From Cenococcum geophilum (lineage: Eukaryota): 64,000 nucleotides of DNA. Location: NCBI GenBank assembly GCA_050273025.1, contig CP158635.1:3472001-3536000 (forward strand). The letters run 5' to 3'. Of this stretch, positions 1-64,000 are shown one piece after another. A program made the position numbers and the translations under genes. The notes beneath the pieces are model-generated. The model saw only the letters and a list, made by a program, of their open reading frames with translations. It was not told the origin of the DNA and searched no databases. Numbering within the stretch: the first letter of the stretch is position 1; each line of letters starts with the position of its first letter.

Positions 1-2231
1 ATAGCACCTTAGCTTATAGATATAGCTAGAGCATACTTTACTATAGGCTACTACCTACGATTTAGAAGATCTATAACGACGGTTATCTTATAAAAAGAAG
101 GTAAAGCAGATTACTTAATCCTAGGAAGCTACCGCCCTATTGCCTTAGAAAACACCCTTAGTAAGATCTTAGAAAAGGTAATAGCGGACCATATAGTAGA
201 TATGGCTAAGGAACACGCCTTACTACTATAGAGCTAAATAGGGGCAAGAAAGAACCGCTTAATACTATCAGCACTTACGCTGCTTGCTGCCACTATTAAA
301 TCCGCATAGGTGATATAAAGGGACTTTATAGTATTAATGCTCAGTCTAAATATTAGTAGCGCCTACAATAATGTACCCCATAAGCGTCTCCTATATATTT
401 TTAGGGCAAAAGGCTTCCCAGAATGAATTATATAATTTATTTAAGGGTTTATAGGTTAGAAAGAAATATTACTAGTCTTTAGCGGATACTAGAGCCCCCT
501 TATTATAGTTACAACAGGAATACTATAAGGATTACCCCTCTTACCTATACTCTTTCTTTTCTTTATAAGCAACCTGTTTAACTCCTTTAAGGAAGGGGCG
601 ACCTAGGGGATAGGCTTTATTAACGATATAAACCTAATTATATATAGGCCAACAGCCGCAGAGAATTGTAGAATACTAGAGAAAGCTTATAATACCTATA
701 TAGAATGGGCAAGACGATATAGAGTCCAATTTTTACCAGAGAAATACTAGCTAATTTACTTTATAAGAAAACGCAACTAATCTATAGATCTCTAGTATAT
801 AATTTACATTTAAGGCTTTAGGGGTTAACTAGTTTAGGGCCTAAGGGTATTAGGAGTATAGGTAGATAGTAAGCTTTGGTAGAGCGTATATACGGCGTAA
901 GCGGCCTATAAGGGCTAAGTATAGTATATCGCATTATTTAGGATCGTTAATTCTATATAGGGTCCATACTTCTAGAGGTTACGCCTACTATATATAGTAG
1001 TTGTCCGGCCAACTATAATATATAGGTCCAGTATTTGGGCCATTAGAGAATCTAAGAAAGGCCCCCCTAAGTTACTCCTTAAACCACTCTAAAAGGTCTA
1101 AATAGCCTGCCTCTAGAGTATAATAGGCGTATATAAGCGAACGGCTATAGTACTACTTAAGAAGGAAGCCCCCCCTATAACTATATATTAAAGCCACTAT
1201 AATATAAAGGGCGTAAAATAAACGTAACTTTAATGTTATAAAGTATATTAAGATACGCCTAAATAAACTATAGAGAGACCTTAGGGCGCCCTATAGGAGA
1301 ATAAACTAATAACCCTAAAGTAGGGAAGATATATTAGAGAAATAAGTAAAGAAAGTAGAAGAAGAATGGTGCTGCTTTAGGGCCTAAGCCTATATAGAGG
1401 AGGAAGGGAGACGTATAAGAGGCCAGTAAAGATAATAGTAAGAGAGAAAAAGGAGCTAAAGTAGAGTATAAAAGAACGCTAGGAAACTATTTACCATAAT
1501 ATAATACTGGTTAGACCAACGCTAGAGAGGTATATAGGAGTTAAAGGTATAGAGGCTAACTAAGGTAAGAGGAACCTAAGCCGTAGCATAGTTAACGCTA
1601 TAGGGAGTAAACACTTTAGGTCTCTAAGAAGGCCTAATAAAGGCAGAAAATATAATAGTAATACTCTTAAGAATAGGAATAATAGGACTAAAAGACTGGC
1701 TCTACTGGGTGGGTATTCTAGTAGGTAGCCTAAGATATAAATATAGCTGGCTAAGACAGACACCAAAACACGTAATACTGTTATGCCCCTTACGCACTAA
1801 CTAAGAAGTAATGCTCTTAGTAGCTAGCATAGAGAACTATAATACACTACTCTTAATATAAAAAGGCCTTAAGGCGGTTACCTAGTGGCTTATTAGCTAA
1901 AATATACTAAACTAGTTCTAAGTTATAAGGGAAATAGTAATAGAGGGCGGGGGGGCGAATAACGGGCGCCCCCTAATAACTCTATAGTAGTAGAGTAAAA
2001 TATACAATACTAGCGCATCCGTAGGCTTATTACGGCAGCAATAGTCCCTAAGGAGGTTAAAAAGTAAGGTAGTAAAAGCACTATAGGTGACTCGCAGGCG
2101 CCTTATAGGCGAGTCCTAAAGGCAGGGAGATAGATTATGGGGTTTTCTTAAATAGAGTTTTCTCCCTATATATATATAAGGAGTAGTCCGCGTGGGCCTA
2201 ATAGGGATCTAAATCGGACGTTAAGTAATGA

Positions 2232-2268
<37 letters not shown>
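1..2268 (+). mobile_element. Tad1-like LINE (non-LTR retrotransposon), 3' part, RIP-inactivated
   Basis: Degenerate RT motifs SYRPIALENTLSKILEKVIA (~128), (D)ISSAY(D)NVP (~350), GI(PQ)G(S)PL(S)PILFLFF (~517) and GF(VD)D (~614), with many TAA/TAG stops. Ends in an (ATT)n tail at 2232-2268. The 5' end lies outside the window. Confidence 0.85.
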
Positions 2269-2270
<2 letters not shown>

Positions 2271-5200
2271 CTAAACTTACATTTCTTAATATTAACTTAT
2301 AAGCCCGCGTTTTATAGTTTCTTTAAGACCTTCTTAACATAAACCTAATGCTTAAGTTTATTGTCAGAGTATATAAGAATATCGTCTAGGTATACCGTAT
2401 AGAATTTATTAAAATGATTAAAAAGAACGTTATTTATATACCTTTAGTATATAGCTAGTCCGTTTATTAGTCTAAAAGGAAAAACTTTATATTTATAGGA
2501 ACTATAACGGGTATAGAACGTTGTTAAATCTTCGGATATAGGGTCTATCCTAATTTAGTAGAAAGCTTAGCGGATATTAAGTTTAGTAAAGATCTTTACC
2601 TAGCTTAGACGTATAAGGGTTTCGTTAATTAAAGAAATAGAATACCAGTCCTTTTAAGTAATAGTATTTAGCTTTTAATAGTTAATATAAAAATAAAGGC
2701 CTCTATTAGGCTTTTTTATAAATAGGATAGGGGAAGTAAAAGGGGCTTAACTTAGCTCGATAAACCCTTTATCTAGGTTATTAATTAAGTACTACTTTAT
2801 TACTTTTAGCTTATCTATTAATTAATAGTAGAGGGGGCTATAGCCCAGCAAGTTATTAGCTTTTAATTAAATTTTATAATTATATATTTGGTAAGGGGGT
2901 AACTTATTTAAGGCTGCCTTTAAAAATATATCCTTATAATTTATATAAATGGTAAAAAGGAGGCGTTTAACTAGTTCCTTATTAGTTTCCTTAGCTAGCC
3001 TTTCCTCTTTATTATTAATAATTTAGTTAATCTTATATAGGCTTGTTATAAAGACCTTATTATCCTTCTAGTATATATTAAAGTAGAATGCTATAGCGCT
3101 AATTATGGTAATATCTACGGTAGGGGGGTTACTTAATAATAGGGGCGTATGTGACTTTAGGGACTTCTAGGGTACTAGCGTTATTATTACTCCTTTTAGC
3201 TCTTATTATATCTTTTAGAGGTTATCCCTTATATCCTATTAATACGTTCTTTTCTATACTGGTTAAATCTATGCGATTTAGACGTTATTTATATTACTAT
3301 TTGTCCTGCTTCTATATATAGAGTCCTCTTTAAATATAGCACTTTAGGAGAGTATCTTTATTAGTATGGAGTTCTTTCTAGCTTTATAGTGGGCGTCTTC
3401 TTAGGTAAAGGCTAGGTTATAGGCCCAGATATCCTACTAGTAGGTAGGGTTAGCCCTTATAGCTAGTATCTTACGGTTAGTTCGGATCTCCCTAATAAAG
3501 GAGGGCAACCTTAGTCTATCCTCTAGCTAGATAAACTATCTTTATTATACATTTAACTAAATATTAAAATAGGATATCTATTTTTATTTAAGGATTATAT
3601 TATAGGACCCTAGGTCTAGGATATAAAAGGGGATATTATATTAGCGTCGTCCGTTAAAAGCGATATATAACTTTAAGATATAGGTAACGGGCTAACCAGC
3701 TTAGCCGTTATAGCCTTTTACCTAGATAGGCTTCTCTAGTTAGATAGCTTCTGCATTTAAAAACTTGGCAATATTATTTATATAGGTAGTATTTATAAAG
3801 GCGAAGCTATTTGCTCTAGTATTAATAAGGGCGGTTATATTAACTCTATATCTATTTTAAGATACTATATATAGAACTATAAAATACTTTCCACCCATTA
3901 ACTAACTAAGATTAATCTCTTTAAGATTAATAGGGTACCCTAGGGGGGAGTCTTTCCCTAGGGTTCTTCTTTTCCCGATTTATTAGACGTTTCTCCTTCC
4001 TTTATCTCCTTAATATCGCCTATATCCTTTAGCTCTAGGTAGAACGAGGTAAAGTAACCCTACTTATTATAGTTATAGCATATAGCCAAGGCAGAGTCGA
4101 CTAAAGTATTGCGGCGAATACTAGTTAATGGCGTAGTATATAACTAGTCGGGCGAGGCTTACTAGTGCGTAGTTATAACCGCCTTTAGTATAAGAGTAGT
4201 TATAACTTATCTTCCTGCTCTAGCTCTTATAGGTATAGCTAGCGAGTTCTAATTATTACGGAGTTGCTTTTGCTAATTAGGGTAAGCGTTAATCCGCTTT
4301 AGTTCTAAGTCTAATAATAGGCAATAAGCTGTAAGTTTTTTATAGGTTAGTAGGTTATCTAAGGTTACAGTAATCTTTTCTTATAGCTGGATTATTAGCT
4401 TATTATATAGGTCTAATCGGTAGTTTTTAAGGGGAACCTGGCCTTTTTCTGTAAGGTATAGGAATTAAGTCTAAAATTTAGCAAAGGGTTAGTTTAGTTT
4501 TATTATTAGGCAATTATAGTTATAACGGGTATCCCGTACTTTATTTAGGTTAATATAAATAGCCGCTAAGTGCTGTATTATCTTATTAATAGATATAAAT
4601 CGAACAGGGGAATCGTCCTTAAACTTAGCTTAAAGGTGCCGCTAGGCGTCCCCAGTAGTTTGGCTAAAGAGGTAGAGTATTTTAGCTTCTTTAGAAAAAA
4701 ATAGTTATAGTTAACGCGGAGCTTTCCTTATACTTAAATCCTTTAATTCTTAAAGGTAGGGTCTATCCTATTAGATAGTAATAGGGGGTTAAAGAGCTTA
4801 ACAGACTTTAATTACTTTATTATTATATTTAGTAAAGTAAACAGGTTAGCTAGGGCTTTAAAAAGGGGAAGCTAAGCTATTTTATAGGGCCGCGAGGCTT
4901 TCTAGGATTTCTTATAAGGTCTCTTATATATTCTTTACCTCTAAATAATTAGCTTCCTAGTTAGTTGCAAGGGCGCGGATCTGCTCGTATACGTCTATAA
5001 CGTTATTATTATCTTTAATTTCTGATCCCAATTAGATCTTAGGTTCCTCTTAGGTAAAGGCAGCTCTCTTAAATAAGCTAGCTTTAGGTGCCATTATTAG
5101 CTTCCTAGGGTTCGTTAGTATTATACGCTTTAGTTTTAATTCTAGGAGTATAGGTTTAGTCCTATCTAGTTTATAAGGTAGGATATTATCTAGGCCTTCC

Positions 5201-5537
5201 TAGGTAGTATAGAGTTATTTTTTAGTGTCTAAGTATAGCGCATTAATGCGTTATTATAGACGAAGTTTTTTTTAGGGTGGGATATTATTAAGCCCTTCCT
5301 AGGCAGGGTAAAGTAAGCTTAGTATAATATTACGGCTTATACAAATGCCTCTAAACCAAAGCTTGTAGAATGCTGTATTACGAAGATACTAAGCTAAAGA
5401 GAAGGAAAAGGGGTCGCTAGGACCGATGTAAATAAATATATAGGGTGAGTCGCTAAGGCGCTAGCTTTGGGCGGGCCAATCGCAGGTCGGCAGAATATGG
5501 CAAAATTTGGCAGGTAACGTGCGGTAGCGCCGTTACA
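2269..5537 (-). mobile_element. Ty3/Gypsy LTR retrotransposon, 5' half (LTR, gag, protease, RT), cut by the LINE; RIP-inactivated
   Basis: Minus-strand RT motif TVYLDDILIYSDN (~2365-2400), VKIFT-like and YLLFL(YPLP)-like RT segments, and a degenerate gag CCHC knuckle (~4040-4090). A TG..CA-bounded ~210 bp LTR lies at 5328-5537. Confidence 0.8.
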
Positions 5538-5539
5538 GT

Positions 5540-5845
5540 ATTCTGTCGTATTCTACTATCCTACTACTAGCTCGTTTACTAATAGCGCTTTAGCGGTATT
5601 CCTCTTCTCCTTAGCTTAGTATATTTATAAGATAGCAATCTATAAGCTTTACTTTAGAAGTATTTATACAAGCCGTTACAATATCTATAATGGCTTAAAT
5701 AAATGCCTCTAAGGTAAAGCTTAAACGAATACTATATTATAAAGACACTAAGCTTAAATAAAGAAGAAGGGGTATATATAGGAGGCAGATATATATTATA
5801 TATACGTTAAGACGCCAAGTCCTTACGCGCAACGGTGCTATATCC
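5540..5845. repeat. Two LTR relics related to the 5328-5537 LTR, arranged head-to-head
   Basis: The reverse complement of 5590-5680 and the forward strand of 5686-5770 both resemble the LTR start TGTAACGGCTT..AAATGCCTCTAA..AAAGCTT..CTAAGCT..AGAAG. Confidence 0.6.
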
Positions 5846-5849
5846 CTTT

Positions 5850-7005
5850 TATAATTAGGTATAATTAAGTAATTACTATAAACCTTACCCTTACTTAAAA
5901 AGATCTTTCTTAAGCGTTTAATACTATCTTATGTTAGCCTAAATGTCTTTTAGATAAGCCTATTATTTAGGTATTTATTAATTATAGCCTATTTAATTAA
6001 TTAATTGGCTATTTTAAATATATATACCATAAGATCTTTAATAGGGGATTAAATAATTTAAGGCAAAGTAGGGTCTAATTGCTATAGAAGAGCGCTTTTT
6101 TAACTGCTAGTATATCTTATATATATTGGGTTAGAGTATTAGGCTTCTAGCGTTAAGCGCCTAGGTATTACGTAATTAAGGATTAGAAATGGAGTAGATA
6201 TTCTAACTAGTGGGCCTAATATTAGCTTAGCTATTTTAGGGTTATAAAGTATTATAGGATTCTTATAATTACTAAGGACATTAATTAAAAATCTAATACC
6301 TTCTAGCTCTAGTTACTCTTATATAAAATAATAGCCAATAATTTTTTATTATAGATTTTATAATTATATTTAGCTAAGCTTAGTTGTTTTAAGAAGTATA
6401 CTTTAGATTATCCTATACCCATTAGGGTACCACGTTATTAATAAAGGTATAGACCGTATATATAATACGAAGGAACTTTACTTAATCTATACCTTTTAAT
6501 TGCCTAATTCTTATCGATAATATAGGACGATAATTAACTATTAATAGGAAAATTATTATTCTTTATTATATTAAAATAGAATGGTTCTAATAATATAATT
6601 AGATAGGTTAGCTTCTATAATACTTATCTAGTTTAAATTAAAGCGTTAGAGTATAGATATAGTAGTAAATATAACCTTTAGACAAATAAAGGCCTTACCC
6701 TTTTAGGTCAAAACTATTAAGGATAAAACTAAGACGGAGAAATTGGTAAATCTTAGAAAAGCCTTTATATCCTTAACGTTCTTAAGTTTTTACTAGTTTG
6801 TAATTACTTTAACTTTTATTAAATGTATTTATAAGCTATTTATAGAAATAATAAGTCTAAGATATAGAATTTCCACTTAGTAGAACTTGTAATTATCTAT
6901 ATCTTACTATATACTAGCTTCGCTTAGAGCTTATAAAATAAGTTTAACGTATTTTTAGTATTTAAATATATTATTGCTATATAAAAGGATATTATTAGTA
7001 TAAGC
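5850..7005 (-). mobile_element. Gypsy pol fragment (RT C-terminus/RNase H), heavily RIPed
   Basis: Minus-strand AYT(DD)ILLYS (~6980-7005), KNVKDIKAFL(G)FTNF, K(E)LLAII and LEYL..F-like RNase H motifs. Confidence 0.65.
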
Positions 7006-7009
7006 AGCA

Positions 7010-7304
7010 TCCCTTAAACCGTTAGGGTACTATATTATTGATAAAGATATAGCCTATATCTATAATACCAAAAGAACCATACTTAAAGTTCTATTTATCT
7101 ATAACTGTACCTTTAACAATGTCTAGTTGCTAAAAGCCTTATATTAATTGACTTAACACCAAGGATTGAACCTAGGTAGAGCTTTTGCTAAGAAATAGTC
7201 AAATATTAATAGCTTTATATTTCTAATCACGGCTAAGAATCTATGCGTCGTAATTGGCTAAATACTTATCGATAACGTAGGACGAAAAATTAACGGTTTA
7301 AGGG
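7010..7304. mobile_element. Small TIR element (MITE-like) of a dispersed TTATCGATAA-containing family
   Basis: Terminal inverted repeat CCCTTAAACCGTTA / TAACGGTTTAAGGG. Related sequence occurs at ~6420-6545 and 15105-15250. Confidence 0.5.
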
Positions 7305-7648
7305 ATAGAAGACGTCAAGTAGGGGCGTAGGGTATTATTTATATAGTATTAGAATAAGCTTAGGGCGTTTACGAAGCCAAATAGCATTACTAAGTAGTTA
7401 AATAATCCGTACTAGGCATGAAATATAGTGAACTATTTATCTCCTTATATAGTATGGAGGCGGTTAAATATAAAGATAATATTAAGCTTTATATAGAAGT
7501 GAGCCTTACTTAATTAGTTTAATATCTCTTATATTAATAGGATTAAGTACTAGTTCTTAATAGTAATAGCGTTAAGAGCTCGGTAGTCTACATAAAAGCG
7601 TAAACTACTGCTAGGTTTCTTGATAAAGATTACTACTAGGCAATGTGA

Positions 7649-8896
7649 CTAAGCTTCAACTGTGGACAGGCTATCTACAACTACAAAACTGTTATTGCCT
7701 CCACAAGCCACACTTCTGACTCGCTTCATGCTCAGTTCCTGTACCTCGGCCAAGTTTGCTAGAAATTGTAGTTTCTGACCAAGCCCAAGCTGCCCAATCT
7801 CACCTTGCCCGGCACAGAACAGTGCCCTTTTCAAGACCTTTTCTAAATTATTCACTTCAGCAGCAACGACCAAATGGCCTGATCCAATGCCGAAATCGTA
7901 TACGCATGCTCGCAAGTTATCGATGGTAACACAGACTTCCTTCACAAATTCATCTTCTTCATCTTCGTTGTCGGTCTCTTCACGAACTGTTCTCAATGCG
8001 GCAATCTCTCCATTCGAACTAGGGTTACCCTGGCCCCAGATGAACAATTCGCCTTCATTGCTCAATGCGCCACTCATCCAACTTCCGGAAGCTATTTTTT
8101 CCACGCGTGTTTCAGAAAGATAAGGAATTTGCGTGGGAATTGAAGCAGAGGATAGGTCTGCAATTGGCCTTCCAAGACAACGAACATAACGAGAGTCTCC
8201 CCAGGTGTAGATGCAGCCGGTGCTTGTGAGGAGACCAAAGCTTGTGGCGCCGCTAACGAGCTGTGAGGAAAGTCCAGGAATGACATAGAAGCTATGCCGA
8301 ATTCCTGAAGAAGAGGTAGGTGGTAGCGGATCAGCCTTACCAGATGTATCGAAGAAAGGATGGCTCTTATACCATGTTCTGAATTCTTCTACAGTGCCGA
8401 ATTGGAGAATGTATGTTCGAGGCGGAGTTCCTTCAGACTTCTCACAGAATGTTACCGCAACACGAGAATTTCCAGCGATGGAAATGTGGGTGAGCTTGAT
8501 TGGGTCAAGGTTCATGCCAAAGCGCTGGAATGCTTTTGAAGATGTGGTGCTAGACGTGTGATCAATCATTGAACGCTTGAAAGGGTGCGTATCAAGGAAG
8601 AAAAGCTGTCCGGTTCCGGAAATGCAACCTTGAACGCCTTCATGTGCACCGAAGAAGGATGCCGGGATCACATCAGGACAAGACGTCTCCGACAATCCGA
8701 TTGTGGAAGACAGGCAGCTTGAAGCGCCGCCCAAGAGTCGATAGCTTTTATTCAGGAGAACAAGGGTTTCGGACCAGGAAACAAACAAAATCTGGGCGTT
8801 GTCAGCCGAAGCTATTCTCAGAGGACTGAGTATATCTTCCTCGGTGTGCTGAGCCAACTGCCGAAATGCGTTGAAACCCCAGGCGTAGATGTCCAT
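7649..8896 (-). CDS. RCC1/BLIP-II beta-propeller family protein
   Basis: Open ORF with RCC1-repeat motifs YAWGFNAFRQL, IYTWGD..CLGR, KIASGSWMSGALSNEGELFIWG, GQGEIGQLGLG and VACGGNNSFVV. Start placed at MDIYAWG (8896); the frame stays open to 9319. Confidence 0.85.
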   Translation of the reverse strand: MDIYAWGFNAFRQLAQHTEEDILSPLRIASADNAQILFVSWSETLVLLNKSYRLLGGASSCLSSTIGLSETSCPDVIPASFFGAHEGVQGCISGTGQLFFLDTHPFKRSMIDHTSSTTSSKAFQRFGMNLDPIKLTHISIAGNSRVAVTFCEKSEGTPPRTYILQFGTVEEFRTWYKSHPFFDTSGKADPLPPTSSSGIRHSFYVIPGLSSQLVSGATSFGLLTSTGCIYTWGDSRYVRCLGRPIADLSSASIPTQIPYLSETRVEKIASGSWMSGALSNEGELFIWGQGNPSSNGEIAALRTVREETDNEDEEDEFVKEVCVTIDNLRACVYDFGIGSGHLVVAAEVNNLEKVLKRALFCAGQGEIGQLGLGQKLQFLANLAEVQELSMKRVRSVACGGNNSFVVVDSLSTVEA

Positions 8897-9751
8897 GTAG
8901 ATGTCGATTTGGAGTCCATCTAAACCTTCATTTGAATGCCCAGATAGGGGTTGGTTTGGGTGGAGCGTCAAGGGAGAGACAAGGGAGAGAAAAGGGAAGA
9001 ATTGTGGTGCCGTTACCCGGATGACGCTTGGATCGCAGACAGGGAATCGCAATCTCAATCCCCGTGCCCCTCGCAACTTACCCCCGCACAATCCGGCATA
9101 AAACGTCTCAATTGGTCGCCAGCTTCTGCTTCGAATCTCATCTGGCACGCTGCTTGATCGTTGCTGCACTCTCTTGTCAGCGTAGACGCCGTGCTTAGCC
9201 ATCCGACATGGCTGATCCCCACCTAGACATTCAATGCAGCATATTACGACTTTGATACTCATACTCATACTCACACTAATATTCAACTTTCTGCCTTCAA
9301 CTTGACATACCTTCCGCAATCATCACGGGCGCTAATTCTGGCATTGGCCATGCCTTTGCGCAGATAATCAAAGAGGTATCCGCTCTGCACCGCTTCTCCC
9401 GCTTCTCCCAATTAGGAGTACCACTTTTAATATAGTTCAAACTCATGTAACGGCGCAATACCTTATACGCCGTGCCTACTCTGGGTTTCTGTGAGACCCG
9501 TACTTTTGTTAGTTTTCTCAAAATAGACTAAGTTGTGAACAGCTCTACAGTGTTCCGAGGTACTACATTCATTTCAAAATGAAGTTATGTCAAGTGCAGG
9601 AAGGCTTCCATGCGTGTTCTCGAATGCAAGTTCTGTACGAAAAGAGGTCTTTACATTTGTATACATTGCCACTACCGCGATATAATTATAATGTTCTAAT
9701 CTATTAAACAGATCCAGAAGCAGTTTTTTTTACCAGGCCTTAATTACCGGC

Positions 9752-10717
9752 CAGTGATCTTATTGGACTGGGGTCTATTTAGAGCTCCAGTGTGGATTCA
9801 AAGTCGACGTGGATTTGGATTGGGCCTTCTAATTGGTAGATTGGAGTAGATCTTGGTTGATTTAACTCCTAGAGCTCCAAATCTATACCCAATTCGAACT
9901 GCGGCTGAGGAGGAATAGAGCGCTAGGGAGTCAGTGCATAAGAGGAAGCCAATCGGCAACTCTTAAAACCCTACCACTAACTCACGTCCAATAAGTAGTG
10001 TAGGACACTTGGTTACCTGCCCCTACTGCCATCGCTATGCTGTTGCGGCTCTGATCTACACCTGCTGTTGTGTTATATTTGACTTTCCTACCTCCGCAAT
10101 AGAACGATTTCTCTTAGTACGCCTACCTCTACCATCTGACAACGTTATCCTTACCCCGAAATTGATTAATTTAAAAGCCGACGACATAAAGGAGGTGGCT
10201 GAGTTTAAGCTGTAGGGCAAGAACTCGATATAACGCCTTAACGAAGAAACCGAAGCATATAAAGCAACGCACGTTACCTATATAACTTTAGAGTGAGGAT
10301 CTATAGCTAAAGGAAGGCGACGACTCGATTACATATCAGTACTATTATATTTAAAATGCAGTAGTAAATGCGGTAGTAGAGTTACCTCCGGGGGAGCCAG
10401 GTGGGCCGGTAAGCCTGTGGTTATAGAGTCAGATGATGACGAGAGTAAGAGCCACGATGAGGGCGCACATGCCGCCCTTGAGGAGGCGATTAAGGTAGAA
10501 GATTACGAAGCTTCTTATATAGAGGCCTTGTGATTTAGGGTTAATCTGGTACGTTCTTCCTTCCTTACCTTTTTCCTTACCTTCTGCCAAGACTTACTAT
10601 TTATAGTATATATTTGATCTGGAGCCATATTGGAGTCCTGGAGCTCCACCGCCTCCTTAGCGTATGGAGTGGATTTGGGGGTCAAATCCACTCCAGTCCA
10701 GTCCAATAAGATCACTG
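9752..10717. mobile_element. Non-autonomous hAT-like DNA element
   Basis: TIR CAGTGATCTTATTGGACTGG / CCAGTCCAATAAGATCACTG. The 8-bp flanks TTACCGGC / TTATTGGC fit a TSD with two C>T changes. Subterminal TGGA(T/G) repeats are present, and a related end lies at ~18835-18940. Confidence 0.7.
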
Positions 10718-11325
10718 TTATTGGCCACCAGCCCAATGCCCTCAACCGTAACTCTTTATAATAATAACATGTCATATGTGGTGGGCAATCGATACCATCT
10801 TCGCATGTTTCATGAGGCGTCATTTCCGCTGTCTCGACGCCAGAATGAATGAATTCATAGCAAACATACCTACTAATCCTCAATATCGTCATCACTAAGA
10901 ACGAGTTTAGCTACTTCCTTCTCAACTATTCCAGGCAACCTGGTCGCTTCGTGATCTTGTTTAACGTCTGCGATAAATTTTCCGGTCTTTCGTCGCTCTC
11001 ACCTAATCAGTGTTCCTCATAATGATACAAAGTCCTTGCTACTGACCTTACCATCGGAGATAAATTAAAAGGACCGGCTTGTGACACAGCCCAGCTTGCT
11101 GTTCCCTCCCAGGCTTCCATTCAAGCCTTCAAGCACGGATTCAAGGATCATCCTCTAGGCCTTCTCCTCAACATTGTGAGTTAGTAATTTAGCGAAGTTT
11201 CATTATGCCACTAACGTGTTCAACCTAGCAGGAGCCATGTCACCGAAGGAGCAAGACAGCCTCGAAACCGTTGATGAGAAGGTCCTCACGAATACTTTCT
11301 CTGTGAATACGTTCGGTTCCTTACT

Positions 11326-11442
11326 TGTTGGAAAGTAATGCTTGACTTGATTTCCCTATCTAGGGAGGTTTGTGGCTATATATAATACAATAATAGGGAG
11401 GCTGGCAACCAGCCTCCTCCACCAGAAGGTCGACTCTCAACA
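11326..11442. mobile_element. 117-bp insertion with TGTTG..CAACA termini (probable solo LTR) in an SDR exon
   Basis: Interrupts the NTFG(P)LLLTQ coding sequence; termini are canonical for LTRs; TSD not clean. Confidence 0.5.
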
Positions 11443-12477
11443 CTTCTCACCCAAACCCTCCTCCCAAATCTACTGAAATCGAACAGGCCTCGCATTGGAG
11501 TCATGTCAAGCCGAGTCGGCAGTATCGGAGATAATTCAACCGGTGGATCCTACGCGTATCGGGCATTGAAAGCAGCTCTAAACAGCATCTTCAAGGGAAT
11601 GGCCATGGACTAGATAATCAATTATCAACCAAAGAACACGCGTTCCTGTGATTTTTATCATGCGTTTTATTTAATTACCATATCAAATCGATCAGGCCAT
11701 ATAGACGGATTTACAACCAGTCACGTGTCTCACATAAATGAGCCATCGCAGCTCTCTCCAGTAGGCTACGAGCAATATATTCGAAGCAGCAAGCATTCCA
11801 TGGTGGGGAACAACTCGTGAAGTGATTCCAGCATTTAATTAAGTGAACCTTAGCCCTAGACTAGTGTATATAGGTTAAAATCAGGTACTTAAAGATATGG
11901 GCGCTTCTTGTTAGTTTATATAAAGCTGCAATATTATCCCTTAACACGTCAGGGTCCTCAGAGTAAGTGGTCCGTGCGGGAACACCGTTTTCAATTCAAT
12001 GCTTGCGCGTCTTCCAAGGATTTTATATAAAATATTACGAATATTACCAGCCTTATATTCCTGAGTACGGGCACCGAATTCAGGTGATCTGATTGGCTAC
12101 TCTTTATCGATAAATGTAGGCGATTCCTAATCTCGTTTTAGAGGCGCCTCGGGTGTCCCTGCCAAGCCTCCCAGCAACTTTTCTTGAAAGGCAGAGTTCG
12201 CTGTATGTAACACTGCATACCATGAATCTCATCTTCTTTGGCTAGATAACTTGAACAGAATGCGTAGTAGAGCCGAACCACCATTGGCCTCCCTCCCCCA
12301 AACGGTCGTTATATTAACGCCAAATAGGATATATCGGGATAAGATTAGTGGACGCGACGGTCAGCGTTCCCTTTCCTCATGTGTATAGAAAAGGCATAAA
12401 GGGATGAGGGCTCTGACTGTCTTTTCAGAAATCTTCAACGGTATAACTAGTCTCTATCCCTCTTAACCAGCCTGGGA

Positions 12478-13540
12478 AACCCCGGCCTCCTCCAGCATAG
12501 CCTATCAGCTTCTGGCTTACGCGTTAGAGAACATCACAGGCAAATCGTTCCCTATGATCCTCTACAAGAGGATTCCCACGACCTTGAACTTAACGAATAC
12601 GTACTACTGGGTGGCGAACGAATCGCTCGGCATCGTTCCTGGAACGGCCAGCAGCACGTCTTGGAAGGTCTATCCAGGCGATGCATCCCCGTAAGTCTGC
12701 TTTTACCCAGCCTCCCAGCTCCAAAAAAGAAGATCCATCTCACATACCCAACCCCACAGCTCCGGAAACATGTTCTCCTCCACCGCAGACATGGCCACTC
12801 TCGGCCGCGCAATCCTCACTTCCACCATCATCAACCCTACCCTAACCCGCCGCTAGCTAAACCCCGTTGCCTACACCTCCATCATGGAGGCCGCCATTGG
12901 CGTGCCCTGGGGTGTCCGGCGTATCCGGCGCTAACCCCTACCGCCTACAACAAGGCCGGTAGCATAGGCAGCTATACGTCACTCTCCATAGTGCTCCAGG
13001 ACATCGACATCGGCTTCACGGTTCTTATCGCGGACCTGTTGGGTGGGGCTTTGCTCCCGGCCCTCGACGCCGCGGCACGGGGAAGAGGCGACGACGGTGT
13101 ATGGAGGCCATTACGCGAGCAACGACACGAGCAAGCTCAGCTCCTCGCTGACAATCACTACCGATCTGGACAGGCCGGAGCTCGGCGTGGGGCCCTGGAT
13201 GAGCAATGGCACAGATATTGTGGACATGGCGCTACGCCTGCAGTCGTTTCCGAGCACGAGGGGAATCAATCCGACGACGAGGCTATATTACACGGGACTT
13301 GGGACCTTTGCGGTAGATGGTAGTAAGCAGGAGGCGTTCAAGGCCGTGTTCGAGGATGTGGGGCTCCCGGCGCTTGAAGGAAAGGTGTTCTCGACGGACT
13401 GTGGGTCGTGGGTGGACATCAAGGGGGTTGCGTACGGGTCACTGCCGCTAGACCGGTTCGTGTTCCAACTTGATTCAAAAGGTATGGTGGTGAGTGTGGA
13501 GAACTTAGCTTTAAGGGTGCGACTGTATAGGATAGAGTAA
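12478..13540 (+). pseudogene. Beta-lactamase/serine-hydrolase family pseudogene (5'-truncated)
   Basis: TPASSSIAYQLLAYALENITGKSF (decayed YSN motif), GNMFSSTADMATLGRAIL, TRR*L (Trp>TAG), VPWG and YNKAGSIGSY. Contains frameshifts; no SxxK N-terminus seen. Confidence 0.75.
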
Positions 13541-13799
13541 GAAGCCGGGTACTAAACTTATGTTTTATAGTGATGTATTCCATTCATGTGCTAACACATT
13601 GATTATAATTACTAAAATTAAACCCAGGCACTTCTAATCCAAGAATGCAATCCAACTTTATCTCATAAACCAGGCACCCCAAAGAAACTGTTCCTTATCT
13701 ACTTTATGGATTTTCTACAGAGGATTTAAGAGTAAATAGGTACTTTAGCTAGTCCTTACCAAAATTTAGTTAAGAATTAAGAATATATGTTAGGTAGAT

Positions 13800-14566
13800 G
13801 GACACCCCCCAACTGATTAAGTTTAGTTCCTTCCCAATCAAGTTAGAATATCACGTGAATTTACGTTGTGCGTATCTGCATTAGTGCGCGACCGTCGCGC
13901 GCCCATTACCTCGCATTTGCCTTACCGATCCCCACCCTAGCCTCTAACTGTTAAGCGTCGCCGCGACCGCCTGGCTGGCTATATTCGCGTTAATATATCG
14001 ACTCGTCGCAAGCTATTAGCATTTGGGCCGAAGCGTCGGCCGCGTGCGCGGGCGTGCTCGCAGAGGCAGTTTATAGATATTAAGCAGAGGTAGTAGCACC
14101 TAAATAAGTTCACGCGGCGCCTTACAGAGTACTATGCAAGTAAGGTATTATAGTTATAAGAGTTATAATTTAATAATTTAACTTTCGTGATGTAAATATA
14201 AATAACTTAAATTCACGTGATATTTAAACTTGATTAGGAAGGAACTAAACTCAATCAGTGGGGTGTTTGCGTATCAATTGTCTGTAAGGGTTATTTTGAC
14301 CCTTACTCGGGTGCATCGCCCGAGGGCCGCTTAGGGGTAGCCAAGGCCTAGCCGAAGGCTAGGCTTGGCACCTCCTTATAAGCACCTCGGGCTTGCAGCC
14401 CTTTCCCTCCTCATCGGTTTGTCTCCGTACGAGGCTATTGCCATACTCTTTACCATATCGTCTTCTTCCATCGACTCTCCTTGTGACTCATGCTCGGCTT
14501 GCCTGCTCCCTACCGTACACCTGGGCAATATGCTTTACAGTGTCCGTGTATCAATTAGGGGTGTCC
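13800..14566. mobile_element. Non-autonomous long-TIR DNA element (possibly Mutator-like) carrying a solo LTR
   Basis: Inverted repeats of ~60 bp (13801-13862 vs 14209-14268) with GGACACCCC..GGGGTGTCC ends. A related TIR copy lies at 32060-32186. Confidence 0.55.
14283..14539. mobile_element. Solo LTR
   Basis: TGTAA..TTACA termini, 257 bp; flanks TTGTC/GTGTC match 4 of 5 as a TSD. Confidence 0.55.
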
Positions 14567-15116
14567 ATCATCTGCCCTAGATTTTTTTGCTTTATATATA
14601 TACCTGTTATAATACTACAGCTATTTCCGCAATTCTTATTAACGGATTTTTCCTAGCGAAAATAATCTTAACTCTAGGGGGTTATCCCTTAACTCGCCAA
14701 GTTGAGTCCATCTGTTATCGATAAGGATTTAGTCAATCATATCAATAGGATCAAATCGCCGTGCTCAGGAATATAAGATCGGTGATATCCTTTAAATATT
14801 ATATAAAACAATCTATATAGCCTATTTCTTAGGGTTAAGTTACTGAGTATGAGGTTGCTAACACTCGTCCTTTCTACAGAATATAATCTAATATATTTTA
14901 CACCTAAAATGCGTCCCCGGCGCTCGTGGAGGCCCCTGAAAGGGTGTAAAATCGGGCAGCGGCCACGGCTCTGGTGGTGGGTTTTTAGCAACCTAATTTT
15001 GTTGAACGTTATATTAAGTTGGCTGAATAGGATCTGCATCATTGGAAGTACGATTAGAAGGCATGGTTTATGGTAATGTATTGATCAAATCTATGCAGGC
15101 TATCCGATCCCCGTCA

Positions 15117-15250
15117 GAGCACTACGTTATCGATAAGGAATGGCCCGTGCATATAACACCAAGGAATCGTACCCAATCAGGAGGCATAGATTGAGTACGA
15201 TTCCTTGGTGTTATATGCACGGGCCATTCCTTATCGATAACGTAGTGCTC
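15117..15250. repeat. Near-perfect inverted repeat (62-bp arms, 10-nt spacer)
   Basis: 15117-15178 is the reverse complement of 15189-15250 with one mismatch. Confidence 0.95.
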
Positions 15251-15667
15251 CGAAGCGAACTCGCAATAATCCTCGGTGTCTTTCAACAAACCAACAATCG
15301 ACTCCCAATGAAGCGAAAAGCAAATACAGTCATTACAACGTCCGAGACGCTTATCGTGGTGGCTTACGCCTATCTTGCCAACCGCGATAGCATTGCATAC
15401 TCCCCACAACATTTCGCCCAATCAGGCGCTGTGAGGGCATACCCCATCACCCTACCCACCGATCTTTGCAATCTGCATTGATCAAAAGTAACGGGCTGCA
15501 GGCCTACATGCCAGCCACTGAAATACTCTCTGTGCCCGCATTCCTTGACAACGTTCTAGACCGCGGCTGCCTGCCCTGTCATGCCCTAAGAAACCCTCGG
15601 CGAACACTTTTGAGACTTCCTAATTTCTCTTTAACTCCTTGACGGGCAAAGTTAATTCGTTAGCATT

Positions 15668-18664
15668 ATGCCACAGAGCCTTATTGACGAGTTTACGGAC
15701 CAAAGGCAAGCTGGTCAGCCATTTGGGAAAGCCTTAAAAAATGCCACCTTCCAAGCAAAACCAGCCGTCCTTGACTTAGAGTCTGGAGAGGGCCAGGAAA
15801 AGAAAAAGTTCAGGTTATGGAAGGTTCGTATGAGGGACAAAGATGATAATGAACCTGTGTGAGTGCGAGCTCTATTTCCTTCTCTAACAAGCTGTACCTT
15901 AAACGATCACCCCAAAAAGGGAATCTAGATTGCTGCTTTCAATCACGTATGCGTGTGATAATAAATTTCTCCTTAGACCATGCACACAGCATAAGCCCCA
16001 ATCACCAATATCGAGCATTGAGGCACCCAGTGGAGTAACCTACTGACTTTGATATTCATAGTGATTGGTGGTTTGCGTCGACGGGGATACCGTTTGTCAA
16101 CCAACCTCCTTGGATCTTGCAAAAGCTTACTCAATCAGAATCTTGGCAGCCACACTAGGACCTATGGCCAATGTTTTGTCAATTGGAGCTCTTGTCACAT
16201 ATTGGAGGGTCGATCTCAGAGACCCAACAGACGCAAGCACGCTTCTCCCGCTGTTACAGGGGCTGCTAATACCTGACCCGCGCTGGTAAGAGCCGGCTAA
16301 TATTCCTCTTCGCCTTTGGTGCAGATCTGCTTTATTAATTCTGCAAAGACATTCCCGCGATCATATCCAGTATCCCGTTCAAATTAATGCTAATCACAGT
16401 AGGTGCTACTTGATGAATATGGTGTCTCTCATTCTAGGCTTCATCGGTAATTTCCTTCTTCTGCTAAACTTCACGAATCGTATTCGATATATAATATCAC
16501 TGCCAATGACAATTCTTCTATGGTTCGTCGCTTGTGGACTTGTAAGTTACCAACCTACTTAAATAGCGGAATGACTAGTGCCGCTGTCTCTCGAATTCAG
16601 TCGTCTCAAATTCCTTTGATTAGCACCAAACTCTGCTGACTTCATATTTAGCTCGTCGGAGATCTAGTGGGAATGCACACACGCACGCCACCAATATCTA
16701 CATACGAGGCTTATTCGGGAGGATTTTGGTATGGCATAGCGGCGGCTTCTGTCTATTTGCTACTCTCCATACTGTTAATGGTTAATTTAATCGGCTACAT
16801 CCGAGGCCATTATCCGCAGCACTTTGACCTGACCGAGGATCAACGAACACTAATCGTCCAGACGATTCTCTTTTTCATTTGGCTTGCTGGTGGCGCTGGT
16901 GTCTACGCACGCCTTGAAGGATGGCATTTTATAGATGCAGTATGTCTCCCTTATCTTTGAAATTCATATAGTCTATTGACATATTCTTAGTTATACTACT
17001 GTGATGTGACCATATTGACAGTGGGATTTGGAGACCTTTACCCTACGGAGAATGTGGGACGTGCACTAATAATCCCATTCTCCTTAGGTGGCATCATAAT
17101 GCTGGGTCTCGTCGTTTCAAGTATCTACAAGTCAGCCCAGGAGCTTGGGGAGAAGAAAATAACTAGAGGCCACTTGGAGCATGAGCATGAGCGAGCAATG
17201 GGACGGACCGTGGCAACAAGTCTTGAGCTCCAACGTCGCGAGGTTGAAGCTGAGATGGCACTAGAGCGGGTGATGGCAAAGCAGGCCGCCCGTCCAAGTT
17301 CACGATCACCAGCCACAGCTCTCCAATATCAATATACCCTGGATCGCTCTATGGACAGCCGACGTGGAAGTATAGCAAGTAGTGCTCAAGCGAGCTTCCC
17401 AAGATCTGGCCTATCTCGGCAGAGCACGTTGAGAGACAGGGTCAAGAAAAGTTCCAGGATACAGTTACTTCGTGACGAGAAGGAACGCTTCGAGGCAATG
17501 AGGAAACTCCAAAAGAAGTCACAAATTTGGAAGAACTGGTGCCGGCTAAGCCTGACTCTAACCATATTCGCCATTTTCTGGTGTGTCGGCGCCGTGGCCT
17601 TTTGGCAAGCTGAAAAATCCACGACGAACATGACCTACTGGCAAACCGTTTATTTCTGTTGGGTTGCTCTTCTTTCTATCGGCTACGGTGACTTCGCGCC
17701 CAAGTCTGGCGCTGGACGGTGTTTCTTTGTAATTTGGTCTCTCATAGCCGTGCCCACTATCACGATTCTGGCCAGCGACCTCACAGCCACAATTGTCTCA
17801 GCCTTCAATCATTGGTCTACTAGGCTTGCAGATTTTACAATCCTCCCGCAGTACGGCGTCTGGAGCAACCTTGTGCAGAAACATCCCTGGCTATCTTTGG
17901 GCCTTGAGAAATGGAAAGCCAATTGGCAGACTAAGCATATAGACCCCAAAAATCGCGTGGAGACATTAGAAGGCATCGTAATTGCAAAGGAAAAAGGATC
18001 TGACGGCGGTGGATCGATACCAGATAGTTCAAAGGATGGGTCCAAGGACGTGCAGAATGTTACTAGTTCATTCAGCCCTGATATTGCCGGCCTTACAGCC
18101 CAGAATGAAAATGACGTCGAGGCAAGACAACCCGATGCGGCTACCTTAGCACGACAGCTTGCTCTCGCAATTCGCCGCACGGCGCACGACCTAAGCATGG
18201 ACAAACCGCGCCAGTATAAGTTTGAAGAGTGGGTCGAATTCACACGGCTAATTCGTTTCTCTGCTGTAAGTGGTGTAGCGGAGGCACTGAGGGAGGAAGA
18301 AGAAGAGGGGTTGGTGGAGTGGGATTGGATTGGAGAGGACTCACCTATGATGGCTCAGCAGAGTGAGAGTGAATTTTTACTTGATCGTTTAGTCGAGTCT
18401 CTGGTGAGATATTTGAGGAGGAATCCGCCAGTTGATGCATTTGCAGGGAGTGTGAAAGAGCGTGGTGAAGAGGCACTGAGGCTGAGGACAGCAGGGGCGG
18501 ATGAGGTCTCTGGGGGGAGGAGTATTATGAGTGCGCTAAGCAGACAAGAGAGTTTTGGAGGGAAAAGCAGGAAAGGGAGTGTTTCTGGCGTAGGACCTTC
18601 AAATGAGGATGGTGGGAAGGCCCCATTGCATCCAGTTCAGGAAGATCATGAATGTCATTTCTAG
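15668..18664 (+). CDS. TOK1: TOK-family two-pore-domain potassium channel (multi-exon)
   Basis: Two pore loops, TILTVGFGDLYP and LLSIGYGDFAP. Spliced N-terminal TM exons include DWWFASTGIP/ILAATLGPMANVLSI, FWYGIAAA and QRTLIVQT. About five GT-AG introns. The symbol is family-level. Confidence 0.9.
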
Positions 18665-18834
18665 GTGAACAGAGTCTAATGTATAGTTTTTTACGTGTAC
18701 AAGGCCTGCATTCTAGTCCATATAACTGGTCTTGCGTTCAGTTTAGAACTATTACAAATAATAGATGTAAGTTTGCCCATTAAACTCTATTGCTTTTGTT
18801 AGTAGAATAGCTTCATTCGTGACGCTTAGTAACC

Positions 18835-19240
18835 TTTTTGGACTGGAGCCAATAAAGTGGATCTAGGTGATTTAATTGGTGGATGGAGTGGATCTAAGGT
18901 GGTGGAACTCTTAGAGCTCCAAACCCTATACCTAATTAGGAGGGAGGAAAGGACATTATATTATTAGTGCGTAGGATTAGCTAATTGGGGGTTTGCGTAA
19001 TAGCCTAGTGTTTTTAATAACTGGTACTAGCCACTAAATCTAAAACTTCTAGTTATACCTTAGCCCTTACCGCTACTATTGTCCTTGCCGTTGCCCTTTT
19101 TACCTCCCTCCCTTAGTATTACTACTTATCCTTTTAGTATTGTTCCTTACTAACTAATATAGAACGATTCTTCCCTATCCGCACACCTGCCTTAAATAAT
19201 ATCCTTATTACTCCTAAAGAAATTAACTTAAACGGATAAA
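18835..19240. mobile_element. Relic end of the same hAT-like family as 9752-10717
   Basis: TTGGACTGG..GTGGAT..TGGAGTGGATCT..AGAGCTCCAAA..TATACC resembles 9763-9893. Confidence 0.45.
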
Positions 19241-19370
19241 TCTTAGAATATAATTAGAGTTAATTTATTAGGTAACCTACTCTACTAGTTATGTTTATAT
19301 TATTAACTTCTTATTTACCTATATACCTAGCCTATTAATAGGTCTACTGTAGTATTTCCTACAAGGCTTC

Positions 19371-22300
19371 TATTACGGACGCTTTAAGTACAATATTACG
19401 ACTACTTAGGGAAGAGTTAGAAGAAGCTAGTTAGTTAATATAAGCACGGTCTAGAATGGAGCCAATAGAACTATATAACAAGGAATGGTAACTAAGGTCA
19501 CGTGACGTAATTTGTATAATCTGTAAAATCTATATAATCTGTAATAGAGTAGATAGAGTATACGTATATTATGTATAAGAAGGATTTTATAGGAGTACGG
19601 TTGTGTATTTAAGGACCCTTAATCCCTACCTAGATAGTTCCTTCCTTATAGTAATTCTTAGAATATAATTAGAGTTAATCTATTAGGCAACTACTCCACC
19701 AGTTATTATTATATTGTTGACTTTTATACTTGCATTTCCTACACACCTAGCCTAATAACGAGCCTATTGTAGTTCCTACTACAAGGTTCCGTTATATAAT
19801 CACTACCTAGTTATAGTATTAATATAAAAAGTCGAATAATATGCCACCAAAAGCACTAGCCATAACGCTATTAACGGCGGCAACTACTTTAAGGTTAGGT
19901 AACGACACTTATATAGCAGACACTAACTTACAGCAACCTGTAACGGTTAGATAATTATAAGAGATAGTTAACTAACTAATAGAAAATAATATAATATTGG
20001 AAAATAGGATTAACGGGATAGGCGTAGTAAAGGTTAAGTTACTATTAATTAAAAGATACTTAGAAGAGAGATTAAAGCTTAAAGGATTCCTTACGTAAAT
20101 GCACTTTAAGGTTATATAAGAGGGAGCTAAGCTAGCAACACCTATAGATTAAATAGCGTACGCAGGATTGTTCCTAATAGAAAGGGCACTTAAATAGTTT
20201 AAGCCTTACCTTACGGAAATCTAGGTAAACGGAATGATAACTATAAACTAAGAGGTACGGTTTATATTTTTAAGCTAGAATAGATTTATAGAATAACTTA
20301 TACAAATATTCGGAGACCCGGAGGCAGTAACCACAGTAAAAAAAAAAATCTAAAATATTACGCAACGAACCTTAGTAATTAAGTATATAATATAGTTCTA
20401 AACGTTAGTAATATAAGTAGAGTGGAATAATAGGGTGCTTATAGTACAGTATAAGTAAGGACTTAAGGCTAAAGTCTAGGACGCGATTATTTTAATAGAA
20501 GATGCAGACACTCTATAGGAACTAATAGATTAAGTAATTAAGATTAATAATTGGATCTACTAAAGGGAACAGGCTAAGAGAGGCTAGGATAGAGTTCTAT
20601 AGTTATATAAGGCGTAGAGCACGCAATAACTAAAGCTAAGTTAAAAACTATAGTATAGCGCAGAGCTAATAGACCTAAGCAGTACTAAAGAAGCCTATAA
20701 AAGATAAAGTAAGCGACTATAGAAACCCAAAGGATAAGGATTAAGTAATTAAAGGTCTAAGGAGTAAAGGCCAAATTAGGGATTTTAGTAGTAGAAGACA
20801 TTCAGGCAGACTCTATAGTAAGAAAGATGGTTTAAAGAAGGAGCTTATATAAATTATAGGAAATAAGGTTATTTCGCAAGGGATTATAAAGATAGTTAGA
20901 GATACTATGTAATAAAGAGAACTAAACTAATAGTAGACAATATATACGTATAGAGGGATAATAATATACTACGAGGAACAAAAGAGTATTTAATTAAAAG
21001 TTTTGTGTTTTACTATAATAACGTATACCAAATTTATAAGGACGCTAAGTATAGCGCAAGCTATTAGCTATAAGAGCTATATTTAGCGGAATATAAAGGA
21101 ACTAATAAACCAGTTCGCAGATCGGATATTAAGGACGATAACTTTAATATAGGCGAAATATTTTATAACAATAAGGCAACGGAAGCCGCTTACTAGGAGC
21201 GAGTAGACCTTAGAGATGTTATACTAGAGGTAGAGGATAATTCTACTATAGAATAGGGAACATTAGTAGAGATTAAGACCCCACTAGATATAATGTCTAT
21301 TACTTCGTAAGATATAAGAGAAGTAGGATAGCAAACCACTTTAGCACTTAATAAAGGCAAAAGGCTAAAGGCTTAAGATTCTTAAGATAAGATAAGAGAT
21401 AACTAAGATTTTTAAGATAAAATAAGGCAAGCTTAAGAACCTATAATAGACGATAACTAATAGAGTAGAGCAGTAGCTTAGTTTAATAATATAAGAATAA
21501 GCTTAGGACAGAGTTTCCTATAGGCACAAGATAAGTAAGACAAGATAAGTAAGATTTAAGATTCTTAAGAAGAGATAAGAACACTAAGTAAGCCTAGTTA
21601 AACTAAGGCGGGAGTAAAGCTTAAGTTAGAAGTAAGCTTAGGATTAAAGAATCTAAGGGACTAAAAATTCGGAGTATAAATTAGGGCACCTATAGGTAAG
21701 AGGTAAGGAGCTTCTTTATAGATTAGAGAATTTATAGTATAAATAGTAACTAGACTAGGAGACAGACATATAGACCTAGAGGACTTACTAGGAAAATATA
21801 GTGTTTAGCCTAAAGATTAAAGAGTTAATATTAAGATTAAGAAGTAAGAAGACTTTAAGGATCTATCTATAAGACGTAAATTAAAAGAAACTATAGAGGA
21901 ATTTAAGTAAAGAATTATTGTATAGCAAGAGCAGAAACTAGATAAGAGATCTAGCATATTAGGACGTATAAGGGATAGAGCGCTAGTGCGAAGAATCACT
22001 AATAGGCCTAGAGTAGGCATATTAAGAGCTAAGTGGCTTATTAAACTGGAATAAGAAGAGGATCTAGGGATTTTAACTAGGTTTAAGGAATAATATATAA
22101 AGGGCTATTATAATATAGTAATAAAAAGATACTTCCTTACGGATAAGCCGTATACACTCTAGCAGCTATACTAAAAGTAGTATAGATAAAGGCATAACGA
22201 TAAGTAGGAAGATTTCTATATATAGTTAGATGAAAAAGTTATTTAGGACCACCCGATTATAAAGAAGGCTATAACTTATATTAAAGGAGCCTTAATTATA

Positions 22301-25300
22301 ATGTTAAAGGATCTAGAGAAATAATTAGAGGACTAGAGAAGTAAGAGGCGTATCTTAGTACCTGCGAATAAAGTTATAACGTTTAGATTAATATAAAAAA
22401 GGTTTAAACTTAAGGATAAAGATAAACTAAGAGTTAACCTAAAGCACTTAGCACACTATACGCTATTATAAATTGTATGCGTGGACGACATATATAACAT
22501 ATATAAGAATCTAAAGAAAAAGAATCGAAAATACCCTATAAGGATGTATTAGATAATAGATAAGTAATAATATAGGAATGCTAAGTATATACATAGCTGG
22601 TATCTAGTAGAAGTTTAGGAGTTAGAAGACTTAATACTTTAACTAGAAAGATTCCTTACGGAAGAATGCTTAGACGGATAATAGTAGTGGGAATGCCTAG
22701 AGAACACGTGTCTATAGCATATTAAAGATAAAAAACGAATTAAGTATTGGCTAAAGAGTGAGCTAAGTGTATAGGAATTAAGTAGCTAATAGTTAGGAAA
22801 AGTAGAGGCCTATAGGACTAGAGGGAGTCAGTAATAGAGCCTTAGACCCTTAAAGGAATTTAAGGACAACACCTAAATTTATAGGTTAAATAGTAAGATT
22901 AGCAGTTTGAAGCGCTAGTAAATAGTAAAGTAACGCGGAACTATATCTTACTGTAGTTAAGAGAATAGGGCTACCTTATAGATAGAAGGAACAACTTTAC
23001 CTATTAGTTACTATTTTAGAAGATCTAATAGCCTACGGAGGAAGTATTATTAATCTTAAAATAGGACCTATTTAGTTAACTATTAAAGGGAGATAAATTA
23101 AGATATCTTTTAATATATTACCGTTGGGAAATAATAAGGCAGTACTAGGAATGCCTTAGTTACAGAAATATAATCTAAAGATTGATTAGATTATAGGTCA
23201 GGTTAATATTAGAGATACTTAATGCTATAAAATACGATAATAAGCTAAGTTAGTATAGTACTAAGTCGGGGCGATATATAAAGAGACTGAGCGAGGCTTA
23301 AGTTACGTACTAAAGAGATACTATAAGTATAGTAAGAAACTATAGTTACTGGAAAGTAAAAGGCTATTAGATTATATAGCATAGGACTATAAAATAAAGT
23401 TAGAACTAGGAATAAGTTTAAAGTTCTTTCTAATTTATAAGCTTACTAAAGAAGAAGGTAGAGCGTTAAAAGAGTTTATCTAGGAAAACTTACAAAAGGG
23501 ATATATTAGACTATTACAGTTATTAGTAGGTTATCTAGTACTATTCGTACTAAAGAAGAATGGCAAACTAAGGCTGTATATCGACTATAGATAGTTAAAC
23601 AGTATTACTAGAAAGGATAGGTATCCTTTACCCTTAATTAGCGAAATCTAAGACAGGATAGGTAACGCGTAAATCTTTAAGAAGATAGATCTAAGATGGG
23701 CGTACTATTAGATTAGGATTAAGGAAGGCAATAAATAGAAGGCAGCCTTTAGGTTAAAGAAAGGACTATATAAGCTATTAGTTATATAATTTAGGCTTAT
23801 AAACGCACTAGTAACGTTCTAAAAGCGTATTAATAATATATTAAGAGAATACTTAGATGAATTTATTATAGTATATCTTAACAATATTATTATCTACTTA
23901 ATAACTAAGGAAGAATATAGAGAATATATTAAATAGGTCTTAAGGAGACTATAGGAAGAATAGATACTAGTAGTAATTAAAAAATGCGAGTTCTTTACTA
24001 GGAAGACCGATTTCGTTAAATTTATTATTAAACTAGGCTAACTTAGCATAAATCTAAAGAAGATTAAGGCTATAGTAAATTAGCAAAAACTAGAGAATAT
24101 TACGCAGTTAAGATTATTTCTAGGGTTTTATAATTACTGTAGACGGTTTATAATATAGTAGTTAAAGGATATTAAGCCACTTACGCAGTTAACGAAGAAA
24201 GAAAAACTATGGGTATAGGGAGAGAAATAGCAAGAACTCTTTAAGAAAGTTAAAGAGTTGTTTACCTAAGAGCTAGTTCTTAAGATCTATTAACTAGGAC
24301 TAAAGACGGTTATAAAGATAGATGTATTAGACTATATACTAGGGGCGTACTTTATATAGAAATACTAAGATAGATGGCACCTAGTGGTATATTATAGTCG
24401 GAAGATAACACTACTAGAGTTAAACTATAACATTTACAACAAAGAGTTGTTAGGTATAGTTATAGTATTAAAGAAATAGAGAGCATTCTTATAAGGCATA
24501 GAGAAACTATTTATAGTTAAGATGGACTATAAGAACCTAATAGGATTCCTAATAATAAAGGAACTTAATTAAAGATAGGTTAAATGGGTAGAGATACTTA
24601 TAGAATACCATTTTAAGATTTAGTATACTAAAGGTATAAATAACACGCGAGCAGACGCTCTAAGTTAAAAAGCTAAACTATAAAATAATAAGAAGCCATT
24701 AGGGGCTTTACTATAAAAAGATATAGACGGATTAATTAGGTATAATCATCCGAAGATTATAGTAACTTAAGAAAATAACGGGTTAAATAGAGTTTATAAT
24801 ATACTAGGAAGCTTTTAGGTATAAAGAATTCTAGAAATATAGCTAGAAGATCTATAAACGGATATATACGAGAATTAAGAAGTAAAGTATATCCTAAGAA
24901 GTATAGCAGAGTAATTTATAGAAGAATTCTATAAGGGATTAACTTAAGGACATAATAAAGCCATGGGCTTAGTATTAAGACTCTAAGAGGAGTATATTAT
25001 TAATAGAATCTAGGGCTTAGCGCGAAAAGTTATAAGAGAATGTTTAGGTTGCTAAAGGAATAAACTAATAAGGCATAAGCCGTATAGAGGGCTATAACCT
25101 ATTAAAATACTAGAGAGACTATAGGAGGTTATATTATAGGACTTTATTATTAAGTTGCTAAAGTTAAGAGACCCTATTACCGGATAAGATTATAATATAA
25201 TTTTAGTAATAGTAGATAAGCTTATAAAGTGGGGATACTTTATAGTATGCACAGAGGAAATATTAGCAGAAGATGTCGCTAGAATCTATATTAAGGAAGT

Positions 25301-27344
25301 ATTTATAAGATATAGAGCACTAAGCAAGATTATATTGGATAGAGATTTAAGATTTATAGAGTATTTTAGGAGGTATTCTTAGTGGAATAAGGAGTTAGAG
25401 TAGCAACTTCTACCGTATATTATCCGTAGACAGACAGTTAAATAAAAAGACTAAATTAGATACTAGAGCAGTATCTAAGATATTATATTAATTACGTATA
25501 GAATAATTAGGTATCGCTATTACTAATTATATAGTTTATATATAATGTAACGCCATAGGAAGGTATAGGTATATTACTATTTAAGGCGAATTACGGATAT
25601 AAGCTAAAAACATTATTATTACTATAGTAAGTAAAGAAAATAAGTAGTATAGCTAAAGAGAGAATAAAGATATTAATAAATCTTTATATAAACCTTATAA
25701 AATTAGTAAAGAAAGTATAAGAGAGAATAAAAAAGTACTATAATGTTAAGAGATTTAAGGGACTAGATCTTAAGGAGGGAGATAAAGTATAGCTACTATA
25801 TAAAATTTTAAGAGTTAATAACTAAGTAAGAAGTTAAACTACGTTAGACTAGGACCTTTTAAAATTATATAAAGGATTTTACCGGTTACGTTTAAGTTAA
25901 ACCTACTAGCTAAAATAAAGATCTACCTTATATAGTATATTATAATGCTAGAGCTAGTGTACGGAAATGTTAAGCTATTAGTTTATAAAGTAGACACGTA
26001 TAAAGGATAGGAAGAAGATAAATAGTAAGTTTTAAAGATCGTTAATTATAAGGATATTAATAATAAAATATAGTATAAGGTTAAGTGGATAGGCTATACT
26101 AAGACTACCTAAGAACCACTAAAAAATTTAAAGAACGCTATAGGAAAGGTATAGGAGTATTAAAAGAAATTAGGTTAGGTAGTATTAATAAAGAAGAATC
26201 GCTAAAGAATAAGTTACCTAAGGGGGACCTAAGAAGAGTAGTTACTAAACTACTTAGATCTATTTCCTTCTTTATTAGAAGAGAATCCGTTCTTTTATTA
26301 TTAAGTTTCTATAGACCCTATTCTATAAGCTTCTACTCCTTAAAATAGACCTTTTTATAAACCTTCTTAAGATGGATTAACTAAGTAGACGCCGCAAGAC
26401 GAGACTTAAGGGCCCGTTACTAAGTATTAGCAGCCTTCTATTCTGCGTTATAGGAATAGCGTAACTCCGCCAGAGTAATAGATAGTTTATTATTTAGCCG
26501 CGTAGTAATAGATTAAATATAAAACCCTAAGATAAATTAATTAGGGAACTAGATAACTATTAAGAGTAATAGGTTACGTATATTTAGTATTAGAGATAGA
26601 GTAAACATTATAGGACAAATAAATATTCGCTTTAGTGCACTCTAAATAAGAGGATAGTTATTATAAAGATGGGTTTACTAATATAATATAAACTAACCCC
26701 TTTTTTAAACAGCGAGAATATAGGGACGGTATAATCTTACTAAGAGATAATATTGCAGCAATAGTGCGAGTGCGACAAGCAGTTAAGGAAGAAGAAATTG
26801 CTTTAGGTATAATAAGTAACAATATTAACTAAATTAATTAGACGGACATTATACCTCTAGTAAATAACTTAGAGATATTAGGGATCTTTAAGAACGAAGA
26901 TAAAGAGAAGGGAGATAGTGTTACGGACGCTTTAAGTATAATATTATAACTACTTAGGGAAGAGTTAAAAGAAGCTAGTTGGTTAATATAAGCACGGTCT
27001 AGAATAGAGCCAATAGAACTATATAACGAGGAATAGTAACTAAGGTTACGTGACGTAATCTATATAATCTATAAGATCTATATAATCTATAATAGAGTAG
27101 ATAGAGTATACGCATATTATATATAAGAAGGATTTTATAGGAGTACGGTCGTGTATTTAAGGACCCTTAATCCCTACCTAGATAGTTCCTTTCTTATAGT
27201 GATTCTTAAAATACAATTGGAGTTAATCTATTAGGCAACTACTCCACCAGTTATTATTACGTTGTTGACTTTTGTACTTGCATTTCCTATACACCTAGCC
27301 CAATAACGAGCCTATCGTAGTTCCTGCTACAAGGTTCCATTACA
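19371..27344 (+). mobile_element. Full-length chromoviral Ty3/Gypsy LTR retrotransposon, RIP-inactivated
   Basis: 426-bp LTRs at 19371-19796 and 26919-27344, 5-bp TSD GCTTC on both sides, and a PPT before the 3' LTR. Contains gag (ATG ~19840, CCHC ~20845-20890), protease (~22900-23190), RT (RLYIDYR, YPLP, VYL(DD)IIIY), RNase H, integrase and a chromodomain (YKVKWIGY ~26075). Confidence 0.95.
26140..26849 (-). pseudogene. Antisense two-exon accessory ORF inside the Gypsy element; Zn2Cys6-like cluster plus coiled-coil after reversing RIP
   Basis: ATG at 26849. YSRC-x6-Y-x13-YLEC-x8-Y, where each motif Tyr is TAT (RIP product of TGT). A 55-nt intron at 26527-26581 precedes a helical, charged second exon. 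Confidence 0.6.
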
Positions 27345-27749
27345 GCTTCGTTATACTAGGTTTACTAAGGAATAGCTTAAAAGACATTGTTAGGTAGTAG
27401 TAGTACTTACTAAGAAATAAATTAATATTAGAAAAGTAGCTAAAAAGAAGGCTACTAATATAAGGAAGCTAACTAAGGAATACTAGCTAGAGGAAAGGTA
27501 GGAAAGGTAGTAGGTAAATGTCGATCGGTAGTCCGTGCACCGATAAGTAAGTAAAGAATGAGGACTCTGTCTATTCAAACTATAAAGAAAAGAAACTATT
27601 TATACATGAGGTAGGTGTCGGAAATAGGAAAGGGTGGGGGGGTATGTAACTAAAATGGGGGTAGTAGTACAACCGGGATAGGAACAAGGATAGGGTAATA
27701 GGCTAAATCCAACCTGAATCGACAGTAAAGTGTAAAAGAACTCCCTTAC

Positions 27750-28230
27750 TGCCGCTAATATAGTTCGTAAAAAGAATTCTAAAGAAGCTTAACTAGCGGC
27801 TTAAATGGCAGCTAATTATGCGTTATTAAAACAGTTAACTACGGAAGAGCTCTAGAAACGGGCGAAGGACTCTATCGCTACTACCGTTGCTACGGCTCTC
27901 GTCAAGCAACTTCAAGATACAGCCAATAAGGGAGCCGCTTTACCGGAGGACACTCGGCAAAGGCAGGAGGACGACAATACAAGTAATATAGGCGACGGGG
28001 GGTCCTCGGATAAGGACGTCGAGTCAATTAGCGACCTTTAGGGGTCGATCGACTGGCCAATTAAGCTCTAGAACACCAAGGGCTAACTTAATATAGGCTC
28101 TATTATATATATTTATGGCTTTCAGACTCCCTAGAAATGATGCGATGATTTTTAATGGTTCTACCAGAGTTTTGCCACCAAATGTCAATTTGGTGGCATT
28201 TTGGTGTTCAAATCGGTCAAAACTACGTTA
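27750..28230 (+). mobile_element. Diverged 3' end of a pogo/Fot1-like element
   Basis: Similar to 57870-58270 (CAAGATAC, TCGGATAAGGACG, GGCTTT..CCTAG). Ends in ACGT-TA. Confidence 0.45.
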
Positions 28231-28329
28231 CAGCCAACTAGATAGCGAGGTTCATCATTTTAGGGACGTTTCCTAATCTCGATAGTGGGCTTATCTTGCT
28301 TACTACCCGCGGCAGCAATTCTAGAACCA

Positions 28330-29380
28330 ACGCCCAGAACCTTTCGATTAGCTCTCCACCTATCTCCAAACTCTTCCATCGCTGATCGGCCTACCTGCAT
28401 CATCCCAGGGTATGATTCTTATCGCAGACTCTAGCCCGCAGTATTGAGGTGTAACGCCACTCTTACCAGCGGTGACAAGAAGACCATCAGAGAGTACGTT
28501 AAACGTGACCACGCTATGGTTCATTTCTGGTCGCAGCGACCGATCTGTTCACAGGAATCCAGTGACCAAGCTTGGATGTTTCCACCGGTACACCCTACAA
28601 TAATCACGTGTTGGCAAATTGATATGTTGTTTACGCAACTGTTGCATCCGTCTAGGGTGGTAACTGCGGAACTAGGAAAGGCCTTGAGTCAGCCTGATTT
28701 CTTTGAGAAAGTAAGTCATACCTACCCGTCCGACAAGGACTATACCCTGACAATCTAGTCTAAGCATCCTGTAAGGAATTTGTCGTTGGTGAGTGTGATA
28801 GCGTAGAAAGGACCAGAATGGCCTTCTAAGACGTATATGCACCTACCAGCGGAGATGTCCCACGCCCGATAGGTGCCATCATAAGATAATGAAAGTAGTA
28901 TGTCGTTCATTGTTTTTAGCTAAATCACAGCCCTTTGACGGCCAGTGAACTTTCTAAGACAAACGCCAGTCTTGATATCTAGAACATGGATCGTTCCATT
29001 CGTGCAGCCAACTGCTACAATATTTGGAGATGTGCTGATGATTGACCGTATTGTGTAGTCATCTACATTATTGCCTGAACAGGCGTACTAATTTTCGAGT
29101 TAACTCCTCAGCTGCATTCATAGATTATAATGAGTACATACCCTATGTCGAAATGCCGCAAAATGTCGTTAACATCCCCACTAAGCAATCAATCTCTAAA
29201 GACTTCTACTGTCCAGATGGTGCCGGATCCGCTCTTAAGCGTGTATGTGAACCCTGTCGGTATTCAGGAGCATGCGACGGCGCTGTAGCGAGTTTTAGCA
29301 TTTCTGTGAATTTTGAGTTAGGTCGGGGCCCAGTGCCCACTGTCACCGACTCGTATGAAGCCATTGGACGGAGCAACTAT
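28330..29380 (-). pseudogene. WD40-repeat protein pseudogene
   Basis: Minus-strand repeats TLKSGSGTIWTVEVF..LLSGD..LRHFDI, VAVGCTNGTIHVLDIKTGVCLRKFTG and SYDGTYRAWDISAGRCIYVLEGHSGP..FLTGCLD*IVRV*SL, with in-frame stops and frameshifts. Confidence 0.7.
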
Positions 29381-29461
29381 AAGCTTAATCGATCTGAAAG
29401 TTGTATCTCTCTCAGGGTATCATCGTGTTTGATGTAGACGAGAAAGCAAGAAACATTTGCG

Positions 29462-31826
29462 TTACTGCTGGGATGGCTTCGGCACGTCCGGATTATGGTA
29501 GCAAGCGTCCAGGATGTACTGTGGATTGTGTCTCTCCAGCCCGTGGAATCTCTTCAAGTGTCCTACGAAACCATCCGATTTCTTGAATGCCAGCTGGTTA
29601 CATCCTCTGTATCGATGTTTCTCGGCATGTTCAGATCGATTTGTCCAGTCGTTGTGGGTGTCACGAACATTCTCATAGCAGAGCCGACATCTCCATTCCT
29701 GAGGGTCTTGCTCTGCGCGGTCAAACAAGGATTTGACCCCTGGTAGGATGCTGCAAGACCATATGGGAGCTGTGTCTGCAGGAACTGTTAATGATGGTGT
29801 AGGGGAATGTCGGGTGTTGTCCTTTCGATCTGGCCACCACATAGACAGGTCTACTCGTTCGCGGAAATGATCAGCGACATGCTCGACGCGATCTTTCCAA
29901 GATTCAAAGCACCAGCCACAAAAACCGCAGTGCAGTGCTGGGTCGCCTGGTGGCAAGGGTGGAGCCGGGCGTTGCCAAGCCTTCAACGTATCGACTAGGT
30001 CTGCAAGCTGTCCGCTACATCTTTTCCAATGAACGCGACGAATATGCTGCTGAAGATGATCTTTCCGATTAAAGGTTCGTTCCGACTCCTGTTTATTCAA
30101 ACAATCACAGTGATCGTGGGATGACATGTGTCCTAAAGGAGGCGAGATTTCGCTGCAAAAAGGGCATTTTTGAAGAGACTGGGACCACCCAGATGGAAGA
30201 CAGATCCAAGTGATCGGACTCGCATGCACAGACTCTTCATGCCGTTTCCAGTCATATTTGGTGGGGTATGAACTCCCACAGAAGGTGCAGAAGAAAGGAG
30301 GCTTCTGGGACTGGATATACTTTTGTCTTTTATTAGCTTCTTTCAGAGCGTCGTATGAATCACGTAGGTAGCGCCTCCGTCCGCGACGACGAGCTCGTTC
30401 TGAGTTATAAGAGGAAACCGAACCAGCATCGGAAGAGCCTATTGAGATAGAACTGTTCCAACTTGAAACTCTCGGGACGAGAGAGTCAGAGAAATTGTCG
30501 ACCGAATCTTCGGGAGGTGTATCAGCCATCTGTTCAGTATCCCACCAATTGTCTTTCGGGTTCCAAGCGCCGCTACTTGATCTACTTAAACAAACTGCAT
30601 CCTCGATAGCCAATGCTGAGGCAGCTTCGTTCTCGATAGATGTTGCTAGATATCTCTTAAGAGAATATATACTTGAAGATTGAGATGCGATAGACGTTGC
30701 TTCAGCCTCTGGAGTATTTATATGAGCCATGTGCCGCGCTGTTGGTTGCTCGGATGACAGCCTTGGGGTTTTACCTGTGTCGACAACAGATGGTTGTCTA
30801 TTGTCTAATAAGCGAGGTCAGTTAAATTCTAATAATGATAAAGACTAAGTTCGTAGGCGCACCGGGAAAGCAGCTACGAGCTCTAGTATTATTGAACCAA
30901 TTTTTGACTGTGTTGGGTTTCAGCGCAGCAAGCTGAGCCAATTCTGCAATTTCATTTTTAGGCGGGTACGGGTTCTTCTGGAAATGCTCTTCAAGTATTC
31001 GCCGACTTTCCACAGGAATTCTAGATAAGCCAGGGGCCTTCCGTTGAGACTTTGACTTTTTGGGCTTAATGACATTCGAGCTAACGACTTTTAGCTGCAC
31101 AGATGGCTTGGACCCGGAGTACAGAGCTGCTGAAGGCTTCTCACCGCGAGCTAAAGCTGAGGATAGCGTGAATTGCTGACTTGGTGATCCAGGAACAGTG
31201 TCTCCTAGATAATTATCAACCCAAGATGTCCAAAGTGGATCCCGTTGGTTGATTTCAAGCTCGGAGCAAGTCATCGTAACATCTTCCTCCGGATAATCCT
31301 GATCTGCTCGAGGATATACGAGATCCATGTCTGCATTCCCTGAAAGCTCCCATGATTCCAAAGTATCATGCTCTAGTAGCGTATGATTATTGGACGAGAG
31401 CAACACTGTAACATCGTAGCTGTCGGTGAATATTGTTGGAGTTTCATGATTGCCTACAAGGCTAGCGAAAGGGCGTTGATAATGCTGACCGTCGCTAGGG
31501 AAGTCATTGCTCTGGGTTCGAAAAATGAATTCATTGTGCAAAGGTGATATCTTGCCCGTTCCCGGACAGGGTCCACCCGTAATGGACTGAGGAAAGTCAG
31601 CCTTTCCCGGTGTGATGTGCTCTGTTGTAGAAGGATTAGTAAGACCAAAAATGGCGCCGCATTTCCTGTTCAGATTAGGCCAGAGACCTTCAAGCAATGA
31701 CTCGGTGGGAGAAGGGTGGAAGCTGTGATAATTTGGCTGGAGTTGGTGATCACGTGAATTGCGAGGATGGTACTCTTCGCTTTCAACCCGGTTGGAGGCT
31801 GTTTGTTCAAGACTGGGTCGCTCCAT
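29462..31826 (-). CDS. Homeobox and C2H2 zinc-finger transcription factor
   Basis: Homeodomain ILEEHFQKNPYP..VKNWFNNTRAR. An intron at 30805-30862 (GTGCGC..CTGAC..TTAG) joins in frame to an exon with FCTFC..WKRHEESVH, FNRKDHLQQHIRRVH and CGFCG..RVEHVADHF. Confidence 0.9.
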
Positions 31827-32059
31827 AGTCGGGGGTGGAGCCCGGATGAAGATGGTGAGGATTTAGTATTTGAGAGTGACATCCTGGACCTATCCGTTCT
31901 TTGAGGGAATTTTGGATGTGTGAGGGGCGAGGCTGAGGACTCGATGTTGAGGGCGTGTTATCTAACTCGTGCCAAGCCGACCTTTCCTAGTTTGTCGTAT
32001 CCTTCAAATTAGGTTCTACCGCATGCCAAGACAAATGTACGTTGGGCCAATAGAAACAC

Positions 32060-32366
32060 GAATGCCTTGGCCGTCGCTGCGCACTGATAATGCAAACAAC
32101 TCAAATCCACGTGATATTCTAATTTAATCGGGAAGGAATTAAACTCAATCAGGGGGGGTGTCCGAGTATCAATCAGGGGGTGTCCCTCTGTCCTATTTCC
32201 ATATAATATTAAAAGCTTCAATATTTTTCGATCAACTCAATCCAATCAGGACCTCCAGATTGAATGCGTTGCCAAGCCCGCGAGCTCTCAGTTGATTGAA
32301 TTGATTGAGTCTTGGCATTCAATTCAATTCAATATTGAAGCCTCGTTGAATGATTTGCAAGCCTAC
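32060..32366. mobile_element. Transposon-end relics in the homeobox promoter region
   Basis: 32060-32186 matches the TIR of the 13800 element. 32215-32366 has the inverted repeat GCTTCAATATT/AATATTGAAGC and (TTCAA)n repeats. Confidence 0.45.
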
Positions 32367-32569
32367 TCCCTTAGAGGTTTTTTGTACCTAACTTATCGGT
32401 ATTTGTCTGCGTAGGCTCAGCTGGAGGACCGCATCAGACGTTAAACAAGAGTCAATATATTAAAGGTAAATTGACGATTTTATAACACGATTTTGGATTA
32501 ACATTAAGACTTTGGTAAGCTAGGCAAGTTCTAAATATATAGCTTTAATTTGATTGCCCCCAGCAACCA

Positions 32570-34519
32570 GGCACTTGGCTTCGCTTCAATTACTATGTAC
32601 AATTAGTGGCAATCAAGCGAAATTGGATGCCCGTACCGAATCTGCAACTCGCCAAAGGGGGGGTGAAGCTGGTCGTGCGATGCAGTGTACAGTGATGTGC
32701 ATGACCAGCTTCACCCCCTTGAAAAAAAAATATTTCGCTGCAGTACGCGGGCCCGCTAAACCGCCACCAACTGTACATAGTAATTGTAGCGAAGCTGTAT
32801 GCTTGGCTGCAAGAACATGCTGACAGCGATCGGCCTTTCTCCGCAGTGTCGCTATCTTTGTCAAATATCGTGAGGTTTCCACCCGTACGATATTGCCAAA
32901 TTCCATCGACCTCTCTGCAGAGACAGCGTTGTACTCGCGTTTTGGCGGCCACAACGGGAGGGGTGGTTAAGGGGGAGAGGAAGAAGCGTACGTCTTCAAT
33001 TTGGTTCTCCTGGCCAACCAAGGCGATTCTCCATGGCAACCAAAAAGGTCCTTGCGTGTACAGTGATGTTCACGACCAGCTTCACCCCCTTTAGCGAGCG
33101 CTGCGAGATTTCAAATTCGCTACAGTAAAAACTGGTTAGTACGATATCTGATTACAACGATATACTCTATATTACGATCTACACCCCTTAATCAAAGTGT
33201 TTTTGGTGTAATATTACGATATTCTGACTTTTGATGATATCGTTAAGTCTCCCCCACCAAAATCGGTATAACCAGTAGAGATTTTGTATGGGAGGGAGCC
33301 TAATTTAGCCGGTAAGGTGGACGCCTTAAGCCTTTTTAAGTATGGGGCCCCCCCTTTTATTGCTTATTAACCCAACACGTGACTCTTTATATAACAATAC
33401 CATTGTTATAACGATGCGCTCGGCCGTACAACCCGTATCGTACTAACCAGTTTTTACTGTACGCGCATCCAACCTCGCTTGATTGCCACTAGCTGTACGT
33501 AGTACCTGTAGCGAACGGCTGTGGCCACACGCAAGGACCTTTTTGGTTGCCCTGGAGAAACGCCTTGGTTGGCCAGGGGAATCAAATTGAAGACGTACGC
33601 TTCCTCTTCTCCCCCTTCTCCTCCATAACTACGCCTCCCTTGTGGCCGCCAAAACGCGAATACAACGCTGTCTCTGCAGAGAGGTCGATGAAATTTGGCA
33701 ATATCATACGGGTGGAAACCTCATGATATCTGATGAAGGTCACGACACTGCGGGATCGCGACGTTCTTGCAGCCAAGCGTACGGCTTCGCTACAATTACT
33801 ATGTACAGCTGGCGGCAATCAAGCGAGATTGGATGCGCGTAGCGAATTTGAAATCTCGCAGCGCTCGCTAAAGGGGGGGGGTGAAGCTGGTCGTGAACAT
33901 CGCTGTAGCCACAGCCGTTCGCTACAATTTCTCGCGAGATTGGATGCGCGTACCGAATTTGAGATCTCGCAGCGCTCGCCAAAGGAGGGGGGGTGAAGCT
34001 GGTCATGCACATCACTGTACAGCTCTGGGCACGACCAGCTTCACCCCCCCTCTGGCAAAAATATTATTTCGCTACGGTACGCGGGCTCGCCAAATCGCCA
34101 CCAACTGTACATAGTAATTGTAGCGAAGCCGTATGCTTCGCTGCAAGAACTTTGCTTCTGGGGGACTTGTGATCGAACTTCCTCCGTAGTGTCGTGATCT
34201 TTGTCAAATATCGTAAGGCTTCCACCCGTACGATATTGCCAAATTTCATCGACAATTGCAGAGACAGCGTTGTATTCGCGTTTTGGCGGCCGCAACAGAG
34301 GCGTTATTAAGGGGGAGAAGAGGAAGCGTACGTCTTCAATTTGGTTCTCCCGGCCAACCAAGGTGATTCTCCAGGGCAACTAAAAAGGTCCTTGCGTGCA
34401 GACACATGCGTTCGCTACAATTACTATGTACAGTTGGTGGCGATTTGGCGAGCCCGCGTACCGTAGCGAAATAATATTTTTGCCAGAGGGGGGGGTGAAG
34501 CTGGTCGTGCCCAGAGCTG
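32570..34519. mobile_element. Array of nested and tandem Tc1/mariner-type MITEs
   Basis: TIR CAG(TGATGT/CTCTGG)GCACGACCAGCTTCACCCCC flanked by TA. Copies: partial one ending at 32687, then 32690-34017, nested 33061-33905, and 34020-34519. Confidence 0.85.
33123..33459. mobile_element. Unrelated 337-bp Tc1/mariner-type MITE nested in the array
   Basis: 24-bp TIR CAGTAAAAACTGGTTAGTACGATA with a TA duplication on both sides. Confidence 0.9.
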
Positions 34520-34854
34520 TAAAATACGCACAGATCGAATAGACTCTGTAACTGAGGCAATTTGCAACCGAACGAACCCATAAGCGATAGCTCGTGTACG
34601 CCAACAGCCCACGGACTATCCGTTAACAGGGCTATCCATGGGAAAAGGCAAGGGCAACAATGGGAATTAACATGGAGCAGTTGGAGCATACAAATGCTCG
34701 TCTTGTCCATTGACTAGGTCTCGTAATGCATCAATATGTTGCAGAGTATGCATTTAAAGCCTACAAATGTGATATGGAAAGATTGACACACAAATGTACA
34801 TTTAACTCATAAAGAACAGTGTGCATTATATATATAACTAATTTGAATGTAAGA

Positions 34855-36322
34855 TCATGCTACACTCACACTAATCCTCGTCACTTTCTGAATCTGCTCT
34901 GGGATGACAATATGCTCTGTTGAGCCTGTTCGGCTCGGATACTCCTCAGAATGTCCCGCTGTAATAACCGCCTGGTGCTGAGGTGTAGAGAGTTCGATGG
35001 AGCTCTTAGCGCCTCCTTCTGAAGGTTCTCCGAGCTGGGAAAAGGTGGTGCGCTTATAATAGCTGGCTACACCGCGACTGGAAAAATACTTAACATCCGT
35101 GCCACCATATACATACTTACGAATGAAGAAAGACGAGACGCCCGGTAGTGACCCGACAACCACTGAAGTGGCCACCTCAACCATTGTGAGAACCATGATG
35201 TATCTAACATTGGCTTGTGCGTTGTTACCAAGTAGAACGGCTCGGATGATGCTGACAGCGATAACAACAACGGCTAGGCCATAAACCATACAGACAGCGA
35301 TGCGGAGACGACGTTCCCGAAGTTGCAGGAGGGCTGGGTATGGAAGGATACACACTAGACTTCAATATTAGTGGGTTTCTTGGTTCAGAGAGATCATAGG
35401 ATAGATCGGAAAGTCGGCCTTCTGGGTTTGCGCTCTCTGCGATGTGGTTTGAAAGTAGAGACTCACGCCAAATATCTGTGCCTATATTGAGTGCGGTATG
35501 CAGCCACTGATTCAGTCAGCATGCTCCGGAGAACACAGATGTGCTTTCCTTACAAAATCCCATTCTCTCATGATCGGTGGACATGATTTTGCGCGTCCCA
35601 GCGGTGCATCCCACCTCCGATGAATTGGTACGCATCCAAGAAGAAATGTTATATATGCTCCAATCAAGGAAATGACCATGAAATACAGGGAGCGGATAGC
35701 CCAGACGTGGGTCTCAGGTATCTTGGTTGAAAGTCGGATATGAAGCAGATTGACAGAAATCTTGACGCTCCAAAGAGCCGTTAAGTAGAAGAAAGTACCG
35801 GCAAAGAAATACTGCCCAGATTTAAATGGTTAGTTCTCGGTAATTGAGAAGGGCAGCGTAGGAGACGGACTACGTTCAATCGTACAGCATCTTCCGGCGT
35901 TTTGATAGCTGCAAGTATTTCAAACATTTTTATTTGTAATGACCCAAGAGTTATCTGCATAATCTAAAGTGTTCAGGGGTGTTAGAAAGTGTTAAAAGTA
36001 TTTCGAGCATCCCAGGACATGCACGAGTACTAAGCAAATTATTCAACCAAGTACAGGAGCGGATGGAGACCCAATTAAGATGCCAAGAGAAACATTAGAC
36101 TGACCAGAGCAAATATTAGAGTAAACTCTAACAGGGCGAACTGTCGCGAGACGACGACACGCATGTAGAAGCGCAAAGCGCATACTGCGAAAGAAATGAG
36201 GCAACAAAGACCGATCAATACCTGTGACAGCGAGACACGACGTCAACAAATAAGCACGAAGCAGAGTGCGTCTCCAGGCTCTGCCTGCAGGGGTGGGGGC
36301 GTACTTGGCCTGTTGCAACCAT
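34855..36322 (-). CDS. Pth11-like integral membrane protein (fungal rhodopsin-domain family, no CFEM), multi-exon
   Basis: Spliced MVATGQ/VLIGLCCLISFAVCALRFYMR, FYLTALWSVKISV, LLGCVPIHRRWD, LNIGTDI, ILPYPALLQL, AVSIIR and MVEVATSVVVGSLPG. Confidence 0.8.
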
Positions 36323-37329
36323 ATCGCTGAGAACTTCACTTCAAAAATTCGAGTTAGTTACGAAGGCAACGTCAAGGAAGGGCAAAACCAGCCTGGAACA
36401 GAGGCCTGGGCACGACGGATATGTAAATGAGACGCAGAGCGGTCAGCCTTACAGGCGGAGGAATGTGGCTTTGGTTGGCGTGCGATAAAACGACTTGCTC
36501 TTACAGCGCATAAACCTTAAGAGGCATCCGGGGATCTGGGGGGCGGTATAGCGAAGTTTGTCCCACAGCTTAAGGCACAGAAAGGGTTAACAATGGCCAT
36601 GCAAGGTTTGTGAGAGGCAGTGTGATGCATGCGGTCGGCATGCACGCATGAGAAAGTCGGTCAAGGTGACGAAGCAGAACTGTCCATCTGAAGATTTCCT
36701 AGGAAATGGACGCCAATTGGCACGTCCGACAGCGCCAATTATACATGAATCAGTCTGGTGTGCCTGGCGCAGTCTCGGGAAACTTTAAATCGTGGAATTC
36801 CCCACTTTTTGAAATCAAGCAAGCGGCAACACTCTTGTGACCCATTAAACCTAAATTTCCATCCGTATATCCACAATGAAGACTTTTTTTATTGTAATCT
36901 ATATAGAGGGCTAAAGTAAAGTCTCTGCTATTATATTCACGACTTTTCTTAATAATTTTGATTGTGTTTTGTTGGTAGGGGGGGCAGTCTCTTTGAGCTC
37001 GGCGACGTGTCACGTGACAGCGCGCGGGCCATCTTGTAGATATCCTCTCGGGTCATCGTGCCCCTGAGATTCTTCCTCATAGAGTATCATATGTATCATT
37101 CCATCAGCCTGCTCAGCGTCTGACATGTTTTAATGATACAGGCCTGATTGGCAATTTCTGCCTTGTTGCCTCAACCAAACTCACAAACCTCACCCTGGTG
37201 GCAACACCTTATGACATTGTATTGTACTTTACATTAACGTCAGTATCCTTTGGTGTTTCAGCTGGAAACCCAAATACCGTCTAGAAAAGGCCAAAATTTC
37301 CAATTTCGTACTATTGTTATTGGGGAAGA

Positions 37330-37850
37330 CGCGTCAAAAGTATGTGTGGACCAAACCAGAAAGAAACACAGCCCTGGTAATTGTACATAGAAATCGTATG
37401 GAGCTGCATCGGGTGCATATACCCTATTGCGCACGGTTTTTGACAGGGGGCGTCTGACCCGTTCATGTTACCCCTTGTACATAGCAATTGTAGCGAACGA
37501 CTGTGGCTACACGCAAGGACCATTTCGGTTGCCAAATTCAGAACTTGCTTGACGCTTCCTCTTTCTCTCTCTTTTGCTTATGCCTCTGCCAAAACGCGAA
37601 TACAACGCTGTCTCTGCAATTGCCGATGAAATTTGGCAATATCGTACGGGTGGAAACCTCACGACATTGACGAAGATCACGACACTGCAGAAGCAAGGTT
37701 CTTGCAGCCAAGCATACGGCTTCGCTACAACTGGCAACCGGGCGGGATTAGATGCGCGTACCGATTTTTAAAATTTGGGAGTGGGGTGGAAGCTGGTCGT
37801 GCACATCACTGTAATTTGGCAGGGGGTGCGCACATACTTTTGACGACCCA
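37330..37850. mobile_element. Further copy of the 32.6-34.5 kb MITE family within another short inverted repeat
   Basis: Shared core CGCGAATACAACGCTGTCTCTGCA..AATTTGGCAATATCGTACGGGTGGAAACC and right TIR GAAGCTGGTCGTGCACATCACTG-TA (37811). Outer inverted repeat CGTCAAAAGTATGTG / CACATACTTTTGACG. Confidence 0.7.
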
Positions 37851-40299
37851 GCTAAAAGGTACTCCAATACACCAAGCCCCTTCCGCTGTTATCGATAAGA
37901 TCCGACCAATAGGATCAATAGGATCAATAAGATCAAGGCTCCGTGATGAAAGATATGACGTCGTAGAATCTGCTAATTTCCATATATACACTCAATCTTT
38001 GGAGTTAAATTGCTCAAGATAAGCAGCCAACACTCATCTCTTCCGCAGAACGGTATGTGGCAAATAGAGTTCTTGGAGCTCTACGTCGCCTCTTCCAACT
38101 CTTACTACTACGAGCTTTATGAGTCCTATTTGGTGAGCGCCCTGAGTCGGTGAAATTAAATGTTTAGTTGGTGAGACAAGGTCTATATCATTATTAGAAG
38201 TACGATTGGTATGGTTCTGGTGGTTTGGTGCCCCACGCACGGTCCATCTCTCGAAGGACGTCACACCCTTCTCCACAAAAATTCCCAAGGATCTTTAGTA
38301 GGAGTCTCTTGGAGCTCGACGACGTGCACGTGATAGGTCACGTGACAATGCGCGGGCCACCTTGTGTATATCTTCTCATCGAGCCCCTTACATTCTTCCT
38401 TATAGAGCCTTTCATATATATTCCATGCCAGCCTAGTCACTGCCCTGATAGGACTTTTTGTTGACCTGGTGTCGATCACTACTAGATTAGGGGTATCTTG
38501 GCATGTATATGTAGCCTCTTTTCTTCGTAGATCAATCTACACACGAGTTTTCCTGTTCAACATTTTTCATTATTTACCCTTTTGTCCATTATGCCAGATT
38601 GCATTTGTATATTTCTTCGGAATGTCCGTTGGTAACGAGCTAAGAGGGGGGTTTATCGCGATGTTGCGGTTGTATTCGCACCCGTGCTTTAGAATTGTCG
38701 ACCTATGAGACTTTAGAAGTCGCATCAGTCCTTGATCAAACGACTGACGTTTGAAGTTCTAACCGATTAACCAAACACGTCGTAGATCTGACGAAACTGA
38801 CGACGACTTCTTAATGTATGTATAGAGGCTCTAGAGCCACGTTCAATGCAGCAGAGTTCCCACTCTTGACCGTTCTGTTCGACAAGAATTAGAGCCAGCA
38901 AGAGAATCCCTTAAATTCGATGGCGTTGCTTCAGTCGATTCGAAAAGTTTGGCCATCATTAACTAGATCTCGAGGGAGAGATATGCTTAGTGGGTTGCGG
39001 GAAACAAGTAAGGGTAATAAATTGGGTACAGGTGATCTAGAGAACTTTGAATAAGCTATGGCTCTTGGTGCCCTATTGTACGCAGGAATACTGCCGAAAA
39101 GTTATGGTCGTACCGTTCGGTTGGCTGCCTGGCCACAAAATTGCTTGCGGTATACTTAGCATTGAGCTCTGCAGACTCCGTCCATCACATTGCTAGTCAA
39201 AAGAGAATCGGTAGGCCTCGCAGACCTTGTGTCCTACGGGGCGACGACGTGTAGGCATGACGCCCTAAGTTCGTACGCCGAGTGTGGAGACAAGCACAAA
39301 GGTAACAGCTGTCTTTTCAGTGTAGGGTTTATGATGGAAAGGGAGCGGGGTTGATTGGCGCCTGTCATCGGCATTGCAACGACCGAAAACGCGGGTTATT
39401 CAGCGGTCGAATACGGACGAAATTTGGATGATCTGCATCGTGCCAGCAGATCCTCCCAATTGGAATACGTGGATGATGGTTGCTTTTTCCCCCAATCTTC
39501 CTACGCGTGTAGAGTTGAAGATATATGTGGACCACGTAGAATGTTCTCGGTCTCCACAGGTGTGATAACTCCTGCTTACCGCAAAATAGCGCTATCTCAT
39601 ATCCGATAGGGCTTAGCGATCTCGATATACGCGCGTAGCAGGGCGCCCTAGCTGCTCAGTGCGAAGTAGCATCCTTGATATTGACGAACTATTTCCAAAA
39701 TCAAGCCCATAGTTACAAATTCTGTGAGTAACAGACTGGGGCAAGGATTCGTCTATGCGAGCTTTTGCAAATATCAATCCCCGAGGCCCCGAGACCCCGA
39801 GTTCGTCCTACAATTCTAGTGAGATGAATTACATGTACCCAATTAGGTGGTGCAGTGTTAGAGCAAGAGAATATTCGTAATTTAGTTGGGCAGTGGTGGG
39901 TTGATTGATAAGGACCGGATCAAGCACTCACCGACTGCCGACCACACCCGCGTCTTTCAAACATGCGACAGAGCGAACGTCAAGAGATTGCGCGAACAAA
40001 AAAGATATGGAGATAGCATTTCCTAGCAGCTATGTGGTTGACCGTTTCCCTACCTACCCACCATGGTCGCTACTGCCTCCGTCTGATTTCATATTCTCCG
40101 CTAATTCTACCATTTGTTTACCGTCCCTAAGATCGGTGTCTCGGGTCGGCAACTTTTGGTCCTGCATTAGCCAATATCGACTCTATTGTTGTCTTTAGAA
40201 CCGTCTTTTACTTTAGTACCCCTCTTTGCAGAGGTTTAAAAAATACTCCCGAGTCGGACTATTCAGGACAGCTAATTATTCAGAGACACCTGATCTGAA

Positions 40300-43200
40300 A
40301 TGTCGACCTCAAACGATCAGCCTACCCCCCACGATGAAGAACTACCAGGAGGATGGATAGAGACCCCAGCAGAGCCTAACCGCCAACATTCCTTCCCAAA
40401 TCAACGGCCTTCTTATACACCTCGAGGACTATCGACTATCACAAACAGTAACACTCTTTTAAGCTATGATGGTGGATCAGAGCACCAGATCACCGAGCTG
40501 GCGCCAATCGCGAGAGAATTATCTGCTGTTTCACCTTCTAGCATGAGGAAGGAAGTGGGGTTGGGTGGTTATGTTAGGCCGAGCGCGAGAGGATTGATTG
40601 CCACTGAGCCCGACGAAGATGAGTACAGCGAGAAAAATGAAGTATTTGAACCTATCAAGTCAGCCTCTAGCACGCATAACCAGCCTGCCCTGGCAAAGAC
40701 TGCGTCGGGCAAAACAATTACGGAAGACGATTTGTTTCAGGTACTATCAAAGCGAAGAACAAATGCGCTTGGCCGGCAAAGCACTGCCTCCACTGTGGAT
40801 CCTGAATATAACGAGGAGCAAGAGGAAATTAATAAGCTGATGTCCCGGATGTTTGGTCGCACTCGGCAAGAGAACTCAGAAGAAGAGAAGACGAGGCATG
40901 TTGGAGTCGTGTTCAAACATTTGACAGTCAAAGGCATGGGTCTTGGTGCCGCGCTGCAACCAACCGTTGGGGAATCCTTCCTGGGTCTGCCGCGCTTTCT
41001 AAAAAACCTCATTACCAAAGGTCCACGCCAGGTAGCTAGCAAACCTCCAGTACGAACTATTATTGATGACTTTTCGGGTTGTGTGAAGCCCGGAGAGATG
41101 CTCCTGGTACTGGGCCGGCCTGGTGCTGGTTGTTCGACGTTTCTGAAAGTAATTGGTAACCAAAGATTTGGTTACGAAAACATCGAGGGTGATGTTACGT
41201 ATGGCGGGACTGACGCGAAAGAGATGGCTAAAAAATACCGCAGCGAAGTTCTCTACAATCCCGAAGAGGATCTTCACTATGCCACACTAAAAGTAAAAGA
41301 TACGCTCAAGTTCGCCCTGAAAACCAGGACTCCCGGCAAGAGTTCACGCAAAGAAGGGGAGTCAAGAGGCGACTACGTCCAGGAATTTCTCAGAGTTGTG
41401 TCGAAACTTTTCTGGATTGAACACACAATGAACACAAAGGTTGGAAATGAATTCGTGAGGGGTGTATCAGGGGGTGAAAAGAAGCGCGTTAGCATTGCCG
41501 AAGCGATGATCATGAAAGCCTCCGTTCAATCATGGGATAACAGTACCAGAGGTCTTGATGCTAGTACCGCTCTGGAATATGTCCAAAGCTTACGGTCTCT
41601 CACCAACATGGCTCACATCTCAACTAGTGTTGCTCTCTATCAGGCAGGAGAATCTCTTTTTAATTTGTTTGACAAGGTACTGCTGATAGATGAAGGCCGC
41701 TGTTGCTACTTTGGACCCACAGATCATGCTGCCAAATACTTTAAGGATCTTGGTTTTATGCAACCTGATCGCTGGACTACTGCAGACTTTTTGACATCAG
41801 TGACTGATGAGCACGAACGGCACGTCAAGGAAGGCTGGGAGGATCGCATTCCACGTTCGGCTAACCAATTCGGAGAAGCCTTCCTCAAAAGTGAGAGATA
41901 CCAACAAAACATAACGGAAATTCGAGAATTCGAAGAAGAGACCAAAAGAATGGCAGAGGAGCGCAGTGCTGCACGAACAAAGGCCACCAAAAAGAAAAAT
42001 TATACACTTCCTTTCTACAAGCAAGTCACTGCTTGTACAAAGCGACAGTACTTAGTCATGATCGGGGACAAGCAATCACTCGTAGGGAAGTGGGGCGGAA
42101 TTCTATTCCAGGCTTTGATTGTAGGAAGTCTGTTTTACGATCTGCCGAAGACTGCCACTGGAGTTTTTACAAGAGGTGGTGTCATCTTCTTCATGCTCCT
42201 ATTTAACGCTCTGCTTGCATTAGCTGAATTGACAGCTGCTTTCGAGAGTCGACCCATCCTACTCAAGCATAAGAGCTTCTCATTCTATCGACCTTCCGCT
42301 TATGCAATCGCCCAGACGGTTATGGATTGCCCTTTAGTATTCATCCAGGTTGTCATTTTCAATGTGGTCGTTTACTTCATGGCGAACCTCCAAAGGACAG
42401 CATCCCAATTCTTCATCAGTGTCTTGTTTTTATGGCTCTTAACCATGACCATGTATGCGTTTTTCAGGAGTATCGGTGCTCTCGCAGGCTCGCTCGACAC
42501 AGCCACGAGAATCACAGGCGTGGCAATCCAGGCCCTCGTTGTTTACACAGGCTATCTCATTCCTCCGAGAAAGATGCATCCGTGGTTCTCTTGGCTGCGG
42601 TGGATAAACCCCGTGCAGTATGGTTTTGAAGCTCTGCTATCAAACGAGTTTTACAATCTCAAGCTTGAGTACTGTCGCCCGTTTCCCTTCTCTGAGAGCC
42701 CATCGTTAATGTTCGATGTTACTGCAGGTGTGTGCCACCGTATATCGTTCCAATAGTCCCAAATGCTTTGCCCCGGTATCAGTCATGCACTATTCAAGGA
42801 AGCACCCCAGGTTCGCTCACTGTCAGCGGCGCCAATTATATTCAGGTAGCTTACGGCTACTCTCGATCGCACCTTTGGCGGAACTTCGGCTTCATCTGTG
42901 CTTTTTTCATATTCTTCGTCTTCCTGACAGCACTTGGAATGGAGCTGCAGAAGCCAAACAAGGGTGGCGGTGCCGTAACCATTTATAAGAGAGGTCAGGT
43001 CCCTTCCGCTGTCGAGAAAGCAATGGAGAAGAACACTCAGCCTAGGGATGAGGAAACAGGGGAGGTCCATGCTGCAGGTGCGGGAGATCCTAAGGATGAG
43101 CCAAGCAGTGGTAGCGACAATGAGGCATCGAAGGGCGTGGCGAGGAGCGACACGATCTTCACATGGCAAAACGTCAACTACGCAATTCCATATGAGAAGG

Positions 43201-45450
43201 GCGAAAGGAAGCTACTACAAGATGTTCAAGGCTACGTGAAGCCAGGAAAGCTGACCGCATTAATGGGTGCATCTGGTGCTGGTAAAACCACGCTACTCAA
43301 TACCCTAGCCCAGCGCATACGGTTCGGTGTAGTCAGCGGCGATTTCCTTGTTGACGGGAGGCCGTTGCCATCGTAAGAGCCTTTCCACTTAGAAATATGA
43401 AGAAGCATTCGCTGACCTAATTTCTAGGTCCTTCCAAAGGTCAACTGGTTTTGCCGAACAAATGGTAAGTACATCAAATGCCAAAGATTCATCTTCGGTC
43501 ATTAATCTGCTGTGCCCAATAGGATGTACATGAGTCGACTGCCACTGTAAGAGAAGCATTGCGATTTTCTGCCAAGCTGCGACAGCCGAGAGAAGTACCA
43601 CTTGAGGAGAAATACAACTATGTTGAAAAGATCATTGACCTTCTCGAGATGCGAGAAATCGCAGGCGCTGCCATTGGGAAAGTAGGGTCCGGCTTAAATC
43701 AAGAACAGAGGAAACGGGTCACGATTGGTGTCGAGCTGGCAAGCAAACCAGAGCTCCTCATGTTTCTTGATGAACCCACGTCAGGATTGGACTCTGGGGC
43801 TGCTTTCAATGTCGTCAGATTTCTGCGCAAGTTGGCAGATGCGGGGCAAGCAATCCTCTGCACGATTCATCAACCTTCTTCGGTTCTCTTCGAACACTTT
43901 GACCAGCTTTTATTACTGAAGAGTGGCGGCAGGACTGTGTACTTCGGAGAACTTGGGCATGACAGCCGAACCTTGCTGGACTACCTCGAGAAGAATGGCG
44001 CAAAAAGGTGTCCTCCTAAGACTAATCCCGCGGAGTATATGCTAGAAGCCATCGGCGCCGGAAATCCCGATTATAATGGGAAAGATTGGGGTGACGTGTG
44101 GGCGAGCTCACCTGAAAATGAGAGATTGACCAGAGAGATACAGGATATTACCACCAATCGCCGTAGCGCCGCGACAGGAGACAAAGCACGGGATGAACGA
44201 GAGTATGCTATGCCATTGAGTACGCAGCTATACGCTGTTATATACCGCAGTTTCACAGCAATGTGGAGGGATCCACCCTATATCATGTAAGGGGACCTTG
44301 AAAAGTTTGCGCAACACAATATTGACTGTGGATAGAGGAATGTTCATGCTCCACATCTTTACGGGCCTATTCAACACATTCACCTTCTGGCATTTGGGGA
44401 ATAGTCAGATTGACATGCAATCCCGCCTCTTCTCGGCTTTCATGACTTTAACAATCGCTCCGCCTCTAATCCAACAGCTGCAACCGCGATATCTCAATAT
44501 GCGGTCAATATACGAGTCGAGAGAAGGCAACTCCAAGATCTACTCGTGGGTAGCGTTTGTCTGTGGTGCTATCCTGAGCGAAATACCGTATCGGATTGTC
44601 GCCGGTACAATATACTGTATGTGTCATCTCTTCAACTTTTGGGCATCGAGATGAGTGGTAGTCGCTAACCGCGAGTAGGGTGCTGTTGGTATTGGGCCAC
44701 GTGGTTTCCTAGAGATACATACACGTCGGCTAGTGTCTGGCTGTTCATCATTGCCTTTGAGATGTTCTATCTTGGATTTGGCCAAGCCATCGCGTCCTTC
44801 TCTCCCAATGACCTGCTGGCTTCGTTGCTAGTTCCTATATTCTTCACGTTTAGTAAGCGCAGCCTGGATGTGCACCGTCATGTTCTTTACTGACTTCTGC
44901 AGTTGTCAGTTTCTGCGGTGTGGTTGTCCCGTACGCGGCATTGCCTTATTTCTGGCGGAGCTGGATGTATTGGGTCACGCCATTCAAGTATCTCCTCGAG
45001 GGCATGCTTGGCTTGATCACTGATGGAGTTCCCATCCAGTGCGACAGATCGGAGCTTGCGATATTTGACCCACCACCGGGACAGAGCTGTCAATCGTATG
45101 CCGGGCCATACGCTGAACGAATAGGCGGGTATGTGCGGACACAGCCGAACGGCAGTTGTGGATTTTGTCAGTATTCGAACGGTACTCAGTTTGCGGCGAG
45201 CTTCAACGTGTATCCAAAATATATATGGAGAGACTTTGGGATATTTTGTAAGTGGAATGGTATTGCTTTGAGATAAATAAATGATTGATAGGTTGCGATA
45301 GGGGTATACGTAATCTTCAACTTCGCTGTTGTATTCATCTGCTCCTGGCTTTACCTCCAGGGAGGACGCAAGATCAGGTCATTCTTCAGCCCAACGGCAA
45401 GGAAGAACGGGAAGGAGATGAGGAAGAGGCATGAAGGTGATAAGGCGTAG
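40300..45450 (+). CDS. atrF: Full-size PDR/ABCG multidrug ABC transporter (AtrF-like), multi-exon
   Basis: NBD1 GRPGAGCST, VSGGEKKRVSIAE and WDNSTRGLD; NBD2 GASGAGKTT, LNQEQRKRVTIGVEL and FLDEPTSGLDS; two TMDs; GT-AG introns; stop at 45450. Subfamily label is from recalled similarity. Confidence 0.92.
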
Positions 45451-45975
45451 TGCCGTATTTTCGGCCGCGGGGCAAAGCCCTAACAAGGTGGCTAAGTTGT
45501 CAAGGATGTGGTCAGCCGCGGTAGTGGCAGTAGCAATGGTGTCATCCTTACGGAGGACATTTCCCCTTCCTTTTTGGGGCTACCGGTTTTCCTCCATAAG
45601 GTTGCCCGTAAGGACATTGACGTTTCGGGGTCTTGGGCGGGTTTTAGGGGCAGAGACCGCCCAAAATCTTGTTGCTTAGCGATCGCTTTTCGCGCAGTCC
45701 TCCGTATCGGAGCCGCATTTGCTTCCGGGAGTGGCGTACGATCTCGGAAACGAAGCAGTGGGTGAAACCGGAAGAGCAATAAGTGAGTGGGGCGAGTGCA
45801 ACGAATGTGATTATTTCATGGAGGATGGTCTGGCCATGACTGGTGGCTGCATGCAAGTGGCGGTGTGTAATTGAAGTAATTGTGTAACTGTAACTTTGTG
45901 ATTCGGGGACTGGACGGGTGCACGCGGCGCTGGTGCGTGACCGTGCAGAGCCAGCAACGCTGCGTACCTGGACGT

Positions 45976-45998
45976 CGGAAAGCTTCGGAAAGCTTCGG
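45976..45998 (+). promoter_or_regulatory. Tandem CGG-N7-CGG sites (AcuK/AcuM, AOD2/AOD5-type) upstream of PEPCK
   Basis: CGGAAAGCTTCGGAAAGCTTCGG gives two overlapping CGGN7CGG motifs ~770 bp upstream of the PEPCK ATG. Confidence 0.65.
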
Positions 45999-46755
45999 AG
46001 AGCTTGGCGTGGCCCGCCCCGGCGTGCAGGTGACGATAAATGTTCGCGTTGACAGGTACTCATGGACAGTCACGGGCAGTCATTTCGCCCTGAGAAATCT
46101 AGATTGCGCTATTATTTTCCTTTCCTGCACCTGAAATCTTCGGACTGAATGGGTTTTCGGGTGCTCGAGGCATTACAGGAGGGCCATCACTCCCGATCTG
46201 AAGTAGTCGCGTGGCATGGTCGCTTGGAGCGCGCGCTCCCAGTGACGAAATGGTCCTGACATCAGTGCGGGATGCGGGGAACGCCCTAACAAAAGGACGA
46301 TCCGGTTGATGGCCAAGCTTTCTGCAGTGCGTGTGCCCCTTCTCCCAGCACCAGCCAGCTTGAGGCGCGCAAAACCACCAGAACGTCAGAATGGCTGTTG
46401 TTCTCGTTACCGAAAATCTCTCAGCCAGCGCCTCTCAAAGTCCTGTTTCCGGGAAGAATTCTTCGCAATATTCTGTTCCTCACAATTATCGTCGCAGATC
46501 TGTTTGCAAAAGACATAAGTTGAAGTGAGTAGACGCTCCAACTTGTTGCAGCTGACCCTCTCTACAGCCCGGCTTGTCTTCGTCTCTTCGTCACTCTTCG
46601 GAAGATTTAGGGCACTTCTTGACGGTTCCCGGCGTAAGCTTACGCACAGCCTCAGGTCCAATCAGCACCATCAGCTAGCATCTGGAGCACGCCACCCTGA
46701 ACCAACACGAGAAGGAGCGCTGTTGTCGCTGAGACTTCTTCCGGACATCGTGGAA

Positions 46756-49336
46756 ATGACTGGAGCTATTAAAGGAACCCAGACCCCGCCGATTCGTACT
46801 GCCTCTCCAGCTCCCTTGGCTGAAGACTTTGTCCGTCAGATCGTAGCCAAACAGCAACGAACCAATTTCCACTCTAGCTCCCTCAAGACAGCCATTCCGA
46901 AAGTCATGGTTGCTCATAGCGTAAACAAGACCGCTCTTCACCCCAGCGGTGTCCAGTGAGTATTGACGCATCACACCGACTTCCTTTGTCTACTTGCGTG
47001 CTTGAGCTGATATAATACCACTAGGCCGCAGCGTGAGCACACTGAGATTGAAGAGGAACTCCACGATAAAGCACACATTGACTATGACCGTGTTGCAATT
47101 GTAAGTTGTTGAAATCTTCACTTGTCACTATTACCACGCCACCACGCCACCACGCCACCACGCTACCACGCTACAACGCCACAACTGCCACTACTACCAC
47201 TACTACCACTACTACCACTACTACCACTACTACCATTACTACCATCACTACTACCATCAATGCTCATTCTAAACTCTACTGATATCTCTACAAGGTCGCC
47301 AATCCATCAGTTGCTGCACTTTACGAAGATGCTCTCGTCTATGAAACTGGCTCAGCCATCACATCAACGGGTGCACTATCAGCATACTCTGGAGCAAAAA
47401 CAGGCCGATCACCATCAGACAAGCGCATTGTGCGAGAGGAGAACTCAGAAAGCGATGTCTGGTGGGGCCCAGTTAACAAGCCAATGTCCCCCGATGTAAG
47501 TTCCCTCTGTACAGCTCTCATCTCGGCCCGCTGTTGTGTCATAAATTTTCGGCAGACGTCATCCTCAGTTTTTCACTACCGAGGGTATCCCCGAAAGGGA
47601 ATATGTGCATGCGTGCGTGTGCATGTGGCGTTCCCCCGCATTTACTTGACGCGTGCAAGGGGGGTACATGCATATGCGGCTTGCTAGCCTCTTGGCATAG
47701 AACGTCGTCCATACTGCACAGCACCCCCTTGTACAAACCCCTCCCCTGTACGGATTGGTAGCGTCAAGGCAGAATTTGTCTGGAAAGAGAATGTTCATAT
47801 ATTCTATGCCAAGCCGTTAGCAATCCATACAGAGGAGGGGGCTGTAACATCTGTTCCCTGTCCTTTTTTTCCCGCCTCGCCGCCTCAATCACGTGCGCCC
47901 ATCAAAATCCACTGACAGTTTTGGCAGATCTGGCGCATCAACCGTGAACGCGCCATTGACTACCTAAACACGAGGAACCGTATCTATGTCGTTGATGGCT
48001 TCGCTGGCTGGGATGAGCGCTACAGGATTGGAGTCCGAGTGGTCTGCGCCCGCGCCTACCATGCCCTGTTCATGCGAAACATGCTTATCAGGCCTTCGAG
48101 AGAAGAGCTTGAGGGTTTCCATCCCGACTATACCATCTACAATGCCGGTGCTTTCCCCGCCAATAGATATACAAAGGGCATGACCTCTGCGACATCAGTA
48201 GCAATCAACTTTGCCGAGAAGGAGATGGTTATTCTTGGTACTGAGTACGCCGGTGAGATGAAGAAGGGTATTTTCACAGTCCTCTTCTACGAGATGCCCG
48301 TTAAGCACAACGTCCTTACTCTACACTCATCCGCAAACGAGGGGAAGAACGGAGATGTCACTGTTTTCTTCGGTCTATCCGGTACTGGCAAGACGACTCT
48401 TTCTGCGGATCCAAAGCGCGCTCTCATCGGAGATGACGAGCACTGCTGGAGTGATAGGGGTGTGTTCAACATCGAGGGAGGTTGCTACGCTAAATGCATT
48501 GGCCTTTCAGCCGAGAAGGAACCGGATATCTTCGGTGCCATCCGATTCGGTGCCATCCTAGAGAATGTTGTTTTTGACCCCGTCACTCGTGTTGTCGATT
48601 ACGACGATTTCACGCTGACGGAGAACACTCGATGGTAAGTCTCTGATTATTTGATATTGAAGCTGAGATTAACATTCGCATCAGTGCCTATCCTATCGAG
48701 TACATTGAGAACACCAAAATTCCCTGCGTCAGCTCTGGCCATCCCACAAACATCATTCTGTTGACTTGCGATGCTCGGGGTGTCCTGCCACCGATCTCGA
48801 AGCTGAATACTGAACAGACCATGTATCACTTCATTTCTGGATACACGTCTAAAATGGCCGGAACCGAGGATGGCGTCACAGAACCGCAAGCAACTTTCTC
48901 TTCCTGCTTCGCGCAACCATTCCTCGCCCTGCATCCCATGCGTTACGCCAGAATGTTGGCAGACAAGATTGCCGAGCACAAGGCCAACGCCTGGCTTCTC
49001 AACACTGGCTGGGTCGGCGCTGGTGCTACCACTGGTGGCAAGCGCTGCCCACTCAAATACACCCGTGCCATCCTCGACGCCATTCACTCCGGTGAGCTTG
49101 CAAAGGCCGAGTTCGAGACGTACGAAACCTTCAATCTCTCAGTGCCAAAGAGCTGCCCGAACGTTCCCGATGAGCTGCTCAACCCAGCGAGGTCGTGGAC
49201 TGGCACGACCAACTTCAAGGGCGAGGTACGGAAATTGGGCAAGCTCTTCATGGAGAATTTCAAGAAGTACGAAGATCAAGCGACGACGGAAGTCATCAAA
49301 GCCGGTCCACATGCGTGTTGCTGCCACAACCATTAG
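46756..49336 (+). CDS. PCK1: Phosphoenolpyruvate carboxykinase (ATP), multi-exon
   Basis: [71 protein letters not shown] and FISGYT. Introns at ~46957-47024, 47101-47294, 47496-47927 and ~48635-48684. Confidence 0.97.
47135..47258 (+). repeat. Simple tandem repeats in PEPCK intron 2
   Basis: (CCACGCCA)n followed by ~7 copies of the 9-mer CTACCACTA. Confidence 0.85.
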
Positions 49337-49934
49337 ATTTGCGAAGTAAGGGGTCAATGTTAACATTTCACCAGACTGATTAGCCCACTTTGGGCGTAGA
49401 ATTTCTTGGCATGTATACCTTTCCTCTTTAGCGTCTCGGGCAACCGAGCAGCGAACGAGGATATTTCCTTTTCCTTTTCCCTTTCCACTTCTTCCAATTG
49501 TACCCATAGATTATACCTCGCAATACGTATGTGGAACGATGGCTTGAATGATAAAAATGAGGCATACCATTCATGGCTTTTAGCATGCTGAACATGACGG
49601 GTTTTATATGCGGTTAGAAGGATGGCATTGAAACATATTAGACGTTGAATAAACTCTAGCTTTTATATTACAAAAATTATTATTTTATCAAGCGAAATAG
49701 TCGAATGGATCTAATTTGAAAGAGCGGACGAAGACCGCCCATACTTTTGCAGACACTGCGAAGTCTTCTCTTGGCATTTCGGTGTTTCGATCGGAGACAA
49801 AGACCGAAGTTCAACGTTTTGACGTTTGTTAACTGGAGTCCGAGCTTTGCAACACCACCTTTCTGCTGTGCCATCACCACGAAGATACCCTCATTACAAT
49901 ATGCTCCTCCCAGTGACCACGTTTCAACAACACT

Positions 49935-52900
49935 ATGAACGGGGTGCGAGAACCACATACCAACGGTGATGCCTCCATATCCATCCCCGAGAATGAACAG
50001 CTCCCTACGCCCGCCCTGTCACCAATAACAGGAAATTTGTTCTTTCCACCGGACAGCCACCTTCGACACCAAGACCGAGCGCGGGAGGAGAACTTGAGCC
50101 CCCCCGATGGTGTCCGAAGCCGGCGCCAGAGCCTCCACGATGGCAGTGCAGTAACAGATGGCTCCAACGATGCCAGACCTCTTCCACGAATCCAGAGACC
50201 AGACGGCAGGCGAAGGAGCAGCGCTGGAACCGTTGGCTCTCCAACATCAGATTCACATGATCGCGACAAGATCTTTAAACTTTCTCCTGCCCAAATTCAC
50301 GAACTTACGTCTTCTCCGACGTCGCTTCCCCTTCGCGCGGCATCTCCTATCTCAGAGGATGTATCACCACTTGCCAGATCACCCACAGTCGAAGGGAAAG
50401 GACAAAATACTGAGGATCGCGGAGGTTTGGGCGTTCTGGAGGAGGAAATGGCACATAACGTGGTGATTGAAATGAGCAGTGATCGACGCAGAGCGAGTTT
50501 CTCTAGGGCTGCAGCGTCGAAACAAGGTCTAGATGGGGTGTCCGCCAAATCGCCCATGACAGACTCGAAACTCGGACGTCCAGGGCTCTCGTCAAGAGCC
50601 GTATCAACGCCGCCAGTAATACGGCGGAAACAATCATCCACGAGGAACCACAGCTTTACCCATGAAGCGGGTGGGCAACACAAGCCCACGCGCCCAATAC
50701 CAGCACCTTTGAACCTCGATGATAAAGGAAGCAACGCCAACGGATCTGCTAGTCTTAAACCTCCTGCACCGCCGGATCCCGTTCCCTCCCCAATGCCATC
50801 ATCCATACCACTACCCCCATTGTCAATACCAACCTATCTTCAACTAGAGCTCTCTCCCGACAAGCCATCTCCGCTGTATATCTATCGTCCCTCTACCAGC
50901 GATTTTCCTTATGAGTCCTCGAAAATAAAATTCGAGCGATTGATTAATTTTCTATTTCTACCACCCCAATTAGAACAGACCCTTGCGTTTGGTGCATTGG
51001 CCTGTCTTGATGCCTGGCTTTACATTTTTACCATTTTGCCATTGCGGTTCTTCAAAGCTCTTTGGGTTCTTATTCAATGGTGGGCTAGGAATATCGTCAA
51101 GGAGATCCGCGATTTGGCAAGTTTCGTATACTCTGGAATGGGCAGGGTCTGGAGGAGGCGACGGCAGAAGGGTGAAACCTCTACGACAGGCACCCCATCC
51201 GAGGAGGGAGCAAGATCTCGGAGGCCTTCTATCTCAGCTGTGGCATCTCCCAACCTTGCAACCGCGGTTAAAGATAATGGAAATGGTGCACACAGCTTTT
51301 CAGAACAGCAGCGAAAGCATGTACGGAGCTCTGCCTTCAGGCACCGTAGGACTAAATCTACGCCATCGACATTGCTCCCCAGCCACAAGGCAGACATACT
51401 CAAAGGTCTCCTAGTGATCACGAGTTGTGCCATACTGATGCGTTTCGATGCTAGCAAAATGTACCATGGAATTCGCGGGCAAGCAGCAATTAAGCTTTAT
51501 GTGATCTACAATGTCCTTGAGGTTTGCACCATCATATATGGTCTCTTCTGTATGAAACTGACATTTTGTCAGGTCTGTGACCGATTGTTTTCCGCTCTTG
51601 GCCAAGATGTTCTTGAATGTCTCTTCTCTCGAGAGACGCTTGACCGGAATCCTGACGGCCGAAGCAAGATTGCGCGTCCGTTCTGGATGTTTATACTTGC
51701 ACTGGTCTATAATGTTATCCATGCGACCGCCCTCTTCTACCAGGTCATCACCCTCAATGTGGCCGTGAATTCGTACTCTAATGCACTCTTGACCCTTCTT
51801 ATGTCGAACCAGTTTGTAGAGATCAAAGGGACCGTTTTCAAAAAGTTTGAAAAGGAGAACCTCTTCCAAATCACTTGTGCGGATGTGGTGGAGCGTTTTC
51901 AGCTTTGGCTGATGCTAATGATCATTGCCATGCGAAATATCGTGGAGGTTGGCGGTCTGAGCATTGGTCTAGGCAACATCGGCGCCAGCTCCAATAACTT
52001 GGGTAGCAATACCACCAGTGCTCCAGTCAGGAGCACCAGTATCATTCCATTAAGCTTCACTATCTTCCCCAAGTGGACTGGGCAAGTCCTAGGGCCCTTT
52101 CTTCTTGTTCTGGGCAGCGAGATGATCGTGGATTGGGTAAAGCATGCATACATCACCAAATTCAACAACACCAAGCCAGCCATCTACGGTCGCTTTCTAG
52201 ATGTCCTAGCTAAGGATTACTATTCCCATGTGAGTTTGGGTACTTTGGTCATGATTAGATTGCGGACTGCTAATGAAGGACTCGACAACTAGGCCTTTGC
52301 AGACCAAAACCTGACAAAACGCCTTGGTCTTCCCGTCCTTCCTCTCTCGTGCCTCTTTATCCGTGCTGTCGTGCAAACCTACCACATGTTCCTAGCCACC
52401 CACATGCCGCTCCCACTCCCTTCAACCGCTACCTCTTTGTCCACCGAACCCACAGCTACTACTTCCCCAGCAACTACAGCCGCTCTTGCTCACATCGACC
52501 ACATTTTCCGCCGGGCGCTGGGAAGGTCGTCTTTTGGTGCCAGCGCCGGTGGACCAGACACTTCGTCTTTCAATTGGTGGTCCGTCGATGACCTCATCGC
52601 CTTCGCGACCATGCTTGTTGTCTTCCTCGTCGGGTACCTATTTCTGCTCGCCTTCAAGCTTGTTCTTGGTATGTGTCTTCTTAGCTTCTCGCGGAGCCGA
52701 TACAAGGGCATGAAAGAGCGGGAGAGAATCGTAGCTGATACAGGGGGGAAGCGGGTCGGCGGCTGGGGTATTGTGGAGGTCGAGGAGGACAAACGCCGGT
52801 GGATTTACGCAGATGACCCGGAAGGGCTAAGGGCGCTGAGGGAAAGAGAGGCCAAAGCAAAGGAAAAGGAGGCGAAGGGGGTTGGAGAGGTGGGGTTAGG

Positions 52901-52943
52901 AGGCGTGACTAGGTATGCCATGGTTGCGAAGAGGATCTGGTAG
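49935..52943 (+). CDS. EMP65: TAPT1/EMP65 (DUF747) ER membrane protein
   Basis: FGALACLDAWLYIFTILPLR, DASKMYHGIRGQAAIKLYVIYNVLE, LNVAVNSYSNALLTLLMSNQFVEIK, DVVERFQ and VDWVKHAYITKFN. Introns at ~51522-51572 and 52229-52292. Confidence 0.92.
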
Positions 52944-53151
52944 AAGCAGTGAAGCGTAAACCAGGTATATATTAGTGCAATACCAACGAGCTGCACCATA
53001 AACGGGCACAGACTCCCACTTCCCTTGTGCTGATGCCAGAAATGAATCTCAGCGAAACGAGTTTTGGACTGCCAAAGCTCTTACGTTCTTCCCTTACTGA
53101 GAAGCATCCGGGGGAGCCTGGAACGAGAAGGGCGGTTCACCAACCAACAGC

Positions 53152-53752
53152 TCATTCTCGAACGTAACAAGAGGGAATCCCGCATCCGGCCTGGACTTCT
53201 GCCGCAACCCACTCCTCATCCCCCCGTGCCCAACCCGGCGGCAACTCAAGATCCAAGAAGATCCTGCCCATATCATTCCCATCTCTCCCACCAATCCGCA
53301 CCACAAACCCCGACGCAAACACATTAACCCCACTAACCTGCAAATCCCCCAGCAAGAGCCCCTCTCCCCCACCCTCTCCTCCATCCACCCCTCATCCGGC
53401 GGCCGCACCACCACGACCAGGCCCCCCCGCCCCCGGCACGCCATGCATACTACCGACGCCGAACCGCCCCACCCTACCGGCGCCTCCCGCCTCGGCCTCA
53501 TTCGGCGCGTCCAGAACCGCAGCGTACGCGCGCGCCAACCGCCGCGACGCGCGCCTCGGGGACCCGCACCACCAGATCATTGAGCCCGTACGCGAGGCAC
53601 GGACGCCGCACGCTCCGCGCCGTCGGCTGGGCCCGCAGCGCGCGCCGGGTGGCGTCGCGTGGCAGAAGAAGGGGAGTATTCCCCCAGGGGGTTGAGGAGG
53701 TCGGCGTGGGGGAGGAGGATGACGATGTGGTTGAGCCGGGTTGGGGAGACAT
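53152..53752 (-). pseudogene. Glyoxalase-like domain (Glyoxalase_3) protein, internally deleted and frameshifted
   Basis: RLNHIVILLPHADLLNP is joined almost directly to GILPFFCH(D)AT(P)R..LR. The remaining homology is split across three frames. Confidence 0.6.
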
Positions 53753-54010
53753 TTGGGGGAAGGAGCAAGGGGGTGGGGGGTTGTTTCTGGGAGTTTGGAT
53801 GGGGGAGAGAGGTGGATGGACTGGTTTTGCTGGTTTGGATAAGAGAAGGAGAATGGTATGGTATTATCTGTCGATGCCGGATATTTTGCTCGCTGTGTGC
53901 GGCTGGGCGACTGGTAGGACGGGCTAATATGGTGGAGTTGACCTAATTGGCGGTCAACAATATCTCTCGGTCTCATTAATTGATACCACGAGACTCAAAC
54001 CGTACAGATT

Positions 54011-54300
54011 CATTTCCTTGACCTCAAGTCTATATCAAAAGCCGCCTTCTCAAGTAAGTGATATGTTCACAGATCCTCCCGCTTCAACCTTCCCGCTTCC
54101 GTTTCAGCTGGAATGAGGTCGAATTCCCAGATCACACGAGCAAGTATAAGACGTATCTCAGTCTGAGCAAACTCTTCCTCCATGCACTCTCTGCGTCCAA
54201 GAGAAAAGAGCTGTGAAGCATTAAGAACATCATTGTAGAAGAAATATCTCTATTAACTTCTATTGGGTTTCTAGCCACCTATGAATTTATAGAAATGAAA
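54011..54300 (-). pseudogene. Cytochrome P450 C-terminal fragment
   Basis: NDVLNASQLFSLGRRECMEEEFAQTEIRLILARVIWEFDL (heme-Cys motif) with an in-frame stop; the upstream part is lost in the RIPed block. Confidence 0.75.
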
Positions 54301-55160
54301 TAGTAGATAAACTAACAAAAAAGGGCCTTTTTAGAAGAAAAATGCGGTCTTTTTATACTTCTCTAGCCTACCTAGGGAGACAAGCAAGAGAAAAGATACT
54401 AGAATAGTGGAAAACAATTAGCAACAGAATAAAAGTAAAGAAAAACACTATACTAGAATTTGTAAGGGAAACTACCCCTTTTCTTTTAAAGCTCCATCGG
54501 ATAAATATCCTAAAAAGCTATCCCATGCGCCGTTGAGGCGTACGCCAAAAGAGGCCCGTGCGCGAACATCAAACACCAAAGCGACCCCCAAGGACCCAAT
54601 TCGGCTGTGCTTTATGCAATATACCCTTCTGTAAAGAAGGACTTTGTTGGCAGGAACGCCTTAGCCTAATTAGGACACGATAGAGTCAATTATATATCAA
54701 GTTCGGGCTCTATTATAATGATTTAAAGCCTTAATTCGTTGGTGAATCTACGGCTTCATTTCGCCAAGACTCGATTCAATCTAGAGGCTCTGGTTGGTTC
54801 GCTTGTGTGTACGCCTTTGTCAACAGCGCATGGGATAGTCAGCTTTCTTTTAACTAAAACTAAAAAAAGGGTTCTTTAAATCCTTTTCTAAAACAATAGG
54901 AAATAATAAAGAAGGTAGATGCTTTAGGGACTATAGCGTAGTATAAACCCCTACGTATCTTTTACTAGAATATAGACTATATTAGGAAGATAGAAAAGAA
55001 ATGCAAAGACAAATAGGCTCTTCTCTCTTCTTAGAGAAGCTTTTTTGCACAAAGAAAGGAAGAGAGGCGCTTCTTCTATTTCTAAGTAGGACTAAAATAG
55101 CTACTAGAAAGTGGCTAATAGTAGAAGAATCTCTAAAAGGAGGTAACTCCTACTAGATTT
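54300..55160 (+). mobile_element. Probable LINE ORF2 3' relic, RIPed
   Basis: Degenerate TP..L..E..Y knuckle region and LL.FLSRTKIATRKW, typical of Tad-like C-termini. Confidence 0.35.
54521..54835. mobile_element. 315-bp MITE
   Basis: TIR TCCCATGCGCCGTTGA / TCAACAGCGCATGGGA, with TA on both sides. Confidence 0.75.
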
Positions 55161-55539
55161 CTAGTAAATAGACTATAGAAAATAAAAGGATAGAAATTAA
55201 TTATAAATAGGACAGGGATAGGCGTTAGGATTACTTATGATTTTATTTTAATTTTTCAATTTTTCTACTATTTTTCTACCGTTTTCTTACTACCTAATAG
55301 TTGTTAGCAACCTAGTATTTTACTAGGAGGCTATAAACCCCTAGTTTAGGGATTTATAAACTACTAGGATATAGCTACTAGTATATATTAAGCTGCCTAG
55401 AAAGGATTTATATATATAAAACTATAGCGCTATAGCCTAGAGGCTGTATACGTAGTATAATACAATGGATATAAAAAATAAATAAAAACTATAGCTACTA
55501 TATAAAAAGTCTCTATAATTGCCTACGCTCCAATTCTTT

Positions 55540-58500
55540 ATACCCTATTTATTATTGCTATAATAGCATCCCCACCGGCGTATATCGAGATATTTAAGGT
55601 ATAGTCTACTACTGGCGCTACTGTTACCCTAAATAGCTATCTTATAGTTAAAAGGGATACTATATAAAGTCTCTTTAGTACTATAACTATAATAAGGCCC
55701 TTAGTAGCTACTTTTATAATATATTGTTTATACCAAAATTCTATATCTATAACTACCCCTAAAATCTTAGCTGTATACTCTAGTATGACTATTTTTCCTT
55801 TAATTATAAATAGGGTAACGTAGGTGATAGGGTTATGACGGTCGGCATAGTTATAACGGTGCCCCACCGCCTTCCTAATTAGGCTTACTTCCTGCCTAAT
55901 TAAGTATATTGCCAAATCTAAAATCAAAACAGAGGAAAATTAAACTAGTAGAAATTTTGAATGCTTACATCGTAATTAAAAATATTCTTATTAACACCAT
56001 AATGCCCCGCTGGCCTCTACACCCTAACCGCGATAAGACTATACAAATTGCTATTACTGCCTAGCGTTCTCACTTTTATAATAGCCGGGAAGCTTACGCA
56101 AAAGCCTATGGGGTAGATCCGCAGACATTTCGACGTCGCCTTAATGGAAAACAACAGCCTTATAAAGTCGCCCATATAAACCAGAATCGTATTACTGTTC
56201 CTGGCGAATATGCAATTACTAAGCACTATATATATCTTGCTAACGCCGGGTTTCCATATCGCCAGCATACTCTTCGAATAATTGCGACAATAGTACTTAG
56301 ACAGGAGTATACCGACCTTCCTTAATACCTTTAAATCGGGCCTTTAGGCAAGAAGTGGGTGTATAATTTCCTAAAACGGTAGGAAGAGCTTCGTTGCTGC
56401 TATATATATTCAATTAATTAAGAACGAGCTTTTACTAATAACAACCCTAGCCGTATTAAGAGGTTCTTTTCTAACTACTATAACGTCGTCACTAAATATA
56501 ATATTAACGAATTTGATATATAGAATATGGACAAGATAGGCTTTGCAATAGGTTTAGCTTTTAGCGCTAAAGTAATTATTTTAAAAGGAAGAATTATTAA
56601 TTTTAAGACAGTTAACGGTAATAGAGAATGGGTTACCTAGGTAGACGTAATTAGTATATATAGGCAAACGATTCCACCGTTTATTATTTTTAAAGGACGG
56701 CAGCATATAGATTCTCTATAAGAAACTACAGAGAAAGCTATAGGAGACTATTCAATTAGAATAATAGAGAATGGCTAGTTAAATAAGGAAATGGGCCTTA
56801 AGTGGCTTAAATATTTTAAATAATATACCTAATAAATAGAAGTATCGGAGGCCTCTAAAATTGAACACTATAGATATTAATTGCTTATTATAGACGGATG
56901 TACTTCTTATACTAATATCGACTTTATAAAGTTCTGCTAGAACTATAAGATTATACCTATTTATCTTCCACCTTATTTAACCCACTTCCTACAGCCTCTA
57001 GATCTTATTATCTTTTCAGTACTTAAGCGCCTTTATTTAGCCAAAGTTAATAAATATATAGCTCGCGGTATTACGGGTATTAATAGGGACTACTTCCTAA
57101 GAATTCTAGATAAGATTTAACTCTATATATACACCCCCGAATTAATTAATAGCGCCTTTAAGGCGGCAGGGCTTCTTCCTTTTAACCCTAGTTAGGTCCT
57201 TCAGCGCCTTATAAAAAGAACTTCTTCTATATAGCCAACTACACCCCTTTTAAACAAATTAACGATTTTATTATTACCTCTACATCCAAAGACTCCTAAA
57301 AGTTACTCTAATTGAGCTTAGTATAGCCATATAATTTATTACCCAAATACCTTACCCAAAGCAGTTAACGTAGTTGTTAAAAAGCTTATAAGCTACATGG
57401 ATTTGTTAGAGGAAGGCATAGAAATACTATAATAAGAAAACACTAAGCTTTGTAACAGCGCTATAGAAAAAAGAGCTAAGAAGAAGAAGAAGCGGATAGT
57501 GCTTTCTACTTAATCAGTTTTTACTACTAAATTAGCTAAAGCACTTATCGCCGCTAGGGTAGCAGTAGTAGAGACTAAGCAGTAGGTCAAAGATACTAGG
57601 GAGCGCCTTAGAAAAAATAAAAGGGATATAGCTATAGTTGCGTAGGCGCAAGTTTAAAAAAGGAAGGAGGCTTATACTATTATAAAGATAGCTAAAGGGG
57701 TTGCAGATTAACATAAAAGGAAGCTAGGAGACGTAGAGAGAAGCTTAAAGAAGGCGTAGATGGCGTTAACAGTTGTAACCAAGGCCGCTATTAAGATAAG
57801 GACGCTAGGAGCTTATATAGCAGCTGCCAAAGCAATAAAGGAGGCACAATCAACCGTAGGAGCCCTAGCAACACTACGGAAGCAGTAGGAGGACTCCTCT
57901 ACCACAGCTATAGAGGCTATAGCTTGCTCTAAGGCTCTACAAGATACCGTAAAGGCCTTAAAGAAGGATTCTTAATAGGCTATATAGTCTACACAGGGAG
58001 AGGATAAGGAGGAGGAAGGGCTAGACGGATTAAGTAGCAATAAGGTGTCGGATAAGGACGATTTTAAAATAGACGACGTGGGGTCAATTAAGGAGAAATC
58101 AGTATCTATAATACCATAATATTAATATAGAGCCTCTTTTGTATAAATATAAGGCTTTATGCTACCTAGTAATATTGCGATATTCTGCGATACTTTGTGC
58201 TAGTATTTTACCTACAATTAGGTATTTAGCAGAATTTTGATGTTCTAAACTGTCATAACCCTATTACCCACGTTAAGCCTAATTAGGAAGGTAGTGGGGC
58301 ACCGTTATAACTATGCCGACCGTTATAACCCTATCACCTACGTTAGTATTAATTTACTCTATATTTCTTATAAAATACACTAATATAGTCTTTTTACCTT
58401 TAAATATTACGCCGCTTTATTTCTCCTAGTTTATTACTCTATTAATAATAGCCTAAATACCTTTACAGTTTGCTGCTATTAATAGTCCTATAACCTATAC

Positions 58501-58650
58501 ATTATAGTTATCTATAAATACCATTAAGCCTCTATTTATATTAAGCTAGTACTAAACTAGGTTAGTATTAAAAAAGAGAAATAGTATTAGTAAGAGCAGT
58601 AGTCCTTATAGTAGTCCTACTTATAGTAACCACTACTAGTTAAATATCGG
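55540..58650 (-). mobile_element. LINE RT fragment interrupted by the pogo element
   Basis: Minus-strand GL(PQ)G...ILFLFFN.(D)L (~58560-58620), FI(DD)Y (~58510) and KTILVYF. It resumes beyond the insertion with AKILGVVID..YKQ.I..VATKGL. Confidence 0.7.
55818..58343 (+). mobile_element. pogo/Fot1 (Tc1-mariner superfamily) DNA transposon, full length, RIP-inactivated
   Basis: ~70-bp TIRs starting ACGTAGGTGATAGGGTTAT, with a TA TSD. Transposase relic starts at ATG ~56002 and includes (W)NMD(E).GF, LLIIDG..S and LPP..THFLQPLD. Confidence 0.92.
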
Positions 58651-59110
58651 CAAAATATTGTCCCCTATCAATGGCCTTAATAGGCAGTCGTTGGCGCAAT
58701 TAGCACGCAGTTAAAGGTATTTGGCAACTTGACCGACTAGTCTATATTGTGTTTTTTTAATACGTAGCCTACGCGTAGCCTACCTACAAACTACGTAATT
58801 AGCAGTTTTATTAATTTACCTTTTTATTTATAAAGTATTAAAGTCTTTTAAGTTCCCTATAGTATAATATAACTTCCCTAGGTATACGTTTTATAAAAAA
58901 ATTATTATATAATAATTTTTTTAATAGCGTTACTAGGGGGCTTATTAGAGCCTAAGCGAAAATAAGTGAAAATTAGAAAATTAAAAAATCTATTAAGTTG
59001 CATGTAGGTTAACTATTAAATACGCCAATTACGTTAGGAAAAAATTTACTAGCATTTAATTTTACTTTTCTACCATTTTAGCATTTTCTAGCATTTCTAG
59101 CATTTCCTAG

Positions 59111-59520
59111 CATTTAGCTGCTAGATGCCGCATTTAGAATTAAGTGTTAGTATTTAGCTGCTAAATGCCGCATTTAGAATCAAGTGTTAGCATTTAGCTG
59201 CTAGATGCCGTATTTAGAATTAAGTATTAGCATTTAGCTGCTAAATGCCGTATTTAGAATTAAGTGTTAGCATTTAGCTGCTAAATGCCGCATTTATAAT
59301 TAAGTGTTAGTATTTAGCTACTAAGTGCTAACTATAAGATTACTAAGCATATATAAAAGTATAATTTTTATAATTTTTATATTTTATATACACTTTATTA
59401 ATATTACTAAGTATATATAAATGTATAATTTTTATAAATTTAATATTTTATATACGCTTTATTAATATTACTAAGCATATAAAAATGTATAATTTATATA
59501 AATTTAATATTATTAATAAA
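59111..59520. repeat. Minisatellite: 40-bp unit x~5.5, then ~60-bp AT-rich unit x~3
   Basis: CATTTAGCTGCTAGATGCCGCATTTAGAATTAAGTGTTAG repeats from 59111; ATTACTAAGCATATA.. repeats at ~59339, 59403 and 59466. Confidence 0.85.
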
Positions 59521-59823
59521 AATTTAATATTTAATATTTTATATATATTTTATTAATATTAGTAAGTATAGGGGGCAGGGCGGCGTTATAAAAAAATTTA
59601 CTAGTATCTTAAATTAGGTTTATGCTAATTAAGTAATTTCGGTATTTAGCCGCATTTAGTTGCATTTTGCGGCTATATACTATACTGCTAATAATAATGC
59701 TGTAATTTGCGGCTAAACGCCGCCTTAATAATAAAAGTGCTGTAAGCTGCAGCTTAATGCTCTTTTAGAAATAATAATACTAGAAATATTTTGGTTAACT
59801 GGGTTAACTGAGTTTACTATATA

Positions 59824-62800
59824 TGTTAGGTAAAACCTAAGCATATAGTTATATAGCTGCGAGGTACAGGCGACCCGTAGGCGACTCGCCTGTGAGGCAC
59901 GTGCGCTGCACGTGCCTATGGAAACCCCTTACCTCGCACCTTAGACTCCTCCTTCTCCCTTAAGGATTCGTCTCTGTCTATACAATATACCCATTGTTCT
60001 ATTATTAGACTCCCTATCCATATTCTTACCTTACATTTAAATCCTTACTAATCCCTTTGGGAGGATAGCCGGTTTAATTTTCTTACAATCTATAATGCCT
60101 CCAAAGACAAGATCGACCCCTGCACTTAACGGTAATACGCCCGCGATACAACGGCAGAACGCCTTAGGATCTAGTGCAGACGAAACCTCTACACTAGTAA
60201 CATCTGGGCTACCTTCCGAATCTTAAGACAATTAGACATCTATAAACGCTGGAGACTAGTTTAACTTATATACCTAGGCTTAATAGGAGCTTAGTAAGGT
60301 TACTAGCGTCCTACTAAATACTACTAACCTAAAGGAGCTAGATAAGCTAGCTAAGAAAATAGCCAACTTACGGAGCATCGTTGACTTAATAAAGCCCTCC
60401 CGTTGTTATTGTCTCTTAAGCGAAGAATACAAGTTACATAGCGAGCGTATACGCCAAACGAATCTTAACGCCCTGGTTAAGAAGTTACCGCCTAATATTA
60501 GTGGCACTACTTAACAGAAGTTTAACCGGTAGATCGCCGCAGTTAAGAACTAATTTAAGGTTAACGACGCTAACTATAACTATAAGTAACGTACGCGTTA
60601 GGCCATCGAAGGTCTTATAAAAGTAAAGACAATTACTTAACTGGTGTATTACCGGCTAGGCGCCAAAAATAAAGGTCCTTTACTATGGGACAAATTTAAG
60701 ACTATGGTCTAAGACCAGATTAAGGACCCTATAGTAAGACGCTTTAATAATGCTATTGCGTACTATATAACTGTGATAAAGAAGAACTAGAAGTTTAACA
60801 CCTTCTTAGCCCGTATACGTAGCTTAGAGGACCTCTTATTATATACCCCCTTTATTAATCCTAATTAGCAGGTAGACTTTTAGTTCTTATATCTCCTAAC
60901 CTACCTATAAGTAGAGCTCTTCCGCCAGAACTTTACTGCACGGGTGAGAACTACTAAGGACCTCTTTACTAAAGTCCGCTATATAGAACAATTACTTAAC
61001 ACCATAAAGCTTGCGAAAAATTATATGGTTAGTAGCAGATCCTCGCGCTTAAAGCGCGGTTATAGCGTAAGCTCTATAGGGTTAGGTTTAGAAGACAGAA
61101 CCTAAGAAAGGCGAGGCTTTCCTAAGTAAACTTCTAGGGAGACTACTTAACAGCTAGATAGCCCTAAGGACCCCTTAGACGCCGGCGCTACGCCTACGAC
61201 TTACTAGAGGAACGTAGGTAGTAACTATAAAGAATACTAGCGGTAAGCCATTGCAGATAAGTCTTAGCTATTAGGCGACAGGTAGTAGGTCCGTCTATAA
61301 CCGGGGTCCTTTAACTAGGGTCCTTTAACCCGCTAGTGACCTACTAGTAATAACCTACACCAATAACTATATGTATATATTATATAATAGGCCCGTCTAT
61401 AACCGGAGTCCTTTAACCGGGGTCTATAACCTGCTAGTAACCTACTAGTAGTAACCTATGCTAATAATGTATACATTACTCTACAAAGACTTGGATAACG
61501 TATACCCTAAATGTATACCTTATATAGGCGCATCGCAACCCAACGTTAAATAGGAAGAAGACTTGGATACCGTATACCCTAAACGCACATCGTGCGCAGG
61601 TATATCGCGACCCAACGTTAGAGAAAAGAAAGCTTGGATACCGTATACCCTTAAGCGCATACCTTACGCAGGCGCATCGCGACCCGACGACCCTATAAGT
61701 TACTAGTTGATTTTATCCGTAGAGTAAAAGGGACGCCTTACGCTTTACGCGTAATTAGCTAACTTAGGGGTAAGTCCCTACTGGTAACAGATACCGCCTA
61801 TAACTGGGGTCCTTTAACTAGGGTCCTTTGACCCGCTAGTAACCTACTAGTAGTAACCTATACTAATAACTTATATCTCTAAGGACAGATCCGTCCGTGA
61901 CTGGGGTCCTTTAACTAGGGTCTACGACCTGCTAATAACCTGCTGGTAGTAACCTATACCGACGATTTATATATCAGACTTAGATACCGTATACCCCTAA
62001 ACGCATATCGTGCGCAGGTGTATCGCGACCCGACGTTAGATAGGCAGAAGACTTGGATACCGCATACCCCTAAACGTATACCTTGCGCAGGCGCATCGCG
62101 ACCCGATGTAACTACGTATATACTACGCATGTGCTACGCAGATAACGTAAGGCTAAAGTATAAAGTCGGCGGTGGATTTAATGGGTATACTGCCCTACTA
62201 CTATACGTCTGGCTGTATGCAAATAACCTATAACCTACCCACAAAGTATACACGGCGCTATGCCGGTATAGCGTAAGGCTAAAGTAGGGTTAGCGGCGGA
62301 TTTAATAGGTATATAGCCTTACCGTCTATAAATCTGGCTGCATGCGAATAACCTACGACTTACCTATAAGGTATTAGTAACCTGCTTATACAAGTACGCA
62401 TCTAGAATTTGGCAGAATTTAGCAGAATTTGGCAGAACTTGGCGGAATCTCTATATACTACGTAGGTATAGTATAAGGCCAAAGTATAGGGTTAGCGGTG
62501 GATTTAACGGGCATACTGCCTTACTACTATACGCCTAGCTATATACAAATAACCTATAACTTACCGGTAAAGTATATACCTATCTTTTCGTGCGCAAAAT
62601 TAGGACACTCTTTCCCTTTTTAATTTTTCCTTATTAAGGTTTTTTATGGGGTTTTATTAAGGCCTAAGTATGTAAAGGATCGGGGACGACCCTTTTTAAA
62701 GGGGGGGGTATTGTTAGGTAAAACCTGAGCATATAGTTATATAGCTGCGAGGTACAGGCGACCCGCAGGCGACTTGCCTGTAAGGCACGTGCGCTACACG

Positions 62801-62923
62801 TACCTATGGAAACCCCTTACCTCGCACCTCAGACTCCTCCTTCTCCCTTAAGGATTCGTCTCTGTCTATACAATATACCCATTGTTCTATCATTGGACTC
62901 CCTATCCATATCCTCACCTTATA
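59824..62923 (+). mobile_element. Non-autonomous gag-only LTR retroelement (3.1 kb)
   Basis: 212-bp LTRs at 59824-60035 and 62712-62923, TSD ATATA, and a G-rich PPT at ~62698-62708. RIPed gag-like ORF from ~60095 (PFT(W)DKFK..DP..RR). No RT, RH or IN motifs seen. Confidence 0.88.
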
Positions 62924-64000
62924 ATATACGCTACGCTACTACCTATAAGTTACTAGAAGACACGTCCCTTGGCCTATATATACGCCACTATATAATTATA
63001 ATAGGTTTCGCCATATAGCGGCTATATATAGTGTTTAAAACTATTTATAGTTATATTATACTCTTATAATTATTACTAGCATTAAATAGTCTTAGTGTCT
63101 TCCTTCTTACCTTAGCCTGCTTTTAAGCTTAAATTAGCCTTCTCCTTATATACCGACTTATGCAGTAACGACGTAAATTTAGTTAACTTTAATATTCTCT
63201 ACTCGATACTCGACTTCTAATTAGCTATAATAGTACTATAGTAAATAGGTTTAGTTTATCCTCGTTAATCTATCTAAGCGAATAGTTACTTTACCTCTAA
63301 GAGCTTATGGCTTAGCTTAACTATAATAGTGTAATTTACGCGCTATAGGTTAATGGACAGCCTAATTAATGCGAAGGTGTAAAGTAGGATCTACTTAGAG
63401 TTATTAGTGTTAAAGGTTTGCCTAGCCTTGGCCTTTTTAATATTAGATATGCCGGCTACATAGTAGAGCACCTTATCTTTACTATATTCTTTATATAGCC
63501 TATTAAACTAATAAGCTAGTATAAGAGGTAAGCGAGTGGTAATAATAATCTTACACGCTGAACTATCCGTTTATTTTTTGATATAAACGTAATTACAGAT
63601 TTTTTTAGCTTAAAAGAACTTTGCATTCTGTTAAAAATAGCGGTTAAGTATATTGGTGAACTCCTTACTAAGCGGGTTAGTAGTTTACTTAGCGATAATT
63701 AGGTCCTTAAGTGTGTAACTTTAAGTTTTTAGGCGTTTATTATCGGACTTATTGGATTTATTAGACTTAATTATAATAGGGGTATACTAGTCCTAGTATT
63801 GGACAACCTAGGCTATGCTTACTGCTATTTTCGCGTTAGTGTATAACTTGGCTTAGGTGAGTTTCGGTATCTTAGGTTTAGTATTTAGATCGCTACTATC
63901 TTCCTCCTATATAGCCAGAAGTTCCTTATATTAGTGCCTTTGCTCTATCCTTACTTGGTCCTTTATAGCTATAATTATAGCCGCCTTAGTATTATTAGGG
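62924..64000 (-). mobile_element. RIP-degraded DNA-transposase-like relic (family uncertain)
   Basis: TpA-rich sequence with a degenerate C-terminal zinc-knuckle-like segment (..RYGETY.N..) at ~63000-63030. Confidence 0.3.

Follow-up and report, generated by a model that had tools for sequence, protein, structure and literature searches.

Approximately 0.7 kb of DNA located between pol and the 3' LTR of a Ty3/Gypsy element, within a 64-kb window (the whole stretch of DNA that was analysed), represents the inactivated remains of a genuine minus-strand gene. An antisense gene at this location in fungal Gypsy elements has been on record since 2011. Judging from their sequences, intact relatives are proteins of about 150 residues that comprise a short basic N-terminus, six invariant Cys residues and a predicted helix of about 60 residues. 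Taken as a whole, we consider it probable that the relic derives from an antisense gene with a spliced transcript originating on the LTR side, whose product would be a zinc-binding dimer with a role involving nucleic acids. In the window the gene no longer works, and this copy serves no role for the host. An antisense gene of two exons between the end of the pol chromodomain and the 3' LTR, as put forward in the original prediction, is carried by the element lineage.

Table 1. Features of the element and of its antisense gene relic in the window.
Feature	Position	Strand	Remarks
5' LTR	19371..19796	+	starts TA, ends TA (RIPed TG..CA); ends read directly
3' LTR	26919..27344	+	TG..CA ends; blastn pairing and direct reading
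Target site duplication GCTTC	19366..19370, second copy 27345-27349	.	read directly
gag-pol, Ty3/Gypsy chromovirus, RIP-degraded	19797..26232	+	Pfam matches
Chromodomain-like motif	~26020-26150	+	KVKWIGYTKTT*EP, by eye; no Pfam score
PPT, purine-rich, adjoins 3' LTR	26890..26918	+	read directly
Antisense gene start codon	26810	-	ATG in 9/116 and ATA in 107/116 copies having the codon; ATA in window
Exon 1 relic	26582..26810	-	basic stretch, then six-Cys module
Six-Cys module C-x2-C-x6-C-x13-C-x2-C-x8-C	26610..26720	-	window reads Y-C-Y-Y-C-Y, two stops inside
55-nt intron relic	26527..26581	-	CTAAT and TTAG; donor AT in window
Exon 2 relic, helical tail	26321..26526	-	six in-frame stops in window; aligned to P0269
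21-nt segment absent in 43/119 copies	26413..26433	-	contains in-frame TAG 26422-26420
Antisense gene stop codon	26318..26320	-	TAG in 60/119, TAA in 56/119 copies

The plus strand of the window bears a full-length chromovirus of the Ty3/Gypsy type that RIP has mutated (Table 1). Blastn pairs its LTRs (19373-19794 with 26921-27342) at 92.9% identity over 422 nt, and no further copies of the element were found by blastn within the 64-kb window beyond this pair. Plus-strand frames, read with stops as X, match the Pfam families RVT_1 (6e-14), RT_RNaseH (1.1e-17) and RT_RNaseH_2 (2e-16), and the integrase family SH3_Tf2-1 is matched on a plus-strand frame at 20.9 bits, which is under its Pfam cut-off. 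The pol region of the window carries two 1-nt deletions relative to 56 other copies. RIP indices are 1.68 for TpA/ApT and 0.28 for (CpA+TpG)/(ApC+GpT), at a GC content of 0.31, and transitions account for 313 of the 329 kinds of difference recorded in one raw-read RNA run. For comparison among copies, 118 further element copies were sampled from metagenome contigs, giving 119 aligned rows with the window included.

The minus-strand peptide string quoted in the original prediction matches the window letter for letter, and the four Tyr codons of its motif are indeed all TAT. The frame from 26849 reads MSV and a stop and proceeds, further on, through PSLYSRCLKKGLVYIILVNPSL, two stops and LSSYLECTKANIYLSYNVYSISNTKYT to another stop, whereas the frame one base further contains RLNNKLSITLAELR, then ALKSRLAAS, and finally KLIE before a stop. 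The ATG at 26849 had been proposed as the start codon, but its frame meets a stop directly after MSV, and the conserved Met is located at 26810. Real Cys residues occupy only two of the six motif positions in the window; its lesions are a start codon changed from ATG to ATA, four Cys codons changed to Tyr, a donor changed from GT to AT, and eight in-frame stops. A Pfam search with the antisense product of this copy gave no match. Given that the pattern [CY]x2[CY]x6[CY]x5-13[CY]x2[CY]x6-8[CY] occurs three times in the six frames of 24.5 kb of AT-rich window DNA, a Cys-or-Tyr motif in the window alone is at the level of chance.

Other copies restore the module. Each of the four Tyr codons is a Cys codon in some of the 118 further copies, as had been anticipated, with the middle base being that of Cys in 26/116, 4/116, 15/117 and 22/117 copies, and the rarest restored residue (Cys3) is kept in both subfamilies. 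Among 120 related ORFs, the six columns contain only C or Y in 120 of 120 cases (four columns), 119 of 120 and 115 of 116, compared with a mean of 5% for C/Y in other columns. The spacing is preserved even in a relative that is 59% identical to the de-RIPed consensus. Relatives of the antisense protein form 253 clusters at 50% identity (E<=1e-3); none of the database relatives listed has a name or an NCBI or UniProt source, and a RIP-tolerant pattern scan of viral_contigs yielded 0 matches. In the search for longer proteins, every ORF retrieved owed its length to an upstream extension on the LTR side, and in several diverged clusters these extended ORFs share an antisense-PPT stretch (..LKI..ISK..IRGV..). 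Because diverged clusters read this same stretch, the gene appears to occupy one conserved position adjoining the LTR.

The codon position of transversions shared among copies provides a separate signal. Within 26540-26840, 15 of 20 shared transversions occupy third codon positions in the exon-1 frame (binomial p 1.7e-4), and within 26260-26512, 23 of 34 do so in the exon-2 frame (p 4.5e-5). The exon-1 third-position changes are synonymous in 15/15 cases on the minus strand versus 9/15 on the plus strand, and those of exon 2 in 21/23 versus 19/23. Shared indels in the region measure 21, 12 and 3 nt. As a positive control for the transversion test, pol gave 14/24 at the third position when its two 1-nt deletions were allowed for, which is weaker than hoped. 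The length of ORFs after de-RIPing was also considered as coding evidence and dropped, since frames of about 100 codons open in all six frames. On the strength of the codon pattern, the antisense gene was evidently under purifying selection during diversification of the element family. By de-RIPing many copies and recording the codon position of shared transversions, it is possible to recover a gene that cannot be read from any one copy alone.

The proposed intron at 26581-26527, with the Trp codon that its removal creates at the junction, fits the intact natural protein P0269. This protein of 152 aa, known from its protein sequence alone, has six Cys residues, the junction Trp and a helical tail, and its C-terminus (..KEWKLVE) falls at the same end point as the antisense gene stop. 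The de-RIPed consensus, with 26581-26527 removed, is identical to P0269 at 101 of 144 positions, compared with 58 of 144 for the window copy. The acceptor AG is preserved in 93 of 119 copies. Restoration of the GT donor, which had been expected, did not occur in the sampled subfamily: base 26581 is A in 119/119 copies. The GT donor appears only in relatives and is not recoverable from the sampled subfamily, the consensus of which contains no convincing canonical GT..AG intron that joins both frames. In 41 of 228 related database ORFs the junction codon is Cys (T|GT). Both P0269 and P0172, a further relative, are contiguous ORFs that lack an intron, and may derive from spliced transcripts or from intron-less copies. 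A 57-nt interval (GTATGC..CTAAT..TTAG), which is in frame and gives an early protein end, was examined as an alternative intron and dropped since P0269 has the junction Trp; its donor base at 26583 is G in 11 of 119 copies. In one raw-read RNA run, with 51 reads placed in all, depth was zero over 26268-26651, exon 1 and the intron received no reads, and the joint 26581/26527 was absent from the 15 joints listed of the 44 in this run.

The open frame that had been expected in less degraded copies was also not regained in the sampled subfamily. The codon at 26515-26513, four codons into exon 2, is a stop in 119/119 copies (TAA in 117 and TAG in 2), and each of the two subfamilies has its own fixed in-frame TAG. 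Given the absence of the donor G and the presence of stops in 119/119 copies, either these elements multiplied without an intact gene or the lesions represent saturated RIP; by way of comparison, C/G survives in no more than 5% of copies in 8% of the polymorphic transition columns. From its aligned copies, the sampled subfamily looks defective as a whole.

The identity of the Cys module is a matter on which we advise caution. The Zn(II)2Cys6 motif is defined as CysX2CysX6CysX5-12CysX2CysX6-8Cys, and many proteins of this class dimerise via a coiled coil located C-terminal to the finger (PMC4025492). The antisense protein resembles factors such as GAL4 and PPR1 in having C-x2-C-x6-C ... C-x2-C-x8-C followed by a long helix, and unlike them it has about 150 residues, has nothing past the helix, and is borne by a retrotransposon. 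Five spacings fit the motif, and the linker, at 13 residues, is one above the 5-12 range, which places the protein outside the canonical definition. P0269 scores 13.6 bits (E 0.075) against Pfam Zn_clus (PF00172), under the gathering cut-off of 21, and its residues 32-51 align to positions 18-36 of the 39 in the profile, such that the first Cys triad lies on the second half of the profile. A match of this kind arises whenever the first three Cys residues are preserved (13.5-14.2 bits, the best member scoring 14.2), and the six-Cys members P0217 and P0175 have no Zn_clus match. Thus, of the GAL4-type cluster originally claimed, six Cys residues at GAL4-like spacing are borne out, but the family match stays below threshold and covers half a domain.

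Structural leads are similar in character. Among PDB sequences, PPR1 (1pyi_A, E 0.56, over ..PSC.RCAK....CV..) matches best, and profile searches of PDB sequences with two family alignments gave 0 matches. The nearest ESM Atlas cluster is annotated 'Zn(2)-C6 fungal-type domain-containing protein' (score 0.90); for the Cys part alone the best is a 'hypothetical protein' (0.85), and no named zinc-cluster neighbour was retrieved. AlphaFold models residues 47-109 of P0172 as a single long helix with pLDDT of 93-98, in keeping with the prediction that the second exon is helical, and models the Cys part with pLDDT of only 39-57 (two alignments). CGG pairs in the de-RIPed LTR number 3, 1, 3 and 0, versus 2.3, 2.2, 2.9 and 1.6 in shuffles, and thus show no excess. 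The zinc-cluster leads, namely Zn_clus, PPR1 and the ESM Atlas cluster, are all weak and fall short of establishing GAL4-type membership.

A serious contender, to which we give somewhat less than an even chance, is that the antisense gene is real but that its Cys module forms another zinc-binding or disulfide fold, in which case the protein may act by protein or RNA contacts, for example in particle assembly, integration targeting or host silencing. The overlong linker, the partial and subthreshold Zn_clus matches, the empty PDB profile searches, the neighbours of the Cys part in ESM Atlas and the unremarkable CGG count all favour such a fold. However, Zn_clus is the sole family match that recurs, PPR1 is the best match in the PDB, and a helix C-terminal to the Cys module is what many zinc-cluster proteins possess (PMC4025492).

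In the favoured reading, the antisense transcript would start in or near the 3' LTR, the likely place of its promoter, and would then be spliced. Retrotransposition leaves an antisense intron in place, since splicing cannot remove it from the sense genomic RNA. The Cys module would bind zinc and the helix would pair into a dimer, and the resulting small protein may bind nucleic acid, most likely the LTR DNA of the element itself, and so tune element transcription or copy number. In a bolder form, wherein a widespread fungal chromovirus lineage makes a miniature GAL4-like zinc-cluster dimer from an antisense transcript that starts at the 3' LTR and is spliced, and this dimer binds the LTR of its element and sets transcription or copy number, we regard the proposal as tentative and rather unlikely. 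Researchers who wish to pursue it have a precise gene model for a fungal antisense gene, an intact natural protein (P0269), and a hypothesis open to bench work on zinc binding, dimerisation and attachment to the LTR.

The nearest described counterpart is brtn, an antisense gene of Boty-like chromoviruses, with BRTN of Botrytis cinerea as its protein (Zhao 2011), as presented in the relevant passages of PMC8365987, PMC7264820, PMC4227169 and PMC5987419. The original statement that no functional description of such a gene was known overlooks it. Like brtn, the gene at 26810-26318 is on the minus strand between pol (which ends near 26232) and the 3' LTR (from 26919), and its host is a Ty3/Gypsy element with RVT_1, RT_RNaseH and SH3_Tf2-1, together with a chromodomain-like motif recognised by eye only; this likeness is one of position, orientation and host element. 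According to PMC7264820, antisense genes of LTR retrotransposons have a record of many years in plants and one that dates from 2011 in Botrytis, with a function established for none of them. The same review describes antisense ORFs between pol and the 3' LTR in Grande1, RIRE2, Retand and PvRetro13 as conserved within families and of unknown function. Retand is assigned to a non-chromovirus lineage in the passage of PMC11963269 that concerns it. As described, the plant ORFs share position and orientation with the present gene, and they differ in residing in plant elements, with Retand lying outside the chromoviruses. Among the literature matches listed, none connected an antisense gene in a retrotransposon to a zinc cluster.

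Outside the retrotransposons, HBZ of HTLV-1, a bZIP factor that dimerises, is the product of an antisense transcript that comes from the 3' LTR and is spliced. On paper, the present gene would be similar, as a spliced antisense gene at the 3' end with a small, helical, pairing product that may resemble a transcription factor. Unlike HBZ, its product has no sequence relation to that protein and carries a Cys module rather than a bZIP, and the host is a fungal retrotransposon rather than an animal retrovirus. If the GAL4-like reading were true, the gene would be a fungal counterpart of the HTLV-1 antisense bZIP factor and the first retroelement-borne member of a class of transcription factors thought to be specific to host genomes.

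It is improbable, in our view, that one element captured part of a host zinc-cluster transcription factor gene and bore it along with no role for that element. Such a capture would account for the slight resemblance to PPR1 and to the latter half of the Zn_clus profile, as well as for the multiplication of the sampled subfamily with a broken copy. However, purifying selection continued while the element family diversified, the spacing is preserved in the relative at 59% identity, and the extended ORFs of diverged clusters share the antisense-PPT stretch.

We consider it very improbable that the constraint arises from the plus strand, where a prolonged pol or a sense ORF3 would be its source. 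Because third positions coincide in paired frames, periodicity by itself leaves the strand undecided, plus-strand frames open after de-RIPing, and most third-position changes within 26260-26512 (19 of 23) are synonymous on the plus strand as well. The two strands nonetheless part within 26540-26840, where the minus strand has the full synonymy reported above. Changes at other codon positions amount to conservative replacements for the minus-strand reading (L/I, S/A, R/R) and to radical ones for the plus strand (R/L, R/P, S/I). The pol frame hits stops before the region is reached, and these are repaired in no copy. P0269 and the related database ORFs are read from the minus strand.

Least credible of all is a chance pattern in a non-coding, RIP-degraded spacer, for which the three recurrences in RIPed window DNA, the opening of about 100 codons in six frames and the lack of a Pfam match for the window copy might speak, but which is contradicted by the third-position and synonymy signal, the C/Y columns, the intact P0269 and the 253 clusters of relatives.

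In the ~0.7-kb spacer that separates pol from the 3' LTR of a retrotransposon in the window, the minus strand carries the remains of an antisense accessory gene. We conclude that this gene is real and conserved in a fungal chromovirus lineage and, from sequence comparisons, that its RNA is probably spliced. The window copy is a relic killed by RIP.

The host element occupies an AT-rich block at 19-27.5 kb (GC 0.27-0.32 versus 0.45-0.5 in the surroundings), bounded by LTRs that are 92.9% identical across 422 nt (blastn). Given that its plus strand, with stops read as X, yields Pfam matches to RVT_1, RT_RNaseH and RT_RNaseH_2, a sub-threshold match to SH3_Tf2-1 and, by eye only, a chromodomain-like motif (KVKWIGY..EP, ~26060-26150), we classify the element by these features as a Ty3/Gypsy chromovirus on that strand. 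In the window, pol changes frame twice because of 1-base gaps in the integrase region (~25360 and ~25862), where the base is present in 56/56 other aligned copies. The 5' LTR is preceded immediately on its left by a further, incomplete LTR from this family (77% identity, 19237-19366). The insertion target was apparently the terminal part of an older LTR copy, with the duplicated target site at 19366-19370 and 27345-27349. The de-RIPed LTR contains a tandem 9-mer, CGGTCTGCG x2, at 27056-27075 in the 3' LTR and at the equivalent place in the 5' LTR, and this appears as TA-rich repeats in the window copy. Other AT-rich, RIPed-looking blocks (1-8000, 54000-61000 and 63000-64000) show no blastn likeness to the element, and inside one such further block there is a chance Cys-or-Tyr pattern (55490-55585, plus strand).

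Features of the element and shared transversions in two intervals of the antisense frames (window positions)
Feature	Position	Strand	Observation
5' LTR	19371-19796	+	ends TA..TA, a RIPed TG..CA; read directly
3' LTR	26919-27344	+	ends TG..CA; read directly
Target-site duplication	flanks both LTRs		GCTTC, 5 bp; read directly
Purine-rich tract	immediately before 3' LTR		read directly
Antisense gene model	start 26810; exon 1 to 26582; intron 26581-26527; exon 2 to 26321; stop 26320-26318	-	
Exon-1 frame	26540-26840	-	20 shared transversion sites, 15 at third position (binomial p 1.7e-4); third-position changes synonymous 15/15 on minus, 9/15 on plus
Exon-2 frame, one base off	26260-26512	-	34 shared transversion sites, 23 at third position (binomial p 4.5e-5); third-position changes synonymous 21/23 on minus (other two D/E), 19/23 on plus

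The minus-strand strings on which the original prediction was built are present in the window. Taken from this single copy, they are weak evidence. The motif there has genuine Cys at 2/6 positions, the two-exon reading is interrupted by eight in-frame stops, and a Pfam search of all six frames gave zero family matches at E<=10. The relaxed Cys-or-Tyr pattern occurs three times in the window's 24.5 kb of RIPed DNA.

No second copy of the element was found within the window. The stretch is present in public sequencing runs from two organisms and from root and soil metagenomes; one of these (X1) holds 55,698 matching pieces, which marks the family as highly repeated, and 313 of the 329 kinds of difference in this run are transitions. 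A search of metagenome contigs with a RIP-tolerant 45-letter spacer pattern gave 122 loci, of which 118 span the spacer at 77-89.5% identity and were kept, making 119 rows with the window copy. All 118 are RIPed (GC 0.24-0.36) and, because nearly all come from a single metagenome, they are probably copies inside one genome. A 21-nt indel at 26413-26433 separates 76 long from 43 short copies.

Four Tyr codons in the window motif had been proposed to be former Cys codons, and this proposal was largely right. The Cys base is found at the middle of these codons in 26/116, 4/116, 15/117 and 22/117 copies, and at the two real Cys codons in 53/116 and 80/117. The rarest, Cys3, survives in four copies that represent both subfamilies, in locally less mutated DNA, and the maximum kept by any natural copy in the 118-copy set is 4/6. 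Among 120 related database ORFs, the six Cys columns hold C or Y exclusively (120/120 in the first four, then 119/120 and 115/116), compared with a C-or-Y mean of 5% for the remaining columns. The same Cys spacing recurs in a relative with just 59% identity to the de-RIPed consensus.

ORF length after de-RIPing was discarded as coding evidence, since frames of ~100 codons are open in all six. Our test relied on shared transversions, which are not produced by RIP and thus date from diversification of the family. Of 60 such sites, 54 fall within the two intervals in the table, where third positions predominate. Strand was judged by synonymy because the paired plus frames have identical third positions, and in both regions the minus reading is the more often synonymous. 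The remaining shared transversions are conservative in the minus reading (L/I, S/A, R/R) and radical in the plus reading, and shared indels measure 21, 12 and 3 nt. The same test on pol gave a weaker signal (14/24 at third position, with two 1-nt deletions in the window allowed for).

A profile of 66 natural-copy translations retrieved 590 ORFs, the 120 listed being unnamed entries of JGI or ENA assemblies; an all-against-profile search gave 253 clusters at 50% identity (E<=1e-3). Most related ORFs are RIPed readings and some are far less damaged. Among the latter, P0269 is a 152-aa protein that begins MPPK.. at the equivalent of 26810, retains six Cys (C-x2-C-x6-C-x13-C-x2-C-x8-C), reads ..SDAE-W-SRVQ.. 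at the splice junction and ends ..KEWKLVE at the exact stop position of the window frame. With 26581-26527 removed, the de-RIPed 119-row consensus aligns to P0269 over its full length with 101/144 identities, so the predicted intron and the Trp codon created at its junction are borne out; the window copy scores 58/144. In 228 unspliced database ORFs the junction codon is Cys (T|GT, donor intact) in 41, Tyr (T|AT) in 177 and Trp in 1. The intron is absent from P0269 and from a second relative, P0172; both are contiguous ORFs, a form that fits what spliced RNA would give. In P0267, a database ORF of 129 aa, the Cys module ends after the first triad and is joined directly to a helical tail resembling the one in exon 2; the ORF represents a deletion variant or else an alternative splice.

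The GT donor is not restored in the sampled subfamily, where the donor base is A in 119/119 rows. A Gln codon of P0269 is a stop in 119/119 rows (TAA 117, TAG 2). In the 76 rows of the long subfamily, an in-frame TAG is fixed within the 21-nt segment of exon 2; the short subfamily (43 rows) is without this segment but has a different fixed in-frame TAG in that exon. The codon at 26810 is ATG in just 9 of the 116 rows that have it. The start originally placed at 26849 is wrong: P0269 begins further in, the window frame from this ATG meets a stop three codons later, and across the rows the codon is ATG in 10/114 and the subsequent stop TAA or TAG in 113/114. Either the founder of the subfamily already had a broken gene, or the lesions occupy the most RIP-prone sites; for scale, C/G is found in <=5% of copies at 8% of polymorphic transition columns.

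The original prediction of a GAL4-type zinc cluster goes beyond the evidence. A description of the canonical motif gives CysX2CysX6CysX5-12CysX2CysX6-8Cys and notes that a coiled coil often comes next (PMC4025492); the linker of the antisense gene has 13 residues. Every sequence that retains the first three Cys yields a Pfam Zn_clus match, but at 13.5-14.2 bits it stays below the cut-off of 21 and always aligns the first Cys triad to the profile's second half; the natural six-Cys members P0217 and P0175 give no match. Of the solved structures, PPR1 matches best by sequence (E 0.56), again to its second half. The closest ESM Atlas cluster is named as a Zn(2)-C6 protein (score 0.90), and the Cys part alone best matches a cluster without a name (0.85). 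These three weak leads agree, yet all depend on one short stretch. AlphaFold models the Cys part with low certainty and places a confident 63-residue helix behind it, so the expectation of a helical exon 2 was largely right. Given the linker length, the sub-threshold match to half a profile and the uncertain Cys model, we treat the likeness to GAL4-type proteins as a lead and not as established membership.

Fungal retroelement antisense genes of this kind have been known since 2011. Passages in the literature describe an additional antisense gene, brtn, in the Boty-like Gypsy elements found in Botrytis cinerea and in Sclerotinia (Zhao 2011; PMC8365987, PMC7264820, PMC4227169, PMC5987419), and one of these sources mentions similar antisense ORFs of unknown function in plant elements (PMC7264820). 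We liken brtn to the window gene by description, and the two may be homologous. A literature search on retrotransposon antisense genes with zinc clusters gave nothing relevant among the matches listed. Our best guess is that the putative product is a small zinc-binding, dimeric regulator directed at the LTR.

One raw-read RNA run, of which ~12% was read, placed 51 reads on 1.9 kb; none covers 26268-26651, and the joints listed include no splice joint in that interval. Approximately eleven reads of this run (X21) map to 26076-26267; each has its first mate on the plus strand and at least 9 mismatches, and they run into unlike sequence after 26248. They derive from a diverged, expressed relative, whose RNA would run antisense to pol provided that the library follows the common stranded design. 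Adjoining the element on the left, a 557-codon open frame (16991-18664, plus strand) contains pore-like motifs recognized by eye only (TVGFGD and IGYGD) and looks like a host two-pore potassium channel gene.
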